Virus record (IMG/VR): IMGVR_UViG_3300049009_000811
Coordinates: 51,720 to 115,719 of that record
DNA length: 64,000 bases
DNA from: a virus
Lineage: Duplodnaviria > Caudoviricetes
Strand: one strand, 5' to 3'
In this document: positions 1-64,000 of the stretch, piece after piece
How the letters are laid out: each line of letters starts with the position of its first letter
Position numbering within the stretch: the first letter of the stretch is position 1
Notes under the pieces: model-generated
Database searches by the model: none
Seen by the model: only the letters and a program-made list of their open reading frames with translations
What the model was told of the DNA's origin: nothing
Translations under genes and position numbers: made by a program

Positions 1-80
1 GGTTCTCGTCCGAAGAGGACGACGTACGCGCCCGCGAGGCGATCGCGGACCGGTACGAGGTCAACTGGAGCGAGGAATAG
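1..80 (+). CDS. 3' end of a hypothetical protein (partial)
   Basis: Open frame ...FSSEEDDVRAREAIADRYEVNWSEE* ending at TAG 78-80, with codon style like neighbouring genes. Confidence 0.5.
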   Translation, partial: FSSEEDDVRAREAIADRYEVNWSEE

Positions 81-121
81 ACCGGTAGCCCCGACCACGG
101 GGCTTCACCTTTACCCCGGAA

Positions 122-417
122 ACCGGTGTACTGACCTCCGGAGCCCGGCACCCATGTCGCCGACCGGGTCCGGACCCTTCGGGCTGCGCGGACCGTGGCG
201 GTCATTCCCCCTATATATATTGTATCAGGCGAGACGTCCGCCGGGAACGGGCGAGCCGAAGGGTCCAGCCGTTCGCCGGATACCCGGCACCCCATGGTCA
301 CGCGGACCGGGGGATCAAGCCCGGTCCGCGTGAAGCTACGCGTAAACATACTCAACGAGCCGGGCTAGTCGCCCGGCTTAACTTGGACCGGCGACCGGTG
401 TACTGACCTCCGGAGCC
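122..417. repeat. 24-bp direct repeat ACCGGTGTACTGACCTCCGGAGCC (122-145, 394-417) flanking hairpins
   Basis: Exact repeat read directly; perfect 14-bp stem at 298-311/320-333 and 8-bp stem at 358-365/371-378. Confidence 0.85.
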
Positions 418-451
418 GGGCTACGTCTTACAGGTCGGATGGGGGGATAGC

Positions 452-826
452 ATGCGCAAGGAAAACACGAAGGGTCTCGAGGGTTACAGGCTGTCGTACG
501 TCACCAGGAAGAACGGGGTCGTCAAGACCATCACCGGCTACTGGGACGAGGACCTGTACTGGCTCATAGAGGACGCGAAGACGGACGAGGGGTTCGTCGC
601 GGTCGTCAGGGAGGCTGTCTTCCGCGGCGACACGGGATCCAGGGTCGTGCCGACCGGGACGCTGCACGGGATGATACCCGAGAGTTTCACGCTGGGCGAA
701 CTGGGATACTCGGAGATACCCATGGCTATCCCGGTGGAAGCCGGCGACGGCATACCCATGGCTATACCTGTCGGAACTGACGGGGAGCTCGACGGGGACG
801 AGCCGTGGGTCCTCAAGATGGTGTGA
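452..826 (+). CDS. hypothetical protein with internal IPMAIPV duplication
   Basis: ORF with G-rich SD; IPMAIPVEAGDG/IPMAIPVGTDG repeat. Confidence 0.7.
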   Translation: MRKENTKGLEGYRLSYVTRKNGVVKTITGYWDEDLYWLIEDAKTDEGFVAVVREAVFRGDTGSRVVPTGTLHGMIPESFTLGELGYSEIPMAIPVEAGDGIPMAIPVGTDGELDGDEPWVLKMV

Positions 827-1174
827 AGCGTTTTTTTGGCAAAGATTCTTTTGCGTAAATTAATTCGGAAAACCCCGGGGGGAAGACCGGGGGTGGGTAC
901 CCCCCGCCACCTATTACTGCCCCCTTTTGCTTGACCCTCCCCTTTTTGCAAAACCGGGGGAAGGGGAACCCGGAATTCTCCCGGCGGGGCTGTGGGATTG
1001 CGGAAAACCCCCGGAGAAAAAAAATCGCCGGGGGTTTTTCCGTTCTGTCTGTGGGGGAAAACGGTTTCTTCATGGGGCATCCGCAGGAATGGGATTGATG
1101 CGGTAGACTTTCCAGGCAGATAAAATCATGTTTGGCGCCCATCCGAATCGTTGACGCCAAGTTTGGTTTCCGCT

Positions 1175-1588
1175 TTACGCGAGTTTCTTGCCGCAGGACG
1201 CGCATTCCAGGCTTTCGATCGAGTTGATGAAAGCGCAGTCCCCGCACTTCTTCGTCTCGTTAACCTTTATGGTCAAGAGGTGAGCCTTGAGAGCCCCGAC
1301 CAGTGCGCCGAGCAGCTTCTTTCCCGATGGATGGAGCTGGGTCGTGTTCAGCATGCCGTCAAGGTGGCTTGCGAGCTGGTTTTTGACGGAGTTGGCGTCG
1401 GTGCCCGGCAGACCGCCGCCGCACCCGTGGCAAGTGCCGCCCGGGGCGTTGCCCTCGGTGCCGCAGACCATGCACTTGATCGCTTGGGGCGCCGCTTCCT
1501 CCAGGAAGCCGTACGATACGTTCTCCTGCTTGACGCCGAGACCCCTCGATATAGTGTTCCACCATTCCTTCTCAGATAAGTTGTTCAT
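1175..1588 (-). CDS. double zinc-ribbon protein
   Basis: CMVC..CHGC and CGDC..CASC pairs; SD AAGGAG before ATG 1588. Confidence 0.7.
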   Translation of the reverse strand: MNNLSEKEWWNTISRGLGVKQENVSYGFLEEAAPQAIKCMVCGTEGNAPGGTCHGCGGGLPGTDANSVKNQLASHLDGMLNTTQLHPSGKKLLGALVGALKAHLLTIKVNETKKCGDCAFINSIESLECASCGKKLA

Positions 1589-1663
1589 GATGCTCCTTTC
1601 CGTTATATATGTCGGAGTATTCAAGTTTGCCTACAATATATATTCGCATTCCGAGGGGGGAAG

Positions 1664-2503
1664 ATGCTGAAGCACGACCTGTTGGGCGATGACGAATGGG
1701 TTTTGATCAATCAAAGATGTCACGGGCAATTGGGCGACATCGTAATGTCTCTCAACCTGATGTACAACTTGGGAGTGGAGACAGGACGAAGGTTCGAGAT
1801 TGTCTGTTACGATGGCGCGGCAAGCCAGCTCCTCGATCTTTTCGATTACGGAATCTCGAGGCGGTCGGGAAATGCCCCAGTCGGTTCCGGAAACGAGCTT
1901 GGTCGTTCCGGGGATATAAACATCCTGCTGGATTCATCCTACCACTCCGTGTACGGAAAGATTGGCGGTCCCGAACGCTCGGCTATCGCCGCGCCGTGGG
2001 GCGTGGAGCTATACGGATTCTCCCCCGACAGGGTTTCCTGCTCAGCCTTCCCGCACAAGTTGAGGTCGTTCCGCCTCCCCCCGCGCAAGGTGAGCGCGTC
2101 TGGCGCGCGCGGAACGGCGTGCTGCCAGATGGACACCCGCTCCGCGCATCCTGGAAAGGACAGGTTCTCCACGGAGGAGGTCGACATGGCGAACTCCATG
2201 TTCGGCGGGAGGGACTCCGTCCACATCGGCGGACCGGGCACGGACGCGTACACCGGGGGATTGCGGACCCACTACGCCGCGCTGCGCGAGCAGAGCGAGT
2301 TCATCTTGGGATGCAGCGGGTTCTACGGGATCGACAGCGGCATGTCGCACCTCGCAGGGACTCTGGGAATGCCAGGCGACGTGGTGATACAGAATTCCGG
2401 CGAATTCGAATCTTTAAGTTACATGTACGGGTTGATGTACCCTAGCCTGCGGGTTCACAGGAGGTCGGTTCTGGAAGGAGTCGTGGGGAGAGAGCCTCGA
2501 TAA
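1664..2503 (+). CDS. glycosyltransferase family 9-like (GT-B) protein, paralogue 1
   Basis: N-terminal GQLGDIVM and C-terminal FYGIDSGMSHLAG, typical of heptosyltransferase-like GT9. Confidence 0.7.
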   Translation: MLKHDLLGDDEWVLINQRCHGQLGDIVMSLNLMYNLGVETGRRFEIVCYDGAASQLLDLFDYGISRRSGNAPVGSGNELGRSGDINILLDSSYHSVYGKIGGPERSAIAAPWGVELYGFSPDRVSCSAFPHKLRSFRLPPRKVSASGARGTACCQMDTRSAHPGKDRFSTEEVDMANSMFGGRDSVHIGGPGTDAYTGGLRTHYAALREQSEFILGCSGFYGIDSGMSHLAGTLGMPGDVVIQNSGEFESLSYMYGLMYPSLRVHRRSVLEGVVGREPR

Positions 2504-2536
2504 GGAAATTTCCGAATACATGTCCTAAGGGGGAAG

Positions 2537-3373
2537 ATGCTGAAACACGACCTGTCCGCCGGCGCCGAGGAGCGCCTCTACATTGGTTCGGGGATACACC
2601 TCGGCGACGTGATCATGTCGCTGAACATCATGTACAACCTGAGCCTCGAGAGCGGCGTGAGGTGCGCCGTCCCGTGTTCCGAGGGCGACAGGGTCAGCCA
2701 GCTCATGGGAATATTCGACTACGGCGGCGTCCTCGTAGGCTGCCCTTTGACGAAGACCAGGGGCACGCCGCGAGTCTGCCCCGGCACGTCCGCCTCCGAG
2801 GCTGTCTCGACCGCCAGCAGGCTCGTGGGAAGCACCAGGTCGAAGAGCCTCGGCGCGTTCATGCGCTGGAAGGCTGAGACGGAAGCGGGCAAGGAGTCCC
2901 CGCACATGTTGAGGTCTTTCCGGCTGCCGCCGAGCAGGGTCGAGCCTTCCGGGGTACGCGGGGCGAGGTGCTGCCAGATGAACACCAGTTCCCCCCTCCA
3001 TGGGAAGGAGAGGTTGTCGAAGATGGAGGTCGACATGGCGAACGCCCTGTTCGGCGGGAGGGACTCCGTCCACATCGGCGGACCTGGGACCGACACGTAC
3101 ACGGGCGGCTTGCGGACCCACTACGCCACGCTGCGCGAGCAGAGCGGGTTCATACTGGGGTGCAGCGGGTTCTACGGGATCGACAGCGGCATGTCGCACC
3201 TCGCCGGGTCTCTCGGTCTTGGGGGGGACGTGGTGATACAGGACACCAACGAGGAGGACATCGAGTGCATCACGGGGATGTACGGGTTCATGTACCCCGG
3301 GATGAGGACGCACAGGAGGTCGGTTCTGGGAGGGGTCGCCCCCGGGCGCGGGATGTCGGCGCTGCTACAGTGA
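2537..3373 (+). CDS. glycosyltransferase family 9-like protein, paralogue 2
   Basis: IHLGDVIM and FYGIDSGMSHLAG; C-terminal half nearly identical to 1664..2503. Confidence 0.7.
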   Translation: MLKHDLSAGAEERLYIGSGIHLGDVIMSLNIMYNLSLESGVRCAVPCSEGDRVSQLMGIFDYGGVLVGCPLTKTRGTPRVCPGTSASEAVSTASRLVGSTRSKSLGAFMRWKAETEAGKESPHMLRSFRLPPSRVEPSGVRGARCCQMNTSSPLHGKERLSKMEVDMANALFGGRDSVHIGGPGTDTYTGGLRTHYATLREQSGFILGCSGFYGIDSGMSHLAGSLGLGGDVVIQDTNEEDIECITGMYGFMYPGMRTHRRSVLGGVAPGRGMSALLQ

Positions 3374-3880
3374 GAACTTCGCGAGGAACAAATCTATGTC
3401 GGCGAGGAGGTCTATGTTGCTCTCCACCTTACCCCTGTCCCAGTCCCACCACCTTATCTCCATCAGCCTGTCTATCACGTCCCTCTCGAACCTGTACCTA
3501 ATGACCCTGGCGGGGTTCCCAGCCACCACGGCGAACGGGGGGACGTCCTTCGTGACGACCGCCCTGGCGCCCACGATGGACCCGTGACCGATGGTGGTGC
3601 CGCCGAATATCATCGCCTCCGTGCCGACCCAGCAGTCCGAGCCTATCTCGATCGGACCCTTGTCCCTGCCCGTCGGGTAGTTCGAGTCCGGGTAGTGCGA
3701 CCTGAACCTGAAGTTGCTCACGGTCGGGTGGTCCGCGGAGGCGTGGTCTATCGGACCGCCGCAGAGGAAGGTGACCCTCCTGGCTATCCCGGAGTAGTTC
3801 CCCACGGTTATCCGCCCGTTCGGGAAGTACACGACGCAGTCCTGGTTTATTGTCGATAGCGTGCCAAGGGTTATCCCCAT
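3365..3880 (-). CDS. CatB/Vat-like hexapeptide-repeat O-acetyltransferase
   Basis: IEIGSDCWVG...IGHGSIVGARAVVTKDVPPFAVVAGNPARVIRYRF...RWWDW; start 3880 after GGAGA. Confidence 0.9.
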   Translation of the reverse strand: MGITLGTLSTINQDCVVYFPNGRITVGNYSGIARRVTFLCGGPIDHASADHPTVSNFRFRSHYPDSNYPTGRDKGPIEIGSDCWVGTEAMIFGGTTIGHGSIVGARAVVTKDVPPFAVVAGNPARVIRYRFERDVIDRLMEIRWWDWDRGKVESNIDLLADIDLFLAKFSL

Positions 3881-3987
3881 TCGTCTGTCTCCGGTTGGAA
3901 CACGTTGCGCGGTGCGCTGTTTCGCCGCTGGCATCATAGCGGATCTTAGCCTCGCCTCCAAGGCGTTTTTCGCGGGGACAATTGGAA

Positions 3988-4016
3988 TTGACGTGTTTTT
4001 TCGGTTCTGCTAGATT
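3988..4016 (+). promoter_or_regulatory. sigma70-like promoter
   Basis: TTGACG-17 bp-TAGATT with TGn extension, upstream of the AT-rich gene at 4118. Confidence 0.55.
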
Positions 4017-4117
4017 CACGCATCGCGTCGGGACGAAGAATTGCCGTGGGTGGGAATTCCGAAGAGGCAACGCGTTGTTGCCGCCCGGGGCGGTTCAAAA
4101 AGAAAGGTAACAATGTC

Positions 4118-4825
4118 ATGTATTCAAAAGAAAATGTCAGCCGCCTCATGGGTAGCGATGAATCAATTTATAATGCGGGAAATTTTGATCCCATTGGAAC
4201 ACTCGACAAGAATATAAATTTTATAAACGAAAAGTACAATGGACAATTCAATAAAACAGAGGTTTTGTCGACATCATACACAGAGGGCGACAAAGAATTT
4301 GCGGTCATCACATGTCGCGACATGACATGTTTAAATGAAAACAAACTTTTAATGTATCTTACCACTGGGAAAGATGCAAAAAGATTAATGCCGAAAATTC
4401 AAATGGCAGTTAACGAAAACAAGCAACTGTCATTTGTGGAATTTGTGATGTTTCTTTCCTTTAATGATATTGAAACCGAAAGAGATGCTTTTGGAGTTGA
4501 TTCGAATGAAGATGGGCAAATGGAAAAATTCAAATCTTCAGTAACAGGATACAAGCATGACCCATTGTATCCTCCTCTGCCAAAAGAACCCCATGGTTCC
4601 TTGTCCGGCATAGGGTTCATCTATGACGAAGATATGGACGAAAGGGTTTTAATGGCAATAGAACTAGTAAAACACATGAAAAACGTCGTGGCAGTTCATG
4701 AGCATCAAGGCACTTTGGCAATTTACAGTAAAGATCCTTGCGAAATGGAAGAAATAGAAGTGTATGGCGACAATTGGTCTGTTGACAACTATGTGCCAGA
4801 AAACGGAAAATGGGTCGAAGTATAG
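4118..4825 (+). CDS. hypothetical protein (AT-rich island)
   Basis: Long ORF, SD AGAAAGG, AT-rich codons. Confidence 0.75.
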   Translation: MYSKENVSRLMGSDESIYNAGNFDPIGTLDKNINFINEKYNGQFNKTEVLSTSYTEGDKEFAVITCRDMTCLNENKLLMYLTTGKDAKRLMPKIQMAVNENKQLSFVEFVMFLSFNDIETERDAFGVDSNEDGQMEKFKSSVTGYKHDPLYPPLPKEPHGSLSGIGFIYDEDMDERVLMAIELVKHMKNVVAVHEHQGTLAIYSKDPCEMEEIEVYGDNWSVDNYVPENGKWVEV

Positions 4826-4944
4826 AAAATGAGACTCCATTCCATAAAAGGCATTCCCTTGGAACACGTAAGGTCGATATTGTATGAAAACAAAGTTAGA
4901 TGAAGAATTGTATTCTAAATTCTAAACCGCACAATTAAAATCAT

Positions 4945-5280
4945 ATGGAGACAAACGACATGGCGACTATTGATGAAGTCATAGAAGAATTACAAGAAAT
5001 GAAGAATCAAAAAGGGAATACAGGAGAAACAAGAATTATACCTTGTATTTTCAAAAAGGAAGATTTCAAAATATCCCCAGAAGAATGGGATGAGTATATG
5101 GAATCATACTCATTCGTGGGACCCGGAGTTGAGCCCCATCTCCATATGGATATCCGATATAAAATCAGCGAACACATTAAAGAACATGTGACTATGGTGT
5201 CGAAATATAGAGAACAACAAAAAGAATATAGAGAACAACAAAAAGGACGCCGCAAGGGTGGCAGCCGAAGCCAGGAATAA
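4945..5280 (+). CDS. hypothetical protein (AT-rich island)
   Basis: ORF with YREQQK duplication. Confidence 0.65.
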   Translation: METNDMATIDEVIEELQEMKNQKGNTGETRIIPCIFKKEDFKISPEEWDEYMESYSFVGPGVEPHLHMDIRYKISEHIKEHVTMVSKYREQQKEYREQQKGRRKGGSRSQE

Positions 5281-5307
5281 GATGCACGGCACTTTCGGGA
5301 GGGTGAA

Positions 5308-5532
5308 ATGATACACGAGTTCAGGAACCCCATGCCGGTGGAGACGCCCCTGGGCTACGGCATGCTGGTGTACGTGAGGGACGGCGGCGCGTTCTCCAAC
5401 GACGTGTTCGCCATAGTCTCCGAGTCGGACGGCGTGCTGCGCCACTACCGCAGCGGTCAGTTCAGGTTCCTCCCGAACCCGACTTTCGACATCCAGAACA
5501 GGGGCGAGATCAGGGAAACCAAGGACATATAG
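5308..5532 (+). CDS. small hypothetical phage protein
   Basis: SD GGAGG; MIHEFRNPMPVETPLGYG. Confidence 0.75.
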   Translation: MIHEFRNPMPVETPLGYGMLVYVRDGGAFSNDVFAIVSESDGVLRHYRSGQFRFLPNPTFDIQNRGEIRETKDI

Positions 5533-5547
5533 GAACAGGAGGTCCAC

Positions 5548-5760
5548 ATGGACACTTTCGAGAACGCGTCGCCGCCCCACGAGCAGCCGGACAAGGTGCT
5601 GGCGAGATGCTGGGAATGCGGCGAGACGAAAATGTGCTTCGAGCACATCGTCTGCTGCACGGGAACACACTTCCACACCTGCGTGAAGTGCAGGGAAGCC
5701 ATAAACCGCAGGGAATACGTCTATTCCCATACCGAACCGGGGGCGGAATCCAATGCCTAA
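5548..5760 (+). CDS. Cys-rich zinc-finger protein
   Basis: CWEC...CVKC; SD AGGAGG. Confidence 0.7.
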   Translation: MDTFENASPPHEQPDKVLARCWECGETKMCFEHIVCCTGTHFHTCVKCREAINRREYVYSHTEPGAESNA

Positions 5761-5911
5761 CGTTAACCCACCACCAGTGAGCCTCGCGCTCGCCCCGCAC
5801 CTCGTCCTGATACTGGAGCAGATAAGGAGCGAGGATCTGCCCCTTTACGAGGAGATACTCCGCACGATAGAGCTGAAACTCCAGACCCTCGAAACAGGCA
5901 AGGCTTTATAA
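5753..5911 (+). CDS. small hypothetical protein (52 aa)
   Basis: MPNVNPPPVSLALAPHLVLILEQIRSEDL...; fills the gap between coupled genes (below the ORF-track cutoff). Confidence 0.6.
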   Translation: MPNVNPPPVSLALAPHLVLILEQIRSEDLPLYEEILRTIELKLQTLETGKAL

Positions 5912-5921
5912 AGGAGAGGAC

Positions 5922-6395
5922 ATGGCGTCATCGCCCTTCATCAACGACATACCGGCTGCGTACATCCGTTCCGTGCTAGAGATAGACCCGGGGAGCGAGA
6001 CCGGTCTCACCTGGAAGCCCAGGGAGTCCGCCCCCAAGCAGTGGAACACCAGGTACGCCGGGAAGTCTGCCGGCTACAGGCACGCCTCCAAGAACACGGA
6101 GAGGGAGACGTGGAGGGTCGACGTCAAGTACGGGGAGAAGGTCTTCAAGCTGTACGCCCACCGCCTAGTCTGGCTTCTGAAGGAGGGGGAGATAGACCCC
6201 GACTTAGAGATCGACCACGCCAACGGGAATCCCCTGGACAACGGGGTTGAGAACCTGAGGCTGGACACCAAGTCTAGGAACACGCGGAACAGGAAAGCGC
6301 GCCCGCGGTTTCCCCATGGTCTCCATCCAGTTTTCCCAGTAACCTATCCCGAGCCGGCGCGGGCGCCGGCTGCAACCGAAAGGATTTCGCGATGA
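5922..6395 (+). CDS. HNH homing endonuclease-like protein
   Basis: AHRLVW...EIDHANGNPLDNGVENLR (HNH_3 motif). Confidence 0.9.
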   Translation: MASSPFINDIPAAYIRSVLEIDPGSETGLTWKPRESAPKQWNTRYAGKSAGYRHASKNTERETWRVDVKYGEKVFKLYAHRLVWLLKEGEIDPDLEIDHANGNPLDNGVENLRLDTKSRNTRNRKARPRFPHGLHPVFPVTYPEPARAPAATERISR

Positions 6396-6535
6396 ACACG
6401 ATTGAGTTTTTCCAGGAACTGGCGTATGATGCGTTCACGGTGCCGCTGTTCTGGCTCCTGCGCAACTGGGCTACCGCCCTGCCGGCAGCCATGTTCGCCG
6501 GGACCGCGCTTGCGGTAGCGCTCCTGCTTTCCTGA
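6392..6535 (+). CDS. small membrane protein (47 aa)
   Basis: ATGA overlap with the HNH gene; hydrophobic MNTIEFFQELAYDAFTVPLFWLL...AVALLLS. Confidence 0.55.
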   Translation: MNTIEFFQELAYDAFTVPLFWLLRNWATALPAAMFAGTALAVALLLS

Positions 6536-6559
6536 AACCTTTCCCCGGAGGACGACCAG

Positions 6560-6922
6560 ATGTCGAAGATGAGCAACCTTCTCGAAGCCGCGGAGGCTGC
6601 CAGGGCGGCAGCCAAGGCTTCCGACGTGGCGCACGACGCCTACCTTTCCTACTCCAACGCGGTCTTAGCCTCGTACAGGTGCAACCTGAAGGTCGTCATC
6701 GCCTCGCTCAACTGCGAGACGGACCGCTCGGAGGAGAACCTCTCAGCCCTAGCCGAAGCCGAGTCGGAATCGTCCGAAGCGGACGCCGCGGCGAGCGGAG
6801 CAAGGTCTGGGGCGCTGGCTGCCGACCACTACGCCAAGGCTGCCGCGAGGAAGGCTTACGAGGCTAGCGTGAGGGACAAGGGGGCGAGGTTTCCCGGTCT
6901 CGGGCTGGGGCGAGGAAAATAG
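6560..6922 (+). CDS. Ala-rich helical hypothetical protein
   Basis: SD GGAGG, ORF. Confidence 0.6.
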   Translation: MSKMSNLLEAAEAARAAAKASDVAHDAYLSYSNAVLASYRCNLKVVIASLNCETDRSEENLSALAEAESESSEADAAASGARSGALAADHYAKAAARKAYEASVRDKGARFPGLGLGRGK

Positions 6923-6963
6923 ACAGAAAAGTTAATATGGACCCGCGGGTGGCTCGCCCGCCG

Positions 6964-7482
6964 TCACTTCTTCGTGACCGTTATGACGAATGTCCCGAAT
7001 TCCGTCCGCTTGCTCGCGCTGAACAGGGCGAACCCGTCATCCGCGCTCGACCTGTCCTTCAGTTCCTCGATCTCCTTGATGGCGTTTGTGTTGTCGAGGA
7101 ACTTGTTCTTCGAGCCGAAGTGCTTCACCGCCAGCACGTTGAACTGGTATTCGCCGAGGTCGAGCTTCTGGAACCCGGCGCCGTGGAGGGTTTGTCTGCC
7201 GCCCTTGCGCATCAGAGCCTCGAACCCTTTCTCCGTGGCGTAGTGTTCGATCAGGTCCCTCGCCTTCGCCGAGTACTGCTCCTCCTGGAGTCTGGCTGGG
7301 GCTACGGAGGGCAGAACGTGGGAGTACCCGGGCTTCTGCGGCTGTGCTTGCGGCTCGGCTCCGGAGGCGTCCCCGGCTAAAGCCCCGAGGGCGGCTAGCC
7401 CGCCGGCAGCCAGCTGCCGCAGGTTTATCTCGTTGTACAGGTCTTGGTCTCTCTCCCGCAGGAATTCGTTGAACGCGATCAT
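6964..7482 (-). CDS. putative head-internal protein with capsid-targeting-like leader and hydrophobic helix
   Basis: MIAFNEFLRE...NEINLRQLAAGGLAALGALAG. Confidence 0.7.
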   Translation of the reverse strand: MIAFNEFLRERDQDLYNEINLRQLAAGGLAALGALAGDASGAEPQAQPQKPGYSHVLPSVAPARLQEEQYSAKARDLIEHYATEKGFEALMRKGGRQTLHGAGFQKLDLGEYQFNVLAVKHFGSKNKFLDNTNAIKEIEELKDRSSADDGFALFSASKRTEFGTFVITVTKK

Positions 7483-7565
7483 GTCTTCACCTTCTCCCAG
7501 TGTTTTGGCGTATGCTTGTATGTATGCAATCGAGTAGAAAAGTTAATATGCCGGTCGCAAGGAAG

Positions 7566-8288
7566 TCATCGAGCCAACATCCTGAGCTTTTCCCTGTTGT
7601 CCACGTTGACGACATCGTCGAATCCTTCCTCGTTCGAGACATTCTCGAACGACCTCATCATTCTCTCGAGGACTTCCGGCGGGATGGTTTTCGATCCCCC
7701 CTGGAACTTTATCTCCCTCGACCTCTTGAACGCTATTTTCTGGATGACCTCCTCAGCCCCCTCGAAAGGGAAGACCACGGCGACCTTCTGGAACATCTCG
7801 TCCTTGCCAGCGACGGCGGAGAGAGCCTGGCTTCTCGCCCTCGCGGTCATGTTGGTCATGTCCACGACTATGTCCCTGCCCGAGGTGGCAGCCCCCGCCA
7901 TCTTGCCCTTGAGCTGTGCGTTTATGGAGGAGTTGGCTGCGAGTATCTTCGAGTACGACAGCGACTGCCATGGGACGGAAGGTGGGGACTTGACGACCGT
8001 GCCGTACTTGCCGTCCTCCGAGCCCTCGACCGAGCCTTCCGGCGGGGCTGAGAACATGTCGTCGTATGTCATGCCCATACCCTTCGCCACCTCCTCGGCT
8101 ATGGAGTCGCGGTTGATGATGTAAGGCTCGTCACGGAAGGTTTCCTTGATCCATGTCGATTTCCCCACCGCCGGCGGACCGACCAGGACGAATATGGTCT
8201 TCCTCTCCTCGGCGTCCTCGAGGTACTGGCTCTCCGTGATTATGCCTGCGAGGTAAAGCCTGTATTTGGGGTTGTCTTTGTTGTTCAT
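7566..8288 (-). CDS. P-loop kinase (AAA_33 / polynucleotide-kinase-like)
   Basis: Walker A GPPAVGKST, INRD, IVVDMTNM, KTIPPEV. Confidence 0.85.
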   Translation of the reverse strand: MNNKDNPKYRLYLAGIITESQYLEDAEERKTIFVLVGPPAVGKSTWIKETFRDEPYIINRDSIAEEVAKGMGMTYDDMFSAPPEGSVEGSEDGKYGTVVKSPPSVPWQSLSYSKILAANSSINAQLKGKMAGAATSGRDIVVDMTNMTARARSQALSAVAGKDEMFQKVAVVFPFEGAEEVIQKIAFKRSREIKFQGGSKTIPPEVLERMMRSFENVSNEEGFDDVVNVDNREKLRMLAR

Positions 8289-8347
8289 AGAAGAATTCGT
8301 CCTTTTCTGTCTGATCGATCATACTATTGATTTTATACTGAATATAT

Positions 8348-8911
8348 ATGGTCATGGAGAAATATAATTGGAAACATTTGATGGAGATAGAGCCGAGGTC
8401 TTCGGTGACTTTCGGGATGATCAAGCCTTTCCTGCTGCCGGAACACAAGGTCGTGCTGGACGTGTTCTGCGGCTTTGCCCCGCTGCACAAGCACATGGCT
8501 GACAGGGAATATTTCGGCTACGACTCGAGCGAGGAGGCGATATCGAGCCTCAGGAGGGATTTCCCGAGGGGCAACTGGAAAGTCCTCAGGGACAGCCAGT
8601 TCTCGTTCGACGGCAAGATCGATGTCTTCATCCACCTTGGCATATCGGCTGGGGAGAGGGATACGGACAGCAAGATCGAGACGGAGGTGGACTCGAGGAT
8701 AATAGGGTCGTGTTCGCCTTCTCTGGTCATTCTGGAGATGTGCGCCGGTCATTACGACCGCATAAAGGCTGCCAAGCTGCCGCACCATTGGGACGCCATA
8801 AACGAGCGTGTCGCCAGCAAGTACAGGCTGTTGGCTTCCGAGGCTTTCGATTCGGGCATAAAGAGGGAGTGCGTCGCCAAGAGGGTGATGAACATCTATG
8901 GGGTCGGCTGA
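8348..8911 (+). CDS. class I SAM-dependent methyltransferase
   Basis: VVLDVFCG motif I, YFGYDSSEEAI. Confidence 0.7.
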   Translation: MVMEKYNWKHLMEIEPRSSVTFGMIKPFLLPEHKVVLDVFCGFAPLHKHMADREYFGYDSSEEAISSLRRDFPRGNWKVLRDSQFSFDGKIDVFIHLGISAGERDTDSKIETEVDSRIIGSCSPSLVILEMCAGHYDRIKAAKLPHHWDAINERVASKYRLLASEAFDSGIKRECVAKRVMNIYGVG

Positions 8912-9558
8912 CCGGTTCGCCTTGCGAATCCCAGACCTGCGGCGAACGGTATGGACAGGAACTCGAAACTTTTTTTCGCCTCGTGGTCTGCCGTGATTTC
9001 CTCCCAGAACCGCTTGACGCCACATTTGCCGTATTTCGTCTCTTTCTCGACCGTTATGTCATGGAGAGCCATGTATCCGTCGTGGGCTAGGAGTTTCTCG
9101 CAGAAATGGAAGTCGTGCTTGACCCCTTCGTACGAGTGGTCGCCGTCGATGTAGATGTATTGGTACTTGGAGGGCGAGGAGAAGTTCTCCAGCCTCATGT
9201 TGTGTATCCTTATGATGTTCTGGCATCCGACTGGTTCCCAGTAGTCTTTCTTGGCTGTCTTCCAGATGCCGACCCCGCCCCAGGCGTTCGTCTCGTCGAT
9301 GCTGTAGCCCGCGTCGACGAAATCGACGGTCCCGGCTCCCTCGTCCCTGCAGGCTATGCCGCATATCGATGGAACGTATCCCCTTTGCGACCCGACGACC
9401 AGGACATTTGCCGGTCTTATGTTGCGGATGAAGGCGTAGTGGAAAAGACCGAACCCGAGGTTGTTTTTGGCGTAGTCGTTGTTGTGGTTCCTGTCGTGGT
9501 ATCTGTCCCTTATTGTTTTCGCGATGTTCGGGTTCGCGAACGGGTCGTGGTTTCCCAT
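8896..9558 (-). CDS. Methyltransf_24-like SAM methyltransferase
   Basis: YIYIDGDHSYEGVKHDF...GYMALHD...GVKRFW. Confidence 0.85.
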   Translation of the reverse strand: MGNHDPFANPNIAKTIRDRYHDRNHNNDYAKNNLGFGLFHYAFIRNIRPANVLVVGSQRGYVPSICGIACRDEGAGTVDFVDAGYSIDETNAWGGVGIWKTAKKDYWEPVGCQNIIRIHNMRLENFSSPSKYQYIYIDGDHSYEGVKHDFHFCEKLLAHDGYMALHDITVEKETKYGKCGVKRFWEEITADHEAKKSFEFLSIPFAAGLGFARRTGQPTP

Positions 9559-9569
9559 TGTTTCCCCCG

Positions 9570-9914
9570 TTACATGCTGAAGGAGCTTCCGCAGCCGCAG
9601 GTTGACTTCGCTTGCGGGTTGTCTATCCTGAAGCCGCGGGCGTTGAGGTCGTCGACGAAGTCGACGGTGGCGTCGCCGATGTACATGGCGCTCCTCTTGT
9701 CGAGGACGATCGTGACCCCGTTGACCTCGTGCCTCTCGTCTATCCTCTCGTTGAACTCCGTCTCCACGGTTATCTTGGACTGGAAGCCGGAACAGCCGCC
9801 GCCGACCACCTTCAGCCTTATGTGCATTTCTCCCGCGGACTGGTCTTGCGACTTCTGCTCCTCTATAGCCCTCGCTATCTCCGCGGCAGCCTTGTCTGTG
9901 ATCTTTATTGGCAT
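9570..9914 (-). CDS. iscA: A-type Fe-S carrier (IscA/ErpA/HesB family)
   Basis: GGGCSGF and TCGCGSSF motifs. Confidence 0.95.
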   Translation of the reverse strand: MPIKITDKAAAEIARAIEEQKSQDQSAGEMHIRLKVVGGGCSGFQSKITVETEFNERIDERHEVNGVTIVLDKRSAMYIGDATVDFVDDLNARGFRIDNPQAKSTCGCGSSFSM

Positions 9915-9995
9915 ATGTCTTCCTTTCTAGAAAAAACTTTCATTGGTTGTTCGCCCCATATCATTTTTGTGTCCGACTTTGCAAGATCAAGTGCT

Positions 9996-10652
9996 CTAGT
10001 TGATCCCGTCGTAGTTCTTGTTGCTAGGGGATTCGCCGAAAACTCCACGCATCCACGACTCGTTCTTGCCTGGCTGAACATTACCTTTCAAAGCGGAAAG
10101 CAAAGCTCTGGCGACAACTCTGTCTTTTTCTTGTTCGTCATTAGGCAATCCTGCATAATCAATGTTCATTAATTTTTGTCGTTGTTGAAGTTTTGCTTCT
10201 AATTTACCTGCTTCTTTTAACTTTGCAGTATCGTCGAATTGATCTGGATTCTGAACAAAAGCTTGAGCAGTAACATTCCAACCTTTATGTATAGCATCAC
10301 TGATCGCTTCAATGTCAGTAACGCCAGAGTCAATGATTTTCTTAGCGAACTCTGCTGACTTTAAATTAGCTTGCCATCCAAATGTATTGCCTGGAGTGCT
10401 TCGACCATAATGGTAAGCATCATCTAATGCTTTGTCGCTAATTGTCGCTAATTGTTGAATGTTTAAAGATGAAGCTGCTTGTGCTTGTGCCGCTCCCGGA
10501 GCTTGTGCTTGTGCCGCTCCCGGAGCTTGTGCTTGTGCCGCTCCCGGAGCTTGTGCTTGTGCCGCTCCCGGAGCTTGCGCTGCTCCTGCCGTTGGCGGAA
10601 TCTCGCCAGCCTCGTTGGTCCTGAGTTGCAGATACTCGTAGAAATTCATCAT
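9996..10652 (-). CDS. putative virion protein with RyR-like domain and Ala/Gln/Pro linker
   Basis: Leader MNFYEYL..NEA; AIHKGW...YAGLPNDEQEKDR resembles the RyR repeat consensus. Confidence 0.65.
   Translation of the reverse strand: MMNFYEYLQLRTNEAGEIPPTAGAAQAPGAAQAQAPGAAQAQAPGAAQAQAPGAAQAQAASSLNIQQLATISDKALDDAYHYGRSTPGNTFGWQANLKSAEFAKKIIDSGVTDIEAISDAIHKGWNVTAQAFVQNPDQFDDTAKLKEAGKLEAKLQQRQKLMNIDYAGLPNDEQEKDRVVARALLSALKGNVQPGKNESWMRGVFGESPSNKNYDGIN
10477..10577. repeat. 4 x 24-bp perfect tandem repeat (coding for APGAAQAQ)
   Basis: GCTTGTGCTTGTGCCGCTCCCGGA at 10477, 10501, 10525, 10549. Confidence 0.95.
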
Positions 10653-10715
10653 GACGACACCTTTTTTAAAAAACATTTGATGAATTATGTATGTCTCTAC
10701 GATGGAAAACAACGG

Positions 10716-10907
10716 TTATTTTTTGTTTTCCAGGCTTCTGTCCAAGATCCTCTCCGCGATGTCGACCATCACCGAGACGGATTCTTCGCCAGCCGAAGTC
10801 CTCCTCGCAGCCTCCTTCCGCAGGGACGCAAGGAAAAGCCTTTCCGCCTCGCCGAGGTTCGGGTCGTTGACGACTTCCGACAGCATGTTGTCGATGTCCA
10901 TGTCCAT
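10716..10907 (-). CDS. hypothetical protein
   Basis: SD GAGG before MDMDIDN. Confidence 0.6.
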   Translation of the reverse strand: MDMDIDNMLSEVVNDPNLGEAERLFLASLRKEAARRTSAGEESVSVMVDIAERILDRSLENKK

Positions 10908-11065
10908 GTGGCTACCTCTATCCAATGTGATTGTTTTCCGACACACCAAAATATCATATCCGCGTCGACAGGAGAATATGGTTTTCCGCATTATGGTCGG
11001 ATGATTTTCCTTCTGGGCACATAGATATCGGTGAGGCTGGAAAACTTATAATGGGGTGAGACAAC

Positions 11066-11731
11066 ATGAGATTCAAAGAGTGGCTGGTTCTTGGCGAGGC
11101 TTTGGACCCTACCAAGACATACGACAAGGCGTCAGACAAGTGGGTCCCGTTCGACCCCAACAGCATCGAGATCAAGAACGGCAAGGTAGATTTCTCCGTT
11201 GACGGAGAGGACTTCTTCGCGTCGTTCGCGCCCACGACGATAACGGCCAACCAAGTCAATCCGGCGCTTGGGGACCAGGAGTTCAAAGGCGTGTCCATAA
11301 GCTTCACCGGTCCAAGAGGTTTCTCCCTGACCGGGACAAGCAAGAACCCGACCGAGGTCTACGCCAACCTGGCGAAGGCGGTATATGGCTACACGTCCCA
11401 GAGGAACCCCGACTTCCTGACGTTCGGTCCAGCCAACGAGAAGATGAACGTCCCATACAAGCTCCTCTACGACGGTTTCCTCAGCAAGTCCTACCCGCTG
11501 GCGCACGCGTCTGACGACCAGAAGTATTTCGTGAGAAGGGACATTTTCGAGATGATGAAGAATCATTTCCCGAAACCAAGGGAAGAACACGAGGAAGAAT
11601 GGTCCAAAAGGGTCAAGGAAATAAAGGAAAAAAAGGTGAGGGAAAGAAAACCCGTTGGCTTTCTGAGCAAGCCGCCGAATGAAATCCCATATTCTTTCGA
11701 GCCAGAGCCAAGCTTCGGTCGTGACGTTTAA
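11066..11731 (+). CDS. putative head-internal protein
   Basis: Leader MRFKEWLVLGEA. Confidence 0.75.
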   Translation: MRFKEWLVLGEALDPTKTYDKASDKWVPFDPNSIEIKNGKVDFSVDGEDFFASFAPTTITANQVNPALGDQEFKGVSISFTGPRGFSLTGTSKNPTEVYANLAKAVYGYTSQRNPDFLTFGPANEKMNVPYKLLYDGFLSKSYPLAHASDDQKYFVRRDIFEMMKNHFPKPREEHEEEWSKRVKEIKEKKVRERKPVGFLSKPPNEIPYSFEPEPSFGRDV

Positions 11732-11761
11732 ACATCCAGAAAACAATCAAAGGACACCTCT

Positions 11762-13030
11762 ATGGCGAGAGTCATGACATTCATCGAGTACCTTGAGCAT
11801 CGAGACCCTTCGATGCACGCCGAGATCATCAACGAGGACCTAGCCGGGATCTACAGGAGAGGCAAGGAGATGGTCGGTCAGGCTTGGCAGGGGACGAAGG
11901 ACTTCGCCTCGAGTTTCATGTCCGAGCTGAAAAGCCAGATCGGGGAGTTCTCCGCGGACTTCAAGAGCATAAAGGGGATTTACGACAAGGGGGAGCTGAC
12001 CCCCAAGCTGGTGACGCTCATGAGGGAGAAGGGTCTGAGGCACAGGGACACGCTCATGGAACTCGGGAAACTGGGGATCATCCTCGGGACGGTCGGTCTG
12101 GTCGCGATGGGCGGCGCCGCAGGCAAGGCTCACGCCCCGACCGTGCAGCACGACTACGACCATGACGGCGGCGACCACTCCCATGACGGCGCTGACCACT
12201 CCCACGACGGCGGTATCGGCGTACTCGCCGGGAAGGAAGGGATCAAGATAGCCAAGGCTATAGACAGCAAATACAAGCTGTCGCCGGAAGGCAAGGCTAA
12301 GCTCAAGACCATGAAGATGATCAAGCCATCTGAGATACTGAAGAAGCTCTACGGCGACGAGGACTACGAGAAGGTCGTCAGGACGGCAGCCAAGGAGCAG
12401 GGCGCGCAGAATGTACATGGGGTTGAGATTCCCGCGTTGAACTCCCCGGTCACGACCATGGCGGACAAGATGGACGACCCGATCCCGGTGATTTTCGCCA
12501 ACGCCTCTGATTTCGGAGTGCAGAACGCCGGCGGGTTCTGCGCCTCGCTTAATATCGACGGCAAGCTTCAGAAGTTCTGCGTCGTCGAGAGCGAGAGCGA
12601 AATACACACCCTTGCCCACGAGCTTCGCCACACGACGCAGGACAACCGCGGCAGCGGCAGCTACCTGGACGACAATAGCGGCAAATACAACGTCGGAGAC
12701 CTGAGTGACCTGGAAAGGTACTCGGCGGACCAGAACGAGATAGGTGTTAGGATAGCCGGGATGAAGCAGACATATCTGGACAAGATGAAGACGGAGAATC
12801 CGCAGACCTACCAGAAGCTCAAGTCGAACGATTTCAAGATGGGCGACGGCGACACCAATGCCCTGATACATTATTTCTACAAGAACCCTGGCAAGTTCAG
12901 CTATGACGTGCAGCAGATGAAGCACACGCTGGACAACGCCAAGGACCTCGACAAGCTCATAGGCGTTTTCAAGGACGAGATAAACAAGGTCGTCGATGCC
13001 GGACAGGGTCGCGGAGACGGCTTGGCTTGA
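11762..13030 (+). CDS. putative virion-packaged HExxH metallopeptidase with TM helix and His-rich linker
   Basis: Leader MTFIEYLE; hydrophobic helix; HDYDHDGGDHSHDGADHSHDGG; LAHELRH...Y..DQNE. Confidence 0.7.
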   Translation: MARVMTFIEYLEHRDPSMHAEIINEDLAGIYRRGKEMVGQAWQGTKDFASSFMSELKSQIGEFSADFKSIKGIYDKGELTPKLVTLMREKGLRHRDTLMELGKLGIILGTVGLVAMGGAAGKAHAPTVQHDYDHDGGDHSHDGADHSHDGGIGVLAGKEGIKIAKAIDSKYKLSPEGKAKLKTMKMIKPSEILKKLYGDEDYEKVVRTAAKEQGAQNVHGVEIPALNSPVTTMADKMDDPIPVIFANASDFGVQNAGGFCASLNIDGKLQKFCVVESESEIHTLAHELRHTTQDNRGSGSYLDDNSGKYNVGDLSDLERYSADQNEIGVRIAGMKQTYLDKMKTENPQTYQKLKSNDFKMGDGDTNALIHYFYKNPGKFSYDVQQMKHTLDNAKDLDKLIGVFKDEINKVVDAGQGRGDGLA

Positions 13031-13034
13031 TTCC

Positions 13035-13496
13035 TTACCCTATGCAGGTCACCTTCACGTCGTCGATCTTGACGGAATCCCCTTTTTCGCATGAGTCGAT
13101 CCAGCCGTCCTCGAAATCGTAGTCGAGCGTTTTAAGCTTGGAGGCGGTTACCGTGCTGGATATTCCGCGACCGGTAAGGTCCTTGAGGATGAATTTCTTT
13201 TCATCGCCTTCTTTTTTCTCGAAGATATATGTTATGCCCTGGTCGTTGTTCGTGATCCAGACTATCTCGGCGTTGTTTTCGTTTCTCGACTTGCCGGCTG
13301 AAACAGCCTCGCAGGTCTGGAACTGACCCCTGTAGGACTGAGGTATGAGGCTTATCGCGCTCTCCACCTCGATCCTCTCGCTGTTCTCCTCAAGGTTCGA
13401 TAGGTTCTCGCTGTTGTACGTGCCTATGAATCCGTAGCTGTCCGATGTTTCCTCTACCGTCTGGCGGAAGCTCATCCATTCGTTGAATTTTCTCAC
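13035..13496 (-). CDS. putative head-internal protein
   Basis: Leader MRKFNEWMSFR..VEE. Confidence 0.7.
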   Translation of the reverse strand: MRKFNEWMSFRQTVEETSDSYGFIGTYNSENLSNLEENSERIEVESAISLIPQSYRGQFQTCEAVSAGKSRNENNAEIVWITNNDQGITYIFEKKEGDEKKFILKDLTGRGISSTVTASKLKTLDYDFEDGWIDSCEKGDSVKIDDVKVTCIG

Positions 13497-13558
13497 TGGT
13501 TCTCCTTTGCTCGTGTGTGTTATATATAATTGGTCGTAATTTTTTCGAGGAAATAATA

Positions 13559-13879
13559 TTGAGAGACAACATCGTCGCGCCGACCCTTACCGCCACAAAC
13601 GACCCGAGCCGCAGCCCGCAGTCCAGCGAGGTCACGGCTCAGGTCGAATCCGTGTTCTTGGCTTCCGGCGAGATAAGGAGGATGTCGCCCAGGGAATACG
13701 AGAGGCTTCAAGGTTTCCCCGATGACTGGACTATGGTCCCGCAGAACGGCAAGCCAGCCGCGAGATGCCCCAACGGTCCGAGGTACAAGGCTATCGGCAA
13801 CAGCATGGCTGTGACTTGCATGCGGTGGATAGGTCGGAGGATATTGAGGAGTCAAGCCCCGGCGGACCTCAGTATCTGA
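13559..13879 (+). CDS. free-standing C5 DNA methyltransferase C-terminal module (TRD + motifs IX/X)
   Basis: VAPTLTA TRD; RRMSPREYERLQGFPDDWT; RYKAIGNSM; TTG start after GAGGA, TATAAT upstream. Confidence 0.8.
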   Translation: MRDNIVAPTLTATNDPSRSPQSSEVTAQVESVFLASGEIRRMSPREYERLQGFPDDWTMVPQNGKPAARCPNGPRYKAIGNSMAVTCMRWIGRRILRSQAPADLSI

Positions 13880-14484
13880 TCCTTCGTCATGTTGACAGAC
13901 GCCTTGGCGAAAGCCGGCAGGTCCAGGATGTCTGGAGAGTCGCAGGCTGACCTGTGCGACGAGTAGGCGCACATCCTCACGTAGTCGCCCGAGGATACGG
14001 CGTTCGAGAGCGGGTGGGCTGGGGAGATGTACGCCTCGGAAGGTTCCAGGTCCTCGGATATCATGGACATTAGCCTCTCGGAGAAGGACCTAGCCGTTTC
14101 AGGCGAGCCGTTCGACTCGTCGAGGCATCCCAAGACCCAGTCACGGACCTCCTTGTTGCCGACTATGTTGAGGCACAGGAGCGCGGCGAACCTGAATCGC
14201 TGCTGGTCGGTTATGTTAGGTCTGGCGGATTCGGCGACGCACCTTATCTTGGAGTAGTGGCGCCTAGCCTTGTCCTCGCCTATCTTCTCGAACGACTCGA
14301 CCTCCCAGAATCTCGGTTCTAGCAGTCCCTCGAAGCTTGGCTGCATAAGCTCCGCAACGTTCAAGTCCTTGTATGGCGTGAATATGTAGTTAGGGTTGTC
14401 GGTTTCGTACGATTCCCCCGGTTTCATCTCCAGACCGGAGAAATGCCTTCCGTGCTTGTCCGTGACTAGGTAAGAAATGGTCAT
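13852..14484 (-). CDS. hypothetical protein
   Basis: SD GGAG before MTISYLVTD. Confidence 0.7.
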   Translation of the reverse strand: MTISYLVTDKHGRHFSGLEMKPGESYETDNPNYIFTPYKDLNVAELMQPSFEGLLEPRFWEVESFEKIGEDKARRHYSKIRCVAESARPNITDQQRFRFAALLCLNIVGNKEVRDWVLGCLDESNGSPETARSFSERLMSMISEDLEPSEAYISPAHPLSNAVSSGDYVRMCAYSSHRSACDSPDILDLPAFAKASVNMTKDQILRSAGA

Positions 14485-14588
14485 GATATAGCTCCCGATT
14501 TTTCTGGCTGTTGTTGTTTGGCGACTCCCTTTAGAAGAGTGTCCCGACATCACTCTAATATGTTGATGTTTCCCAGGAGTGAAAAAAA

Positions 14589-15419
14589 ATGAAGAGAATG
14601 ATGTTTGTGTTGTTTTCGGCTTTCGCCGCGGGATCTTTTTTGGGCATAGCCCTCAAGCCTTCGTTCATGGAGGTCGAGTCGAAAGAGGAGGGCAAGACCG
14701 AGGACATAGTGGCGTATCCGCAGCCAAGGTGGTACATCCAGGACGTCATAGGCAAGAAGGATCTGAGGCTCGGCGCGGTTCTCTCCGACATAAGGTCGCA
14801 CATAAGCGACGGGGGCTACTACGACGACGGCGACAAGGTTACTTCTGGTCACGAGACGACCCACGGGATAAACTCCATGGTCAGGAACAGGCTCTACAAT
14901 GGTAAGCCGATAAACGCGTTCTACTGCCTTGACGGAAAGGTTTCCGTTCTCGACGAGCCTAGAACCAGAATAGAGGTTGTCGCCCGCGAGGTGCCGCGCA
15001 GCCTTAGGGGCGGGGTTTACGGGCTGTACATGGTCGAGCAGGCTTCGACATGGGGAGACAGGGCTCTGTACATACTGGACGAGTGGGTCTGCTACACTAA
15101 CGGCAGCGCTGTCCGCAAGGACCTTGGGATGTCCGGGAGGGCTGAGACCGTCCTGTACATGCTAGAGTTCGACGTCTACGTCATGACGCTGGCGAAAGTC
15201 CTTGAGGATCTCGAGCCTGGATATTCCTTCGGCGGGTTCAAGGACTTCGTGAGGTGGAACGTCGAGAGGAGCATGAGCCTTTACAACGGCGAGAGGGAAG
15301 CCGGTGAATACCTGGCGAAGCTTCGCGGGAACGCGGACGCCGCGGGATTGAGGTCTTTCATGATTGGCTATTTCGGTCGAAGGTGGTGCGTGGACGTCTT
15401 GGGCGTCGGTGGAGTCTGA
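14589..15419 (+). CDS. exported HExxH metallopeptidase-like protein
   Basis: Signal or anchor peptide; GHETTHG; YILDEW third ligand candidate. Confidence 0.7.
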   Translation: MKRMMFVLFSAFAAGSFLGIALKPSFMEVESKEEGKTEDIVAYPQPRWYIQDVIGKKDLRLGAVLSDIRSHISDGGYYDDGDKVTSGHETTHGINSMVRNRLYNGKPINAFYCLDGKVSVLDEPRTRIEVVAREVPRSLRGGVYGLYMVEQASTWGDRALYILDEWVCYTNGSAVRKDLGMSGRAETVLYMLEFDVYVMTLAKVLEDLEPGYSFGGFKDFVRWNVERSMSLYNGEREAGEYLAKLRGNADAAGLRSFMIGYFGRRWCVDVLGVGGV

Positions 15420-15420
15420 C

Positions 15421-16152
15421 CTACAGCTTCGTGACGCCGTTCACGAGGAGTTTCCTCCTCTCCCTGTACCTGCCGATCTTTTCAGGGTTGACTTCCCTTC
15501 TGAAGTTCGACTTGCTGCTGTCGTCGAATTCGAAGCCGAAGTATTCGATGTCCTTCCTGTATATGCTTCCGACCATGTCCACCATCTTGTCCGTGTAGTA
15601 TGTCCTGTAGTCCTCGTGCTTGCTCCTGTTCGCGTGGGGTAGCTTTTTCCTGTTTCCCGTGATGTCGGACACGAGCTTGAAGTCCTCTTCGTAGGTGTGG
15701 ATGCTGCAGAAGTAGTCGACCAGGATCTCCCCGTCGGCGCTCACCCAGTCCATGACCGGACTGAGGTAGAACCAATACCGGTTGTCTCCGTCGTGTTCCA
15801 TGTGGATCTCGTCGTCGGTCTGAATGGCGATGTAGTCCTCCATGGTCATTTTCGATATGTGCTTTTCTTTTTTTCTTTTGCTTCTGCCGTTCATGGACAC
15901 GCTTTGGTTATCGAGGAGGTACAAGTAGGCTGAAACCATCCTCTCCCAAGGGTTCCTCGTGTTGGCGAACACGAGGTAGTTTTCGAGGTTTATCTTCTTG
16001 TTGCGGTAGTGCTGCATCGAATAGTGGAGCGGCGACCATTCAGTGTTGCCGAATTCGTTGATGACGGAGCAATTGCCGAAAAGGTCTATTATCGACCACC
16101 CGCCGGTCTTCGGCGGGTGTATGAAAATTATTTTCTCCATCTCGTTTATCAT
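15421..16152 (-). CDS. sulfotransferase family 2 protein
   Basis: FIHPPKTGGWSI (5'PSB), RNPWERMVSAY (3'PB), HANRSKHEDYRTYY...KDIEYFGFEF. Confidence 0.9.
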   Translation of the reverse strand: MINEMEKIIFIHPPKTGGWSIIDLFGNCSVINEFGNTEWSPLHYSMQHYRNKKINLENYLVFANTRNPWERMVSAYLYLLDNQSVSMNGRSKRKKEKHISKMTMEDYIAIQTDDEIHMEHDGDNRYWFYLSPVMDWVSADGEILVDYFCSIHTYEEDFKLVSDITGNRKKLPHANRSKHEDYRTYYTDKMVDMVGSIYRKDIEYFGFEFDDSSKSNFRREVNPEKIGRYRERRKLLVNGVTKL

Positions 16153-16243
16153 ATGTTTATGTAGGCATCCTTGCCTGAAGATCAATCCGTTGAATGTATA
16201 TATCATCGAAGCCTAGCCTAGTCAAACAACTTTCGCAACAATC

Positions 16244-16579
16244 TCACGGATGGCGCATGCTGAGTTTCATCACGACCATGCCGATGACAACCATTATCGA
16301 GCCGACAAAGAATCCCCTTGTCGGGTTTATGCCGTATATTAGGTACGGCACGATGACGTCGACTAGTATGACCGAGAACTCCCAGGCTAGGCTGAACATC
16401 AGCAGCCTTTCGCTCCCGTTGGTGATCCTTGTGCCGAAAGCCCACATAGTGCCGCACACGAGGCTGAAGGATACGCACACCGGCACGTAGTACCACGCGT
16501 TCCTGAAGGAATCGTTGTATGACAGCGACATCGATATTCCGTAAAGGAAAAAAACGATCAATACTATTATGTTCTCCAT
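16244..16579 (-). CDS. four-TM membrane protein (SMR/DMT-like)
   Basis: Four hydrophobic helices in 111 aa. Confidence 0.65.
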   Translation of the reverse strand: MENIIVLIVFFLYGISMSLSYNDSFRNAWYYVPVCVSFSLVCGTMWAFGTRITNGSERLLMFSLAWEFSVILVDVIVPYLIYGINPTRGFFVGSIMVVIGMVVMKLSMRHP

Positions 16580-16627
16580 ATAGTTATATGAAGAAGCGGG
16601 AGAAGTAAATTACCCGGAAAAATGCTC

Positions 16628-16669
16628 AAAAAAAAGACCGGTCCTTTTTTCGGACCGGTATTTTTTTTT
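16628..16669. terminator. intrinsic (bidirectional) terminator
   Basis: Stem ACCGGTCC/GGACCGGT flanked by an A-run and a T-run. Confidence 0.75.
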
Positions 16670-16926
16670 CAATGCCCCTCGGCTATTTTCTGGGCTTTCC
16701 TGTAATCTCCCTTTCCGAGGGCTTTTCTCATCTTCTTTTTACTCAGAATCTCGCACAGGGTGATTATCACGGACGTGGTGACTGGCTTGCTGAAGAAAAC
16801 AAGCCTTTCGTCTTCGTCGTGACCTATGTGGCATATCAATTCTCCGGTGGACTTGTCGACGAACCTCACCACGTTTTCCCCCATGCCCAACAAGTCGGAC
16901 TTGCCGGACTCCTCCTCTTTGAACAT
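16669..16926 (-). CDS. hypothetical protein
   Basis: ORF with SD AAGGA. Confidence 0.65.
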   Translation of the reverse strand: MFKEEESGKSDLLGMGENVVRFVDKSTGELICHIGHDEDERLVFFSKPVTTSVIITLCEILSKKKMRKALGKGDYRKAQKIAEGH

Positions 16927-16937
16927 TCGAGCGTCCT

Positions 16938-17345
16938 TTACTTCTTGATTTTAGGGTCCTTGTTCGCTTCGGGCGTGATGGCTACTGGTTCTGGGATCAT
17001 CCAGCGGGCATGACCTTCCTTCGTGAAGTTGAACTGCTTTATGGCGGTGTGGTATCCGTCGGCGTACGAAGCCGTTCCGGCGACCTTCAGCGCCGAGTCC
17101 CATCCGTCCTGGAAAGAACCGGGGGATTGCGGTCCGCCCATTTTTATGAGCGCGTCCCTGTATCCGTCGTTGTAGGACGGCGATGTCTGCAGGGAGCCTA
17201 TCTCGTTAGCCATCAGCGAGTTCTCGAACTTGAGTATCTGCGAGTACAGGTTCGCGCTTCTGGCGTCGTAGTCCTTGTAGGCTGCGAAAGCCAGGGAAAC
17301 CAAGGTTGCCGCGCACGAAGCGACCAAAATCTTTCTCGAATCCAT
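16938..17345 (-). CDS. membrane-anchored hypothetical protein
   Basis: N-terminal hydrophobic helix; YxDGY repeats; SD AGGAG. Confidence 0.65.
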   Translation of the reverse strand: MDSRKILVASCAATLVSLAFAAYKDYDARSANLYSQILKFENSLMANEIGSLQTSPSYNDGYRDALIKMGGPQSPGSFQDGWDSALKVAGTASYADGYHTAIKQFNFTKEGHARWMIPEPVAITPEANKDPKIKK

Positions 17346-17419
17346 GAAAAACACTCCTTTCATTTTAGTGTTGCCGATAGGCAGTAGGTTACCAGCGACG
17401 GAAACAAAATCAATGGCAA

Positions 17420-18031
17420 TCAGGAGTTTTTTTCCAGTTTGTATTCGACCGCCACGTTTACCGTCATCGTGGGGACTCCGATGTCGGTGCATATGTTGAC
17501 CTTTTTGGCTTGCGCAGCCGTGAGGAAAAGGTCGGCGTTGTTCTTGTCGTGTAGCATCTCGAGGAAGAAGCCGGGTTTCTTCCCGCAGTTCTTCGACATG
17601 ATCTTGAATATGAGCTTGTTGAGCCTGTCCGTCTCCTTCACGTCAGCCTTTATATCCTCCGTCTTGCCAAACGACCTTGACGACACCTCGTGTATCATGA
17701 GGGTCGCGTGCGGGGACATGTACCTCCTGTCGCCCATGGCGAACAGTATGGCTCCGCACGACATTGCTTTGCTCTCGACTATTGTGTGGCACGGGAGCGG
17801 ACATGTCTCTATCCTGCCGACCATCTCCAGCAGGCTGTAGACTTCGCCGCCGTACGAGTCTACGACTATGGGGATGAACGGCTGCCCGGAGTTGGAAGCC
17901 TTGTCCATCTGTTCCGAGAAGTCCTGGCACGACGTCCCGGAGAAGTTCTTGACCCTGATGACGACCGGCTGGTCCATCAGTTCCTCGAGCTTGCACTTGA
18001 TGGCTTTGTCCACTTTTATCGTCTTGTGCAT
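17420..18031 (-). CDS. clpP: ATP-dependent Clp protease proteolytic subunit-like
   Basis: DSYGGEV, KAMSCGA (catalytic Ser), MIHE (His), DLFLTA (Asp). Confidence 0.9.
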   Translation of the reverse strand: MHKTIKVDKAIKCKLEELMDQPVVIRVKNFSGTSCQDFSEQMDKASNSGQPFIPIVVDSYGGEVYSLLEMVGRIETCPLPCHTIVESKAMSCGAILFAMGDRRYMSPHATLMIHEVSSRSFGKTEDIKADVKETDRLNKLIFKIMSKNCGKKPGFFLEMLHDKNNADLFLTAAQAKKVNICTDIGVPTMTVNVAVEYKLEKNS

Positions 18032-18032
18032 T

Positions 18033-18890
18033 TCACCTCGGTTTTTCCAGGTATGACTTCGCCACGTTCGACATCCTCATGAACGCCATTGTCGGCGAGT
18101 ATTCGGACAGAACCTTGAACGGGTTCCCGAAGGAGAAGTATTCCGGCGGCTTGAATCCGAACATGTTCTTGCTGAATATAGGCATGTATCCGTTTCTGTA
18201 GCTTATAAAGCTTTTGGGATGGTTGCTGAAAAGGTCGCAGTCGAGCTCGTATGTCCCCAGCGCGTTGTACTTGCCGACATACTTGTGCAGCTGCACGTTC
18301 ATGGCTACGTTGACGCTTTCCGACCAAGGTTCCTTCCCGGACTTGATCTGGTTGAATATGTACTGCTCGCACAGGTTTATTGTCTCGTCGAAGAATTCGC
18401 TAGGGAAGCCGCCGAAGAACATGGTCCCGTAGGCGCTCGGCCATTTTTCCGAAGTCAATTCCTTTGGGTCGATGCCGAAGTGTTCCTTGAAGCCGGTCTT
18501 CCCGTCTATGAACTCGGGGGTGAAGTAAGGGTCGATCTGGAACCGGCAGAAAACCTGATCTTGGATGTCCTGGGGCTTGCTGAATATGATGGAGTCGAGG
18601 TCGAGCATGACGAACTGGTCGGATAGAGCCTTGTCCTTCATGGCGAAGCTGACCGCGTAAAGCTTGTTGAGCGTCTCGAACCCCCTGACTTCGCCTATGT
18701 TCGTGTGCACGAACTTTCTGGCGTGGTTGTTGATGTTCGACGAGAATTCGGGCAGCAGTTTCGAGTCTTCCCTCGAGGCGATGCATATCAGGAGCTTGTC
18801 CTCCAGCCCGATGGTCTTGAAGCTCTCTATCATAAGCTCAAGCTGCCACTGGTTTTGCGGGGTAAGCTCTGTGCTCACGAAAAAATCCAT
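18033..18890 (-). CDS. GT-A glycosyltransferase-like protein
   Basis: QWQ.ELM..SF, LNK..A, FVMLDLDSII (DxD). Confidence 0.6.
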   Translation of the reverse strand: MDFFVSTELTPQNQWQLELMIESFKTIGLEDKLLICIASREDSKLLPEFSSNINNHARKFVHTNIGEVRGFETLNKLYAVSFAMKDKALSDQFVMLDLDSIIFSKPQDIQDQVFCRFQIDPYFTPEFIDGKTGFKEHFGIDPKELTSEKWPSAYGTMFFGGFPSEFFDETINLCEQYIFNQIKSGKEPWSESVNVAMNVQLHKYVGKYNALGTYELDCDLFSNHPKSFISYRNGYMPIFSKNMFGFKPPEYFSFGNPFKVLSEYSPTMAFMRMSNVAKSYLEKPR

Positions 18891-18959
18891 AAAATCTCCT
18901 TTGTTGTGTTTAAATTAGTGTGGAAAAGACTAAAATGTAATCAGAAAGGCGGTTTGAAC

Positions 18960-19547
18960 ATGAAAGCTTTGACATTAACATTGGCGGTGGCGGTCGCGTC
19001 CATCCTCTACCTTGGGGTTTCTCCCAAGCTCGAGGCTGGCTGAAACGACGACAACGGTTTCGTTGTCGTTCCCCCGCCGGTCGGCGGATACGGCAATCTT
19101 GACGGCTTGGACACGAGAGACAGGCTTCGTCTGGAGGACGACTACAAGTACATGGTCTACCTCGCCAGGCAACTGGTCACGATGGACCAGACCATGTTCG
19201 AGGCGGCGCTGAACAGGAGCGACAGGCGCGTCAAGTCAGCGGCTCTGGCTATAGCTCACAAGTACGAGGAGAAGTACCTCGAAGACCTTATCTCCAACAT
19301 CGACTCGGACGAGCTTCTGGTCAGCCAGGCTGCCAGATACAGCCTAATACAGATAAGCAACCTTTACTTGGGAGGCAAGAACTTCGTCGACTTCGGTCCC
19401 ATGATCACGCACGACAGGGACACCAAGAGTTCCATAGCTTTCCTGTGGAAGGCTTGGTTCGGCAAGGCTGTGAAGGAAGGGAAAAAATGCAAGGGTTCAC
19501 AGACGATCCAGAAGTCGACCGCGAAAACCCCGACGCAGAAGAAGTGA
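18960..19547 (+). pseudogene. exported HEAT-like helical protein interrupted by an in-frame TGA (19041-19043); readthrough or nonsense allele
   Basis: Signal peptide ORF and the downstream 19107..19547 ORF share one frame, separated only by TGA. Confidence 0.6.
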
Positions 19548-19753
19548 CATTGAAGTCGGATGAAATAGGAAGTGACGAGCGTGTGTGCTGCAACTGCAAG
19601 CATTTACTCTGGGGAATAGCTCTCGGGATCGGCTTGCGATGCACAGAACCGAAGAACCACGATAGGTCTTCGGGAAACATGCCACCGATGGTGCCAAGCA
19701 GGAGGCACACCTGTGCCGGATTCGAGTTTCGCCATCCGCCTAGCAAAGATTGA
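19544..19753 (+). CDS. small Cys-rich protein
   Basis: GTGA overlap; CCNCKH...C...HTC. Confidence 0.6.
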   Translation: MTLKSDEIGSDERVCCNCKHLLWGIALGIGLRCTEPKNHDRSSGNMPPMVPSRRHTCAGFEFRHPPSKD

Positions 19754-20083
19754 TCATCGGCTACTGGTCCCGTGCCATGAGTTGATCCTCTGACCTATCC
19801 ACCTCATGACGTTGGTAGCCATCGAGTTGCCGATAGCCTTGTACCTCGGACTGTCTGGGCAGACCTCGGATGGCTTGCCCCTATAGGGTATCTGAGTCCA
19901 GTTGTCCGGGAATCCCTGCAGCCTCTCGCATTCCACTGCCGTAAGGTGTCTCACTTTACCGCCTGCGGCGATGTGCATCCTAGGCAGGGAATCCTTCCCT
20001 CCACTGGCACCGTGGTGCTTGTAGAAGCAAGAGGTTATGGTGTCGGAGATATTCTGGAATACCACCTGCTCGATTTCAATCAT
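19754..20083 (-). CDS. free-standing C5 MTase C-terminal module (1 TRD + IX/X)
   Basis: ISDTITSC TRD; RHLTAVECERLQGFPDNWT; RYKAIGNSMA; ATGA overlap and SD GAAGGA. Confidence 0.85.
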   Translation of the reverse strand: MIEIEQVVFQNISDTITSCFYKHHGASGGKDSLPRMHIAAGGKVRHLTAVECERLQGFPDNWTQIPYRGKPSEVCPDSPRYKAIGNSMATNVMRWIGQRINSWHGTSSR

Positions 20084-20616
20084 AAATCCTTCTTTTCGCA
20101 AAAAGTTGGATTGCGTAGTTCCTGATCCTTCCTCAAGATCCTCTGACCTATCCACCGCATGACGTTGACAGCCATCGAGTTTCCCAGAGCCTTGTACCTC
20201 GGACCGTCGGGGCATTTGTCTTCCGGCTTGTTCCTGTACGGCACAAGAGTCCAGTTGTCCGGGAATCCCTGCAACCTCTCGCATTCGGTCGTGGTCATCC
20301 TCCTGATGTACATTTCGGTCACGGTCGATTCCAGTTTCACTGCGACCACGGACTGGTCGGCGTTGTGACCAGGGCTGTTCGTCTGACCGCCGCCACGGCT
20401 CGATCTTCCCATTAGCGTAGCCGAGACCTCTGGAGTGTAGACGAATTCCTGTTTCACCACCGCCACTCCAGGGATCACCGCGGTCCTGAGCGTGAATGCC
20501 GGTTCTCCCTCTTTTCCCCATCCGGCGGTCTGCTTCCTGGTCGGAGAAAGTGAGCAAAGGTCCATCGGGTCTTTCAGCGGAACGCAGGAGACGCTGTCTT
20601 TCTTCTTGTCAATCAT
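20080..20616 (-). CDS. free-standing C5 MTase C-terminal module (2 TRDs + IX/X)
   Basis: PAFTLRT and VSATLMG TRDs; RRMTTTECERLQGFP; RYKALGNSMA; ATGA overlap with the upstream MTase. Confidence 0.85.
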   Translation of the reverse strand: MIDKKKDSVSCVPLKDPMDLCSLSPTRKQTAGWGKEGEPAFTLRTAVIPGVAVVKQEFVYTPEVSATLMGRSSRGGGQTNSPGHNADQSVVAVKLESTVTEMYIRRMTTTECERLQGFPDNWTLVPYRNKPEDKCPDGPRYKALGNSMAVNVMRWIGQRILRKDQELRNPTFCEKKDL

Positions 20617-22571
20617 ATTTGACCGCCATCCTTCATCGCCACCCTCTGACCTATCCACCGCATGACGTTGGTAGCCATCGAGTTGCCTAAAGACTTGTAC
20701 CTCGGACCGTCGGGGCATTTGTCCGCGTCCTTCTTCCTGTACGGTATCTTGGTCCACAAGTCCGGGAAGCCCTGCAGCCTCTCGCACTCTATCGGGGTCA
20801 ACCTCCGCACCACCATGTGCTGGAACACCATCCCGACATGGTCGCCGTCCGACCTGCTGGCGCGTATCGTCTGCGAGGTGTCGCTTACCGTCTGGCTGTA
20901 GCCGTCGAAAGCGAGAACGTCTTGCTCCTGCTCGAGCAACACCATTCCCATCTTGTCGCAGTCCGACCCGGTACGGATCGTCTGGGAGGTCGTGGACAGA
21001 GTCTGATTGTATCCGTCGAACGCCATGGCTTCTTGCTTCTGCTCGAGAATGTAGTTGGTCTGCTTAGCCCCGGACTCCGCAGCCAGAGCCCCGGCTATCT
21101 GCCCGTCGCCTGATATGAACCTCACCTCGTCACGGGTGTTCTGCTGGAACGCGGATTTGATGACATGGCTTGGTCTGCTGGGTCGGTTCTCTCCCTCGGC
21201 TCGAAGCGTTCCGGAGACCTCGTCCTTCACCCAGTAACCGTGACCAGATTCCCGCATGCACTCCGACTCTACCACGTAAGCCTGCGCGCACGGAGCCCCG
21301 CTCAGTTCGGGAGTGGAAACCTGGATCGCTTCGGCGCTTGTCGTGGCTATGATGTGTCCGTTCATGATCGACTGGTGGGTCAGCTTGCCCCCGCCGCACT
21401 GCGTGTCCAGGCACCCGGCTGTCTCCGGGATCTGGTGCTTGACGAAAAGGCTACCGTTGTCGGCGCTGGCGTTTCCGTTCCATTTCGTGCCGTACGCTGC
21501 GGTGAGGCAGTCAGCCGTCTCCCTGAAAGGTACTGGCTTGCCTTGGCTGTTGGAATCCGCTATCGCCGGCGGGTGAGCCCCCGAAGCGAGAGGGTGGCAA
21601 GGGTCGCCCGGCTTAGGGTTGCTGTAGTTGGACGCGCTGGTTATCTGCGTGGTGTCGAACGGCAGGACGCCGTTCTCATCCTTGCTGGTCGACGAGTAGT
21701 CCTGGACCGACCTCTTCGGCGGCGAGTCTAATCTTTTTTTTTGAGGCACAGCCTGTATGTAGCCGGCGTCCACGCCCTGGTTGCAAGCGAAATTGCCGGC
21801 GTCATGTCCGTTCGGACCGGTGTTGCATGCCAGAGTACCGACCGTCTCGGACCTGCTCGGCGGGGAATCTATTCTGGGTCTTTCGTCTCTGGATCTTTCG
21901 TCGAGACTTCCCGAAGAGCCGACTCCAGAGTCGGAGGGAGCTTCTTGCCCCTGCGCTCCGCCCTCGACAGTATCCCCCTGCACGCTCGCCCACTCAAAAA
22001 GAATCTCTGCGGGATCTGCCCCGTCTCTAGGACAGCTGACAACGAACACACGCTTGCGCCGTTGTGCCAGGTTGAAATATTGGGCATCGAGGCATCGCCA
22101 CGCGATTGCTCTTTTGGGTCCATACACACAACCAGAGTCCTTCCATTTTCCCCCTGGCGGTCGAATTTCACAATCTTCGCCGGCAAGCGCTCCCAGAAAG
22201 CATCCGAATGCGTTGTCCTTTGAGCTGAGTACCCCTGGCACGTTTTCCCAGATGATGTACTTTGGGTTGAACTTGTCTGCGATCTGCACGAAGGTGATTG
22301 AGAGGCTTCCTCGTGCGTCCTCGAGTCCGCGCCGCAGTCCTGCGACTGAGAAGGCTTGGCATGGAGTTCCTCCGACGAGGATGTCGACGTCTCCGATATT
22401 CCAGTTTCTGTATTCATTCATGTCTCCTAGGTTTGGAACGTTTGGGAATCTGTGGGCTAGAACCGCGGCGGGGAAGGCGTCTATCTCGGAGAAAGCAACT
22501 GGCTCCCAACCGAAATCGTGCCAGGCTACGCTGGCTGCCTCTATGCCCGAACAAACTGACAAATACTTCAT
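20613..22571 (-). CDS. dcm: DNA (cytosine-5) methyltransferase with long multi-TRD region
   Basis: Motif I SVCSGIEA, IV GGTPCQAFS, VI ENVPG, VIII QRRKRVFVV, IX RRLTPIECERLQGFP, X RYKSLGNS. Confidence 0.95.
   Translation of the reverse strand: MKYLSVCSGIEAASVAWHDFGWEPVAFSEIDAFPAAVLAHRFPNVPNLGDMNEYRNWNIGDVDILVGGTPCQAFSVAGLRRGLEDARGSLSITFVQIADKFNPKYIIWENVPGVLSSKDNAFGCFLGALAGEDCEIRPPGGKWKDSGCVYGPKRAIAWRCLDAQYFNLAQRRKRVFVVSCPRDGADPAEILFEWASVQGDTVEGGAQGQEAPSDSGVGSSGSLDERSRDERPRIDSPPSRSETVGTLACNTGPNGHDAGNFACNQGVDAGYIQAVPQKKRLDSPPKRSVQDYSSTSKDENGVLPFDTTQITSASNYSNPKPGDPCHPLASGAHPPAIADSNSQGKPVPFRETADCLTAAYGTKWNGNASADNGSLFVKHQIPETAGCLDTQCGGGKLTHQSIMNGHIIATTSAEAIQVSTPELSGAPCAQAYVVESECMRESGHGYWVKDEVSGTLRAEGENRPSRPSHVIKSAFQQNTRDEVRFISGDGQIAGALAAESGAKQTNYILEQKQEAMAFDGYNQTLSTTSQTIRTGSDCDKMGMVLLEQEQDVLAFDGYSQTVSDTSQTIRASRSDGDHVGMVFQHMVVRRLTPIECERLQGFPDLWTKIPYRKKDADKCPDGPRYKSLGNSMATNVMRWIGQRVAMKDGGQI
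21869..22417 (-). CDS. nested alternative-frame MTase beta subunit (M.EcoHK31I-beta-like)
   Basis: SD AGGAGA 5 nt before ATG; C-terminus CSLSAVLETGQIPQRFFLSGRACRGILSRAERRGKKLP conserved with the paralogue. Confidence 0.75.
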   Translation of the reverse strand: MNTETGISETSTSSSEELHAKPSQSQDCGADSRTHEEASQSPSCRSQTSSTQSTSSGKTCQGYSAQRTTHSDAFWERLPAKIVKFDRQGENGRTLVVCMDPKEQSRGDASMPNISTWHNGASVCSLSAVLETGQIPQRFFLSGRACRGILSRAERRGKKLPPTLESALREVSTKDPETKDPE

Positions 22572-22584
22572 CGCGAATCTCCTT

Positions 22585-23922
22585 TTATTTTTCCGACTCG
22601 ACCCGCTCGCCTATCCAGCGCATCACGTTTACGCACATGGAGTTGCCGATAGCCTTGTACCTCGGACCGTCTGGGCATGCCTCGGCTGGCTTGCCCCTGT
22701 ATGGTATCTGAGTCCAGTTGTCCGGGAATCCCTGCAGCCTCTCGCACTCTATGGGAGTGAGCTTCCTCACGATCATGGAGTGGTGGAGAGACATCTGGTT
22801 GTCGCCGGGTTCCTTCCTCAGCGTGCCGCATATGTCCTCCCAGTAGTAGCCACCCATCCTGGACATTGCTCCCGGCTCGAAGGTCGCCGGATGCATCACG
22901 AGGCTTCCGCCCTGGTTCTTGCTCGGGTCCGGCACCGAAGTGTCAAGGGTCTTTATCGTTTCCACTTCCCTGCAGCCGCTGTGCGGGTTGCTTGATTTCA
23001 TCGAGTTGCTCGATTTTGAGTCGAACGAGTACACGACCGCGGGCTGCGCGACCCCGTGCACGCAGGCTGAGGTTATGGTGTTGGATGGGTCGCCCTCGGA
23101 GCCTACGCCGAGACCCTGCCTGTTCATCGCGTCCATCTTTTTCGGGTCTCGGCAGGCGTTGCGGAGGTCGAGGGGTATGGCTTGGACAGCCACGTGCCTC
23201 TGCTTGCTGCCCTGGAGGGCATCAAGCGTGTTCGTGACATCGGTCTCGACATAGCAGCCGCCGGTGTCGCCGAAATTCTGGGGCTTGTACAGGGTCACTC
23301 CGTCTTGTTCGCAACCGCCTCCAGAGCGTTCTTGAGCTTCTCTGGAAGCTGCTTTTTTCTTTCCTCTGCTCTTCGCAGTATCCCTAGACACGCTTTCTGA
23401 CTTAAAAAGTACTTTTGCTGCACGTTCCTGGTCTCCAAGACACCCAACAACGAACACCCTTCGTCTCCGTTGCGGAACTCCGAACCCCGAAGCGTCCAGG
23501 ACCCTATATGCCCACCCGTACCCCAGTTCCCCCAGCCCCCCGAGGAAGGTTCCAAAATCCCTTCCTCCGTGGCTTGAAAGCACCCCGGGGACATTTTCCC
23601 AGACAATCCATCTAGGTTTTCTACTTCTAGCGATCTCAAGAAATCTGAGCATGAGACCGCCCCTTGGGTCGCTGAGCCCTTTTCGCAGTCCCGCGACTGA
23701 GAAGCTCTGGCATGGGGTTCCTCCGACGAGCAGGTCGATTGGATCGATGTCCCATCGTTCATGTTCATTCATGTCTCCTAGGTTTGGTACGTTCGGGAAT
23801 CTTGTCTTGAGAATCTCGCAAGGGAATTTCTCTATCTCTGAGAAGGCTACTGCTTCCCAGCCCATGTGGTGCCAAGCCGAGGTCGCGGCTTCTATGCCGG
23901 AACAGACCGATAGGTATTTCAT
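22585..23922 (-). CDS. dcm: DNA (cytosine-5) methyltransferase, multi-TRD
   Basis: All C5-MTase motifs (GGTPCQSFS, ENVPG, QRRRRVF, ECERLQGFP, KAIGNS). Confidence 0.95.
   Translation of the reverse strand: MKYLSVCSGIEAATSAWHHMGWEAVAFSEIEKFPCEILKTRFPNVPNLGDMNEHERWDIDPIDLLVGGTPCQSFSVAGLRKGLSDPRGGLMLRFLEIARSRKPRWIVWENVPGVLSSHGGRDFGTFLGGLGELGYGWAYRVLDASGFGVPQRRRRVFVVGCLGDQERAAKVLFKSESVSRDTAKSRGKKKAASREAQERSGGGCEQDGVTLYKPQNFGDTGGCYVETDVTNTLDALQGSKQRHVAVQAIPLDLRNACRDPKKMDAMNRQGLGVGSEGDPSNTITSACVHGVAQPAVVYSFDSKSSNSMKSSNPHSGCREVETIKTLDTSVPDPSKNQGGSLVMHPATFEPGAMSRMGGYYWEDICGTLRKEPGDNQMSLHHSMIVRKLTPIECERLQGFPDNWTQIPYRGKPAEACPDGPRYKAIGNSMCVNVMRWIGERVESEK
23295..23768 (-). CDS. nested alternative-frame MTase beta subunit (M.EcoHK31I-beta-like)
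   Basis: Same AGGAGACATGAATG start context; CSLLGVLETRNVQQKYFLSQKACLGILRRAEERKKQLP. Confidence 0.75.
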   Translation of the reverse strand: MNMNDGTSIQSTCSSEEPHARASQSRDCEKGSATQGAVSCSDFLRSLEVENLDGLSGKMSPGCFQATEEGILEPSSGGWGNWGTGGHIGSWTLRGSEFRNGDEGCSLLGVLETRNVQQKYFLSQKACLGILRRAEERKKQLPEKLKNALEAVANKTE

Positions 23923-24009
23923 GGGGTCGCCTTTCCGCTTCTGGCATAGAAACTATCATCTTGCCGATTAAGGAGTATAAGCGATAAACAATTAAAAATA
24001 AATAGATCT

Positions 24010-25476
24010 TCAGGAACCAATGTTGTCCAGGAACCTTTTTGTGGACAAAAGCCTTCTGGTCCGCTCGAAATCATCGCCTTTGGGGCTGTGACCGAGCATG
24101 TTGACATACGCGGGGTTGACCTTCTTGCCGAAGACGGTGTCGACGTAGGGGCTCAAATCGGAGTCGTCATGGCTGAGGAACGAGCCCATCTGCGGACCGT
24201 CGAACCTGCCCATCTTCATCCAGTCCTTGATCTTGCCCTTCGTGAGTCCCGTCTTGGCGCTCTTGAGGTCATAGAACATGGACGGGTCGAAGTTGCTTTT
24301 GGACCACTTGTAGAGGCTCACGAGGTGGGCTATGTCGCCAGCCTCCTGCTTCGACCATCCGTTGCCGACAAGCATGTCCTTGAGCTCCTCGGAATCCTTG
24401 TCCTTGGTCAGCCAAGCCGTGGTCAGCCACCTGTCGCCCTTCATGTTGGTCGGCAGATCTTCCAGAGAGTAGTCCGGCATGATGTTGCGGAGCAGACCGA
24501 GGCTGTCCATGAGCCTAAGGTATTTCCTGGAATCTATGTCCGGGTCTTCGATGCTCCCGAAGAACTCCTTCTTGGCGTAGTCCTTGGAAAGGTCTCCAAT
24601 CCTCTCGTTCCCCTTTATGGCGCTGGCGTATTTCTTGGCGACGTCGTCGGGATTGCCGTATTTCGAAAGCATCCTAGCGTACCGCATGGCGGTGCCCGGG
24701 TCTTCCTCTATCCTCGACTTGAAGTCGTCGTTGACGCTTACTATCTGGCTGTTCTTGAGGTGGTGCGCGCCGCCGTACGGGTCTATTAGGTCGGAGTTGT
24801 CGCCGTCGCTGTTGGTCAGCGGTATGTACATGGAGTTTATGGTGAAGTCCCTGTTGCTCGCGTCGTCCTCGAGTGATCCGGTAGCCTCGAAGGAATCGAG
24901 GTCGACCAGCTTGCTCTTGGATGACTTGGACATCGTGGAAAGCTCGAACTTCTCCCCGTTTATGACGATCGTGAATTCCGACTCCTTTCCGCCCTTGTCC
25001 CACCTGGAGGCGTAGAAGTACTTGTTCCTGTTGCTTTCCTTGAGGAGTTTCGCGTATTTCTCGGACGAAGCCTTGCTTTCGTTCTTCGGCTTTATCTCGA
25101 CGAACGAGTTTTCCGGGTGGCTCAGGATCATCCTTATCTCGCTGGCGGTGGCGTCGGTGACGAGGTTGTAGTTCTTCTGCGTCTTGTTCTTGAGGTGGTC
25201 CCTGACCGAGCCTCCGGACAGGTAAAGCGACTTCCTCTTGAGGGTCGGCTCAACCTCGCCCTTGCTTTTCTCTATGGTCGTGTACCCTATGCCCGTTTTG
25301 TCGCTGTTGTCGAAAGACTTCATGAGGATGCGGAGGTTAGCCCTGTTGCCCTTGGAGACGTTGAACGGCATGTAGTCGCTGTCCTTGCTCAGCCTGACCT
25401 TGGACATGACCGTGTTGTTCGGCTTTGTCTCGTTTTGTTCCCTGAATGCCATGAAACGTGAAAATTTGTTTTTCAT
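24010..25476 (-). CDS. CCA-adding/poly(A) polymerase-family nucleotidyltransferase homologue, catalytically degenerate
   Basis: LYLSGGSVRD, RDFTINSMY, IDPYGG..HL present; DxD reads NYN. Confidence 0.85.
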   Translation of the reverse strand: MKNKFSRFMAFREQNETKPNNTVMSKVRLSKDSDYMPFNVSKGNRANLRILMKSFDNSDKTGIGYTTIEKSKGEVEPTLKRKSLYLSGGSVRDHLKNKTQKNYNLVTDATASEIRMILSHPENSFVEIKPKNESKASSEKYAKLLKESNRNKYFYASRWDKGGKESEFTIVINGEKFELSTMSKSSKSKLVDLDSFEATGSLEDDASNRDFTINSMYIPLTNSDGDNSDLIDPYGGAHHLKNSQIVSVNDDFKSRIEEDPGTAMRYARMLSKYGNPDDVAKKYASAIKGNERIGDLSKDYAKKEFFGSIEDPDIDSRKYLRLMDSLGLLRNIMPDYSLEDLPTNMKGDRWLTTAWLTKDKDSEELKDMLVGNGWSKQEAGDIAHLVSLYKWSKSNFDPSMFYDLKSAKTGLTKGKIKDWMKMGRFDGPQMGSFLSHDDSDLSPYVDTVFGKKVNPAYVNMLGHSPKGDDFERTRRLLSTKRFLDNIGS

Positions 25477-25543
25477 TTGATTCCCCAAAAGTAAAAATAC
25501 AAGATTATTTATCTTCCCTGACTCGATTTTTGAAACAAGAATG

Positions 25544-25942
25544 TCAGTTTTGTCCTAGCTTGTACGCCGCGTAGGTAGATATGAAAGTAAGAACTATCTT
25601 GAAAATCCAGTCGACGGTCTTTGACCACTTGTCGGAATGGTTCGACAGGGACAGGTCGAGGTTCGAAGTCCTGATGTCGAGTTCGTGCATTTTCGCCCGT
25701 ATAGCCTCTATGTCGTCGGAGTGGATCGTCGTCTCCATCGACGCGACCCTCTGTAGTATCGACCTTATGTCTTCGGACACCAGATCCAGGTTGTTCTTGT
25801 ACTCGTCGTCCTTCTCGTAGAGGATCTTTATCCTTTCGTCTATCCTCGACACCATGTTGATGACGGACTCTATGGAGTCGCGGATGTTCTTGTCGACTAT
25901 GTCGACCTCTATCTGCCTGGAGTTGCTCTTTTGTTGTGTCAT
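25544..25942 (-). CDS. coiled-coil protein with C-terminal TM helix (XhlA/holin-like)
   Basis: Heptad pattern, RIDER, terminal hydrophobic helix. Confidence 0.6.
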   Translation of the reverse strand: MTQQKSNSRQIEVDIVDKNIRDSIESVINMVSRIDERIKILYEKDDEYKNNLDLVSEDIRSILQRVASMETTIHSDDIEAIRAKMHELDIRTSNLDLSLSNHSDKWSKTVDWIFKIVLTFISTYAAYKLGQN

Positions 25943-25980
25943 AGGTTTCAGATTTCTCGTGTTCCGAGCTTATATATTAC

Positions 25981-26505
25981 ATGAACAGCGGAGACCTTAT
26001 TGAAGAAATGAAAAAAACGGAAGAATTTTCCACGATCGAGATAATCGACAGTGTCGGAGACGAACTACGCGACATACAGAGCGTCCTCCCTAACATGAAC
26101 TCCAAGGTCGTCGACCAGTCGATCGAGCCCCAGGAGAACAGCATAATATCGGACGAGGAGATAACCGGCATATACGCCGACATACTCGGTCTGATAAAGG
26201 AAGACAGGCAGCAGGTAAGCGGCTTCATAGACACCATGGCGGAGATGGTCATAAACGACGGCGACGCGACCACCTCAAGCAAGGAGGCTCTCGTGAACCT
26301 CATAAAGATAAAGGTGGACATGACAGACAAGATGTCCAAGGTAGCCGACATGATGACAAGGGTCAAACTCAAGGAAAAGGACACTTTCCCGAAATACTTG
26401 GCGACAAACCAGAACAACACGATCAACATCAACGAGTCCGGATCAAGAAGGAACCTCATAGAGGCTATAAACAAGGCGAAGAACAACAAGGAAAAAAATG
26501 TATAA
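25981..26505 (+). CDS. hypothetical protein, possibly T4 gp16-like small terminase
   Basis: Helical core L.NLIK...D.TDKM and C-terminal NQNNTINI..GS..L resemble gp16 architecture. Confidence 0.4.
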   Translation: MNSGDLIEEMKKTEEFSTIEIIDSVGDELRDIQSVLPNMNSKVVDQSIEPQENSIISDEEITGIYADILGLIKEDRQQVSGFIDTMAEMVINDGDATTSSKEALVNLIKIKVDMTDKMSKVADMMTRVKLKEKDTFPKYLATNQNNTININESGSRRNLIEAINKAKNNKEKNV

Positions 26506-27808
26506 CATAGCGATACAGGAATTGCTCAACGAAGCGGACCCAAGCATGAACCCTTCAGGCAACCCGCCAGCCGTGGGCGCCGGAGTGCCTCCGGGTCAGG
26601 AAGCCCCTGTAGCCCCCGAGGGCGATCCCAACGTGGCGAACACGCCTCCGAACATGAAGTCCGGAGAGGACGCCGGAAGCCCGCCGCCGGACGACGAGGT
26701 CCCGGACAGGTCGCAGGACCCAGAAGCCCCGGACATGCCGGACGAGAAGAAAAGCGAGAGCTTCGACGAGTGGCAGGACGGATTCATGAGGGAAACCACC
26801 AAGGGCGACGTCAACAAGCTGATAGACATGATCCAGCAGATAAGGGACGAGGACCTCGACTCCTACCCGAGGAAGTTCATCGAGGACAACCTGCAGATAT
26901 GCTTCCTGAGGCAGCACTCGAACATAGACAAGGCTAGCAAGGAGATCCGCAAGCTGGTAAAGGGCGAACTCGACCAGAACAGCCCGGCAGGATCACTGTC
27001 GAAGCACATAAGCTCGGTGCTCCAGACCATGCCTGAACTCAACAACGTGTTCATCAAGGTCAAGGGTCTGCTCGGGGCAAAGGGCGACATGCACCGCAAG
27101 TTCGTTGCTGCCCTCACCGGTTCGGTGCAGGTCGGGAGCGGAGCCAACAGCGAGGACATCATCTACAACGAGAGGGAATACTCCATCAGGATATCGACCA
27201 GGTTCAACGACAAGTGGGGCAGGGTCGAGATAGGCAAGTGGGCTCTAAAGGAAGAGGATCCGGGCAAGTACCTGACCGAACCGGAACAGAAGAGGCTGGA
27301 GGAGGGAAGCCCGGAAGAGAGGGACGTGCTGCGCAGGAGGATCGTGATGGAGAGCATCGGCGACTCCTTCAGGAAAAGGGCGTTCATAATCCACGTGGTA
27401 TCCACCGACGGCACAATCAACATGGTCGGTTGGGACATGGCGACCTCGCTGAGGAACGCCTACACGGAAGGCAAGCTCATGGTGAAGACTCTCCTCTCGC
27501 AGAACTCCGAGGCGATGATAGACAACGACGGCAAGATCATACCCTCAGTCGACCTCAAGGTCGTGTACATCAAGGAGACAGGCGAACTTGACGAGGACGG
27601 AAAGCCGGTCAAGGAGGAGAACGACTTCCTGGAGAGGATAGACGGCATACTGTACCTCACGGCGACACAGCAGATAATAAAGGAGGCGGCAGCCTCCTTC
27701 ACAGGTCTCTCGTGGAAGGAGACGCCGTACAACGGGAACCCGAGTGACCTCAAGGTTCTGATGCGGTGCGTCCCGAACGCCACGGAATTGCTCATGAGAC
27801 AATGTTAA
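26498..27808 (+). CDS. putative virion/prohead protein with Pro-rich N-terminus
   Basis: LLNEA leader followed by a Pro/acidic linker; long ORF. Confidence 0.6.
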   Translation: MYNIAIQELLNEADPSMNPSGNPPAVGAGVPPGQEAPVAPEGDPNVANTPPNMKSGEDAGSPPPDDEVPDRSQDPEAPDMPDEKKSESFDEWQDGFMRETTKGDVNKLIDMIQQIRDEDLDSYPRKFIEDNLQICFLRQHSNIDKASKEIRKLVKGELDQNSPAGSLSKHISSVLQTMPELNNVFIKVKGLLGAKGDMHRKFVAALTGSVQVGSGANSEDIIYNEREYSIRISTRFNDKWGRVEIGKWALKEEDPGKYLTEPEQKRLEEGSPEERDVLRRRIVMESIGDSFRKRAFIIHVVSTDGTINMVGWDMATSLRNAYTEGKLMVKTLLSQNSEAMIDNDGKIIPSVDLKVVYIKETGELDEDGKPVKEENDFLERIDGILYLTATQQIIKEAAASFTGLSWKETPYNGNPSDLKVLMRCVPNATELLMRQC

Positions 27809-27819
27809 GGAGACCAAAA

Positions 27820-28317
27820 ATGCAGTTCAACGAATTCATAAACCACAGGCAGAGGGAGGACAGGGAACACCTAGCCCTCCTCGCCAGAGTGCTGAAAAGC
27901 GGAAACGACAAGTTCGAGATCAAGACGTTCTTCGACGACGACGACCCGTACATATACGTGAAGTCGCCTTACGAGACATTCAGTTTCGAGGGCATAAGGG
28001 TGTATCCCCGCGGCGACACCTTCGCGTACAAGGTCCAGAACGAGGAGGACACGCATCCCTACGGAAAGGCTTACTCGCTCGACCTAGAGAGGATGTTCTC
28101 GGACTTCATGGGAGATAACCTGGAGGCGGAGGACGCAGCCAAGCAGGTGATGCTCAGCGCCAAAAGGGAGATAAGGACTTTCTTCAAGAAGACCGAGGAA
28201 GCCGAGGAGAAGATATCCGATTCGCCAGCGAAGTCGCAGTATCTGCTGAAGACCGGCGGGGCTGGCGACCTCAGCGCACCCCAGGACTACAGCACGATGG
28301 TCACGGGCAAAGTCTAA
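27820..28317 (+). CDS. putative head-associated protein
   Basis: SD AAGGAG; leader MQFNEFI. Confidence 0.7.
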   Translation: MQFNEFINHRQREDREHLALLARVLKSGNDKFEIKTFFDDDDPYIYVKSPYETFSFEGIRVYPRGDTFAYKVQNEEDTHPYGKAYSLDLERMFSDFMGDNLEAEDAAKQVMLSAKREIRTFFKKTEEAEEKISDSPAKSQYLLKTGGAGDLSAPQDYSTMVTGKV

Positions 28318-28349
28318 CCGCCGTGAATCGCGGCGGTCGAGGCATTCGC

Positions 28350-28724
28350 TCAATGATCCGAATCATATTCGTCCGAGTAATCGTCTTCGTCGTCCGAGCA
28401 ATCACTCTCGTACGCCCTGTCCGCGACACAACTTTCGGCAAAGACCGTACATCTGTTGCCGTTCATTTTTTCTCGCCAGTTGATTTTATGGATGTTCCTG
28501 TATGTCGCCATTTCCATGAATTCTTTGAAATCATCGTAAGTGACCATCTCATCCGAGATGCCATCGTTCACGAGTTTTTCCATTTCCTCATCATTCTCGG
28601 CTTCGAATATCACTTGCCCCTTGATGACCGGGTATGTCTCGCTCTCTCTGGAACCGGCGCCGGATTCGCCAGGGTCTTCCCAGGTCTCCCAAACAATGTC
28701 AAGAGTGTTGGATACAATTTTCAT
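28350..28724 (-). CDS. acidic hypothetical protein
   Basis: SD AAGGAG; acidic tail. Confidence 0.65.
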   Translation of the reverse strand: MKIVSNTLDIVWETWEDPGESGAGSRESETYPVIKGQVIFEAENDEEMEKLVNDGISDEMVTYDDFKEFMEMATYRNIHKINWREKMNGNRCTVFAESCVADRAYESDCSDDEDDYSDEYDSDH

Positions 28725-28778
28725 GAAAAATCTCCTTAAGATAACGGCGCTTCGAAGCAGCCGAGGTAACGCCATTGA

Positions 28779-29162
28779 TTAACCGCCGAAAATCTCGCCG
28801 TTCTTCTCGATCTCGTCGAACAGGTTTGGTCTCTGCCTCAATATGGACTTCACCATCGAATCCCACCAGAGGTACGCCATGCCTATCGGCTTCGGCATCT
28901 TCTCGAAAACGTTCCCTTCATCGCTCTGCTCCAGATTGTTGACGCTCTCGAGGAACGCGACCATCTGATCCTCCTTGTTCTTCCTGCTTTCCTCGTCCAG
29001 TTTCTTTATGAAGAACATGTCGTTGGTGACCATGTACCAGAAGACGTCCTGCATGACGATGATGTCGTTGTAGTCGACCTCGATGCCGCTGGATATGTCG
29101 ACGCATACGGGCAAGACCATCTTCACGAACCTCTGCGCCACGGTCTCTGATCTAGATGCCAT
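28779..29162 (-). CDS. hypothetical protein
   Basis: ORF in a co-oriented run. Confidence 0.7.
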   Translation of the reverse strand: MASRSETVAQRFVKMVLPVCVDISSGIEVDYNDIIVMQDVFWYMVTNDMFFIKKLDEESRKNKEDQMVAFLESVNNLEQSDEGNVFEKMPKPIGMAYLWWDSMVKSILRQRPNLFDEIEKNGEIFGG

Positions 29163-29166
29163 GATT

Positions 29167-29493
29167 CTATCCTTTCACGATTAATATTGCGGAAACGAAA
29201 CCAGCCATGAATATGAAGAAATCGACCATCGAAAACAACGGCTTGGCGACGACGGCGTTTCGCGGCTCTGCCTTCTGGGCTTTCTCCGGGACCGGCATGA
29301 CGGAATCCTCCACCGGGGGTTTCGAGGCGACGGGAGGGATCGGGGGCATCGAAGTAACCGGGAGTATGAGGGTAGTCTCCCTGTTGCACCTTGGGCAGAA
29401 GAAGCTCTCGAAGACCTTGGAACTCCTGCTCCTAATGCCCATCTTCCTGCATCCGTCGCAAAGATACAACGTCTTTTTCTCGAGAGTTTTCAT
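29167..29493 (-). CDS. zinc-finger membrane-anchored protein
   Basis: CDGC..CPRC, Pro linker, C-terminal TM. Confidence 0.65.
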   Translation of the reverse strand: MKTLEKKTLYLCDGCRKMGIRSRSSKVFESFFCPRCNRETTLILPVTSMPPIPPVASKPPVEDSVMPVPEKAQKAEPRNAVVAKPLFSMVDFFIFMAGFVSAILIVKG

Positions 29494-29990
29494 TAATTCA
29501 ACCCAGCCTTCGACAACTCGAACAGGTTCTGCATCTTGCCGTACACCAAACCGCCCAACGAATGGTTCTCGTCCCAGGTTTCCCAGTCTCCGAGCGTCAC
29601 CTTGTCGCCGTCACGGCTTATATCGGCGACATAGGACTTGCTGGTCTTGAAGCTCGAGTACTCGATGATCAACGATTCCTTCCTGTCGGGATAGTCTTCC
29701 AAGCTACCCATTTCGCCGATGTGGTCGGTCACTTCCTTGATCGAGCTAGGCAACTGCTTCTCCACGAGCCAAGCCTCCGCGATAAACACGTACTCCCTCA
29801 GTTCCCCGCTCGCTATCATTTTCTTCAACGATTCGATGGATTCCATTTTCTCGTCCTGGTTTTTCCAGAAGCACGGCTGCAATCTCGTCACGCCATTGAC
29901 GTTGAGGATGTACAGCGTTACATGAGAGCCATCGCTCTCGAATGCGGACCTGGATAATCTCTTTAAATCATCAATCTGGTCTATCAACAT
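29493..29990 (-). CDS. conserved-type phage hypothetical protein
   Basis: YVFIAEAW...PDRKE motif; TAATG coupling. Confidence 0.7.
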   Translation of the reverse strand: MLIDQIDDLKRLSRSAFESDGSHVTLYILNVNGVTRLQPCFWKNQDEKMESIESLKKMIASGELREYVFIAEAWLVEKQLPSSIKEVTDHIGEMGSLEDYPDRKESLIIEYSSFKTSKSYVADISRDGDKVTLGDWETWDENHSLGGLVYGKMQNLFELSKAGLN

Positions 29991-30022
29991 ATTGCGATCC
30001 TTTCTCGATTTGTTTTATATCC

Positions 30023-30190
30023 TTACCAACACCTTTTAAGCGTCGCCGTCACGTCGACGTACTCGACCGCCTGCGGCTTGTCCGTGTAGACTCTGGCGCT
30101 GCCGTTGACGGAACTTTCCCACCTGGAGCTTTGCGTCGAGGAACACCCGGCTACAAACAAGGCTGCGAAGGCGAAAATCATTGTCTTCAT
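30023..30190 (-). CDS. small lipoprotein
   Basis: Lipobox FVAGC after a hydrophobic signal; SD AGGAG. Confidence 0.65.
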   Translation of the reverse strand: MKTMIFAFAALFVAGCSSTQSSRWESSVNGSARVYTDKPQAVEYVDVTATLKRCW

Positions 30191-30232
30191 CTTTCGGACT
30201 CCTTTCCTAAACATATCATACTGGAGAACTAA

Positions 30233-30787
30233 CTACAGTAAACTGTTTTCCATGAAATCGACATAGTCAGAGAATGTTTTGGGGCATCCCCACTCGAACA
30301 CGAAGGTGTGACCCTTCATCTTCGAGTAGAACTCGCCGATCCTCATCGGCTTGAACCTGCCGACGCTCACTTCTTTCCCGATGCCGGGATACGATATCCT
30401 GTTGCCTTCCTCGTCTTTGTCCGAAGTGCCTATGAGGTAGGCGTTCTTGTTGTCGTACTGCTTGTACAGTACGGAATCCTGGTTGTACTTCGACCCGACG
30501 TCCTTGATGAACCGCTTGAGGCTGCCCACGTCGTCGCCGTCTTCGCCGAACACGAGGAAAGATATCTCCCTCTTCGGCTCCTTCTGCGAATCCGATCCGT
30601 AGCCTTCTATGTAGTGACCCTCAAGCCTCGCGAACTCGAGACCGGCGTCCTTGATGTCGCTCTCCAGCCTGTCGCTCCTCTTGAGGTTTTCAGCCTTGTC
30701 GTGTGCGGAGCGGAAAGCCGAGACTATCCCGATTGTCTTTTTCTCGATCCTGCCGAACAGTGACGATATCGATTCCTTTTTCCTCAT
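30233..30787 (-). CDS. DUF3293-like phage protein
   Basis: GIVSAFR..EN..R...L..D; G.Y.E; E.SF.V; KYNQDSVL. Confidence 0.65.
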   Translation of the reverse strand: MRKKESISSLFGRIEKKTIGIVSAFRSAHDKAENLKRSDRLESDIKDAGLEFARLEGHYIEGYGSDSQKEPKREISFLVFGEDGDDVGSLKRFIKDVGSKYNQDSVLYKQYDNKNAYLIGTSDKDEEGNRISYPGIGKEVSVGRFKPMRIGEFYSKMKGHTFVFEWGCPKTFSDYVDFMENSLL

Positions 30788-30795
30788 GGTTCACC

Positions 30796-31221
30796 TCAAA
30801 GTCTATTTATGAGTTCCCTGAGCTTTTCGTACTCGCTCTTTTTCTTTTTCGGCTTCACGACCTCGGCTTCGGCGACTGGCTTCTTCTCCACGTGCTTCGA
30901 GGTCGGCAGGGAGTTCGTGCATGAGTGGCAAACGGACGGCCAGTTCCCGTCGCGCGACTTGCCGTTGCTGCCGTTTATGTCGGAGAAGCAGTGAGGGCAG
31001 TGCGTGTAGTTGGGACCGCCTCCATACATGTCCAAACTGTATGTCGGGTCCGCGAGGAAGAAATGGGGCAATACGGGAACGTTGTGGAGGTAGTAGTCGA
31101 ACATGTCGGCGTCGCAGTGCAGCCCCCTGAACCTGGCTCCGCAGCTGTCGCAGTCCCATATGGAGTACCTGCTGTAGTCGGAACGGAAAGAAACGTCGCA
31201 TTTCGGGCATTTGTATTTCAT
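30796..31221 (-). CDS. multi-zinc-ribbon protein
   Basis: CPKC, CDSC, CPHC, CHSC. Confidence 0.7.
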   Translation of the reverse strand: MKYKCPKCDVSFRSDYSRYSIWDCDSCGARFRGLHCDADMFDYYLHNVPVLPHFFLADPTYSLDMYGGGPNYTHCPHCFSDINGSNGKSRDGNWPSVCHSCTNSLPTSKHVEKKPVAEAEVVKPKKKKSEYEKLRELINRL

Positions 31222-31279
31222 GGAAGACCCCGTCTTTCTCTTTGGTTTTACTCTGGAACAACCATGGGGTGCCAAACTA

Positions 31280-31705
31280 TCAGCGAACGGCTCGCTCGCC
31301 GAAAACCTCGCCCAGCCCAAGGCTTGAGACCTTGTCCTTTATCTCCTTGATGGTGGAGACACCGCAGTTCCTGACCTCCCTCATGTCCATCTCTGTCTTC
31401 TTGGTCAGTTCACCGACGGTGGTCACGTTCATCCTCCGCAAAGCCTTCCTAGCCCTGGCGGAAAGCCCGAGGCTCGTCACCGGGATGTCGAGTATCTCCT
31501 CCCGAGACTCGGCGGAGACGGTTCGCCTCCTGCCCAGGAGCCATTCGTTGACAGCCTTGATCTCGTACATCTCCATGTCATTGGATTCCCGGTATTTCAT
31601 CAAGGCGTATATGGGCTTGGGGAATCCATCGCTCGACACCATCTCGTCGATGTCATGGGGAAGGACGGACAGCATCGTCACGAGGTCTTTTTTGCGTATG
31701 AACAT
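31280..31705 (-). CDS. AlpA-like HTH fused to an RNA polymerase alpha-CTD domain
   Basis: N-terminal ..DGFPKP..EW; C-terminal PVTSLGLSARARKAL...TVGEL...VRNCGVSTIKEIKDKVSSLGL. Confidence 0.8.
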   Translation of the reverse strand: MFIRKKDLVTMLSVLPHDIDEMVSSDGFPKPIYALMKYRESNDMEMYEIKAVNEWLLGRRRTVSAESREEILDIPVTSLGLSARARKALRRMNVTTVGELTKKTEMDMREVRNCGVSTIKEIKDKVSSLGLGEVFGERAVR

Positions 31706-31777
31706 TTCTGAAAGCCTCCAAGGGGAATACGGAAGACAACCGCATATCAATTATATTGTTTTTTTGGTCCCGGTAAA

Positions 31778-31785
31778 CATAAATA
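31778..31785 (+). promoter_or_regulatory. T4-type late promoter-like CATAAATA
   Basis: One mismatch to TATAAATA, immediately upstream of the tail operon. Confidence 0.5.
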
Positions 31786-31790
31786 ATCGG

Positions 31791-32330
31791 ATGCCAGACC
31801 TATTCACGCCAGCTACGATGGACGCAAGCTCATATGGTCAGACCGGTTACGGTCCCACCAAGGACGTCAGCCAGTCCGTCATGAAGCCGAACCAGACCGT
31901 GCAGAAGGGAAGCCTGATGGTGTTCAGGTACACCTTCAACAAGCCGAACCACGATCCGTACCCGATGGTCCTCGTCACGGACAGGGACTATCCCGTCCCG
32001 TACAGGAACCCGACCAGGTTCGACGTGCGCGGGGTGAACCTGCATTACCTGGCTTTCAACGACATCAGGGTCCTGCTGCAGGCGAACTGCAATAACGTCA
32101 ATTTTTCTTACGATACTTTGAAGCAGGGGCAATATATAAACCTGACAAGTGCCTTTAGGCAGTACAAGAAAAGCGGCATACGGCAGGTTAAGGTTTTGGA
32201 CTGCGCATTTCTTCTCAATGTTCTCGCTTCAGTAAGGTCAATAAGTCCTTCAGAAGTTGAAGCGATCCGAAAATCTGTGCGGGAACAAATATCACGAATG
32301 ACTAACCCGATGGCTGCGGCGACACCATGA
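31791..32330 (+). CDS. T4 gp2-like DNA end protector
   Basis: D.YPMVLV...GVNLHYL...FRQY motifs. Confidence 0.65.
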   Translation: MPDLFTPATMDASSYGQTGYGPTKDVSQSVMKPNQTVQKGSLMVFRYTFNKPNHDPYPMVLVTDRDYPVPYRNPTRFDVRGVNLHYLAFNDIRVLLQANCNNVNFSYDTLKQGQYINLTSAFRQYKKSGIRQVKVLDCAFLLNVLASVRSISPSEVEAIRKSVREQISRMTNPMAAATP

Positions 32331-32400
32331 AATTAGTCTTTTGCTTTCGTAAACGGCGGGATTCGCAGTCTATTAAGTAAAGGGAAAAAAAGGTTCATAA

Positions 32401-35400
32401 ATGGCTCAAATTTCGGACAACCTGGGAAGAGTAGTGGCAGCTCAGAACACCGCCAACATGACCCTGGAGCAGATAAGGGACATGCTCGGCACCAAGCTGA
32501 AAAGCCCGGTGGGCGAAGCCAAGTCGTTCGGCAAGGAAAAGTCGGCGGACCCGGCGCTCCAGAAAATCTCCGACATGTTCACGCAGTACGTCAAGGACTT
32601 CAAGGCGGACGTAGACGACCGCAAGACCTACATCGACGACATGAAGAAGGTGCTGGAGGAAATAAGGGACAAGAAGGAACAGACCGGCAAGGAGAAGAAG
32701 GATTCGACAGCCGAAGCCGCGGACCTGTCGTTCATGGAGCAGTTCGCGAAGATGGCGATGAGCGCCACGTCCATATACACGAAGGACGAGGATGCGAGAA
32801 AATCCCTGACAGAGATAAGCACCACATTGAAGACCATGCAGCAGAGTTCCTCCACCAAGGTCGAGAGCGCTGTCTCGTCGATGGTCGAAATCAAGGGCAT
32901 GGACAACCTGGAGAAAATGGCTCTTAGGGGCATGAAGCCCGGATCCATCTACACCAACGACGCCGGGGTGAGGAAGGTGCTGCGCAAGATATCGTCCACA
33001 CTGAACAAAGTCGCGGAAAAGATGGGCGTGGTTTCGGACGTGGAAAAGTCCATAAAGCCGCCAAAAGACCCGAAGCCTCCGAAACCGCCGAAACCTCCAG
33101 GGGGCAAGAATCCCTCAGAGCATCTGGATGACATAGTCGGTAAACCCCCGGTTGAACCCAAGGAAAAAAAGACGGAGAAAAAAAGGGATCAAAAATTCGA
33201 TCCATATGCCGCGAAAAGGTGGGCTGACAAAACCGAAGAGATAATATCGCAAGGGCTCATGGGAATAAAGCTTACCGATTACATCAGCTTCGAGTCGCTT
33301 CTTGTCCAGGAGAGGAAATTGGTGCAGGAGACAAGGAAGATAGCCTACGAGATAAATGGCGCCACCAAGGGAAGCAAAGCCCTCACCGAATCGTTCGACG
33401 CCATGGGCAAGACGTCAGCCATGACGGGAAAGACTCGCGATGAATTCCAGAAATTATATGTGGACAACCTCAAGAAGGGCATCAGGGAAGCCAAGACGGC
33501 GCAGAAGATAACCGTCGCCCAGCTCAACACGGAAGAACAGCTCGGGATGGAAGCGCAAGCTTTGGGCGATACGTTCTCGGACATGAACCTCAAGCTGAAG
33601 ATGAATTCCTCGCAGGTGGCCGAAGTCGGCAGGGGGATGAGGGAGGTCGCAAGAAACACAGGCATGACCGGCAAGGAACTTGCTGGGGTGATCACGAGTT
33701 CTGCGACATTCGTGAACAACATGCGTAAAGCCGGGACGCTGACGACCGCTTCCTACAAGAACATCGTGGAACTCCAGGCGAACCTAAAGAAGGTCGGCGA
33801 GGAAGGCGGAGGGATGATGGACGCTCTTTCCAGCACGAACAAGCTGCTGGCTGCCGACTCTAAGATGTTCAACTTGCTCGCCATATCCGCCTCGAGGGCT
33901 GGTCTGACGACTGAACTGCTCAACGGAAGCATCACGAAGAGCAAGGACAGCCTCAAGGGAATGGCTGGAGGATTCAAGAGCATAGCCAACCAGTTCGGCA
34001 TAGCCGGAGAGACCGCCGAGGAGATGAGGAAAAACCTCGAGGAACTCGACGACGCCACGAAGAGGAACATAAACATATCTCTGGAGTCGGCTTTAGGTGT
34101 GGAGGCTGGGCAGCTCATATCGCAGTTCGAGGCTATATCCAACTCGAGCAAGACCCTCGCCGACAAGCTTTCCGACCTCAACGCCAAGAAGAAGACGAAC
34201 ATAACCCTTGACGAGAAAGCCGGCATAGCCGAGGAGGAGAGGAAACTCAGGCTAGGCAAGTCGCTGGAAGTGCTCACCGCCCTCGACAAGGCTGCTTCGT
34301 CTGCCACCAACATGGGGGACGCCCTCCAGAGCTTCAGCAAGAAGAGGAGCGAATTCGAGGGCGACCTCAACGCCCTTGGCGTCGCATGGACATCCGAGAC
34401 GGACGTCGCCAGGAAAGCTATAGAGGGATCGCTCCAGGGAGTGAACAAGCAGCTCAAGGATGCCGGAAAGAAAGAGCTAAAGATAGACGCGTCGCAGATA
34501 GAGAAGGCTCTCAAGGACCCTGCTGCCATCAGGGAACTGACGGCTCAGATAACGAAGGCTGAGCAGGAGGCTTCGACCGCTTCCAAGGCTCAGCTCGACC
34601 CGGCATCCGCGTCGGCTCAGAGCCTCAAGGAAATAAACGACAGCATAAGGAATCTGGTCGGCGGCGGCTTGAGCGCGGTATTCAGTTCCGCCTTCGGCGG
34701 AATGTTGGCTACCTTGGGTCTAGTCGTATCCTTCGGGGCGATGGCTGTAAGCTGGCTTTCTGGGATCTACAGCTACTTGAGGTCAGGTGATCAGCTAAAT
34801 AATTTCATACAAGCCTATGAAATGTCAGGACAGAGAAAATTAGAAGAAACAACATCCAAGTCAACCCAGAATCTCAACAAAGAAGCGACGACAGAGGGTT
34901 CAATCTACACGCATGACAGCCACTCGGAGAAGATACTGAACGAGATCCTCGCGGCGCTTAGAGCCGGCAAGTCGCAGGCTGGAGCCGGAGCCGGGACAGG
35001 TGGCGGCGGCGGCTTCAACGTGACGAAGTTCGACCCTCTCAAGTCCGAGCACCACGACCTGGGGATGTCGGCGGCGAAGAAAAAGGACGGACAACTTAGG
35101 GCGGCTGGCAAGAGCGGTATGTCCGATGAAGCAATGAAGAAGATGGCTGCGGGAATAGCGGCGAAGAAGGAGTCGGCGATTCAGGGCGGCGCGGTCGGGT
35201 TCAGGGACCAGAAGAAGCTGGCTGCGAAGACGGGCGGCGGCGAAAAGTTCAACAAGGCTCTGGAGAGGGCGGAGGAGAACCACACCAAGAGGAGGATTAA
35301 GTTCCAGCGGCAGGAGATGGCTCACGACATGAGGCGCATCAAAGGCGAGAAGAAGTGCGACCCATGCCCCGACACCAAGGACGTCGACGTGGAGTCTCCG

Positions 35401-38400
35401 AAGGGAAGCTCGTTCATAGAGGAAACAATGAGCATGCTCAAGTCCATCAAGCCGCAGGAGATGCTGCAGCTCGGTGCGATCATAGCGGCGATGGCTGTGG
35501 GTCTCCTGATCCTCGGCGCCGCGATAATGTTCATAGGCACAAAGATAATAAAGGCTCTCAACCTGGACTTGGCGACGGTGGCGGAGACAGCCGCCGTGAT
35601 AGTCGCGATAGGCGGCGCAGCCGTCGGCATAGCGATGGCTTCCATGGAACTCATCGACATGCTCCAGGAGAACAAAAAAGCGATCAAGAAAATTTCTGAT
35701 CCAAAAAAAGCCAAGGAACTCGCGAAGGTTGCCGGTTCTCTGGCTTTGATCTCGATCGCCACCGTGGCTCTCGGGGCGATGATAGTCAAGGTGTCCGACA
35801 TGATACTGAAGGGTCTTGGTCTGTCGCCAGCCAGCGTGATGGAGACGGCGATGGTCATAGCGGAACTGGGCGCAGCCACCACCGGTATAGTATTGGCTTC
35901 CGTGGGAACCGCGATGGTTCTGGACAATATCAAAAAATATAAAATGATAAGCAATCCCATGGGTACGGTCAAAACAATAATGAACGTCGGCAAGTCCCTG
36001 CTGATGATAACCGGCGCAATCATACTGCTCGGCGCCGCGATCATGAAGATGAGCGAGATGATACTCGGCGGGCTGAACCTCAACCCTTCAGCCATAGCAG
36101 CCACGACGGCTACGATAGTCGCCCTCGGCGTCGGCGTCGGAATCATAGCCACAGCAGTCTTGACTGCCATGGCTGGTCTCAAACTGATTGGCGGAATGCG
36201 TCAGACGATCGAACAGAACATGGATACCATGATAGATGGCGCCATCATACTTCTCCTCTTCACGCCAGCCATCATACTGTTAGGCGCTGCGATCATGAAG
36301 ATGGGCGAGATGATACTCGGCGTCTTCGACCTCAACGCCGCGAAAGCTGTGGAGATATCGACCGCGGTCGTGGCTGTCCTGCTGGGTGCTGCGATAATAG
36401 CCGGGGCTGTCGGGGCTGCGATGTTCGGTCTCGCCACCATCGGAGGCATGTGGTCGATAATATCCGCGGCAATTACGCCGATGACTATAGGAGCAGAAGT
36501 CCTTATGGTGGCGACGCCAGTCATCCTCCTCCTCGGCGCGGCGATCATGAAGATGGGCGAGATGATACTCGGCGCTTTCAGCCTCGACGCGGCAAAGGCT
36601 ACGGAGATATCGACAGCGGTCGTGGCAGTCCTGATGGGCGCTGCCATCATCGCCGGAGCCGTCGGCGCCGCGATGTACGGTCTCTCCGCCCTCGGAGGCA
36701 TGTGGCCGATAATATACGCGGCGCTTACGCCGATGGCTATAGGCGCAGGGATACTTCTGGTCGCCACCCCAGTCATAATCACGTTGGGCGCGGCGATAGT
36801 CGCCATGGGTGACAAGATACTCGGGGCTTTCGACCTGACTGCCGCCAAGGCTACGGAGATATCGACCGCGGTCGTGACGGTGCTCATAAGCGCGGCGATG
36901 ATAGCCGGGGCAGTCGGCGGGGCGATGTTCGGTCTCTCTGCCCTCGGAGGCATGTGGGAAATTATAAAGAGAGCCCTAAAACCGATGGCTAAGGGAGCCA
37001 TGATCCTTCTGGTCGCGACCCCGATAATACTACTGCTGGGCGCGGCGATAGTAGCCATGGGCGACAAGATACTCGGGGCTTTCGACCTGACCGCCGCCAA
37101 GGCTGCGGAAATATCAGCCGCCGTGGTGGCGGTGCTCGTGGCTGCGGCAACCATAGCCGGCGCCGTGGGAGCTGCGATGTTCGGTCTCTCCGCCCTCGGA
37201 GGCATGTGGTCGATAATAACCGGGGCGATCCCGATGATGGCTCTCGGCGCCCTTGTGCTGTTGGTCGCGACCCCGGCAATCATCCTCCTTGGAGGCGCGA
37301 TAGTCAAGATGGGAGAGAAGATACTCGGCGGCTTCGGACTCGACGCCGGGAAAGCCAAGGAGATAGGGGAGGCTGTAGCCTCGATCATAAGCAGCGCGGG
37401 CTCGATAGCCATGACCGTAGCCAAGGCTATGGTCGGTCTAGCCCTTCTCGGCACCCAGGCGGCGTTCATATGGGGATACGTCCCACTCATGTGGATCGGA
37501 GCCAAGACCCTGATGATGCTCATTCCCCCGGTGCTGTTCCTCGGGGCGGCGATAGTGAAGATGGGCGAGTTCATCCTAGGTGTCCTGAAGCTGGACGCCA
37601 ACAAAGCAAAAGAGATATCGGAGGCGATCACCGCCGTCATGTCGGCTGCAGCCAGCATCACGGGATCCGTCATCAAGTCGTCGGTCATGCTGTCGATCAT
37701 GGGGGCGCTGCTTCCCGTGGCGAGAGAGATAGCCTTAATGGCTCTTCTCGGCGTACTCGCCTTCTCGATACTTTCCGTGCCTCTCATCCTGTATGTCGCC
37801 GCCGTCCTCGGTTTCGTCAAGGCGGTGAGCGCGATCATGAACCCCAAGACCGCGGCGGAGATGAGCCAGGGCGTCACGGACGTGATGACAGCCTGCAGGA
37901 CCGTGACCATCGAGATCGTGAAATCAGCCGCCTTGCTCGGGGCGCTAGGGTTGTTGAGCGTTCTGGGTGTTGGGGCTATACTTTATGCCGGTCTGATGTA
38001 TCTCGGCATCGCGGCTCTATTCATACTTTCCAAGCCGATATACGATTACGTGCGCACGATCCGCGACTTCTCGAAGAAGGTGGGGTCTATAATCAACCCG
38101 AAGTTGGCGACGGAGATGGGCAAGGGCGTGACCGACGTGATGACGGCGTGCAGGGACGTGACCCTCGAGATCGTGAAAGCCGTGCCTCTCCTCATGGTTC
38201 TAGGTTCATGGGGCGGGCTGGGAGTTCTAGCCCTACTGTATGCCGGTCTGATGTATCTCGGGGTCATGACCCTGAACATACTCTCGGTTCCGATAGAACA
38301 TTACATCAGTTCGATCGTGGCTTTCTCGAAATCGGTGGGCTCGTCGTTGAACCCGAAGCTGGCGGCGAGCATGGGTCAGGGCGTCGCCGAGGTCATGCGG

Positions 38401-41400
38401 GCGGTCGCCGCGGTGACAATCGAGATCGTGAAAGCCGTGCCTCTCCTCATGGTTCTAGGTTCATGGGGCGGGTTGGGGGCTCTAGCCCTCTTGTACGCAG
38501 GTCTGATGTATATCGGGGTCATGACCCTGAACATACTCTCAGCCCCGATAGGTTATTACATCAGGTCTGTCGTGGCTTTCTCGAAATCGGTCGGCTCTTC
38601 GTTGAACCCGAAACAAGCCGCGGAGATGGGTCAGGGAGTCGCCGAGGTGATGCGGGCGGTCGCCGCTGTCACCGCGGAGATCGTGAAGGCTGTGCCTCTC
38701 CTCATGGGTCTCGCCTCGTTCGGCGGGTTGGGAGCCATGGCTCTCCTGTACGCCGGTCTGATGTATCTCGGGGTGATGACACTTAACATCCTCTCCGCCC
38801 CGATAAAGGAATACATCGACTCCGTCGTCAGCTTCTCCAAGTCCGTGGGCGGCAAGCTGAACCCGAGGATGGCTGCCAGCATGGCCAGCGGCGTCGCCGA
38901 GGTCATGCGCGCGTGCAGCCTGGTGGCGGTCGAGATCGTCAAGAGCGCGCACATGCTCACGGCTCTCTCCGTGCTGTACATGTTCTCCGGGATCATGTCG
39001 AGCCTTATGGGCTACGGCACCGAAGCCCTGAAGGTGATGACCCCTCCGATAATGACGTTCCTGGACGAGATAGTGTCGATGTCGAAAAACCTTCAGAAGA
39101 AGGTAAGCATAAAAGAGGCTGCGAAACTCGCGTACCTCATGAAGATGATCGGCGACCTTGTCCGTTCGGTGGCGAGCGTGGTGAACGACCTCTACAAGAA
39201 CATACTACCGCTGATGAAGGTCGGCTGGATAAGCGACTCCATAGTGGTCCAGCTCGAGAAGGCGATGCCGATGTTCCAGGCGTTCTTCGCGAAGGTCGCA
39301 GATTTCGTGAAGGTTGGCATAGTCGACGCCGTGAGGTCGCAGTTCTCCAACATGAAAGACCTGAGGGACGCGGCGAAGAAGATAGACGCGATGGCTCAGA
39401 TACTGAGGCTCGTGGCTCCGGTGATGAAGATAATGTCCGAGAACATCGCCCCGATGACCCAGCCCGGATTCTTCTCCGCCTCGCCGGTCGACAAGATATC
39501 GAAGGGCATGGTCAAGATGGACGGCTTCTTCAGGTCGGTAGCCGAGTTCGTCAGCGACGGCATCATCAAGCCGGTAATGGAAAAAATGTCGGACAGCAAG
39601 GAACTCAAGGAGGTCGCGAGACGGCTGGCGGCTCTGTCCGTCATCCTCCAGAGCACGGCGACCATGATAGAGGCTACAGCCAAGGTCATAGGGTTCATGG
39701 ACCCGACGTCGTTCTTCTCGGACGCCCCGATGGAGAAGATCATGAAGAACAAGGGCAAGTTCAGGACGTGGTTCAACTCCATAGTCGTACTGATAAAGGA
39801 CGGCATAATAGCCCCCGTAGCCCTGATCGGCGACTCCAAGGTGCTGAAGGACACGGCGATGAAGCTGTGCCAGATGTCGTCGATAATGAAGAGCGTGGTC
39901 AGCGTGATAGAGAGCGTCGCCAAGGCGATAGGCATGATGGACCCGAAATACATATTCTTCGATTCCCCGGTCGACAAGATCATGAAGAACAAGGACAAGT
40001 TCAAGGAGTCTTTCATAGCGATATCGAAGTTCATCAACGATGGCATAGTAAAGCCGGTGGTCTCGGAGTTCGGGGACGCCAGGGAGATCACGGTTGCCTC
40101 AGTGATACTGAAGGCTATGGCGAAGGCGATCTGGGCTGTGCCGAGGGTCATAACCGGTCTGGCGGCTGCGATAAGCCTCATGACCGATTCCAAGAGCTTC
40201 TTCAAGGACACCCCCGTCGACAGCATCATGAAGAACAAGGACCAGTTCGGGATTTACTTCAAGTCGATAGCGAAGTTCCTCAAGGAAGGCATCGTGGACC
40301 CAATCCTGGACGAGATGGGCGACGCGAAGGACATACAGACCGCAGCGAAGATACTGAAAGCCATGAACAAGGTCATAACGTACATACCGAAGGTCATACT
40401 CGGCGTCTCCGAGGGTCTGATGCCCCTGATGCTCGGCGGGAAGAGGCTGGAGAAGGACACGCCGTTCGAGACCATACTGGACAACAAGGACCAGTTCGCG
40501 ACATACTTCAGGACGATAGCGAAGTTCCTCAAGGAGGGAATCGTGAACCCCATCCTGGAAGAACTCGGCGACGGCAAGGACATACAGTCCGCGGCGAAGA
40601 CCCTGAGATCCATGAGCAAGGTCATAAATTACATACCGAAGGTCATAAGGGGAGTTTCGGAAGGTCTGATGCCGTTGATGATGTCCAAGGACCTGACGAA
40701 GGACTCGCCGATGGAAAAGATCATGGAGAACAAGGCGGAATTCGAGACGTACTTCAGGTCGATAGCGAAGTTCCTCAAGGAAGGCATCGTGAACCCCATC
40801 CTGGACGAGATGGGCGACGGCAAGGAGATACAGTCCGCCGGGAAGACACTGAGGGCTATGAGCTCGATAGTCAGGATCATACCGTTGCTCATCAGCAGGC
40901 TGTCGAAGGCTTTCGGTCTTATGAAGCCGGAGGACTGCATAAAGGACTCGCCGATAGCGGCGCTGTCCAAGCACGCCTCCGAGTTCGCTGGGTGGTTCTA
41001 CGAGGTCGCCACGTTCATGAGGCACGGGATAGTCGAGCCGTTGCTCGAGGGAGCGGTGTCGCCGGAGGAGATAGTCTCCGCCAGCGAAGCCATAGACAAC
41101 ATCGCTGTCAACATAGAGAACGTTCCGGGATTCGTGTCGAGGCTTTCAACGGCGATATCCGGTCTCATGAACTCGGAATACTTCGACTACAAGATATTCA
41201 AGAACGCAAAGCTGGTCGGCGACTGGTTCGGCGGCATAGCAAGGAGCCTGCTTGACGGGTTCATATACCCGATCAGGGAGATGCCCGACTCGACGGAGAT
41301 GGAGGAACTCAAGAACCGCCTGTATGTCATATCGGACATAATACCCGCGGTGCAGGAGGTCATAGGTCAGCTGGTGGCGAACATAGCCCCTCTCGTGACG

Positions 41401-44154
41401 AACAACAGCTGGTTCTCGGCGTTGCCGATATCGATGCTGGAGAAGCAGACGAGGGTCTTCGGGGATTACTGGATGGGGATATCCGAATTCATCAACCTCG
41501 GGATCGTGCAGCCAATAATCATGAACCTGCCGGAATCCAGGGTGCTGTCGGAAGCCAACGACCGAATAGTCGGGGTCTCAAAAATACTGGCAGTGGTCAA
41601 CGAGGTCGTGGGCTATCTCATGTCGACCATAACCCCGCTCGTCTCGAGCAAGGGCTGGTTCTCCGATTTGCCGATAGTACAGCTAGAGAAGCAGACCAAG
41701 GTTTTCGCCGAGTACTGGAAGCAGATATCGAGATTCCTCAACGAAGGCATCATAAATCCGATCATGAAAAACCTCCCCAACTCCGCGGTCCTCCAGGAAG
41801 CCAACGACAGGATATCCATGACGGTAAGGATCATCGGCAACGTGGTTAACGTCATAAAGAAATTCTCCTCCAGCATCTCGCCGATGATGAAAGGCGGCTT
41901 CATCAACAATTCAGAGATAGCGAACGTGCAGAAAGCCACGAAGGATTTCGGAACATACTGGAACAACATAACGGTGTTCCTGAACAACGGACTGATCAAC
42001 CCCATACTCAACAACCTCCCAGATTCGTCCGAACTCAAAGAGGTTCTCTCGAGAACGGAATTGCTTTCCGACGTAATTGAAAGTGTCAGGACTTCCATGC
42101 TGACATTCATGGAAGTGCTTGCCCCAATGATGGAAGGCGGCATTTCTTCCCCGATATCTGAAATCCAGAAATCCACCGAGGAGTTTGGCGGAAGCTTCAA
42201 AGCCATCGCCACATTCTTAAGGGATGGATTGATAAATCCGATATTGGAAAACATTCCGAACTCAACAGAACTTCAAGAGGCGTTGCTGAGAATAGAATTG
42301 GTCACAGAGATGATCGTCGCAATAAAAACGGCAATGAGCACCTTGTCCGACTCTATCTCGAGTGTTTCGGGAATGGATCTTGGATCTATGAATATTGGAG
42401 ATATAGCTCTCCTTTCCGGGATGTCAAACAGCGTCAAGCCAAAAATTGGCGGTGGCGGAGTTTCTGGTGGTGGATCTATGGGCAGCGGCGTTTCTGGCGG
42501 CGATGCCGTGAAACCGGAAAAATCCTCGTCGAAAGATTTATCCGGCGCGTTGTCGAAAAGCAAACCTGCGGGCGTTTCTGGCGATGCCGTGAAACCGGAA
42601 AAATCCTCGTCGAAAGATTTGTCCGGCGCGTTGTCGGAAAGCAAACCTGCAGCAGGAGCAACAAGCCTTATCGGTGATGGCTTGTCATTGATTGGTTCCG
42701 CAATCGGCGGCGTTGCCAGCGGAGCAGCAAGCATTGTTACTGGAGGCTTGTCATTGATTGGTTCCGCAATCGGCGGCGTTGCAAGCCTTGCGAAAAACAT
42801 TGTCGGCGGAGGCTTGTCACTGGTTGGTTCCGCAATCGGTGGCGTGGCAAGCCTTGCGAAAAACATTGTCGGCGGAGGCTTGTCACTGGTTGGTTCCGCA
42901 ATCGGTGGCGTTGCAAGCCTTGCGAAAAACATTGTCGGCGGAGGCTTGTCACTGGTTGGTTCCGCAATCGGCGGCGTTGCAAGCCTTGCGAAAAACATTG
43001 TCGGCGGAGGCTTGTCATTAGTTGGCTCCGCAATAAGTGGCGTGGCAAGTGGTGCGGCAAGTATTGTTACTGGTGGTATATCAGCAGTTGGCTCCGCAAT
43101 AAGTGGCGTGGCAAGTGGTGCGGCAAGTATTGTTACTGGTGGTATATCTTCAATTTGGGGTGGCATTAAAAGTGTTGGCTCTGCAATAGGCAACGTCGCA
43201 AGTGGAGCAGCAAGTCTTGTTACTGGTGGCATATCAGCAGTTGGTTCCGCGATAAGTGGAACTGCAAGTCTTGCGAAAAACATTGTCGGTGGTGGCTTGT
43301 CACTGGTTGGTTCCGCAATAAGTGGAACTGCAAGTCTTGCGAAAAACATTGTCGGTGGTGGCTTGTCACTGGTTGGTTCCGCAATAAGTGGAACTGCAAG
43401 TCTTGCGAAAAACATTGTCGGTGGCGGCATATCATTGGTTGGCTCCGCAATCGGCGGCGTTGCAAGTGGCGCGGCAAGTCTTGTTACTGGTGGCATATCT
43501 TCAATTTGGGGTGGCATTAAAAGTGTTGGTTCTGCAATAGGCAGCGTTGCAAGTGGAGCCGCAAGTCTTGTCACTGGTGGCATATCAGCAGTCGGCTCCG
43601 CAATCGGCGGCGTTGCAAGTGGAGCGGCAAGTCTTGTCACTGGTGGCATATCAGCAGTCGGCTCCGCAATCGGCGGCGTTGCAAGTGGAGCAAAAAGCAT
43701 TGTTGGTGACAGCTTATCATCAGTTGGCTCCGCAATCGGCGGTGCCGGGTCCGCACTGTGGTCAGGAGTAGAAAAAATGGGATCTTCCGTTTGTTGCGCG
43801 GATCAGGTCGCGGCGGTGCCACCGATGAAAGAGTCGATGAGGGAAAAGGTCGGCAAGGATGTCGTGACTTCCGAGCCTAGCAACACCAACGTGTCCTCGC
43901 CGGAACTGAGCGAGATGAAGGACGAGACCTGCGAGCAGACGAAGATGCAGGAGGAAATGGTCAAGCTACTTACTAGCTTATTGAAGGTGTTCACGCAGCC
44001 AGCTAAAAGCGGGGAAGGCGGCGCGGCTCAACTTGACACCTCGGTCAGGAAAACGGGCTCGAAACCAGCCAAAGACGCGAAATGGCCGTACGGATCACAT
44101 AGCGCGACAGCCGGCAAGCAGATAACGAACATGGGCTCAAGCTCACCTAGATAA
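32401..44154 (+). CDS. tail tape measure protein (3917 aa)
   Basis: Very long Ala/Gly-rich helical repeat protein with hydrophobic blocks, directly upstream of baseplate genes. Confidence 0.85.
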   Translation: MAQISDNLGRVVAAQNTANMTLEQIRDMLGTKLKSPVGEAKSFGKEKSADPALQKISDMFTQYVKDFKADVDDRKTYIDDMKKVLEEIRDKKEQTGKEKKDSTAEAADLSFMEQFAKMAMSATSIYTKDEDARKSLTEISTTLKTMQQSSSTKVESAVSSMVEIKGMDNLEKMALRGMKPGSIYTNDAGVRKVLRKISSTLNKVAEKMGVVSDVEKSIKPPKDPKPPKPPKPPGGKNPSEHLDDIVGKPPVEPKEKKTEKKRDQKFDPYAAKRWADKTEEIISQGLMGIKLTDYISFESLLVQERKLVQETRKIAYEINGATKGSKALTESFDAMGKTSAMTGKTRDEFQKLYVDNLKKGIREAKTAQKITVAQLNTEEQLGMEAQALGDTFSDMNLKLKMNSSQVAEVGRGMREVARNTGMTGKELAGVITSSATFVNNMRKAGTLTTASYKNIVELQANLKKVGEEGGGMMDALSSTNKLLAADSKMFNLLAISASRAGLTTELLNGSITKSKDSLKGMAGGFKSIANQFGIAGETAEEMRKNLEELDDATKRNINISLESALGVEAGQLISQFEAISNSSKTLADKLSDLNAKKKTNITLDEKAGIAEEERKLRLGKSLEVLTALDKAASSATNMGDALQSFSKKRSEFEGDLNALGVAWTSETDVARKAIEGSLQGVNKQLKDAGKKELKIDASQIEKALKDPAAIRELTAQITKAEQEASTASKAQLDPASASAQSLKEINDSIRNLVGGGLSAVFSSAFGGMLATLGLVVSFGAMAVSWLSGIYSYLRSGDQLNNFIQAYEMSGQRKLEETTSKSTQNLNKEATTEGSIYTHDSHSEKILNEILAALRAGKSQAGAGAGTGGGGGFNVTKFDPLKSEHHDLGMSAAKKKDGQLRAAGKSGMSDEAMKKMAAGIAAKKESAIQGGAVGFRDQKKLAAKTGGGEKFNKALERAEENHTKRRIKFQRQEMAHDMRRIKGEKKCDPCPDTKDVDVESPKGSSFIEETMSMLKSIKPQEMLQLGAIIAAMAVGLLILGAAIMFIGTKIIKALNLDLATVAETAAVIVAIGGAAVGIAMASMELIDMLQENKKAIKKISDPKKAKELAKVAGSLALISIATVALGAMIVKVSDMILKGLGLSPASVMETAMVIAELGAATTGIVLASVGTAMVLDNIKKYKMISNPMGTVKTIMNVGKSLLMITGAIILLGAAIMKMSEMILGGLNLNPSAIAATTATIVALGVGVGIIATAVLTAMAGLKLIGGMRQTIEQNMDTMIDGAIILLLFTPAIILLGAAIMKMGEMILGVFDLNAAKAVEISTAVVAVLLGAAIIAGAVGAAMFGLATIGGMWSIISAAITPMTIGAEVLMVATPVILLLGAAIMKMGEMILGAFSLDAAKATEISTAVVAVLMGAAIIAGAVGAAMYGLSALGGMWPIIYAALTPMAIGAGILLVATPVIITLGAAIVAMGDKILGAFDLTAAKATEISTAVVTVLISAAMIAGAVGGAMFGLSALGGMWEIIKRALKPMAKGAMILLVATPIILLLGAAIVAMGDKILGAFDLTAAKAAEISAAVVAVLVAAATIAGAVGAAMFGLSALGGMWSIITGAIPMMALGALVLLVATPAIILLGGAIVKMGEKILGGFGLDAGKAKEIGEAVASIISSAGSIAMTVAKAMVGLALLGTQAAFIWGYVPLMWIGAKTLMMLIPPVLFLGAAIVKMGEFILGVLKLDANKAKEISEAITAVMSAAASITGSVIKSSVMLSIMGALLPVAREIALMALLGVLAFSILSVPLILYVAAVLGFVKAVSAIMNPKTAAEMSQGVTDVMTACRTVTIEIVKSAALLGALGLLSVLGVGAILYAGLMYLGIAALFILSKPIYDYVRTIRDFSKKVGSIINPKLATEMGKGVTDVMTACRDVTLEIVKAVPLLMVLGSWGGLGVLALLYAGLMYLGVMTLNILSVPIEHYISSIVAFSKSVGSSLNPKLAASMGQGVAEVMRAVAAVTIEIVKAVPLLMVLGSWGGLGALALLYAGLMYIGVMTLNILSAPIGYYIRSVVAFSKSVGSSLNPKQAAEMGQGVAEVMRAVAAVTAEIVKAVPLLMGLASFGGLGAMALLYAGLMYLGVMTLNILSAPIKEYIDSVVSFSKSVGGKLNPRMAASMASGVAEVMRACSLVAVEIVKSAHMLTALSVLYMFSGIMSSLMGYGTEALKVMTPPIMTFLDEIVSMSKNLQKKVSIKEAAKLAYLMKMIGDLVRSVASVVNDLYKNILPLMKVGWISDSIVVQLEKAMPMFQAFFAKVADFVKVGIVDAVRSQFSNMKDLRDAAKKIDAMAQILRLVAPVMKIMSENIAPMTQPGFFSASPVDKISKGMVKMDGFFRSVAEFVSDGIIKPVMEKMSDSKELKEVARRLAALSVILQSTATMIEATAKVIGFMDPTSFFSDAPMEKIMKNKGKFRTWFNSIVVLIKDGIIAPVALIGDSKVLKDTAMKLCQMSSIMKSVVSVIESVAKAIGMMDPKYIFFDSPVDKIMKNKDKFKESFIAISKFINDGIVKPVVSEFGDAREITVASVILKAMAKAIWAVPRVITGLAAAISLMTDSKSFFKDTPVDSIMKNKDQFGIYFKSIAKFLKEGIVDPILDEMGDAKDIQTAAKILKAMNKVITYIPKVILGVSEGLMPLMLGGKRLEKDTPFETILDNKDQFATYFRTIAKFLKEGIVNPILEELGDGKDIQSAAKTLRSMSKVINYIPKVIRGVSEGLMPLMMSKDLTKDSPMEKIMENKAEFETYFRSIAKFLKEGIVNPILDEMGDGKEIQSAGKTLRAMSSIVRIIPLLISRLSKAFGLMKPEDCIKDSPIAALSKHASEFAGWFYEVATFMRHGIVEPLLEGAVSPEEIVSASEAIDNIAVNIENVPGFVSRLSTAISGLMNSEYFDYKIFKNAKLVGDWFGGIARSLLDGFIYPIREMPDSTEMEELKNRLYVISDIIPAVQEVIGQLVANIAPLVTNNSWFSALPISMLEKQTRVFGDYWMGISEFINLGIVQPIIMNLPESRVLSEANDRIVGVSKILAVVNEVVGYLMSTITPLVSSKGWFSDLPIVQLEKQTKVFAEYWKQISRFLNEGIINPIMKNLPNSAVLQEANDRISMTVRIIGNVVNVIKKFSSSISPMMKGGFINNSEIANVQKATKDFGTYWNNITVFLNNGLINPILNNLPDSSELKEVLSRTELLSDVIESVRTSMLTFMEVLAPMMEGGISSPISEIQKSTEEFGGSFKAIATFLRDGLINPILENIPNSTELQEALLRIELVTEMIVAIKTAMSTLSDSISSVSGMDLGSMNIGDIALLSGMSNSVKPKIGGGGVSGGGSMGSGVSGGDAVKPEKSSSKDLSGALSKSKPAGVSGDAVKPEKSSSKDLSGALSESKPAAGATSLIGDGLSLIGSAIGGVASGAASIVTGGLSLIGSAIGGVASLAKNIVGGGLSLVGSAIGGVASLAKNIVGGGLSLVGSAIGGVASLAKNIVGGGLSLVGSAIGGVASLAKNIVGGGLSLVGSAISGVASGAASIVTGGISAVGSAISGVASGAASIVTGGISSIWGGIKSVGSAIGNVASGAASLVTGGISAVGSAISGTASLAKNIVGGGLSLVGSAISGTASLAKNIVGGGLSLVGSAISGTASLAKNIVGGGISLVGSAIGGVASGAASLVTGGISSIWGGIKSVGSAIGSVASGAASLVTGGISAVGSAIGGVASGAASLVTGGISAVGSAIGGVASGAKSIVGDSLSSVGSAIGGAGSALWSGVEKMGSSVCCADQVAAVPPMKESMREKVGKDVVTSEPSNTNVSSPELSEMKDETCEQTKMQEEMVKLLTSLLKVFTQPAKSGEGGAAQLDTSVRKTGSKPAKDAKWPYGSHSATAGKQITNMGSSSPR
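42487..43760 (+). repeat. coding tandem repeats within the tape measure (2 x ~28 aa, then many 33/66-bp units)
   Basis: GVSG(G)DAVKPEKSSSKDLSGALS x2; GGGLSLVGSAIGGVASLAKNIV units. Confidence 0.9.
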
Positions 44155-44165
44155 GGGGTTTTGAA

Positions 44166-44729
44166 ATGAAGGCGACAGACAGAACAGGAAAGTTGGTCCC
44201 GATGAGCGATTGCTACATAGAGAGCGACCTTGATGGCAAAAACCTGTACAGCACGAACAGCGGTAAGCTCGTCATGGACAACCTGCCCGACATATCGGAC
44301 GGGAAGACCGCGAACTATACCGCAGAGACCGGCATAGGAAGGAGCGCCCCGTACAAGAATTACGCCTATTCGGAGGAGAGGGCGATAAGCATGGACGTCC
44401 ACATGTTCGTCCAGAGCGAGAGCGGCGGTCAGTCGGCGAGCGCCATACTCAACACGATAAGATGGCTCGAGGCTCACGTCTATCCGATGGAGGAGGAAAG
44501 CACGACATACGCGCCGCCGCCCATCATGAAGGTGAAATGCTTCGGTATTTTGTCCGATGACGAGCTTTGTTGCGTCCTGAAGAGCTACAGCGTCAAGTTC
44601 GACCCTTCAGTTCCGTGGGACGAGGAGACCGGTATACCCTACAAGGTGGACATATCCCTGTCGCTTGAGGTCGCGTATCCTTCGGCGGACCTTCCGTATG
44701 CAGAAGATATAGTGGACAACGGCGGGTGA
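44166..44729 (+). CDS. tail tube initiator / baseplate tube-like protein
   Basis: GRSAP..Y..S..R.I...; PPP..V..G; SVKFD...W; position after the TMP. Confidence 0.7.
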   Translation: MKATDRTGKLVPMSDCYIESDLDGKNLYSTNSGKLVMDNLPDISDGKTANYTAETGIGRSAPYKNYAYSEERAISMDVHMFVQSESGGQSASAILNTIRWLEAHVYPMEEESTTYAPPPIMKVKCFGILSDDELCCVLKSYSVKFDPSVPWDEETGIPYKVDISLSLEVAYPSADLPYAEDIVDNGG

Positions 44730-44787
44730 TGAATCGACTAGGTCGTCTTTCGTAAACCAACAACAGGAATCAAAGAGAGCTGATAAA

Positions 44788-45114
44788 ATGGCAAACAAAA
44801 TAGAAAAAAACAGAATATTCGCCTCGACGTTCGTGCCGGTAGGCAGCAGGTACCATAAATCCGACGTCATCTACTACGGCGAGAACAAGTACATAACCTA
44901 CCCGATATACAAGAAGGAAGAAAACGTCGATTCCGACAAAAAGAGCAAGTACACCGTGATAAACAAGTCCTCCGAGTTCAGACCTGACCTGATATCCGCG
45001 GAGTTCTACGGCAGCACCATGTTCTGGTGGAAGATCATGGAGTCCAACGGGATAAAGGACATATACGACTTCAAGTCAGGCTTGAGCATACGAATACCAT
45101 CTAACGTCATATGA
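44788..45114 (+). CDS. baseplate wedge gp53/LysM-like protein
   Basis: RPDLISAEFYGSTMFWWKIMESNGI...IRIP. Confidence 0.85.
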   Translation: MANKIEKNRIFASTFVPVGSRYHKSDVIYYGENKYITYPIYKKEENVDSDKKSKYTVINKSSEFRPDLISAEFYGSTMFWWKIMESNGIKDIYDFKSGLSIRIPSNVI

Positions 45115-45121
45115 GGTTTCA

Positions 45122-46609
45122 ATGGCTTGCACGTACGGCAAAGATGTTTTGAATTTCCTCAAATGCGGCACTCCAGAGGAGCCGCCAGAAGGCAACATAT
45201 ACCTTCCATATGTCGAGATAAAGATAAAGGACCTGCACCTTTACTGCGGCAACGAGTCGTATTTCCCAGACCCGCACAAGATGGCCATAAAATCAATGAA
45301 TTTTGGCGTGTCGAGCGGAAACGGAGGATTGGATGTCGACTTCGTGATCATAGCGGAAGGGTCGAAAGGATACAAGAGGCTGGTAAAGCTCCTGAACAAG
45401 TCCATCAAGCTGGCCAAAGACGAATACAATGAGGCCATGTTTCGTTTCGGATGGCAGACGAAGAAATGCGATGATGTCTATGCCCCCAAGGATTCGGCGC
45501 CGCCCCTCTCCCCTTGGATATACGTTCTTCCGCTCGAACTCAGCACGGACATAGACAACGGCATAGCGACATGCAAGCTCAAGTGCAAGGACATACTGCA
45601 AAGGCACTTCGTGAGGAGGATCGTCAGGAATGAGGGGGATGACGCAAACACGTCGACGTTGAAGGAAGCCGTGGAGCATGTTTGCATGAACAACGATCCA
45701 GAGTTAGAAGTGGAGTTCAGGAACAAGGATTTGGGAGACTTGGAATTCGAGTTCGCCCCGGGCGGAATCAAGGCTGTGTGGCAGGCTAACGAACTGCCTT
45801 TGTTGTCGACATTGAGGAACTGGCTCAGCGTGATAAGGACCAAGGACGAAAAGGGGATTTTCTTCATGTACGACCCAACCGAATCAAATCCCAAGCTGAT
45901 CATACAGGAGGACATGAAGTGCGGCAACGGCGAGAACTGCGATTGCGACGGCGTCATAGCAAGCTATATAGTCAACGGGGGGAATTGCAGCCCGGTCATA
46001 TCCTTCAAGCCGACCATAAACTGGATTCTTGACGGCGGAGGCTACGGCGGGCACGGCGGGTCAAGCAAAAGCGGCGAATTCAAGTCCGCGGAAGTGGATC
46101 CAGAGGCAAAACCGAAAGAGGCTTCAGGGTCGGGAGTCGAGACCCCAGCGAGGAGCGAGCTGAACTACCAGATATCCCCCGGAGACGTCGCCAAGGTAAC
46201 GAAAGACAGCGAAGCTGCCCATACCACGGCAAACAAGGATTTCGACCAATCGCAATCCATCAAAGGAGAGCTTATACTCATAGGCGACGCGAGCTACCAT
46301 TCGTTCGTGCAAAATGTGGCGAGGTTCGTGTCGATACTCGTGCTTAGCCCATATGCCATAGAGTCTTCCGAAGGGGAGTGCACATGGATCGCAAACCCGA
46401 ACATCAACACCGTGCTATCGAACCGCAAGTGGATGATCAAGGGCGCTAGCCATGAGATAGAAGCCGGGAAATTCATAACCAAACTGACCGTCGAGTTGGC
46501 GATGCCAAACGGGGAGTTGAAGGCTACAGACCCAGCAGGAGGTCCGGGGTCCGGCGGGGATATGTACGAGAATACCGGCAACGGGGAATACGAGGGCGAT
46601 CCGGTCTAG
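45122..46609 (+). CDS. baseplate hub protein (gp27/late-control-D-like)
   Basis: FGW motif, IGD, W.IKG.SH.I..G.F.T.L at the C-terminus; synteny. Confidence 0.65.
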   Translation: MACTYGKDVLNFLKCGTPEEPPEGNIYLPYVEIKIKDLHLYCGNESYFPDPHKMAIKSMNFGVSSGNGGLDVDFVIIAEGSKGYKRLVKLLNKSIKLAKDEYNEAMFRFGWQTKKCDDVYAPKDSAPPLSPWIYVLPLELSTDIDNGIATCKLKCKDILQRHFVRRIVRNEGDDANTSTLKEAVEHVCMNNDPELEVEFRNKDLGDLEFEFAPGGIKAVWQANELPLLSTLRNWLSVIRTKDEKGIFFMYDPTESNPKLIIQEDMKCGNGENCDCDGVIASYIVNGGNCSPVISFKPTINWILDGGGYGGHGGSSKSGEFKSAEVDPEAKPKEASGSGVETPARSELNYQISPGDVAKVTKDSEAAHTTANKDFDQSQSIKGELILIGDASYHSFVQNVARFVSILVLSPYAIESSEGECTWIANPNINTVLSNRKWMIKGASHEIEAGKFITKLTVELAMPNGELKATDPAGGPGSGGDMYENTGNGEYEGDPV

Positions 46610-46689
46610 GCTGATTCTGCGTCAGAGTCGGCAAGTCGCATGGGCGTAGGAAGAGGCGTAAATTCAAATTTTTCAGAAGGCAGCAACAA

Positions 46690-48903
46690 ATGAATGTCAT
46701 AGAGGAAGTCGAGAGCATCAAAAGGTCCCTGGTATCGATCCAGAACCTTCTGGGCGACGTGAATTACGAGACCCAATCCGTCGCGAGGACGGTGATGCAG
46801 AACAGCGTGCCGATGACCACGGACATGAACTTCGGTCTGTACGTGGGCTTGGTCGTGGACACCATAGACATATGGAAGCAGAACCGGGTTAGGTTCTTCC
46901 ATCCCAAGCTCCACCAGCCAGACGTCGACGTCAAGGAACTCCCGTGGGCTCACCCGATATCGGCTATGGGTGGGTTCGACGACTCTGGTCTGAGCTGGGT
47001 TCCGCCAGCCGGATCTTCGGTAGCCCTTGTGTTCGAGAGCGGTCACAGGTCAGCCCCATACTACATGGGCACGGTGTGGCACAGGGACCGAGGGTCGGCG
47101 GGTCAGCACATCTGGGGTCTCGAGAACATGATGGACGAGTACATCAAGATATGGGAGGGACACAGGAAGGGATACCTCGTGGGTCCGAACGACGAGTCCC
47201 AGGTCCTGCCGCCATGGAACACGGAGTCGTACAACGGTTTCGACCTTACCTCCATACTCGATTTCGCCGACAAGCCAGAGGTTCAGAAACTCATAACCTA
47301 CCCAAACATTTATGGCTTCAAGACGCCGGAAAAGCATATGCTCAAGATGGTCGACGGTGACCCGAAGTGCAACAGGAAATGGAAGCGAATAGAGCTGATG
47401 TCAAGCACCGGCAACTGGCTGATGATGAAGGACGACCACCTACACTACGCCGGTCAGTGGTCGCACCCGGACTGCAAGCCTAGCTATTCGAACACGCAGG
47501 ACCTTGTCCCAGACGACGACGTTAGCTGCATAGACGGGGTCACGGAGAAACCTTATCCAGATCTGGCGAGGACCCTCGGTATAGACAGGGGTCTGGTTAC
47601 GACCGGAACGAACGTGAACGACGGCGAACTTTCGGCGTCAAGGGAAGCGCTTAACGAGCAGAACGAGAAAGCGAAGGACATACAGCCGGATTACGCCCCG
47701 CCCAAGGAGAAGCCGGTGTGTGGCGGCAAGATAATAGGCGGGCATCCAAGCACCGCCCACCCGAAATCCAAACACTACAAGTCGCAGAAGGGTCAGAACC
47801 CCTATTTCAAGCACGAGAACGAGTGCAGACCATACAAGGGACCGGGCACGCCGCAGAACAACACCTGCGACCTGCCGCAGTCCGGCATACAGCTGATGTC
47901 GGTATCCGGTCACACCATGGTGATGGACGACTCGGTCGACGACCCGACCGGTGAGCCCAACTGGGAGAGGAGCACCAAGCCGTTCGATTTCGGCTGCACC
48001 GACAAGTTCCAGGGCAGGGTTTACATCCAGAGCGCGACGGGTCACATGATAGAGATGTCGGACATGGAGAGCGACCCTTGCGTCAGGAGCGAATGGAACG
48101 GCATAAAGCTACTTACCGCTTACGGCAACCGCATCGAGCTCAACGACCACGATGACACGCAGTGCGTGGCTGGGAAGAACCGCGGGATAAGCATGCAGAC
48201 GACCAGCAAGCACAGGTTCGAGATGATAGACGAGGGCAACGAGCAGTGCGCGCCGTGCAGGAAGAACTTCGGTCCAGAAAACCAGAACGAGTCTCCCGGC
48301 GGCGGAGCTCCGGGTCACGGTGGTCAGCCAGCGCCCCTGGCGAAGAAGGCTTACATCAAGATAAGGTCCGGCTACGGTCTGGAACTCGAGATGAACGACT
48401 TGGACTCGCAGACCGAGACGAAGCAGCAGTTCATCCAGATATACTCGCCCCAGTACGACAACTGCCACGGACCGCACATCATGCGTTTCCAGGAAGTCGA
48501 GGGAAGCCAGCCCGGGCAGGTCATGCTGAGGACCGGGGGGAGATACCTGGTGGTCACCAGCGAAGACATGGTTGAGGTTGTCGGGGAAACGGGCGGCGAT
48601 TGCTCCAAACCTTCCAACAAGGTGGAAATTGTAAGCGGCATAAAACTTGTTTACTCAAAGGATTACTATATAAATGTGAACGAAAAGTCTCATATATTCT
48701 TCGCGAAAGACAATATATTGCTTTTAGCCGGCGATGAGGGGGAGAAGGAAAGTCCGGAAATCGGGTTCGTTTGCATGTATGACCCGGCTACGGCGACCGT
48801 GAAGGTGAGTTCCAAGGTGATAGGAAGTCTCAAGAAATCAGACCCTTGCGTAACATTGGGGGTAATATTGAGAGGAAAGAAGAAGTGCAATCCAAACACT
48901 TAG
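46690..48903 (+). CDS. baseplate central spike (gp5/VgrG-like, OB fold)
   Basis: GLVVD..D....RVR...LPWA.P....G...VPPAGS.V...FE.G...PYYMG; SGH.M.MDD beta repeats. Confidence 0.85.
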   Translation: MNVIEEVESIKRSLVSIQNLLGDVNYETQSVARTVMQNSVPMTTDMNFGLYVGLVVDTIDIWKQNRVRFFHPKLHQPDVDVKELPWAHPISAMGGFDDSGLSWVPPAGSSVALVFESGHRSAPYYMGTVWHRDRGSAGQHIWGLENMMDEYIKIWEGHRKGYLVGPNDESQVLPPWNTESYNGFDLTSILDFADKPEVQKLITYPNIYGFKTPEKHMLKMVDGDPKCNRKWKRIELMSSTGNWLMMKDDHLHYAGQWSHPDCKPSYSNTQDLVPDDDVSCIDGVTEKPYPDLARTLGIDRGLVTTGTNVNDGELSASREALNEQNEKAKDIQPDYAPPKEKPVCGGKIIGGHPSTAHPKSKHYKSQKGQNPYFKHENECRPYKGPGTPQNNTCDLPQSGIQLMSVSGHTMVMDDSVDDPTGEPNWERSTKPFDFGCTDKFQGRVYIQSATGHMIEMSDMESDPCVRSEWNGIKLLTAYGNRIELNDHDDTQCVAGKNRGISMQTTSKHRFEMIDEGNEQCAPCRKNFGPENQNESPGGGAPGHGGQPAPLAKKAYIKIRSGYGLELEMNDLDSQTETKQQFIQIYSPQYDNCHGPHIMRFQEVEGSQPGQVMLRTGGRYLVVTSEDMVEVVGETGGDCSKPSNKVEIVSGIKLVYSKDYYINVNEKSHIFFAKDNILLLAGDEGEKESPEIGFVCMYDPATATVKVSSKVIGSLKKSDPCVTLGVILRGKKKCNPNT

Positions 48904-48932
48904 GCGGATAAGGAAATTTTTTCAAGGAACAA

Positions 48933-49361
48933 ATGATAGACAACAATGATTTCAAAGGAATCCCGTACCCGATAACAAAAACGCCAAGGGGGTTTTTCTA
49001 CATACAGGGCGGGGTCGACCAGATAAAGTCCGACATGCTCGTGCTTCTCCTGACCAATCCGAAGGAGAGGGTTATGCTCCCGGACTTCGGCACTCCCTTG
49101 AGGAAGCTCCTTTTCGAGCAGAACGACGTGTCGATCATCGCGAAGGCTAAGCAGATGATAGCGAAGTCTCTGAAGATGTGGGAGCCGAGGGTCGCGATAG
49201 AAAACATATACATCCAAAACAAGCTCGATGCCTCGAGCGCCAGCGCCCTGGAGGAAGATGTCAACAACGAGCGGGTTCTCCTCATAAGGATAACCTTCTT
49301 CGACAGGCTCGAGATAACGAAGATCAACGAACTAAAACTAGAACTTCCACTGGGGGGATGA
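48933..49361 (+). CDS. baseplate wedge gp25-like protein
   Basis: LLLTNPKERVMLPDFGTPL...LFE...WEPRV. Confidence 0.92.
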   Translation: MIDNNDFKGIPYPITKTPRGFFYIQGGVDQIKSDMLVLLLTNPKERVMLPDFGTPLRKLLFEQNDVSIIAKAKQMIAKSLKMWEPRVAIENIYIQNKLDASSASALEEDVNNERVLLIRITFFDRLEITKINELKLELPLGG

Positions 49362-49365
49362 TTAC

Positions 49366-50916
49366 ATGTCCAACAACTGCCCGTTTATAGAACCTTTCGC
49401 TAAGTCGGAACTCATAAAGAAGCCGAACGTGTTCAACCTGAACTACACGAACCAAGATTTTTGGTCGATGAAGAACAGGCTCATAGAGTTCACGCAGCAG
49501 AGATTCGGGAAAGAGTTCAACGACTTCGTCGAGTCGTCGCTGGCGATCATGCTTCTGGAGAACTGGGCTTTCGTGGCGGACACCCTGTCCTTCAAGATGG
49601 ACCAGATAGCCAACGAGATCTTCATAGACACCGTGACCGAGGTCGACAACGCCTTCAGGCTATGCAAGCTAGTCGGGTTCGAGCCGCAGCCGCCGATCTC
49701 GGCGAAAAGCTACTGGACGGCTTCGCTGACCAATCCTATAACCACCGACATATCCATAATGACGCCACACGTGATAACCGTCAACGGCGGCGGCTCGTCA
49801 CTGAACATGGAACTGTTCGCAGCCGATTCGGAAGGAAACCCAATGTTCGACGAGGACATCATCATACCGGCAAACTCGATCGTCAACGCGAGCGTCGTAG
49901 GTCTCGAGGGCAAGACGAAAACCGAGGAAATCTCAGGCACCGGAGTAAGGAACCTGTCCATCCAGTCAAGGTACAAGTCGGTCATACACGAATCTATGTC
50001 GGTGACGATCGACGGAAGCTTGTGGGACAGGGTCGATTATTTCACGGATTCGCAGCCGAGGAAGGAGTACAGGGTGGAGTTCGACTCCGAATACACGGCT
50101 TACTTCATGTTCGGAAACGGCGTCGCCGGCATGATACCGTCTGTCGGATCGCTGATCTTCATATCCTACAGGATCGGGGGAGGCGTCCAGGGCAACCTCA
50201 TAACGAACTCAACACAGAAATCCACCCTGGTGGACGTTCCGGGCTTGGGATACCCAGTGCCAGTTTTCTTCAACAACTACACGAAGGCGCAGTACGGCTA
50301 CGACGGGGATTCCATAGAGGACATAAGGAGGAAGCTCCCGCTATACCTCAGGACCCAGGACAGGGCGGTCACCGGTCTTGACTACAAGACCCTGGCGGAC
50401 CAGTTCGCCACGCCATATCAAGGGGCGATAGGTAAGTCGGTGGCGATATTGAGGAACCACGGGTGCGCGGCGAACATAGTGGATTTGTACATACTGGCGA
50501 AGAAGGACAACGACAAGCTCGAGATTCCGAGCGACCAACTCAAGATCGACCTTCTCGATTACTTCGAGGGCAAGAAGATGATAACCGACTACATATGCAT
50601 CAAGGACGGAACGATAGTCAACGTAGACGTCAACATGTCCGTGACCATGGACAAGTTCTACCGCAAGTTCGAGGACGAGCTCCGGGTGAAGATACTGAAC
50701 CGTGTCTCGGCGTTCTTCAACATACACCGCTGGGAGTTCGGTCAGAACCTCAAGGACACCGACATCACGAAAGAGCTTTCAGACCTCAAGGAAATCCAGA
50801 GGGTGGACGTCACATTCAACACCGACCAGGCTGTTCCTGCGTCCAGCCTTGTGACGGTGAAGTTCTTTGAGATCATCAGGGACGACATCATAGACCTGGG
50901 ATTCATTTACGAATAA
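49366..50916 (+). CDS. baseplate wedge gp6/J-like protein
   Basis: YTNQDF, DF.ESS, FGNG..G..P, YRIGGG..GN, QDRAVT..DY. Confidence 0.9.
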   Translation: MSNNCPFIEPFAKSELIKKPNVFNLNYTNQDFWSMKNRLIEFTQQRFGKEFNDFVESSLAIMLLENWAFVADTLSFKMDQIANEIFIDTVTEVDNAFRLCKLVGFEPQPPISAKSYWTASLTNPITTDISIMTPHVITVNGGGSSLNMELFAADSEGNPMFDEDIIIPANSIVNASVVGLEGKTKTEEISGTGVRNLSIQSRYKSVIHESMSVTIDGSLWDRVDYFTDSQPRKEYRVEFDSEYTAYFMFGNGVAGMIPSVGSLIFISYRIGGGVQGNLITNSTQKSTLVDVPGLGYPVPVFFNNYTKAQYGYDGDSIEDIRRKLPLYLRTQDRAVTGLDYKTLADQFATPYQGAIGKSVAILRNHGCAANIVDLYILAKKDNDKLEIPSDQLKIDLLDYFEGKKMITDYICIKDGTIVNVDVNMSVTMDKFYRKFEDELRVKILNRVSAFFNIHRWEFGQNLKDTDITKELSDLKEIQRVDVTFNTDQAVPASSLVTVKFFEIIRDDIIDLGFIYE

Positions 50917-50925
50917 GGCGAAAAG

Positions 50926-53900
50926 ATGGAATCAACAAGATTCGACCAGAAACCGAAGATAGGCGATGAGGTGTTGTTCGACTTCATCACGACCGACCAG
51001 AACGGATGCCCTTCGGATCCGTACAAGGTCGACAAGATAGTGATATATTTCATCGAGAGGAGCTTCGAGCAGCTCAACGAAAACGAATACCAAGACAGGA
51101 TATACGACAACGAGAAGCTGGTCAAAACGGTCGAAGCCGAGAAAAAGGCTTGCGACTACCCGACCGAGCAGAACATATTCGAGGCAAAGAGGCTTAGGGT
51201 CGACCTCGAGAGCGGGGCTAACATACAGCCGTTCTACTACAAGGACGCCACGCCGGTCCACACGATCGGGACTCCCACATTCCCGGCTTGGTTTTCGACC
51301 GACATTGGGAATGCCATGATAGAGAAGGTCGACACCGACACGGAAGGCAACCAGGTGTACGGCAATTTCAGGTTCGTCTGGAAGTCTTCCGGGTTCCGCG
51401 AGGGCGACTATTTCGTTTGCTACGTCTGGACGCCGGTAATAGCAGCGGACCAGATTTCAAGCCACCAGAAGCTGTACATGTCCGGTGACACGACCACCAC
51501 CACCACCATACCTTCGCACGTCACGAAGCCAGAAAAATACGAAACCCTGATGGAAAGGTACACCCCGGAGGTGTTCAAGATACGCATGAGCACGATGGAC
51601 AGGACTCCGGACGTCATGGACAAAATGAACAAGTCCGTGGCTGACGGATTCACGGTTCTGGAGGATTACGCCAACCAGATGATAGACCTGTTCGACGCCA
51701 ACGTGCTTTCCGAGAAGTTCCTTCCGTTCCTATCCAGCCTTTTCCACTTGAAGTTCAAGTCGAACGACCCATACAGGTGGAGGAGGCAGATAAAGCGGGC
51801 TGTTCCCCTGTTCAAGAAGAAGGGCACGATTTCCGGTCTTAAGGAGTCGCTCGACCAGGCGGGGATAAAGTTCCTTAAGTACACGAGGCTGTGGCAAGTC
51901 ATATCGAACCACACGTGGCAGGACGCGTTCACGTACGACGGGATCCAAGTGACATGGAACCTCACCAGGGTGGCTCTGCCGCTTGACCTCGAGAACTTCG
52001 AACTGCTGATCAGGAAGTACGATTCAGACATATGGGAGGATTTGACCTCAGACTACGTCTTCTTCGGCTACGATGATGGCGTGTCCACGATGACATGGAT
52101 TGGGGAATCGCTCTCGGTGACCCCTGTGTCGCTCGATGTCGGCGACACGATCAGGGTCGTGTACAAATACAGGGACGTCCAGACCGTCAACGACCAGAAC
52201 ATAGAGAACTACATAAGGACGCTGTCGCTAGCCGATTCAAGGGACGAGAGAAGCCAGCAGTATCCGGTCAAGAACTGGAACGTCAGGGTTATAGAGGAGG
52301 ACGATCCCCTGTTCGACCTAGTGATACCTACGAAAAGCCCGTTTCACGACGATGTCGTGTTCGGCAAGGTGAGGACCGAGTTCCCATACAGCGAAAACAT
52401 CTACAACATGGAAGAGTACAACGGCAGCATAAGGAACTCGAAGTCGCCTTGCGACATCGACAAGGACTTCTTGGACCCATGCTTCAGCAGCCTCAGCAGC
52501 AAGTACAACATAGACATAGAGATAGAGAATCTGAGCAACGACAGGGTCATGGAAGCCAACGAGATACTGACGGAATCCATGCCGTTCCATGCCGTTCTGC
52601 ACGTGATGAACATCTATGGTGGCATCAACGAGATCGTGGAGCCGCCGGTCGAGTCGCTCGACATGCTGGTCAAGTATTTCGGCAACGATTTCGTCATATC
52701 GGGATCATCGCAGATGTGGTTCAACAGGGCTGTCAAGAAGGGAGCCACGGGCTTCTCGGTCCTCAGGGACGAGCTGGCGAGTTCCGAACTCGTTCACTCC
52801 GGCTCCGGGACCGCGTACAACGACGAGATAATGCTGTTCTCCGGGGACGTGAACTTCGAGAGGGTCGGAATGCTGAAAGACGGCACCTCCATACTGAAGA
52901 TACTCACCGGGTCTCTTGCCGGCGAGTACAACGTTGTGGACCCGACAAAGAACACGGTCGTGATCTCTTCCATGACGGAACCAATCGACGTGGTGAACTC
53001 CACGTTCAGCGCAAGGCTCGCCATAAACCAGAAGGCTTTTTCTTTCCGTTTATCGAACCCGATATCCGCAGCCGTGGGCACGTGCGACATCTACCAGGAC
53101 AACCTGTTCAGGTTCTCCGACTCGAGCAAAGAATTCTCGAATTTCAAGTCATTGAGGGAGGTTTCCAACAGCATGGCTGTGGCTTCGTGGAAGATAAAGA
53201 TACCATCATACTCGGCGACCCCATATGAAATCATAGACATCATGCCAGACGGTTCCATAATCCTCGAGGACAACGGATCCTTGCCTTCGTCTTCGGCGAC
53301 GGGTCTGACCTACACGGCTTACGACCAGTACGAAAACGAGTTGTTCACGAGCTACGAGGGACTCCTTTCCGTCTCGTCCAGGGCTAGGACCAAGGTGAAC
53401 AACGCCAACCTGATCGACGTGCGGAACGTGTTCATGGTTGGCGACTACCAGAAGATATCCGGGTCGGAGTACAAGCTGTCCGGCTTCATAAACGGCGAGG
53501 ACGACCAGTTCTACCTGGAGAACTACAGCGGCGGCGACATGATAGGATACACGCTGGAGATGTACAGGAGGGTCGTTGACGGGGAGATAGGCTACCTAAG
53601 CTACAAGGGCATAAAGCTCCAGTCTTCTGGGAACCTTGAGTCTTCGTTGGGCGTCTCAAACGGGCTCAACAACCTCATATCGACTCCTCTGGAGGACGAC
53701 AGCTTCAAGGAGAATTTCCTGGTCGAGATGGAGGGAGACCTGTATTTCATGTCCGAGATAGACGGGAACAACCCATCCGGGCAGACCACGATCGCCCTGC
53801 AGGGCTTGGAGAACTACTGGAAGACGCTTTCCGGAGGCGGAACCGCGGTCAGCTTCAACATTTACAAGTACACGAAGACGGTAGACGTGACCATACCTGG

Positions 53901-54114
53901 TCAGCAGTTCGACCTTCCGGAAGCAACATTCCAGAGAATTGACAGGAGGGGCAACGAGGTGGTAGGATATGTCACGGAAAACGTGACGCCGATGTTGCCG
54001 ATGTTGTCGCTGAGTTCTGGCGGCGAGGCGGTATCGGAAACCACTTCCCAAAGCGAGAGTGTCCAGATGTCCATAGAGTACAAAAACGGGAAAAAGGAAA
54101 AAGGTGAATTATGA
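50926..54114 (+). CDS. baseplate wedge gp7/P2-I-like large protein
   Basis: FLPFLS...WRRQIKRAVPLFKKKGTISGL; PFH. Confidence 0.75.
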   Translation: MESTRFDQKPKIGDEVLFDFITTDQNGCPSDPYKVDKIVIYFIERSFEQLNENEYQDRIYDNEKLVKTVEAEKKACDYPTEQNIFEAKRLRVDLESGANIQPFYYKDATPVHTIGTPTFPAWFSTDIGNAMIEKVDTDTEGNQVYGNFRFVWKSSGFREGDYFVCYVWTPVIAADQISSHQKLYMSGDTTTTTTIPSHVTKPEKYETLMERYTPEVFKIRMSTMDRTPDVMDKMNKSVADGFTVLEDYANQMIDLFDANVLSEKFLPFLSSLFHLKFKSNDPYRWRRQIKRAVPLFKKKGTISGLKESLDQAGIKFLKYTRLWQVISNHTWQDAFTYDGIQVTWNLTRVALPLDLENFELLIRKYDSDIWEDLTSDYVFFGYDDGVSTMTWIGESLSVTPVSLDVGDTIRVVYKYRDVQTVNDQNIENYIRTLSLADSRDERSQQYPVKNWNVRVIEEDDPLFDLVIPTKSPFHDDVVFGKVRTEFPYSENIYNMEEYNGSIRNSKSPCDIDKDFLDPCFSSLSSKYNIDIEIENLSNDRVMEANEILTESMPFHAVLHVMNIYGGINEIVEPPVESLDMLVKYFGNDFVISGSSQMWFNRAVKKGATGFSVLRDELASSELVHSGSGTAYNDEIMLFSGDVNFERVGMLKDGTSILKILTGSLAGEYNVVDPTKNTVVISSMTEPIDVVNSTFSARLAINQKAFSFRLSNPISAAVGTCDIYQDNLFRFSDSSKEFSNFKSLREVSNSMAVASWKIKIPSYSATPYEIIDIMPDGSIILEDNGSLPSSSATGLTYTAYDQYENELFTSYEGLLSVSSRARTKVNNANLIDVRNVFMVGDYQKISGSEYKLSGFINGEDDQFYLENYSGGDMIGYTLEMYRRVVDGEIGYLSYKGIKLQSSGNLESSLGVSNGLNNLISTPLEDDSFKENFLVEMEGDLYFMSEIDGNNPSGQTTIALQGLENYWKTLSGGGTAVSFNIYKYTKTVDVTIPGQQFDLPEATFQRIDRRGNEVVGYVTENVTPMLPMLSLSSGGEAVSETTSQSESVQMSIEYKNGKKEKGEL

Positions 54115-54590
54115 TAGAAGAGCATGATCCTGTGACGATCAAGGGTGTAGTCCAGATGATAACGGAGTTCAGAGACGGCACAAAGGAAATGAGGGAGTTT
54201 CCAAATACGATATTGAGGAAAGGTAGGGAGGCTTTAGCAAGAAGCCTAGCCAACGACGTCGGCGGTTCCTACGACTACTTCATAAGCAGGATGCTTTTCG
54301 GAGATGGAGGCACGAGCGGCGGCACGCTGAAAAGCGTCGAAACGCAGAGGAACGGTCTTTTCGGCATCACGAGGGCTAGCAAGCCAGTCATAAGCAACGT
54401 GGACGCCAACATATCGAGCCAGGTGATATTCACGTCCGTGCTGACCTTCGACGACGCCAACGGCTACGCGATAAACGAGATGGCTCTTCAAATGTCTAAT
54501 GGCGACCTTTACAGCATGGTGACTTTCGCCGACCTGAACAAGACCGAAGTCATGCAAGTGACCTTCAACTGGAGGCTTTCGTTCGTTTGA
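54111..54590 (+). CDS. tail-fibre attachment (DUF3751-like) protein
   Basis: FGDGG...F...DANG..INEMAL...NKT...W. Confidence 0.65.
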   Translation: MIEEHDPVTIKGVVQMITEFRDGTKEMREFPNTILRKGREALARSLANDVGGSYDYFISRMLFGDGGTSGGTLKSVETQRNGLFGITRASKPVISNVDANISSQVIFTSVLTFDDANGYAINEMALQMSNGDLYSMVTFADLNKTEVMQVTFNWRLSFV

Positions 54591-54862
54591 TGAAAAAAAT
54601 CAGAATAGTGCAGGTCAACAGCGCCGACACCGGCAACAAGCCGGTGAACATGATAGTCGTGGACGACGAGGTGTTCGACTGGGGCATCGACGCCGATTCG
54701 ATCAGCAACGCCAAGAACATGATCGACCAAAGACCGGACATAAAAGAGTCGCTTGTCATGTCGATGCTGAGCCATTTCGTCGAATGCTTCTCGGAGTTCA
54801 TGGGAAGGGAAGTAACTCTCGAGGAAATCAACTCGTCCATAAAGAAAGGATCCATAGAATGA
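54587..54862 (+). CDS. hypothetical protein
   Basis: Coupled ORF. Confidence 0.65.
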   Translation: MMKKIRIVQVNSADTGNKPVNMIVVDDEVFDWGIDADSISNAKNMIDQRPDIKESLVMSMLSHFVECFSEFMGREVTLEEINSSIKKGSIE

Positions 54863-55377
54863 CCAAGAATCTCACCTACCACGAAAGCGACGACAGGTTC
54901 TACGTCAAGGATTCCACGATAAAGAACGCCGGCAAGGGTCTTTTCGCAAGAAGAAAAATACTGAAGGGCGAAATCCTCATGGTTACTGGCGTCCTCGTGG
55001 AGAGGCAAAGCCCAGCCGACATCTGCACGACGTACGCCAACGCCTACAAGTTCGCCACGTCACCCGTGATTCTCGGCGACGGGCGCGCCGAGCCGGGAAG
55101 GTTCTCGCTGATACCGCTTGGTTATGGCGGGATCGTGAACCACATCAAGGATGAAGAGAAAATGAACGTGGAGATGACCTTCCCCGAGGATTGCCAGGTC
55201 GGCTACAAGTTCCTGCGTGACGTCGGCAAAGACGAGGAGATAATAGGAAACTACGGGGACCAGTTCCAGTCGATAATGGATTGGATCGAAAGGGAGCGGA
55301 CAAACGTAAAGTCCGACAAGAAGTCCTGGGAGGAATTCCTCGAATTAAACCTTTACAACTTAGGCGGAATAATATGA
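54859..55377 (+). CDS. SET-domain protein-lysine methyltransferase
   Basis: STIKNAGKGLFA..I.KGE; GIVNH; RDV..DEEI..NYG. Confidence 0.88.
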   Translation: MTKNLTYHESDDRFYVKDSTIKNAGKGLFARRKILKGEILMVTGVLVERQSPADICTTYANAYKFATSPVILGDGRAEPGRFSLIPLGYGGIVNHIKDEEKMNVEMTFPEDCQVGYKFLRDVGKDEEIIGNYGDQFQSIMDWIERERTNVKSDKKSWEEFLELNLYNLGGII

Positions 55378-55520
55378 ACTACTGGCTAGAAATGAGCAAG
55401 AAGAAATCGGTTTCCGGGGAGTCGAAAAAAACAAACAATGTAAGAAGCTATATATATGTAAACCAAAAAGGTTGGAAGATCATGAAACCAAAGAAGCCTC
55501 TCTAGGCAAAAAAGGAAAAA

Positions 55521-56372
55521 ATGCCAGACTTATCGAAAATTCCGACTCCCGAATACAGCCCATTGCAGCCTTACCACTGGGAATACGACAACATACCAAT
55601 AAAGACGTTGGCTTTGCGGGACGAACTCATAAACGCGGAGCTAGAGAACAACTCGAAGATACTCAGGCTGGGCGCCGGCACGCAAGGGAACATGTCCAAC
55701 AGGATCGACCAGTCCATAGACCAGGACGGCAACCTCAAGAGTTCTTCGGTCGACGAGTCGATGCACTCCATAGGCAGTCATTCAGACGGGTCTATGTCCG
55801 TCGGCAACACCGAGCTGGACTACATCAACATAACCCTTGGATACAACAGCGTGGTCAACCCGGTTTCGTTCGTAAGGATGCTGGACGCCGAGAGGTCCAA
55901 GCTGGCGATGATCGCGGACGAAGCCACGAACATAAGCTTCGAGGTCTACACGGCCAGCAACATAGTAGCCTTCAACGAGGGTTCGCTCTCGTTCCAGCCA
56001 TCCGACACAATAGCGTGGGACATAACGGCTCCAACCAGCCCGTCCGCACCATACGTGATCAAGCCAGTACTTGGAATATCAAGCACATTCGCCCACGGAC
56101 ACTACTACGGCGTCGAACCCATAACCGCGGACTACAAGAACTATACGGTAACGCTGATGAGTACCCCATACATGGAGAACAGCCTCAGAGTCCACATAAA
56201 CGGGATGAGGATAGACAAGACATCAAGCATATACACCCCCGGAAGCAATCCGGGCATCGACTGGACGCTGAACAGCTACAGCGAGGACTTCGAAAACGGG
56301 TCTTTTTCCCTCGAGAACGAGATAACCCCCAGCGACACGATAAGAATAGACTTCGATGTTTCATTGGCATGA
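55521..56372 (+). CDS. putative tail/baseplate structural protein
   Basis: Beta-rich C-terminus SLRVHING; position. Confidence 0.6.
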   Translation: MPDLSKIPTPEYSPLQPYHWEYDNIPIKTLALRDELINAELENNSKILRLGAGTQGNMSNRIDQSIDQDGNLKSSSVDESMHSIGSHSDGSMSVGNTELDYINITLGYNSVVNPVSFVRMLDAERSKLAMIADEATNISFEVYTASNIVAFNEGSLSFQPSDTIAWDITAPTSPSAPYVIKPVLGISSTFAHGHYYGVEPITADYKNYTVTLMSTPYMENSLRVHINGMRIDKTSSIYTPGSNPGIDWTLNSYSEDFENGSFSLENEITPSDTIRIDFDVSLA

Positions 56373-56379
56373 GAAAAAA

Positions 56380-56910
56380 ATGAACGAATACAAGAACTTG
56401 GAATACGGATATATCATCTTGTCTCCAGACGGTAATCCCAAACACGTCGAGATCACCGTGAAATCGATAAGGAGAATGTACGATGACGCCAAAATAATAT
56501 GCGTCATACAGGACGGGATCGCGATGGAGAACGAAGAGGAGATCATGCAGAATTGCGATGTCCTTCGCGGGGAGGGAACATACACGTCCCTCATAAGCAA
56601 GGGCATGCAAAACCCGACTTCGGAATGGAATATCATAGTCATATCCGGGAACGTAATGACAAAAAGGATACAGAAAAAATACTCTTATTTCGTGGAAAGC
56701 GAAAGGGACATATTGTTTCCAGTCGTGGACAGGAAATGGAATTTCATCGATGGGACAATAAACGGGATACTGTTCCACAGGAACGCCAACTCGGAAATAG
56801 GGGACTTCCCCAAGCTTGACTCGCTGCAGGAATGCAAGATCGCATGGGCTAGTTTGGCTATTGAGATGGGATATAAATTCAAGGCTATAGTTGGAGCCAG
56901 GCTATCTTGA
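56380..56910 (+). CDS. degenerate GT2-like glycosyltransferase-fold protein
   Basis: IILS..N....T..SI; N/S.G.....W; LFH....EIGDF. Confidence 0.5.
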   Translation: MNEYKNLEYGYIILSPDGNPKHVEITVKSIRRMYDDAKIICVIQDGIAMENEEEIMQNCDVLRGEGTYTSLISKGMQNPTSEWNIIVISGNVMTKRIQKKYSYFVESERDILFPVVDRKWNFIDGTINGILFHRNANSEIGDFPKLDSLQECKIAWASLAIEMGYKFKAIVGARLS

Positions 56911-56921
56911 CGGAGGTTTTG

Positions 56922-57137
56922 ATGAAACTCGAAATGACATTCAGCAACGGAAACACATTCTGCGAATTCGTGTGCGCTAACTGCAACAGCCTTGTGACAA
57001 AAGGGGTAAAAGAAAAGGAGAACAGGTCTCCAGACATCGACCACATCACGTGCGACTTCTGCATGTCGTCTTTTTTGGTGACGCCACACAGCAATGACGG
57101 TTCGGACATATTCGAGTACAGGATGAGCCCGATTTAG
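56922..57137 (+). CDS. zinc-finger protein
   Basis: CANC...CDFC; SD GGAGG. Confidence 0.6.
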   Translation: MKLEMTFSNGNTFCEFVCANCNSLVTKGVKEKENRSPDIDHITCDFCMSSFLVTPHSNDGSDIFEYRMSPI

Positions 57138-57637
57138 CCTGAATTCCTGATGAAGTTCCACCTTCCGTCTCCAGCCTTGTCGGCGTCCACTTCGTACAGG
57201 TACGCGTACAATTCGTTCCACGAGCCGAAAATGCACTCAATAGGCACGAACCCGAAATGCCATATGGGAATCTTGCTTTTGCCATCCGGGCAGACGATCA
57301 TGGTTGGTTTCCCCGTGTTCATGCTTTCTATGATTTCGTGGTGGGTCCCTATTGTCGGGATCCCATAGGGAAGGCATGCCACCAAGGCGTCTGACCTGTG
57401 GACCATGCCCAAATCCCTTGAGACTATCGATTTGGACACGGCGACCAGATCATTGAAGTCGAGATTCTCCTTGGCTTTGGCTATCCTTTCGTGCCAGAGC
57501 AGCTTCGATTCCTCGTAGGGATCGAAAACGTCGATCCCGAAGTCGGATTTCAGCCTTTTTTTCGGTTCCGGGCGCCAGTCTTCCCCGCTGAACTCTATCG
57601 GTCCGCTGAGGTAGAATTTTTTTCCTTTTAGAATCAT
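57134..57637 (-). CDS. nucleoside 2'-deoxyribosyltransferase-like protein
   Basis: YLSGPI...WR...FDP...DL..V..SD......GT..E. Confidence 0.85.
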   Translation of the reverse strand: MILKGKKFYLSGPIEFSGEDWRPEPKKRLKSDFGIDVFDPYEESKLLWHERIAKAKENLDFNDLVAVSKSIVSRDLGMVHRSDALVACLPYGIPTIGTHHEIIESMNTGKPTMIVCPDGKSKIPIWHFGFVPIECIFGSWNELYAYLYEVDADKAGDGRWNFIRNSG

Positions 57638-57710
57638 GGTAAAAGATTATAAGTGAAATAAAAATAAAATCAATCCAAGTTCTTTTACTCTAATTAAACC
57701 GAGGTGAAAA

Positions 57711-58409
57711 ATGCAAAAAACAAATGAACTCATGGTCGAAATGAAGGAAATACTCAAGAACGAGATAGCCGAAAGGCACAGCTATTTCCAGATGAAGTAC
57801 TTCATCATCAACAAAGAGCCAACGATACAGTCGAAGATGTGGCAGTGCCTGAGGGAGATCAAGACGAGACACGAGTCTCTCGAGTCCATAATGCTTGAAA
57901 TTGATGACGGCAAAGACAACTTAGAATTGATCGACATAAACATAGATAAACTAGAGGACACCTTAAGGAAAAGGATCGGCAAAGAGGATTCTAGTTCGGA
58001 ACTCCGAGAAATGGAGATCGGCATCAGGAAACTGAGAAGGAAAAAGGTCTTGTCGGAGAAGAACCTTGAGGTTCTGACCAAGAAGATGAGGCATCTAGAG
58101 GAGGAGGCTAACTTCTTCGTGATAACCTTCGAAAGCCTCAATAAGATAGAGCCGCTGAGGAACTACGACGACATAGATTCCCAGAAGCAATACTGGAACG
58201 AGAAACTTTTGCAGAAGGTAAACTTAAAGATGCTGCTTCACTCGACGGTCGACACGGAGATTATCGAGACCGTCATGGCTTTGCCGGACGACTTGCCGAT
58301 CAAGCAGCAGACGGTGAAGAACCTCGAGTTGAGGCACGGACAGATGGCTCACATCAAGCAGCAAGCGGAAATGTCTCTGGGAAACAAACAGGAGAAGCAT
58401 GGCGACTAG
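57711..58409 (+). CDS. coiled-coil hypothetical protein
   Basis: SD GAGGTG; heptads. Confidence 0.7.
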   Translation: MQKTNELMVEMKEILKNEIAERHSYFQMKYFIINKEPTIQSKMWQCLREIKTRHESLESIMLEIDDGKDNLELIDINIDKLEDTLRKRIGKEDSSSELREMEIGIRKLRRKKVLSEKNLEVLTKKMRHLEEEANFFVITFESLNKIEPLRNYDDIDSQKQYWNEKLLQKVNLKMLLHSTVDTEIIETVMALPDDLPIKQQTVKNLELRHGQMAHIKQQAEMSLGNKQEKHGD

Positions 58410-59448
58410 ACTATCTACGCTCGATTCGGGTTACGCCATAGGAAACCTTTCCGTGTACCCGATAGCCTTGGACAACAAAGAAGTCCTATACGAGGTGAGA
58501 AACAACGCGGAAACCGTGCTGCGTCAATCCGTATCGTTCAACGGCAAATACATCATAGTCGAGAACAACGACAAGTTCCCGGACAAGGGCGTGATCCGTA
58601 TCGGACCGCCTCCGGGGAAATCCGGCAACCACGAATTGGTCTATTACGCCGTCAAGAGCAAGGGTGTTTTCAGCGATTTAGCCAGAGGGTTCGCAGGATC
58701 CAAGCAAACCACTTGGTCGATCAACTCCCATGTCTGCAACGTGGTGGCGGCAGAACACCACAACGCTCTGAGGGACGCGGTCTACAACATAGAGAACAAT
58801 CTCGGCACGTCTTCCAGCCCCTTGCCAACGTCTCTCAACGGAATACTCAAGAAGCAGGAGAACATATTCTTTTCTCCGAAAGCCATATTCAGGGCTCACA
58901 GGATATCCGGGGCGCCTCCACTGAAGGTGAGATTCCAGAATTTCAGCACCGGCAACCTTGTCAGGCATTTCTGGGATTTCGGCGACGGAACGACATCAGT
59001 CGAGAAAAGCCCGACACACACATACCAGAACGAAGGGAACTACACCGTCCAGCTGAACATAGTTTCTAGCCTCGGTGGTCAGGGCGTAATGACGAAGGAC
59101 AACTACATCACCGTCAGCAAGCAGGAAATCAGTTCCTTCTTCTACATAAGACCGATACAGGGCGTCTCGTCAGAAACGGCGGCGCTCGAAAGCACGACGC
59201 CGACAGAGTTCGTCTTCACCGACCAGACTGACGGAGACATAGTGCAGAGATACTGGATCTTCGACGGCGAAGGCACCATAGACGGGATACCGGTCCAGAA
59301 TCAGAGCTATCAGGAAAACAACCCAAACAATCATTCCGTCAAGTTCGTTTACGACAAGAAGGGAAGCTACAGACCTTCCCTCATAGTGGTTCTTGACAAC
59401 TCCTTAAGCAAGAGGACATACCTTACCGAAAGCATAGTGGTGGATTAA
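58399..59448 (+). CDS. PKD-domain tail/fibre protein
   Basis: G.PPL.V.F.N.S....WDFGDGTTS....P.HTY...G.YTV.L. Confidence 0.85.
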   Translation: MATRLSTLDSGYAIGNLSVYPIALDNKEVLYEVRNNAETVLRQSVSFNGKYIIVENNDKFPDKGVIRIGPPPGKSGNHELVYYAVKSKGVFSDLARGFAGSKQTTWSINSHVCNVVAAEHHNALRDAVYNIENNLGTSSSPLPTSLNGILKKQENIFFSPKAIFRAHRISGAPPLKVRFQNFSTGNLVRHFWDFGDGTTSVEKSPTHTYQNEGNYTVQLNIVSSLGGQGVMTKDNYITVSKQEISSFFYIRPIQGVSSETAALESTTPTEFVFTDQTDGDIVQRYWIFDGEGTIDGIPVQNQSYQENNPNNHSVKFVYDKKGSYRPSLIVVLDNSLSKRTYLTESIVVD

Positions 59449-61718
59449 TGACCATACCAGACAAGCCAACGTTCCCAGACAGCATCGATTCGGACAACAC
59501 ATTGTTCCTTGTGCACGACAGTTTGAGGGTCAAGCTGTCCGCCGACTACAATCCCGGAAACACCACCATATCGGTATATGGCGACTACGAGACAATATCA
59601 AGGTTTCCCAGCAGCGGGTTCATAACCCTGACTGAGCAATGCAGCGACGCGGAAGTAAGGGCGTTGTCGTTCTACTACGGAAGCAGAACCGAAGTATCCT
59701 TCGACAATCTCGAGGTGCTTCCTGGCTTCCAGGACGTGGCGAAGCCGAGAGACATAACGAATGTCACTCAGAACGTCATGGCTCAGCACCACAACGCCAT
59801 CAAGGACGCCGTAATAGCAATCGAGCAAACAGCGGGAAAGAAAGGCGATATCGCCTCCCAGCCACTGGTCGGCACTATGGAGGAGAGAACGAACTACGTT
59901 CGCAAGATAGCCCTGGTTCCGAAGGCTTGGTTCACAGCCGACAAGAAGATAGGTCTTACCCCATTGACCGTGGAGTTCAAGGACCTCAGCTTCAGGCTTG
60001 GGACCGATGGAACTTCCGGGGTCATAAGCTACATCTGGGATTTCGGCGACAACACCGGACCATCAATAGTCACCATAAGCACGACAGACGGTCCAGTGAC
60101 CCAAGACAACGTGATCGTGCAAGACATGGACGGCGGCAAAATAAGGAAAGTTTACGCGAAGCCTGGAATATACGACGTGAAACTCACGGTCACAAACGAT
60201 TTCGGATCGGACACTGTGGTTTTCCCGGAGTACATAAACTCCAGGTACGAAGCCCCGGACGAAGCAGTGATAAACTATAACCTAAGGGCGAACCAGATTC
60301 TCACCACGAGCGGAGATCCAGTAAACGGTCCGTACACGACGACGCCGGTTATAAGGACTCCCATAAACACGTTTGTGGACGCAGAAGTTCCGCAGCTTCC
60401 TTCGATCAACCCGAACAACGGCAAGTCTTTCGGCGGAGAGGAACTTTCCGGAGGTGTTCCCATAGATCCGATCGTCAACTACAGCTGGGCTCTGTCCGAC
60501 GATCTGACCCACTCGAACTCGTCTTCCGCCCGGGCTTCCTACAGCATCGGAGGGATATACGACCTCATATTGAGGACCGACACCGCATACGGAGCCTACA
60601 GGATAACGAACTACGAGAACTCCGTCGACGTGGTCGAGAAGTACAACCTTTGGCTGTGGAACTACACGTCTACGGGCGAGGTCAGCAGCTACGAGTTCGG
60701 TCTCATAAGCGAAACATTCAAGACTAACTTCACCAGCCCCTTAACCATAGACGTTGACGAATCCTTCCTTGACGGCGAGCCAAACGAGGAGCAGCAGAAA
60801 AGGGAATTCTCCAGAAACAATGGATTCGCCCCGCGCGGCACAACCCCTTCCGGCAACGGCGGGGTAGGTCTGGTGTTCAACGCCAGCGGAAGGAGTTCGG
60901 TGGAATCCCCTTCGACCGAAACCATAATCGTAAACGAGTTCAACGGTTTCGCCCAGTCATACACTTCCAAAAACCCAGTGTCCAGACCTTGGAACTGGGT
61001 CGAAATGCACAACTCGAACGAACTGTACTTTTTGCTTGGCGGCGTCTCGGCAAGCCAATTGCCGAACACGAGCCTTACGAACCAAGAAAAAACCACCACG
61101 AACCTCCAGAACATGACTTCGTCGAGTTCTACGCTGTCGACTTCGAACTACAAGAACGGAGCCCAGGAGCTAAAGAACAACGAAGTGACTTACGACTCCT
61201 ACGGAGAGCCGCTGCAAGGTCACATGAGCGTCTACAGATCTTGCTGGAAGGACACGGCCGGGTTCTTCCTGCGAAACCAGGGGGTCGGCAACTTCTTCAG
61301 GATAAAAAACTTCTACAAGACTTCCGGCACGGTCTCAGAATTGTTCGTCGACATAAGGAAGATGAACGACATGACTGGTCCAGCCAAGGTCGAGGGTCAA
61401 CTTGTGCCGCTAAGCCAGGGAGTTTATTTCTTCAACAACAGCGGCTCTATATCAGCCTACAACCCGACCACCAATGTCTGGGAGACGGGTGGAACCGGGG
61501 TAAACTCTGCGTCTTTCAGGCTCCTGCAGGACAACACCGTTGTCGGTTTCGACGCGCAATCGCAGACCATGGTCGCATGCTCCGATGGGGAGAAAACAGC
61601 GTTTATAAGCTTTGACTACAGCAACAAGCCATTCATAAAGTTCAACGAGACAAGCCTGACTTTCAGCAGCGTGTCCTACAGACCTACCGGCAAACAATGG
61701 ATTATGAGTATTTTCTAA
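59448..61718 (+). CDS. PKD-domain tail/fibre protein
   Basis: PLTVEF.D.S...WDFGD...Y.KPG.YDVKLTVTN. Confidence 0.85.
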   Translation: MTIPDKPTFPDSIDSDNTLFLVHDSLRVKLSADYNPGNTTISVYGDYETISRFPSSGFITLTEQCSDAEVRALSFYYGSRTEVSFDNLEVLPGFQDVAKPRDITNVTQNVMAQHHNAIKDAVIAIEQTAGKKGDIASQPLVGTMEERTNYVRKIALVPKAWFTADKKIGLTPLTVEFKDLSFRLGTDGTSGVISYIWDFGDNTGPSIVTISTTDGPVTQDNVIVQDMDGGKIRKVYAKPGIYDVKLTVTNDFGSDTVVFPEYINSRYEAPDEAVINYNLRANQILTTSGDPVNGPYTTTPVIRTPINTFVDAEVPQLPSINPNNGKSFGGEELSGGVPIDPIVNYSWALSDDLTHSNSSSARASYSIGGIYDLILRTDTAYGAYRITNYENSVDVVEKYNLWLWNYTSTGEVSSYEFGLISETFKTNFTSPLTIDVDESFLDGEPNEEQQKREFSRNNGFAPRGTTPSGNGGVGLVFNASGRSSVESPSTETIIVNEFNGFAQSYTSKNPVSRPWNWVEMHNSNELYFLLGGVSASQLPNTSLTNQEKTTTNLQNMTSSSSTLSTSNYKNGAQELKNNEVTYDSYGEPLQGHMSVYRSCWKDTAGFFLRNQGVGNFFRIKNFYKTSGTVSELFVDIRKMNDMTGPAKVEGQLVPLSQGVYFFNNSGSISAYNPTTNVWETGGTGVNSASFRLLQDNTVVGFDAQSQTMVACSDGEKTAFISFDYSNKPFIKFNETSLTFSSVSYRPTGKQWIMSIF

Positions 61719-61727
61719 CCCCAAACC

Positions 61728-61735
61728 TATAAATA
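61728..61735 (+). promoter_or_regulatory. T4 late promoter consensus TATAAATA
   Basis: Exact consensus 8 nt upstream of ATG 61744. Confidence 0.65.
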
Positions 61736-61743
61736 AGAGACAA

Positions 61744-64000
61744 ATGCCTAGTAATTTCCCTCCAATACCTGTATATCCGAAAAAGTACGACAATGATCGC
61801 ACTTTGTTCCTGGTGTACAACACATCGGAGACAACAACCACATCCGACAATCATCCGTACGAGGAATCGATCGACATCAAGCCCGTATCATTGGGAAGCA
61901 TGGAAATATGGTCGGAAAACGGGTTTGCGAACATAGACGGGGAGCTTTTCTACTACAACAGCGTGGAGAAAGACGGCAACGGCAAGATCAACAAATTCAA
62001 AAACTGCGTGAGAAACCTCGGAGGCAACAAGACCAAGTTCAACTATTCCGGGTCCGAAGTCAGAGGATTCGTAATAGCGGAGCACCACAACCAGTTGGCT
62101 GACGCCATAATCAAGGTCGAGAAATTCATCGGCTACAACTTCACCGCGGACAAAGAATCGCTTGACTGGAGAATCAGAAATCTCTCAGAGCTGGCAGTCA
62201 TATTCGACGACTTCACCTGTCCAGACGTGACGTTTTTTTTCTCCATAGCATCAACCGATCCGACCATCGGAACCGTCGCGAACTACAATGTCGATGTCGT
62301 CGGGTCTTTCAAGAATTTCAGGATAGACTTCGGAGACGGAAGCTTCACGACGACCGCACTTTCTGGAACGCACACATACGCGGCGAACACCACGATTGAC
62401 CCGGTGATTCAGATAAGCAGCACGAAATGTACGATCATACAGAGTCCGACCGAACGAACCGTATCCTCGGAACCGACGAAGATTGCGACCAGTCCACCGT
62501 TTGAAATCATAATACCTAACATACCAGACATACCTCAGATAAACATACCGAACATAACTTTCCCGACCATAAACGTGCAGCCTCCTCCGATCGTGTTCCC
62601 ATGTTTGGACATAGGACCGCTCGGACCGATAAACATACCTTCAATAATCGTGGTCGACCCTCCGATACCGACGGTTATAAGTTTTGGACCGATACCGAAC
62701 TTCTGCAGCACCATCAATTTCGGACCACTGAATCTGCCCACGAGCATAACCTTCGGACCTTTGGATTTTCCGACGAACATAACCTTCGGACCGCTTGTTT
62801 TTCCATCCGTAATAGATTTCGGTCCGATGCCGACATTCCCAACAACTATAAATTTCGGACCTTTTCCAGTATGCAGCCTTATAAGTTTCGGTCCGATTGA
62901 ATGTCCGACATTGATAAGCTTCGGTCCTTTGGACATACCGACATCGATAACCTTCGGTCCGATAACCATACCGACCCTGATAAGTTTCAGTACGCCAACC
63001 ATACCGACATTGATAAGCTTCGATCCTCCAAACATACCGACATTGATAAGCTTCGATCCTCCAAACATACCGACATTGATAAGCTTCAGTATACCCAGCA
63101 TACCGACATTGATAAACTTCGGTCCGATACCGAATTTTTGTAGCACCATAAACTTCGGACCGATAACCATACCGACATTGATAAGCTTCAGTGTGCCCAA
63201 CATACCGACGTTGATAAGCTTCAGTGTGCCCAACATACCGACGTTGATAAGCTTCGATCCTCCCAATATACCGACCCTGATAAGCTTCGATCTTCCACCG
63301 TCATTCCCGACGATTATAGGTTTCGGACCATTCCCCGTCTGCAGCCTTATAAGTTTCGGTCCAATTGAATGTCCGACATTGATAAGCTTCGGTCCGATAC
63401 CGACATTACCGACGATCATAAATTTCGGTCCAGTGCCGACTTTATCCTTGATAAACTTCGGACCGGTGTCGACATTCCCGACATTGATAAGCTTCGGTCC
63501 GATACCGAATTTTTGTAGCACTATAAGCTTCGGACCGGCACCCAACTTTTCCTTGATAAACTTCGGACCGGTACCGACTTTTTCCTTGATAAATTTCGGT
63601 CCAGTGCCGACTTTTTCCTTGATAAACTTCGGACCGGTGTCGACATTCCCGACATTGATAAGCTTCGGTCCATTCCCCGTGTGTAGCGTTATAAATTTCG
63701 GTCCGTTAACTTGCCCTAGCTTGATAAATTTCGGTCCAGTAGGTTTCTCGAGCGTTATAAATTTCGGACCGGTGTCGACATTCCCAACATTGATAAGTTT
63801 CGGTCCAGTAGGTTTCTCAAGCGTGATAAACTTCGGACCGGTATCTACATTCCCGACATTGATAAGCTTCGGTCCGGCAAGCGTCTCAAGCGTGATAAAT
63901 TTCGGACCGGTGTCGACATTCCCGACATTGATAAGCTTCGGTCCGATACCGAATTTTTGTAGCACCATAAACTTCGGTCCGGTGTCGACATACCCGACAT
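61744..64000 (+). CDS. long repeat fibre-like protein (3' partial)
   Basis: ATG 61744 (MPSNFPPIPVYPKK...), DFGDG PKD-like domain, then Pro/Thr/Ile repeats; no stop before the window end, so absent from the ORF track. Confidence 0.85.
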   Translation, partial: MPSNFPPIPVYPKKYDNDRTLFLVYNTSETTTTSDNHPYEESIDIKPVSLGSMEIWSENGFANIDGELFYYNSVEKDGNGKINKFKNCVRNLGGNKTKFNYSGSEVRGFVIAEHHNQLADAIIKVEKFIGYNFTADKESLDWRIRNLSELAVIFDDFTCPDVTFFFSIASTDPTIGTVANYNVDVVGSFKNFRIDFGDGSFTTTALSGTHTYAANTTIDPVIQISSTKCTIIQSPTERTVSSEPTKIATSPPFEIIIPNIPDIPQINIPNITFPTINVQPPPIVFPCLDIGPLGPINIPSIIVVDPPIPTVISFGPIPNFCSTINFGPLNLPTSITFGPLDFPTNITFGPLVFPSVIDFGPMPTFPTTINFGPFPVCSLISFGPIECPTLISFGPLDIPTSITFGPITIPTLISFSTPTIPTLISFDPPNIPTLISFDPPNIPTLISFSIPSIPTLINFGPIPNFCSTINFGPITIPTLISFSVPNIPTLISFSVPNIPTLISFDPPNIPTLISFDLPPSFPTIIGFGPFPVCSLISFGPIECPTLISFGPIPTLPTIINFGPVPTLSLINFGPVSTFPTLISFGPIPNFCSTISFGPAPNFSLINFGPVPTFSLINFGPVPTFSLINFGPVSTFPTLISFGPFPVCSVINFGPLTCPSLINFGPVGFSSVINFGPVSTFPTLISFGPVGFSSVINFGPVSTFPTLISFGPASVSSVINFGPVSTFPTLISFGPIPNFCSTINFGPVSTYPT
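62660..64000 (+). repeat. degenerate 30-36-bp coding tandem repeats (PTLISFGP..)
   Basis: Recurrent CCGACATTGATAAGCTTCGGTCC / ATAAATTTCGGACC units. Confidence 0.9.

What the first reader, a model, noticed from the sequence alone, without database searches (positions are those of the whole stretch)
13559..23922. Modular C5-methyltransferase kit: two full enzymes plus three free-standing TRD+IX/X mini-genes
Seen: two complete C5-MTases (23922-22585, 22571-20613) are followed by two genes lacking catalytic motifs I-VIII (20616-20080, 20083-19754). A third such gene lies 6 kb away on the opposite strand (13559-13879). Each mini-gene has different TRD-like segment(s) and an intact R.LT..ECERLQGFPD.WT...RYKA.GNSMA..MRWIG tail. 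The two adjacent mini-genes are joined by ATGA stop/start overlaps, and the distant one has its own SD and TATAAT, so they look expressed rather than decayed. Established: C5-MTases can be naturally split (M.AquI) and complement as fragments, and Bacillus phage MTases (SPR, phi3T) gain specificities by adding TRDs. Inference: these are swappable specificity subunits that plug into the catalytic half in trans, or donor cassettes recombined through the conserved IX/X block. Either would let the phage tune its methylome against many host restriction systems.
Basis: partly seen in the sequence, partly recalled or inferred. Interest (0 to 1): 0.9.

Follow-up and report, generated by a model that had tools for sequence, protein, structure and literature searches.

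The report
Spare specificity modules beside phage cytosine methyltransferases
A large uncultured phage carries two complete cytosine-C5 DNA methyltransferases plus three small, evolutionarily conserved genes that encode only the DNA-recognising and C-terminal closing part of such an enzyme; these probably act as extra plug-in specificity subunits, but this has not been shown by experiment.

Summary
The window has two complete C5-MTases: M1 at 22585-23922 and M2 at 20613-22571, both on the minus strand. It also has three short genes that match only Pfam PF00145 positions ~255-323 (end of the variable region plus motifs IX/X): mini1 20080-20616(-), mini2 19754-20083(-) and mini3 13559-13879(+).

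The five-gene layout recurs in four related metagenomic phages with no frameshift or internal stop. Ortholog dN/dS is 0.03-0.25 for the mini-genes, against 0.05-0.17 for the full enzymes. Their TRD-like parts are the most constrained. They are therefore real, selected protein genes, not debris.

The five tails cluster by ortholog, not by genome, and gene order is fixed. This argues against the "recombining donor cassette" idea.

A controlled complex model places the mini1 IX/X tail on the motif I/IV/VI/VIII face of the M2 catalytic half (score 0.91; best control 0.00). That pass may only reflect likeness to solved monomeric MTases.

Split alpha/beta enzymes occur elsewhere in this family. "Full enzyme plus extra beta-like genes" appeared in only this lineage among ~150 surveyed loci. 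No catalytic-half-only gene lies in the 115 kb available (about 24% of the genome).

Best reading, at about 45%: trans-acting specificity subunits.

The scan had also noted this stretch in another window of the same genome.

The parts
22585..23922 (-). M1, complete C5 cytosine DNA methyltransferase (445 aa), first gene of the four-gene run
   Evidence: PF00145 positions 1-322, E 4e-57. Motifs PCQ, ENVPG, QRRRR, ERLQGFPD and GNSM are visible in the translation. 99% identical in L007, dN/dS 0.05.
20613..22571 (-). M2, complete C5 methyltransferase (652 aa) with a ~400-aa variable region holding repeated TRD-like units. It starts 13 nt after M1 behind AAGGAG.
   Evidence: PF00145 N-part 1-182 plus C-part. 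Internal unit duplication is visible in the alignment. Orthologs in L007, L087 and L088, dN/dS 0.10-0.17. Junction shown.
20080..20616 (-). mini1 (178 aa): two TRD-like units plus motifs IX/X, no motifs I-VIII. Its ATG overlaps the M2 stop (ATGA).
   Evidence: PF00145 positions 258-323 only. The ATGA junction is conserved in 5/5 genomes. Orthologs are 81-95% identical, dN/dS 0.12-0.25, and 0.00-0.14 in the TRD part. The complex model docks residues 115-167 on the M2 catalytic half.
19754..20083 (-). mini2 (109 aa): one TRD-like unit homologous to the last repeat of M2, plus motifs IX/X. Its start overlaps the mini1 stop.
   Evidence: PF00145 positions 271-323. 52% identical to M2 residues 545-644. 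dN/dS 0.03-0.12. Codons 2-35, before the first internal Met, give dN/dS <=0.06, although the start codon is ATG, CTG, TTG or absent in different genomes.
13559..13879 (+). mini3 (106 aa, TTG start): a short unit with PTLTA plus motifs IX/X. It stands alone on the opposite strand 6 kb away.
   Evidence: PF00145 positions 255-323, E 5e-11. Orthologs in L007 and L087 are 94-96% identical, dN/dS 0.12-0.22. The neutral model is rejected at p = 4e-6.
13519..13558 (+). Conserved upstream signals of mini3: GTTATATATAAT (-10-like) and GAGGA/GAGGG Shine-Dalgarno, with a variable spacer between them
   Evidence: Sequence. The three-genome comparison shows both blocks conserved and the spacer changing, and the upstream GTG-frame codons change non-synonymously. 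Not called by the generic promoter scan.

Best explanation
The three mini-genes encode free-standing 'beta-like' modules: a TRD-like unit or units, plus motif IX, plus the motif X helix. They are translated. mini1 and mini2 are translated by termination-reinitiation coupling behind M2, and mini3 from its own promoter.

Each module is proposed to dock through its IX/X tail onto the motif I/IV/VI/VIII face of a C5-MTase catalytic half. The likely partners are M1 or M2, perhaps while the nascent chain still lacks its own distant tail, or an alpha-only gene in the unsampled three quarters of the genome. Docking would complete an active enzyme whose small domain carries a different TRD. This would add methylation targets that protect the phage DNA from more host restriction enzymes.

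Shown: the genes exist, are conserved and are under purifying selection. The tails keep the motif IX and X residues. Docking is geometrically compatible.

Inferred: that they bind in the cell, that the complexes are active, and that new target sequences result.
For: - Only the C-terminal third of PF00145 is present in each mini-gene.
- The five-gene layout is kept in four relatives with no stop or frameshift.
- dN/dS is 0.03-0.25. Neutrality is rejected at p = 4e-6 to 3e-13. The TRD-like parts are the most constrained, at 0.00-0.14.
- ATGA coupling of mini1 is conserved in 5/5 genomes, and the SD and -10-like blocks of mini3 in 3/3.
- All five tails keep ERLQGFPD and GNSM. A protein that only bound DNA would not need the motif X residues; this point is inference.
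- Complex model of M2 residues 1-215 with mini1: score 0.91 against a best control of 0.00. The runs agree in at least 77% of contacts, and the partner pLDDT is at least 56. This mark was reached by 58 of 80 solved complexes and 2 of 110 mismatched pairs. The interface is mini1 residues 115-167 against M2 residues 9-17, 31-41, 64-70, 104-109 and 161-191.
- mini1 alone folds poorly (mean pLDDT 57.7), as expected for a piece that needs a partner.
- Precedent: M.AquI alpha/beta, and complementation of N- and C-terminal fragments that works best when the C-fragment starts between motif VIII and the TRD (PMC3404938).
- Natural N/C splits occur in this same phage family: L093, L025, L138 and mycobacteriophage KashFlow gp113/gp114.
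- The TRD-like units of the mini-genes are only 33-58% identical to any other unit in the locus.
Against: - No N-terminal-only (alpha) gene exists in the 115.7-kb record or in the relatives' contigs. The only catalytic halves seen already carry their own TRDs and tails in cis, and complementation of a full-length enzyme has no precedent that I know of.
- The complex pass may simply reflect likeness to solved monomeric C5-MTases, as the tool itself warns.
- Interface positions of the tail are only weakly more conserved than the others: 20/35 against 10/30 invariant, p = 0.08.
- mini2 and mini3 carry only ~30 residues between the T-L/T-I motif and motif IX. This may be too little for a complete TRD.
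- mini2 has a weak or non-canonical start codon in most relatives, so it may be made in small amounts.
- There are no expression or methylome data.
Confidence: 0.45

Rival explanations
1. The mini-proteins are functional but non-catalytic. One option is a free small domain that binds particular DNA sequences or 5mC sites. The other is a competitor that caps catalytic halves and so tunes, delays or limits methylation by M1/M2, as a dominant-negative or chaperone-like regulator.
For: Purifying selection shows a function but not which one. The only catalytic halves seen already have their own tails. A free-standing relative of mini1 (P0010, 118 aa, 22 contigs) sits among small genes of another phage, with its own -10-like and SD signals and no MTase N-domain within 8 kb. 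mini3 is transcribed apart from the enzymes.
Against: The motif X residues (GNSM) and the docking face are kept in all five tails. For a pure DNA binder this would be unnecessary. Contigs of the P0010 phage are at most 8 kb, so a partner elsewhere is not excluded. No known example of such a regulator in C5-MTases turned up in the literature searches.
Confidence: 0.22
2. The mini-genes are silent or semi-silent donor cassettes. They recombine through the conserved IX/X block with the full-length genes, or invert through mini3, to swap TRDs.
For: The tails share exact runs of 17-44 nt. mini3 forms 150-178-nt inverted repeats, 70-76% complementary, with the other four tails.
Against: The tails are only 66-81% identical between paralogues, yet 87-99% identical between orthologs. 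All 20 tails from five genomes group by gene, not by genome. Order and orientation are the same in every relative, so no conversion or shuffling has happened over dS up to ~0.8. Conserved translation signals and coupling point to direct expression. No recombinase gene was noticed next to the locus.
Confidence: 0.04
3. The mini-genes are remnants of tandemly duplicated methyltransferases that lost their 5' halves. They have no function of their own and are slowly decaying.
For: Each TRD-like unit has a homolog inside a full-length enzyme (L015/L017 matches). Many short 'C-only' database proteins are contig-end pieces or gene-caller artefacts.
Against: dN/dS is 0.03-0.25, with neutrality rejected at p <= 4e-6 for every mini-gene and for the TRD parts alone. 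There is no stop or frameshift in any of 13 ortholog copies, and the junctions and SD sequences are conserved.
Confidence: 0.05
4. The small ORFs are not separate proteins. They are joined to the preceding gene by programmed frameshifting or stop-codon read-through, giving chains with several TRD-IX-X modules behind one catalytic half.
For: The -1 frame is open across each preceding tail (235-aa and 267-aa ORFs). In L087, mini2 lies in the same frame as mini1, 12 nt behind a single TAG. In three of the four relatives mini2 lacks an ATG.
Against: The required event differs between close relatives: a -1 shift in four genomes and read-through in one. No conserved slippery heptamer lies at the junctions. 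mini3 stands alone. NTGA overlaps are the classic signature of termination-reinitiation.
Confidence: 0.05

Closest known systems
M.AquI (Agmenellum quadruplicatum), a natural two-subunit C5-MTase (Karreman & de Waard 1990; cited in PMC3404938)
   Same: The small subunit holds the distal part of the variable region plus motifs IX-X, as the mini-genes do. It assembles in trans with a polypeptide that holds motifs I-VIII. Similar splits occur in this phage family (L093, L138, L025, KashFlow gp113/114).
   Different: M.AquI has one alpha and one beta, and neither is complete alone. Here two enzymes are already complete, three extra beta-like genes accompany them, and no alpha-only gene is seen.
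Multispecific C5-MTases of Bacillus phages (SPR, phi3T, rho11s, H2; Trautner laboratory; from my own knowledge, reference list seen)
   Same: The element is a phage and the likely purpose is self-protection against several restriction systems. Specificity resides in modular TRDs that can be added independently of the catalytic core. M2, with its ~400-aa variable region and repeated units, resembles this type.
   Different: In those enzymes all TRDs lie in one polypeptide between motifs VIII and IX and share one IX/X tail. Here extra TRD-like units are separate genes, each with its own IX/X tail.
Fragment complementation of M.BspRI, M.BsuRI, M.HhaI and M.SssI (PMC3404938)
   Same: Inactive N- and C-terminal fragments assemble into active enzyme in vivo. 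The best C-fragments start between motif VIII and the TRD, which is where the mini-genes start. Overlapping fragments also work.
   Different: Those fragments are laboratory constructs from one enzyme, with activity of about 4% of wild type. They are not naturally conserved extra genes.
M.EcoHK31I, with alpha plus a beta encoded in another frame inside alpha (cited in PMC3404938)
   Same: It is a two-polypeptide C5-MTase with an overlapping reading frame inside the MTase gene. M1 and M2 here also hold a conserved nested +1-frame ORF.
   Different: The EcoHK31I beta supplies motif IX. The nested ORFs here have no motif IX. The mini-genes are not nested, and they carry both IX and X.
Type I restriction-modification HsdS specificity subunits (from my own knowledge)
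   Same: The logic matches the proposed working: a separate, exchangeable specificity polypeptide combines with a shared catalytic subunit.
   Different: The protein family is unrelated (N6-adenine MTases, with coiled-coil HsdS). This is an analogy only.

Membership tests
C5 cytosine DNA methyltransferase (Pfam PF00145), complete enzyme | Motifs I-VIII (AdoMet binding, catalytic PC, ENV, QxRxR) in the same polypeptide | tested here: not met
   For mini1, mini2 and mini3, only profile positions 255-323 match, and the N-half HMM finds nothing in their ORFs (ortholog rows of L007). M1 and M2 meet this feature.
C5 cytosine DNA methyltransferase (Pfam PF00145), complete enzyme | Motifs IX (ERLQGFPD-type) and X (GNS[VM]) | tested here: met
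   These residues are invariant in all five proteins and in 20 tails from five genomes.
M.AquI-type split (alpha/beta) C5-MTase | Small polypeptide with the distal variable region plus motifs IX-X | tested here: met
   Each mini-gene starts 10-40 residues before a T-L/T-I motif and ends after motif X.
M.AquI-type split (alpha/beta) C5-MTase | A partner polypeptide with motifs I-VIII that lacks IX-X, usually encoded next to it | tested here: not met
   No N-only ORF lies in the 115.7-kb record, in the 39-kb relative or in L087. The record is estimated to be only 24% of the genome, so absence from the whole phage is not shown.
M.AquI-type split (alpha/beta) C5-MTase | Methylation requires both polypeptides | not testable with these tools
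   Only a structural model is available: score 0.91 against a best control of 0.00.
Multispecific phage C5-MTase (SPR/phi3T type) | Several independent TRDs in tandem between motifs VIII and IX of one polypeptide | tested here: inconclusive
   M2 has ~400 residues between motifs VIII and IX, with a clear tandem duplication of the last unit. Whether each unit is an active TRD cannot be told. The mini-genes are not inside such a polypeptide.
M.EcoHK31I-type (beta in an alternative frame) | The overlapping-frame polypeptide supplies motif IX | tested here: not met
   The nested +1 ORFs of M1 and M2 have no PF00145 match. Their conserved part is a three-helix unit.

The most novel reading that the evidence does not exclude
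This phage lineage runs its C5-methyltransferases on a Type-I-like principle. A small number of catalytic cores are shared among several separately encoded, separately regulated TRD-IX-X specificity subunits. mini1 and mini2 are coupled to M2, and mini3 has its own promoter. The methylome would then be set combinatorially and could change during infection. This would be the first natural case of supernumerary trans-acting specificity subunits for C5-MTases. A related free-standing family (P0010, P0009) may do the same in other phages.
Probability: 0.35. Interest if true: 0.8.

Novelty: new variant of a known kind. Interest (0 to 1): 0.62.

Why it matters
C5-MTases are textbook single-chain enzymes, and only two natural two-chain exceptions are usually cited. 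If supernumerary beta-like modules really complete a catalytic core in trans, that has several consequences:
- It would show a natural, evolvable way to multiply methylation specificities without duplicating the catalytic half.
- It would explain how a very large phage copes with many host restriction systems.
- It would offer ready-made parts for programmable split methyltransferases.

The survey also gives a practical warning. Many short 'C-only' MTase proteins in databases are contig ends or gene-caller artefacts caused by a nested +1-frame ORF.

Tried and rejected
- Complex prediction was unreachable six times before it ran.
- megablast of the 11-kb region against cultured phages: no match.
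- phmmer of mini1 against PDB sequences: no hit.
- AF2 of mini1 alone: low confidence except for the IX and X helices, so no fold search was made on it.
- The neighbour gene (285 aa) as a probe for more distant relatives: no pattern match.
- The 105-kb metagenome contig behind L102 is not held for a whole-record search. It is identical to L007 over the locus, so it is not an independent relative.
- Generic promoter and terminator scan: counts did not exceed the shuffles. The -10-like word upstream of mini3 is not a repeated promoter motif in the window.
- Candidate 'orphan' C-only proteins from the protein search were checked. P0099 in L090 is a gene-caller artefact of a full 457-aa gene. P0093 in L093 and P0054 in L094 are split or frame-overlapping N+C pairs.
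- Fusion by frameshift or read-through was considered and judged unlikely.
- Interface against non-interface conservation of the tails gave only a trend, p = 0.08.
- Fold search of the nested-ORF model against PDB: nothing below E = 1.
Full report
**What is there**

The window is the 3' 64 kb of a 115.7-kb IMG/VR virus record that CheckV rates 24% complete. Baseplate-wedge and tRNA-nucleotidyltransferase PHROG hits mark it as a large tailed phage with no close cultured relative.

On the minus strand four genes run head to tail.
- M1: 22585-23922, 445 aa.
- M2: 20613-22571, 652 aa. It starts 13 nt after M1, behind AAGGAG.
- mini1: 20080-20616, 178 aa. Its ATG overlaps the M2 stop as ATGA.
- mini2: 19754-20083, 109 aa. 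It overlaps the mini1 stop as ATGA.

Six kilobases away on the plus strand lies mini3 (13559-13879, 106 aa). It has a TTG start behind GAGGA and a TATATATAAT word.

Pfam PF00145 matches M1 and M2 over the whole profile. It matches the three mini-proteins only over profile positions ~255-323, that is the end of the variable region plus motifs IX and X. A six-frame search of the whole record finds these five genes and no other piece of the family. In particular there is no N-terminal-only gene.

**Are the mini-genes alive?**

Four independent relatives were recovered.
- L007, an IMG/VR contig of 39 kb. L102 is the same sequence.
- L087, an ENA contig of 14 kb.
- L088 and L089, short contigs.

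Wherever the contig reaches, the same genes lie in the same order and orientation. This includes mini3 on the opposite strand. No copy has a stop or frameshift.

Nei-Gojobori dN/dS between orthologs:

| Gene | dN/dS |
|---|---|
| M1 | 0.05 |
| M2 | 0.10-0.17 |
| mini1 | 0.12-0.25 |
| mini2 | 0.03-0.12 |
| mini3 | 0.12-0.22 |

Split at motif IX, the TRD-like parts of the mini-genes are the most constrained, at 0.00-0.14. A simple binomial test rejects neutrality at p = 4e-6 to 3e-13 for the whole mini-genes, and at 3e-4 to 6e-9 for their TRD-like or N-terminal parts alone.

**Translation signals**

The M2->mini1 ATGA, with GAAGGA upstream, is identical in five of five genomes.

The mini1->mini2 junction varies: ATGA in the window, CTGA in L007 and L089, TTGA in L088. 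In L087 a TAG is followed after 12 nt by an in-frame continuation with no canonical start. Yet mini2 codons 2-35, which precede the first internal Met, have dN/dS <=0.06. So this part is translated. Termination-reinitiation on a weak start codon is the most likely route, and the amount made is probably low.

Upstream of mini3, the -10-like block and the SD are conserved in three genomes. The spacer between them varies, and the alternative upstream GTG frame changes non-synonymously.

**Recombining cassettes?**

The five IX/X blocks are 68-81% identical in nucleotides inside the window, with exact runs of 17-44 nt. mini3 forms long but imperfect inverted repeats with the others.

Twenty tails from five genomes group strictly by gene: orthologs are 87-99% identical and paralogues 66-81%. 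There is no concerted evolution and no rearrangement over divergences up to dS ~0.8. The donor-cassette alternative is therefore not supported. Read-level data could not be obtained.

**What do the pieces look like?**

Each mini-protein begins 10-40 residues before a T-L/T-I motif of the kind that marks TRDs, and runs through motifs IX and X.
- mini2 is 52% identical to the last repeated unit plus tail of M2.
- mini1 aligns at 33% with M1 residues 245-441.
- The second unit of mini1 is 58% identical to mini3.

So the units are related to those of the full enzymes but well diverged from them. All five tails keep ERLQGFPD and GNSM.

mini1 alone is predicted with low confidence except for the IX and X helices.

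A controlled complex prediction of M2 residues 1-215 with mini1 gave a score of 0.91 against a best control of 0.00.
- The runs agree in at least 77% of contacts, and the partner pLDDT is at least 56.
- The mark was reached by 58 of 80 solved complexes and by 2 of 110 mismatched pairs.
- mini1 residues 115-167 pack on M2 residues 9-17, 31-41, 64-70, 104-109 and 161-191. This is the position that the tail holds within a single-chain enzyme.

As the tool warns, this pass can come from likeness to solved monomeric MTases. It shows compatibility, not binding.

**How unusual is the layout?**

I called N-half and tail HMM hits on stop-to-stop ORFs in 79 viral and 80 metagenomic loci with the most similar tails. 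The two collections overlap in part.
- Nearly all loci hold one full-length gene.
- C-only ORFs occur at contig ends or in split or frameshifted genes.
- The pattern 'two full genes plus three C-only genes' occurs only in this lineage.

True N/C splits do exist in the family. They include L093 (269 aa + 111 aa, ATGA overlap, 128 database members), L025, L138, and mycobacteriophage KashFlow gp113/gp114. Trans assembly is therefore natural in this family, as it is for M.AquI and in laboratory fragment complementation (PMC3404938).

A 118-aa protein of another phage (P0010, 22 contigs) and a 193-aa protein (P0009) start at the same module boundary as mini1. P0010 stands alone behind its own -10-like and SD signals, with no N-domain within 8 kb. 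This hints at a wider free-standing family.

Several apparent 'orphans' in the protein database turned out to be artefacts.

**Best reading and its limits**

I commit to trans-acting, beta-like specificity subunits that complete a C5-MTase catalytic half and add targets, at about 45%.

The main weakness is that the only catalytic halves seen already own a tail in cis. The model needs one of two things. Either docking happens on nascent or domain-swapped M1/M2, which is conceivable for M2 because its own tail lies 400 residues downstream. Or an alpha-only gene lies in the missing three quarters of the genome.

| Rival reading | Probability |
|---|---|
| Non-catalytic role (regulator, competitor or DNA binder) | ~22% |
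| Fusion by recoding | ~5% |
| Plain remnants | ~5% |
| Recombination cassettes | ~4% |

The remainder is unassigned.

**Side observation**

Both full-length genes contain a nested +1-frame ORF: 23295-23768 (157 aa) and 21869-22417 (182 aa). Another reader noted this (e1-5887465).
- In M2, substitutions among four orthologs fall on main-frame position 1, which is the wobble position of the +1 frame, across codons 181-240.
- Codons 121-180 are almost frozen in all three positions.
- The nested ORF is intact in all four orthologs.
- The same +1-frame motif follows the ENV codons in 58 of 79 unrelated loci of this MTase family.
- It matches phrog_16143 and viral 'hypothetical protein' clusters.
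- Its last ~45 residues model as three confident helices with no PDB match.

Gene callers that prefer this ORF generate false C-only MTase fragments. Its function is unknown, and it appears independent of the mini-genes.

Noticed in passing
window 23295-23768 (-) and 21869-22417 (-): A nested +1-frame ORF lies inside each full-length MTase gene and looks like a genuine overlapping gene. The substitution pattern switches to the wobble of the +1 frame in M2 codons 181-240. The ORF is intact in 4/4 orthologs. The same +1-frame motif is present in 58 of 79 other loci of this MTase family. It hits phrog_16143. The C-terminal three-helix unit reaches pLDDT >90 with no PDB match.
   Followed up: partly
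window 20080-20086; L007 10737; L089 843; L088 2678; L087 3362-3380: The start codon of mini2 is ATG, CTG, CTG, TTG or missing in five genomes, while the codons directly behind it stay under strong purifying selection. This is a likely case of termination-reinitiation on non-canonical starts.
   Followed up: partly
L093 1251-2392; L138 2885-4571; L025 1712-3495; L101 (Mycobacterium phage KashFlow gp113/gp114) 958-2842; L094 3241-4546: Natural N-half/C-half splits of this C5-MTase family occur in other phages, some with ATGA or frame-overlapping junctions. They are annotated only as 'DNA methylase' and 'methyltransferase'.
   Followed up: partly
L097 6073-6429 (also L098 4531-4887): A free-standing 118-aa relative of mini1 (P0010, 22 contigs) occurs in another phage. 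It starts at the same module boundary, has its own TATAAT and SD, and has no MTase N-domain within the 8-kb contig.
   Followed up: partly
L090 2975-4345: The database protein P0099 (115 aa, 'C-only') is a gene-caller artefact. The stop-to-stop ORF holds a complete 457-aa MTase. The caller took the nested +1 ORF (184 aa) and then restarted in the main frame.
   Followed up: yes
window 19754-23922 compared with L007 6865-11066: Synonymous divergence from the same relative differs several-fold between adjacent genes: M1 0.06, M2 0.14, mini2 0.23 and mini1 0.34. This suggests mosaic exchange between phage lineages, or dual-coding constraint in the 5' halves of M1 and M2.
   Followed up: no
window 13676-13700: mini3 alone has Tyr in place of the Cys of the E-C-E-R-L-Q motif (EYERLQ). 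This is conserved in all three orthologs.
   Followed up: no

Follow-up and report, generated by a model that had tools for sequence, protein, structure and literature searches.

Conserved +1-frame genes nested in two phage C5 cytosine methyltransferase genes probably encode a small trans-acting subunit

M.EcoHK31I of E. coli HK31 (YGGCCR; Lee, Kam & Shaw 1995) is an alpha/beta C5-methyltransferase in which the alpha chain lacks motif IX and the beta chain supplies it (PMC2836561, PMC3404938). M.AquI (CYCGRG) is a two-subunit C5-methyltransferase (PMC3404938). Additionally, overlapping C5-methyltransferase ORFs have been described in the 5093-group phages of Streptococcus thermophilus, in S. 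pneumoniae phage MM1 and in Tn5252 (McDonnell et al. 2017, PMC5601072); that study remarked on the overlap as striking, without a selection analysis, a partner model or an experiment.

Here we analysed a 64,000-nt stretch of a Caudoviricetes virus (positions 51,720 to 115,719 of IMG/VR record IMGVR_UViG_3300049009_000811; hereafter the window, whose own numbering is used). MT-A (20613..22571, minus strand; 652 aa) and MT-B (22585..23922, minus strand; 445 aa) are adjacent, complete C5 cytosine methyltransferase genes, and both products belong to PF00145 by Pfam scan, with E = 3.8e-43 for MT-A and E = 4.3e-57 for MT-B, the latter match covering profile positions 1-322 of 324. The main-frame motifs are I (SGIEA), IV (GGTPCQ), VI (ENVPG), VIII (QRRxR), IX (RxLTPxECERLQGFP) and X (GNS); all six lie in one frame in each gene, and MT-A has a long, multi-module variable region. 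Specifically, the main frame of both genes encodes motif IX (RKLTPIECERLQGFP) together with the TRD region and motif X, and both enzymes are single chains, not split between motifs I-VIII and IX-X in the manner of M.AquI. Two free mini-genes with a TRD and motif IX/X lie on the same strand, one at 20080..20616 (minus strand; 178 aa), which contains neither catalytic motifs nor a nested-type domain, and the other at 19754..20083 (minus strand; 109 aa); the combinatorial reading considered below counts three such mini-genes in this phage, of which these two are given coordinates.

Each methyltransferase gene encloses a second ORF. Nested gene A (21869..22417, minus strand; family profile E = 1.8e-78) is a 182-aa ORF inside MT-A, and nested gene B (23295..23768, minus strand; family profile E = 3.8e-48) a 157-aa ORF inside MT-B, in agreement with the out-of-frame ORFs that the initial annotation had claimed in the two dcm genes. 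Each lies wholly within its methyltransferase gene, which is the layout of M.EcoHK31I, and each begins 154 nt downstream of the host ATG, so that both sit at the +1 offset. The start regions are identical in sequence: CCTAGGAGACATGA precedes the ATG in both copies, with AGGAG 6 nt upstream and an in-frame TGA immediately before the ATG. In copy A (22415..22428, minus strand), AGGAG occupies 22424-22428 and the ATG 22415-22417; in copy B (23766..23779, minus strand), they occupy 23775-23779 and 23766-23768, separated by the 6-nt spacer. The host codons there read L-G-D-M-N-E, so the Shine-Dalgarno site and out-of-frame ATG proposed on the motif-II codons are exactly where they were said to be. 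Upstream of the conserved core of nested A there is no alternative ATG, GTG, TTG or CTG, and the sole other near-cognate codon before the core is an ATA at codon 7. A profile search of the whole viral record found these two nested-type copies only. Apart from the window, only a few relatives start at the motif-II position; in most of them the nested gene begins at a conserved 'MQLTMF', about 50 codons further 3'. Every relative has an ATG upstream of the core, and an SD-like site accompanies 24 of 58 nested starts, compared with 9.4% of other out-of-frame ATGs and 30 of 58 true methyltransferase starts.

Judged from sequence comparison, the nested ORFs are real genes and not chance ORFs. The +1 frame is uninterrupted across motif VI in 83 of 83 relatives, with a median length of 149 aa as against 40 aa for the +2 frame, so that a check of homologues for stops in the nested frame found none there; the C-terminal motif is present in 77 of the 83. 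Synonymous-codon shuffles matched the observed +1 ORF length in 4/200 cases for A and 3/200 for B, and across 78 relatives the +1 ORF averages 156 aa, compared with the 79 aa expected from codon shuffling. Purifying selection on the +1 frame is evident from the pattern of substitution. In the alignment of relatives, host third-position entropy is 1.5-1.7 bits upstream of the nested start, drops to 1.0-1.3 bits in the N-terminal part and 0.5-0.9 bits in the C-terminal part of the nested ORF, and returns to 1.5-1.8 bits past its stop; near the nested end, host entropy falls in the order position 1 > position 2 > position 3. Within the window's own lineage, third positions differ at 0.34-0.38 per site in the nested C-terminal domain and at 0.6-0.88 in the flanks, and over their first ~57 codons the two nested ORFs of the window carry no added constraint. 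The reported lower GC3 bias of the dual-coded stretches holds against the downstream DNA (0.56/0.49 versus 0.77/0.80 in the two genes) but not against the 51 codons upstream of the nested start, where GC3 is also low (0.59/0.61).

The nested protein is predicted to be mostly disordered over its N-terminal two thirds and to end in a confident three-helix domain. In nested A this domain spans about residues 122-175 (21893..22054, minus strand), with modelled helices at 126-132, 143-156 and 162-174 (pLDDT 93-97); in nested B it spans about residues 103-153 (23310..23462, minus strand; CSLxxVLE ... YFLS ... AC.GILRRAE ... LP..L..AL), and host third positions are constrained over it. The C-terminal motif said to be shared by the two ORFs is genuine: BLASTP between nested A and nested B gives E = 8e-21, with ~57% identity across the last ~50 residues, a region in which the host frames align poorly. 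Moreover, both window copies retain all invariant family columns, including the SGK(T/M) core and LxxxLE...(F/Y)(F/Y)LS..AC.GI..R...R...LP..L..AL. Pfam, NCBIfam and the PDB sequence set all lack the family: neither nested protein matched an entry in the first two, and a profile search of PDB sequences returned nothing but an scFv at E = 2.1. In PHROGs, the only match is a weak one of nested B to phrog_16143 'DNA methyltransferase' (E = 3e-6); Foldseek with the nested model and the fused-form model gave no match at E <= 0.001, and ESM Atlas matches fall in unnamed, mostly viral clusters. None of these sequence or fold searches tied the nested domain to a characterised protein. A resemblance to the segment that follows motif VIII in canonical C5 enzymes was considered but finds no sequence support: comparing the nested alignment with E. 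coli Dcm by hhalign gives a probability of 0.2%. Structural alignment to C5-methyltransferases reaches a Z of only about 5; as a weak hint, the fused-form model aligns with M.HhaI 189-306 (VIA-align; Z 4.8, rmsd 3.1, 79 aligned), beginning at the start of the adapter's helical domain and, in M.HhaI, at residue 189, just past motif VIII.

The family is widespread in phages. Its profile matches 5070 protein clusters at E <= 1e-3, and tblastn with the two nested proteins matched 170 and 133 phage records. All 10 of the matches inspected lie beneath a methyltransferase CDS, and all 7 for which the offset was determined are +1 (Mecenats66, Bcep22, CRP-821, RCS47, mycobacteriophage Dove, Javan102 and P1). 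In both the tblastn and the profile searches, the domain was seen only inside genes of this methyltransferase clade. An apparently free-standing nested gene, P0006, was rejected, as it lies within an intact methyltransferase ORF split by the gene caller. The typical layout, a +1 ORF across motifs VI-VIII that stops about 60 codons past motif VIII, is also that of the window copies, which stop at codons 233 and 208 where motif VIII occupies codons 169 and 150, and which fall in different subclades. Thousands of phage methyltransferase genes, in phages of Proteobacteria, Actinobacteria, Firmicutes and cyanobacteria, contain the nested gene without annotation. The conservation, the SD-ATG of its own and the unannotated relatives support the view that a separately initiated gene has been overlooked by standard annotation.

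In relatives the same domain also occurs fused. A full profile search found at least 20 independent clusters in which it is in frame with a TRD and motifs IX/X, and in L090 and L091 the catalytic half stops about 50 codons later; a word-indexed search with the C-terminal part of copy A had missed these longer fusions, a failure of sensitivity. Mycobacteriophage Dove, like L090 and L091, encodes the catalytic half on one chain and the TRD-IX-X half on another. The block 'GGLGTDFDCDGG' is read in the adapter frame in L091 and in the catalytic-half frame in L004. Frameshift errors or pseudogenes may account for some of the fused forms, as the databases also hold forms shifted elsewhere. In this minority of relatives, the adapter forms the N-terminus of a long +1 ORF running into the TRD, motif IX and motif X, and the catalytic half (I-VIII) ends soon after, giving a two-chain enzyme with a gene overlap of ~140 codons. 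In the window form, the catalytic half and TRD-IX-X are joined in frame 0, and the adapter alone stays a separate nested product.

To consider how the nested protein may act, we predicted the complex of MT-B with nested B. The pair scores 0.62, against 0.00 for the best of three controls; 58 of 80 solved complexes attain that mark, as do 2 of 110 mismatched pairs. Agreement between runs is at least 36% of contacts. The pLDDT of the partner never drops below 48 but is under 50 in one run, so that its own fold is uncertain. The predicted interface comprises MT-B residues 115-174 and 382-396 (motif IX) and nested B residues 78-89 and 104-152. Together with the in-frame fusions to TRD-IX-X and the constant co-location with this methyltransferase clade, the controlled prediction suggests that the nested product is probably a trans-acting small methyltransferase subunit. 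We infer that translation begins at the ATG of the nested gene, served by the Shine-Dalgarno site in front of it, and yields a 157- or 182-aa protein whose N-terminal part is long and flexible and whose three-helix C-terminal domain is compact. This protein would most likely bind the methyltransferase that encloses it, where the catalytic domain meets the small DNA-recognition domain, touching the motif IX helix and the strand that precedes motif VIII; it would work in trans, in an accessory or structural role. Activity may require it. Both main-frame enzymes nevertheless seem to be complete, and they may need no partner. We regard the whole explanation, a separately translated +1 gene whose product is an accessory or structural subunit binding its own methyltransferase, as an even bet.

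Among the alternatives, it is unlikely, though worth weighing, that the nested gene is translated but its product acts elsewhere, as a regulator, an anti-defence factor or a binder of a host protein, with the overlap serving just co-expression and compactness. The disorder of the N-terminal two thirds would suit such a role, disorder being typical of overprinted viral accessory proteins, and the main-frame enzymes already carry all ten motifs. Furthermore, an N-terminal QL[STDN][LMI]F pentapeptide, which resembles the bacterial sliding-clamp binding motif, occurs in 90 of 267 relatives against 0.2 expected from shuffling; however, a motif search found this pentapeptide in neither nested A nor nested B. 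The confinement of the domain to genes of this methyltransferase clade, its covalent joining to TRD-IX-X in at least 20 lineages and a complex prediction that passes its controls all point back to the methyltransferase as the target.

A bolder form of the subunit explanation, in our judgement doubtful, takes up the three-part combinatorial assembly suggested in the initial annotation and would make the nested protein a free 'glue' between the catalytic half and the motif IX of any TRD-IX-X module. One part of it would hold the catalytic half and the helical domain would hold motif IX, so that three mini-genes could swap onto two cores in a combinatorial, multi-specific methyltransferase kit with parts of three kinds. 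The N-terminal QLxLF found in many relatives would there additionally tie the enzyme to the host sliding clamp, by analogy with DNMT1 and PCNA.

Ribosomal frameshifting or transcriptional slippage out of the methyltransferase frame, producing a truncated isoform of motifs I-VI/VIII with the helical tail, is very improbable. At least eight clusters of ~245-aa proteins do begin in the methyltransferase frame and cross into the nested one near 'PPGG', and MT-A has a G5A4 run exactly at that switch region. We nevertheless rejected these N-half proteins with a nested tail as evidence of programmed frameshifting: in L006 an indel moves both frames at once, which indicates a DNA change or a sequencing error, and the switch points vary among clusters. 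Additionally, a +1 shift is needed, whereas GGGAAAA is a -1 type site, and the +1 frame is open in all relatives and constrained, with an ATG and Shine-Dalgarno site, well 5' of the putative shift site. Least credible of all, the window's nested ORFs would be non-functional relics of a two-chain ancestor held open by high GC and host-frame constraint, a reading to which the single-gene shuffles (p ~0.015-0.02 only), the N-terminal parts without extra constraint and the conservation of the host frame across part of the overlap lend something. Against it, conservation in the C-terminal domain peaks at host third (nested second) positions and is lowest at host first positions, a pattern that cannot come from host-frame constraint, and both copies, although from different subclades, keep all invariant residues, an identical SD-ATG and 57% identity in that domain.

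To our knowledge, long overlaps between genes on one strand, with selection acting on both frames, are rare in bacteria and phages and have been poorly documented there. The model phage P1 carries a nested family member in dmt, unannotated, at 2292..2783 of L096. Should the nested product prove to be a required subunit, phage C5-methyltransferases may have been assayed without a needed part wherever the annotated ORF alone was expressed, which would bear on anti-restriction work, methylome prediction and epigenome tools. What distinguishes the two forms is the frame that continues into TRD-IX-X, leaving the adapter either fused or free beside a single-chain enzyme, and together they offer a natural system for studying the interconversion of split enzymes and overlapping genes.

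Compared with M.EcoHK31I, the window shares a second polypeptide encoded wholly inside the methyltransferase gene in another frame, and a complex of both chains is likewise proposed. The two differ in the placement of motif IX: in the window genes the TRD and motifs IX and X are already in the main frame, and motif IX is absent from the nested proteins, which are therefore no motif-IX beta chains; the equivalence to M.EcoHK31I beta implied by the initial annotation is not supported. What endures of the proposed alpha/beta heterodimer is a likely physical partnership, favoured by the fusions and the complex prediction. The requirement for both chains has been shown for M.EcoHK31I, whereas for the window enzymes the comparison extends only to predicted binding (0.62 versus 0.00). 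L090, L091 and Dove resemble M.AquI in being split between motif VIII and the small domain; unlike M.AquI, the window enzymes are single-chain, and the second gene of the split relatives overlaps the first by ~140 codons and starts with the adapter domain. A further correspondence is with phage 5093, which encodes a complete 319-aa methyltransferase (6067..7026) enclosing an ORF of 143 codons (6212..6643), likewise +1, that the RefSeq record leaves unannotated. The shared domain, here ...CSLLDILE...KFFLS..., closes that ORF, which has the same family and layout as the nested genes of the window.

The two C5 cytosine methyltransferase genes of the window, MT-B (22585..23922, minus strand; 445 aa) and the adjoining MT-A (20613..22571, minus strand; 652 aa), are both complete (PF00145), and each carries motifs I, IV, VI, VIII, IX and X in a single frame. 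Within them lie two +1-frame ORFs, nested B (23295..23768, minus strand; 157 aa) and nested A (21869..22417, minus strand; 182 aa). Both start exactly 154 nt past the host ATG, where the host L-G-D-M-N-E codons of both genes (...CCTAGGAGACATGA|ATG...) place AGGAG 6 nt 5' of the nested ATG. Upstream of the conserved core of copy A, this ATG is the sole canonical start (ATG, GTG, TTG or CTG), and ATA at codon 7 is the only further near-cognate codon. The nested proteins match each other at E = 8e-21, with ~57% identity across the last ~50 residues, where the host frames show little likeness. These coordinates, the AGGAG-ATG signal and the match agree with the ORFs, shared start signal and shared C-terminal motif of the initial annotation, while the lower GC3 that it reported for the overlap is only partly borne out: it contrasts with downstream DNA (0.56/0.49 versus 0.77/0.80), but the upstream 51 codons are also low (0.59/0.61).

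The decisive test for purifying selection on the +1 frame is codon-position analysis. We compared relatives from 80 viral contigs, picked solely on similarity to the methyltransferase N-terminal half, with other loci added. The +1 frame is free of stops across motif VI in 83/83 genes; its median stop-to-stop length is 149 aa versus 40 aa for the +2 frame, and the nested C-terminal motif was found in 77 of the 83. The mean +1 ORF measures 156 aa versus 79 aa expected from synonymous-codon shuffles, of which 4/200 and 3/200 reached the window ORF lengths. Host third-position entropy is 1.5–1.7 bits 5' of the nested start, falls to 1.0–1.3 bits in the N-terminal part of the nested ORF and 0.5–0.9 bits in its C-terminal part, and returns to 1.5–1.8 bits directly 3' of the nested stop; close to the ORF end, the order is inverted (position 1 > 2 > 3). 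Since the host third position is the nested second position, a pattern of this kind marks the +1 protein as being under purifying selection. In the window's own lineage, third-position differences per site are 0.34–0.38 in the nested C-domain versus 0.6–0.88 in the flanks, and the first ~57 codons of the nested ORFs lack the extra constraint. It is almost certain that the nested genes are real.

The nested protein has no relative in Pfam, NCBIfam or PDB sequence searches, and its ESM Atlas neighbours are clusters without names, mostly viral. From the family alignment, AlphaFold2 models the N-terminal 120 residues with low confidence and few strands, and the C-terminal part as a confident three-helix domain (helices 126–132, 143–156 and 162–174; pLDDT 93–97), hereafter the adapter. 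Close to the N-terminus, about one third of the relatives have QL[STDN][LMI]F (90/267 versus 0.2 expected from shuffling), such as QLDLF or QLTMF, for example L089 (1360..1839), L016, L034, P0006 and P0102. This motif, which resembles the bacterial sliding-clamp binding motif, varies in position relative to the host frame between subclades and is absent from nested A and nested B. Additionally, in the methyltransferase gene of a metagenome contig (L005, 2980..3633), a segment inserted between motifs II and IV is low-complexity in the host frame and TRD-like in the +1 frame (…ITLAIRGRDD…GTANAVLTPNGG…); it lengthens the nested protein at the N-terminus and seems to have been selected for the nested frame.

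In at least 20 independent clusters of database proteins, the nested domain stands at the N-terminus and is followed in frame by the variable region and motifs IX/X. By a Rosetta-stone argument, such fusions of the adapter to a recognition domain with motifs IX and X (TRD-IX-X) suggest that it works with the methyltransferase. In two relatives' loci, L090 and L091, the catalytic half (motifs I–VIII) stops ~50 codons past the adapter region, while a +1 ORF begins ~140 codons before that end and extends to motif X. The block 'GGLGTDFDCDGG' lies in the adapter frame in L091 and in the catalytic-half frame in L004, so the layouts differ in which frame continues beyond the adapter. In mycobacteriophage Dove there are three separate pieces: the nested ORF, a catalytic half and, downstream, a gene for TRD-IX-X. 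Complex prediction for MT-B with nested B, each with an alignment, scored 0.62 against 0.00 for the best of 3 controls, a mark reached by 58/80 solved complexes and 2/110 mismatched pairs. The runs had contact agreement of at least 36%, with pLDDT no lower than 48 for the partner, whose own fold is uncertain. In the predicted interface, nested residues 78–89 meet methyltransferase residues 136–140 and 165–169 (around motif VIII), and the helical domain (104–152) meets residues 382–396 (motif IX). The prediction supports binding of nested B to MT-B. A model of a fused form (P0018) aligns to M.HhaI 189–306, just past motif VIII (Z 4.8, rmsd 3.1, 79 aligned), starting exactly where the adapter's helical domain starts. 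Because such Z values are common among unrelated chains, this is only a hint that the adapter may sit where single-chain enzymes have their first small-domain segment, and hhalign against E. coli Dcm gave it no support. Beside the fusions and the predicted contacts, the reading in which the nested gene is real but does something unconnected with the methyltransferase is unlikely, though it keeps some weight.

Most relatives start the nested ORF ~50 codons downstream of the window copies' start, at a conserved ATG reading 'MQLTMF' with GGAG usually 7–8 nt upstream; the window's motif-II start recurs in a few of them (L003, L005, L008, L081 and L086). An SD-like sequence precedes 24/58 nested starts; for comparison, it precedes 30/58 true methyltransferase starts and 9.4% of the remaining out-of-frame ATGs in these genes. 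This enrichment, together with an ATG 5' of the conserved core in every relative, favours independent initiation. Expression through frameshifting, to which database 'fusions' of the methyltransferase N-half to a nested tail might point, is improbable: a +1 shift would be required, openness and constraint of the +1 frame already extend well upstream, and DNA indels or errors account for the fusions, as in L006, where both frames are shifted together. The 'PPGGK' codons of MT-A contain a G5A4 run (CCAGGGGGAAAATGG; 22146..22154, minus strand); at this position several relatives in the databases change between the methyltransferase frame and the nested frame, and it is probably a hotspot for indels or sequencing errors. 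That the nested ORFs are a non-functional relic is very improbable, being contradicted by the codon-position pattern.

The nested proteins found tblastn matches in 170 and 133 phage records. All ten that we opened lay under a methyltransferase CDS, and the offset was +1 in the seven worked out (Morganella phage Mecenats66, Burkholderia phage Bcep22, Roseobacter phage CRP-821, P1-like phage RCS47, phage P1 (dmt), mycobacteriophage Dove and Streptococcus phage Javan102). A profile of 48 nested proteins matched 5070 clusters at E <= 1e-3 among 1.84 billion representatives, 3938 of them at E <= 1e-10. As had been anticipated, standard annotation misses these genes: the ORF is unannotated in all the phage records named above, including the heavily annotated P1 (AF234172.1; 535 features). 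There it occupies 2292..2783 within the C5 half of dmt (1994..4258), with 163 codons stop to stop and the end ...LLSQVLE...RYFLSSKACAGILRRGEKR.... P1 would be easy to work with experimentally.

Directly downstream of MT-A are free TRD plus motif IX/X mini-genes (19754..20616, minus strand; 178 and 109 aa) without catalytic motifs or adapter domain; a further one was noted initially at 13559..13879 (plus strand). The combinatorial assembly with such free modules that the initial annotation proposed would be a conjectural role of the nested proteins. Directly upstream of MT-B, a 492-aa ORF (24010..25488, minus strand; PF01743, E = 3e-19; phrog_2244) encodes a poly(A) polymerase/tRNA nucleotidyltransferase head domain. 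A 404-codon antisense ORF across the MT-A/MT-B junction (21781..22995, plus strand) is probably a codon-bias by-product. The window also holds a sulfotransferase-family ORF (15421..16206, minus strand; PF03567; PHROG galactose-3-O-sulfotransferase), a ClpP-like head maturation protease (17420..18031, minus strand) and a single ORF of 3917 aa (32401..44154, plus strand). As the IMG/VR virus contig spans 115.7 kb at an estimated completeness of ~24%, the source is likely a very large phage.

M.EcoHK31I shares the nested-gene layout: its beta polypeptide, encoded inside the alpha gene in another frame, carries motif IX, while alpha has motifs I–VIII, X and the TRD (PMC2836561, PMC3404938). In the window, motif IX lies in the main frame, which sets the nested protein apart from an EcoHK31I-type beta. 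Of the proposed alpha/beta heterodimer, the idea that the nested protein 'binds and serves the enzyme' is partly supported, by the fusions and the complex prediction, whereas a motif-IX chain is not. M.AquI is split between variable-region halves (PMC3404938), a likeness to some relatives, while in the window each enzyme is one chain. For S. thermophilus phages of the 5093 group, McDonnell et al. (2017; PMC5601072) described C5-methyltransferase ORFs in 'apparent total overlap', with reference to phage MM1 and Tn5252. We found that phage 5093 encodes a complete 319-aa methyltransferase and a 143-codon +1 ORF of the same nested family as the window, so the layout has already been remarked on in print, there without analysis or experiment.

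Follow-up and report, generated by a model that had tools for sequence, protein, structure and literature searches.

The closest described systems to the protein reported here are the class II CCA-adding enzymes and bacterial poly(A) polymerase (PF01743; PDB accession no. 4X4W, 8CBM, 1MIV, 6QY6, 5HC9, and 3AQL), with which it shares a common fold over residues ~23 to 487 (Z scores of 20 to 25). Our literature search found no paper on a natural, conserved, catalytically dead lineage of class II CCA-adding enzymes. The eukaryotic nucleotidyltransferase (NTase)-fold pseudo-enzymes MiD51 and NF45/NF90 (DZF domain) keep a Pol-beta-type fold for binding while their catalytic carboxylates are lost, although they differ from the phage protein in NTase family, organism, and ligand and are homologous to it at the superfamily level only. 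A further point of comparison is provided by the phage T4 proteins IPI to IPIII and Alt, which are loaded via a capsid-targeting sequence (CTS) and cut by gp21; in the T4 CTS, MKTYQEFIAE, residues 4 and 7 serve targeting and residues 8 and 10 processing. Finally, an engineered E. coli CCA enzyme in which both metal-binding aspartates of the DxD motif are replaced (AxA) is inactive; these aspartates are essential, and selection in the human enzyme found the D and the R of EDxxR to be irreplaceable (PMC11784652). The AxA variant was made in the laboratory and retains every other motif, whereas the phage protein has arisen naturally, is under selection, and differs at four or five positions of its pocket.

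The window analyzed here is a stretch of 64,000 nucleotides from a 115-kb, 24%-complete virus record (Caudoviricetes). On its minus strand, positions 24010 to 25476 hold an uninterrupted open reading frame of 488 amino acids (P0001), the product of which is a homologue of class II CCA/poly(A) nucleotidyltransferases. It matches the PolyA_pol head domain (PF01743; E value of 3.4e-19, 69.9 bits against a cutoff of 23) as well as phrog_2244 (E value of 1.9e-24), and its AF2 model (pLDDT of 88.7) has, on structure comparison, the head-neck-body-tail architecture. The best full-length structural match to CCA-adding enzymes was 4x4w_A (Z of 25.2, rmsd of 5.6, 360 aligned residues, model residues 26 to 487), and the tRNA-bound enzymes 8cbm_E and 5hc9_B were also among the matches with Z scores of 20 to 25, the latter with a Z of 20.1 and an rmsd of 4.7 over 360 aligned residues (model residues 23 to 485). 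Compared with these enzymes, the phage protein is extended at the N terminus by ~85 residues, comprising a leader and a small domain, and has ~35 residues inserted at positions 120 to 155. No second PF01743 gene was found in the 115-kb record and no tRNA gene within the window, and a megablast search of window positions 20000 to 30000 against the phage collection returned no match. An in-frame TTG at 25488 offers an alternative start that would add four residues; we prefer the ATG at 25476 because the leader that begins there is conserved and because a probable Shine-Dalgarno sequence, GGGG, can be read at 25483 to 25486 (minus strand), 7 to 10 nucleotides 5' of this ATG. G-rich stretches likewise precede the start at orthologous loci.

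An earlier note on this DNA had described the protein as a pseudo-enzyme with both catalytic aspartates changed to asparagine, and the sequence together with HMMER alignment confirmed every residue that it named within the intact reading frame. The first half of motif A, GGSVRD (residues 88 to 93, positions 25198 to 25215), is unchanged, and every family member shares its residues G88, G89, R92, and D93. The metal-binding DxD, in contrast, is replaced by N102-Y103-N104 (positions 25165 to 25173), which aligns with the DxD of 6ibp and 3aqk; N102 is encoded by AAC at 25173 to 25171 and N104 by AAC at 25167 to 25165, and HMMER alignments with CCA enzymes of solved structure and with E. coli poly(A) polymerase place both under the two catalytic aspartates. 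From the sequence and the family tally, RRD (motif B) is replaced by N208-R209-D210 (positions 24847 to 24855) and the templating EDxxR (motif D) by E258-D259-P-G-T262 (positions 24691 to 24705), all on the minus strand. The third carboxylate position (the E in xEVTTFR) is E178 in the window protein, but it is unconserved in the clade (E in 33 sequences, N in 30, D in 13, S in 9, and others). Motif C (DPxGG) is retained, as are GGxVRD and parts of two further motifs, namely, R-D in RRD and E-D in EDxxR. Since both metal-binding aspartates, the first arginine of RRD, and the templating arginine are lost, the protein is predicted to be incapable of CCA or poly(A) addition.

We tallied these positions in 121 close relatives (44 to 97% identity), all of which stem from huge-phage contigs. 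Position 102 is N in 111, D in 4, G in 4, and S in 2 of them, position 104 is D in 102 and N in 19, and the two aspartates never occur together. The loss of DxD thus extends from the window protein to its entire close family, but the double-asparagine form emphasized by the earlier note does not: the commonest state is NYD, NYN is restricted to sublineages (19/121), and distant syntenic orthologues such as LR756511 are fully intact. Arginine is likewise absent from position 208 (N in 110, G in 6, S in 3, and T in 2, next to the invariant R209 and D210) and from the templating position 262 (T in 101, I in 9, V in 4, M in 3). At the equivalent columns of one alignment of 149 homologues (MAFFT --auto), ~75 distant homologues all have D,D, E, RRD, and ED..R, so that the substitutions cannot be put down to chance. 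L008, at 98% identity, also reads NYN, and the same states recur in independent assemblies from many samples. In the phylogeny, the window gene belongs to an all-degenerate clade of 37 tips (support of 1.0) whose sister is a canonical clade (support of 0.959), with the leader, the N-terminal extension, and synteny common to both. The ratio dN/dS was 0.082 between the window and L008 and 0.046 to 0.083 in other close pairs. Together, the clade-wide loss of residues, the retention of fold and length, and dN/dS values of 0.05 to 0.08 support the pseudo-enzyme reading of the earlier note, that is, a dead CCA-enzyme copy that is maintained rather than a broken gene.

The intact syntenic orthologues (LR756511.1, positions 580680 to 582206, 508 amino acids; L036, L039, and L040) are 37 to 41% identical to the window protein over their full length. 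They share with it the leader type (MRTTFLEFMGLKE), the N-terminal extension, and an upstream gene block, which comprises a 132-amino-acid XhlA-like gene and genes of 174 and 436 amino acids. Unlike the window, however, they keep DxD, E, RRD, and EDxxR and usually have a HAD_SAK_1 phosphatase gene just downstream. This phosphatase directly follows in LR756511, in the complete 533-kb relative G001, and at about half of the loci. In the window, a C5-methyltransferase cassette follows the pseudo-enzyme gene where relatives have the HAD gene, and neither a DxDxT-type open reading frame nor a PF10307 match was found in the 115-kb record. The locus thus lacks the adjacent end-healing phosphatase of a tRNA 3'-end repair module, and because the HAD gene is replaced in the window's subclade, an adaptor role via the neighboring gene is inapplicable here. 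G001 carries about 55 tRNA genes without an encoded CCA, and the dead copy is its only CCA enzyme. The conserved neighbors (genes of 174, 436, 171, and 285 amino acids) gave no Pfam or PHROGs match; for the 436-amino-acid neighbor (model pLDDT of 76), Foldseek found no match and a wide search returned only weak restriction-endonuclease-like matches with Z scores of 5 to 7, below the usual noise level.

Codons 1 to 13 of the gene (positions 25438 to 25476, minus strand) encode the leader MKNKFSRFMAFRE, with aromatic residues at positions 5 and 8 and F-R-E at positions 11 to 13, where the family consensus is L-R-E. Its conservation among the 121 relatives is nearly complete (F5 and Y/F8 in 120 each, R/K12 and E13 in all), and AF2 predicts a helix at residues 2 to 12 followed by a low-confidence linker, which is variable. 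The leader resembles the T4 capsid-targeting propeptide and appears to end at an LxE-type protease site: as in the T4 internal proteins, there are two aromatics three residues apart (F5 and F8, the presumptive targeting residues), then a hydrophobic residue, and an (L/I)xE-type site with Glu at its end. The differences are a length of 13 rather than 10 residues and a 54-kDa NTase-fold cargo, the cleavage and packaging of which are predicted. The same leader occurs on about 8 genes of the 115-kb record, the eighth being MQFNEFINHRQRE (positions 27784 to 28317), and on about 20 to 30 genes of G001 (19 proxy genes), where it is found at 2.2% of N-terminal methionines versus 0.38% of internal ones. 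Leader-tagged genes of G001 include NUDIX, C39-like peptidase, and SAM-lyase-like proteins, and the further genes with this leader in the window had no Pfam or PHROGs match. Like T4, several relatives encode a gp21-type prohead protease (PF03420, Peptidase_S77), namely, G001 (E value of 4e-29), G005, and LR756511; it was not found in G003 or G004, nor in the 115-kb source record. The CCA enzymes of the cultured jumbo or T4-like phages Atu_ph07, Domovoi, Vibrio QD01, and GAP32 are canonical and leaderless and therefore provide no proteomic handle. With respect to the head-targeting leader and packaging suggested by the earlier note, the leader is real and conserved, while the support for packaging is circumstantial and comes from the likeness to the T4 CTS, the LxE-type site, the number of genes under the same leader, and the gp21-type protease of relatives: the pseudo-enzyme is possibly packaged into the virion, and the leader could serve a purpose other than capsid targeting.

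Upstream of the gene, the element GATAAATA (positions 25506 to 25513, minus strand, 30 to 37 nucleotides 5' of the start codon) had been taken for a late-like promoter, a reading that our results support only in part. A TAAATA core ~35 nucleotides upstream is indeed kept at most of about 30 orthologous loci, the spacers of which are otherwise dissimilar. As a window-wide late promoter, however, the GATAAATA-type octamer (KATAAATA) was rejected, with 2 sites against 1.2 expected. TAAATA itself occurs 6 times in the whole window, and CTANATA is mildly enriched (16 versus 10.1 expected).

Overall, we lean toward reading the protein as a non-catalytic tRNA 3'-end binder that derives from a tRNA-repair enzyme and is maybe packaged into the virion. 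The ancestor would have been a huge-phage tRNA 3'-end repair enzyme of the class II CCA-adding type, from which the pseudo-enzyme would have retained the four-domain scaffold that holds tRNA and part of the nucleotide/3'-end pocket (GGxVRD, R209-D210, and E258-D259). Judging from the retained fold, its most likely activity would be to bind tRNA or tRNA-like 3' ends and not to extend them. It might thereby be the targeting subunit that guides partner repair enzymes, i.e., the HAD phosphatase that many relatives encode next door. Alternatively, it may shield the tRNA acceptor end or present a decoy there. Given its 13-residue propeptide of the T4 CTS type, it would probably enter the prohead, lose the propeptide when a gp21-type protease cuts behind E13, and pass into the host together with the DNA. 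Several observations speak against this reading: all relatives are uncultured; the 24%-complete source fragment shows neither the gp21-type protease nor the HAD phosphatase; and the covariation of a clade-specific Glu at position 167 with the acid at position 178, together with the D104 kept by most relatives, hints at a continued importance of the former metal site.

This covariation also figures in the likeliest alternative, which we nevertheless regard as unlikely, namely, that the protein is a rewired enzyme or acts on a new substrate. The acids D104 (in most relatives), E167, and E/D178 might hold one metal and support another nucleotidyl or phosphoryl transfer, or hydrolysis, on RNA ends. 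Glu 167 is specific to the clade (110/121; Val in canonical relatives), all 11 sequences without it have D or E at position 178, in three lineages, and D104 is retained in 102/121. Moreover, R265 is invariant or nearly so, as are GGxVRD, R209-D210, and E258-D259, and the whole head domain is under strong purifying selection. However, the window protein has neither aspartate of DxD, a change comparable to the one that inactivates the E. coli enzyme (PMC11784652), and the triphosphate/ribose arginine and the templating arginine are missing from every member. In addition, positions 102, 104, and 178 vary among N, D, G, S, H, Y, R, and others, as would be expected if constraint at a metal site were relaxed.

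Alternatively, the protein could be a decoy or inhibitor at the protein level, whose CCA-enzyme surface occupies a hypothetical host factor, such as a defense sensor or a toxin recognizing phage or host CCA enzymes, with RNA binding being irrelevant. This would explain why the overall shape is kept while catalysis is lost, and it would agree with an arms-race-like pattern in neighboring lineages of leader-bearing huge-phage NTases, where catalytic residues were lost repeatedly and independently (DH, EH, NN+RRD, HE, and KE types), as well as with the presence of the leader on SAM-lyase-like, NUDIX, and peptidase genes, which resemble counter-defense cargo. Yet the residues that stay conserved line the nucleotide/3'-end pocket and do not mark out an obvious new surface, and the common RNA-repair HAD neighbor points to RNA, which makes this explanation rather improbable.

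Still less probable in our view is that the protein is mainly structural internal-head or scaffold cargo packed with the DNA, its enzyme ancestry being irrelevant. The CTS-like leader, the mildly basic character of the mature protein (pI of 8.65; family median of 8.46), and the structural genes of the window, which include a baseplate wedge, would fit such a role. A filler protein, however, would have no need for pocket motifs and a body and tail as conserved as elsewhere, and since the same leader heads canonical orthologues with a full set of catalytic residues, the cargo was an enzyme. A decaying pseudogene or sequencing or assembly errors in the asparagine codons of NYN, each one transition from Asp, can be dismissed in view of the same states in independent assemblies, the full-length reading frames, and dN/dS of 0.05 to 0.08.

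Taking the protein as a tRNA 3'-end binder, it is tempting to speculate, albeit at long odds, that huge T4-like phages load into their heads and inject a tRNA 3'-end repair kit, composed of a HAD phosphatase and a CCA enzyme that each bear a capsid-targeting leader, and that the CCA enzyme of one large clade has turned into a catalytically dead clamp on tRNA ends, which would cap acceptor ends or hand them over, blunting host defenses against those ends. The dead lineage itself departs from the view of class II CCA-adding enzymes as uniformly active, essential polymerases. As these genes are annotated just as "tRNA nucleotidyltransferase," counts of translation functions in huge phages include proteins presumably unable to do that job. 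If a tRNA-end binder is delivered in the capsid, it would represent an injected phage effector of a novel type, directed at the host or phage tRNA pool; in that case, many injected proteins of uncultured huge phages could be recognized as a set by the leader, among them the products of the NUDIX, SAM-lyase-like, and peptidase genes tagged in the complete relative. Finally, a syntenic locus whose orthologues are intact in some phages and dead in others offers a clean natural system for asking why a polymerase fold persists after catalysis is lost.

The gene at 24010-25476 on the minus strand is, as an earlier note had it, an intact ORF of 488 residues, whose product matches the poly(A) polymerase/CCA head domain PF01743 in Pfam (E 3.4e-19) and, among the PHROGs, the family of tRNA nucleotidyltransferases (NTases) from phages (E 1.9e-24). 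HMMER alignments with solved CCA-adding enzymes and E. coli poly(A) polymerase place its GGSVRD on the conserved GGxVRD and the two metal-binding aspartates on N102 and N104, both encoded by AAC (25173-25171 and 25167-25165, minus strand), so that the reported change of both catalytic Asp to Asn was correct in codons and positions. The sequence also confirms the other two alterations described there, N208-R-D in place of RRD (24855-24847, minus) and E258-D-P-G-T262 in place of EDxxR (24705-24691, minus). AlphaFold2, given 53 relatives, produced a confident model (pLDDT 88.7, pTM 0.82), and Foldseek and VIA-align match it over almost its full length to class II CCA-adding enzymes, including tRNA-bound ones (4x4w_A, Z 25.2, rmsd 5.6, 360 aligned residues, model 26-487; 8cbm_E, Z 22.3; 5hc9_B, Z 20.1), which argues that head, neck, body, and tail are all retained in the predicted fold. 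In the model, residues 1 to 12 are helical; a linker of low confidence (9-23) comes next and then, before the head domain, an additional conserved stretch of about 60 residues. The protein belongs to PF01743 by sequence and fold. It lacks three defining features of the active class II enzyme (DxD, RRD, and EDxxR), so that the label "CCA-adding enzyme" should not be applied to it.

These losses are shared by a whole clade. A search of 5.8 billion proteins returned 245 relatives, the best 120 of which were analyzed (44-97% identity, about 490 aa, on contigs up to 670 kb). Across the resulting 121 sequences, position 102 is N in 111, D in 4, G in 4, and S in 2, and position 104 is D in 102 and N in 19; NYD is therefore the clade's ordinary state, and NYN, the window's form, is found in sub-lineages. 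Both Asp of DxD are present together in 0/121 sequences, and the loss of DxD is thus no local accident. Arg never occurs at position 208 or 262 in this set, and the third-carboxylate position 178 is E in 33, N in 30, D in 13, and S in 9, with other residues elsewhere. When 149 sequences were aligned jointly, about 75 more distant homologues proved uniform for D,D/E/RRD/ED..R at these columns, which confirms that the columns were assigned correctly and reveals the clade as highly unusual. Compared with intact relatives, the clade has fixed D102N, D112S, K157S, V167E, R208N, Q260P, and R262T, while the tRNA-holding scaffold, GGxVRD, R209-D210, E258-D259, and R265 are still conserved. By the Nei-Gojobori method, applied to the DNA of related viral contigs, dN/dS is 0.082 between the window gene and its near-identical counterpart L008 (11 nonsynonymous and 32 synonymous differences) and 0.046-0.083 in other close pairs, and conservation extends from the N-terminal leader to the C terminus; judged by these comparisons, the gene is maintained and not decaying.

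The evolutionary origin of the gene is well supported. Its record, a 115.7-kb viral contig estimated to be 24% complete, implies a phage of about 0.5 Mb, and the best match among deposited phage genomes is LR756511.1, a 595-kb uncultured phage. The single PF01743 gene of that phage is a 508-aa orthologue with all motifs intact (KDYDLATDAT, RRD, EDQLR, and EFEIATFR); its leader is of the same type (MRTTFLEFMGLKE), and its neighbors are the same. The gene block comprises genes for 171-aa, 436-aa, 174-aa, and 132-aa (XhlA-like) proteins and then the NTase; the number of loci, out of 40, that keep a given gene of the block ranges from 20 to 39. A tree computed with FastTree puts the window protein within a 37-tip clade without any canonical member (support 1.0), sister to lineages that include intact syntenic orthologues (group support 0.959; joining node 0.943). 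Catalytic residues were lost independently in other leader-bearing huge-phage NTase lineages (DH, EH, NN+RRD, HE, and KE types), and in two loci D104N is the only difference from intact sisters. These two (L037:4001-5629 and L038:4001-5596) belong to the intact sister clade, read DYN, retain RRD and EDxxR, lack an adjacent HAD gene, and may represent a recent independent inactivation. The complete 533-kb relative G001 has a dead copy only, and G003 (381 kb) encodes, besides a dead copy, a canonical CCA enzyme of 411 aa (L088:1387-2622), which also begins with the leader (MNFKQWLLTEE). The CCA enzymes of cultured jumbo and T4-like phages are canonical and lack the leader; we found no report in the literature of a natural dead lineage of PF01743 or of a capsid-targeted CCA enzyme. 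The 436-aa protein (26498-27808, plus strand), always within the same block, is 49-76% identical across loci (L008 apart), above the NTase's conservation; its N terminus is disordered and Pro/Glu-rich, and its sole structural resemblance is a weak one to PD-(D/E)xK restriction endonucleases (Z 5-7).

The leader itself is conserved over residues 1 to 13 (F5 in 120/121, an aromatic at 8, L/F/I at 11, R/K at 12, and E13 in 121/121), and the following 8 to 10 residues are variable. In the T4 capsid targeting sequence, MKTYQEFIAE, targeting depends on residues 4 and 7 and gp21 cleavage on residues 8 and 10; the leader shares the aromatic-x-x-aromatic-hydrophobic core, and its last residues form an (L/I)xE-type site, and some relatives' leaders are nearly T4-like (e.g., MAKTFHEFIAFRE and MKSFKEFI...). 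About eight other ORFs of the record are headed by it, including those at window positions 6964-7482 and 9996-10652 (minus) and 11066-11731, 11762-13030, and 27784-28317 (plus) and, outside the window, at record positions 17655-18266 (plus) and 21019-21798 (minus). These ORFs, otherwise unrelated (leaders such as MIAFNEFLRE, MNFYEYLQLR, MRFKEWLVLGE, MTFIEYLEH, and MQFNEFINH) and without Pfam or PHROG matches, may be candidates for capsid-loaded proteins. G001 carries the leader on 19 proxy genes (2.2% of N-terminal versus 0.38% of internal Met), among them a NUDIX hydrolase, a C39-like peptidase, and SAM-lyase-like proteins, and a prohead protease of the T4 gp21 type (PF03420, E 1e-27 to 1e-29) is encoded by G001, LR756511, and a further related genome, G005. 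Leader, tagged gene set, and protease fit capsid targeting without proving it: the head-targeting leader proposed earlier stands as a conserved, T4-like element, from which we infer that the protein may be packaged.

The proposed late-like promoter fared less evenly. The octamer GATAAATA, which precedes the NTase start by 30-37 nt, is not enriched within the window (2 found, 1.2 expected), whereas its TAAATA core is retained at a similar distance in most orthologous loci, whose spacers are otherwise unalike. Overall, TAAATA is infrequent, with 6 occurrences in the window and 67 in G001, where 5/19 leader genes versus 12/570 other genes have it no more than 80 nt before them. A shared promoter element is plausible. 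Many leader-bearing genes of G001 (L102-L129) have CTAnATA or TAAATA just 5-15 nt before the start codon, and these motifs may be the common promoter of a leader-gene regulon there.

Directly downstream of the NTase, LR756511, G001, and about half of the related loci encode a phosphatase of about 200 aa with a VIYDFDGT motif, which matches HAD_SAK_1, the HAD domain found in RNA-repair proteins of the "Swiss Army Knife" kind. This adjacency, together with the same leader on several of the phosphatases, suggests that the two genes were ancestrally a pair for tRNA 3'-end repair. No such phosphatase adjoins the NTase in the window or in its closest relatives (L008, L009, and L027), and the 115-kb record contains no PF10307 match or DxDxT-type ORF. 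A HAD neighbor occurs in 0/6 loci with N104 versus about 19/30 with D104, the six representing only two independent lineages. Two C5 methyltransferases come after the NTase gene in the window; region 13559-23922, the place taken in most relatives by the HAD phosphatase and two small genes, contains two complete C5 cytosine methyltransferases together with fragments and looks like a lineage-specific insertion or replacement common to the window and L008. A ClpP-like protease gene (17420-18031, minus; PF00574, E 3e-18) is conserved in 11 loci, LR756511 among them, where it lies downstream of the NTase with a few genes between, and a single 3917-aa ORF (32401-44154, plus) lies immediately upstream of baseplate-like genes. 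None of the roughly 55 tRNA genes of G001 encodes CCA; in 48/50 checked, the two bases after the discriminator are C and T, in that order, an unusually uniform 3' trailer.

Having lost both Asp, the Arg of motif B, and the templating Arg, the window protein is very unlikely to synthesize CCA or poly(A). In our reading, the remaining pocket could still take a nucleotide or a tRNA 3'-terminal residue, and the retained scaffold and pocket residues favor a non-catalytic tRNA 3'-end binder, for which we put the chances slightly above even. The main rival, an enzyme with altered chemistry, is unlikely but draws on several features: E167 (codon 24978-24976) is clade specific, D104 is retained in most relatives, and all 11 sequences without E167, from three lineages, carry Asp or Glu at position 178 (codon 24945-24943), which suggests that an acid is still needed near the former metal site. 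We give little weight to a protein-level decoy and regard purely structural head cargo as quite improbable. Decay or error has practically no probability for a gene with dN/dS of 0.05-0.08, and the earlier proposal of a repurposed protein is upheld as far as a maintained pseudo-enzyme goes; RNA-end binding and virion delivery we infer. The tRNA 3'-end binder would probably partner the adjacent HAD phosphatase in many relatives, would probably act alone in the window's sub-clade, as a cap or decoy, and would probably be delivered within the capsid. The protein is a genuine, conserved pseudo-enzyme, a variant form within a known enzyme family; a role in RNA-end binding is plausible for it, and virion delivery is possible.
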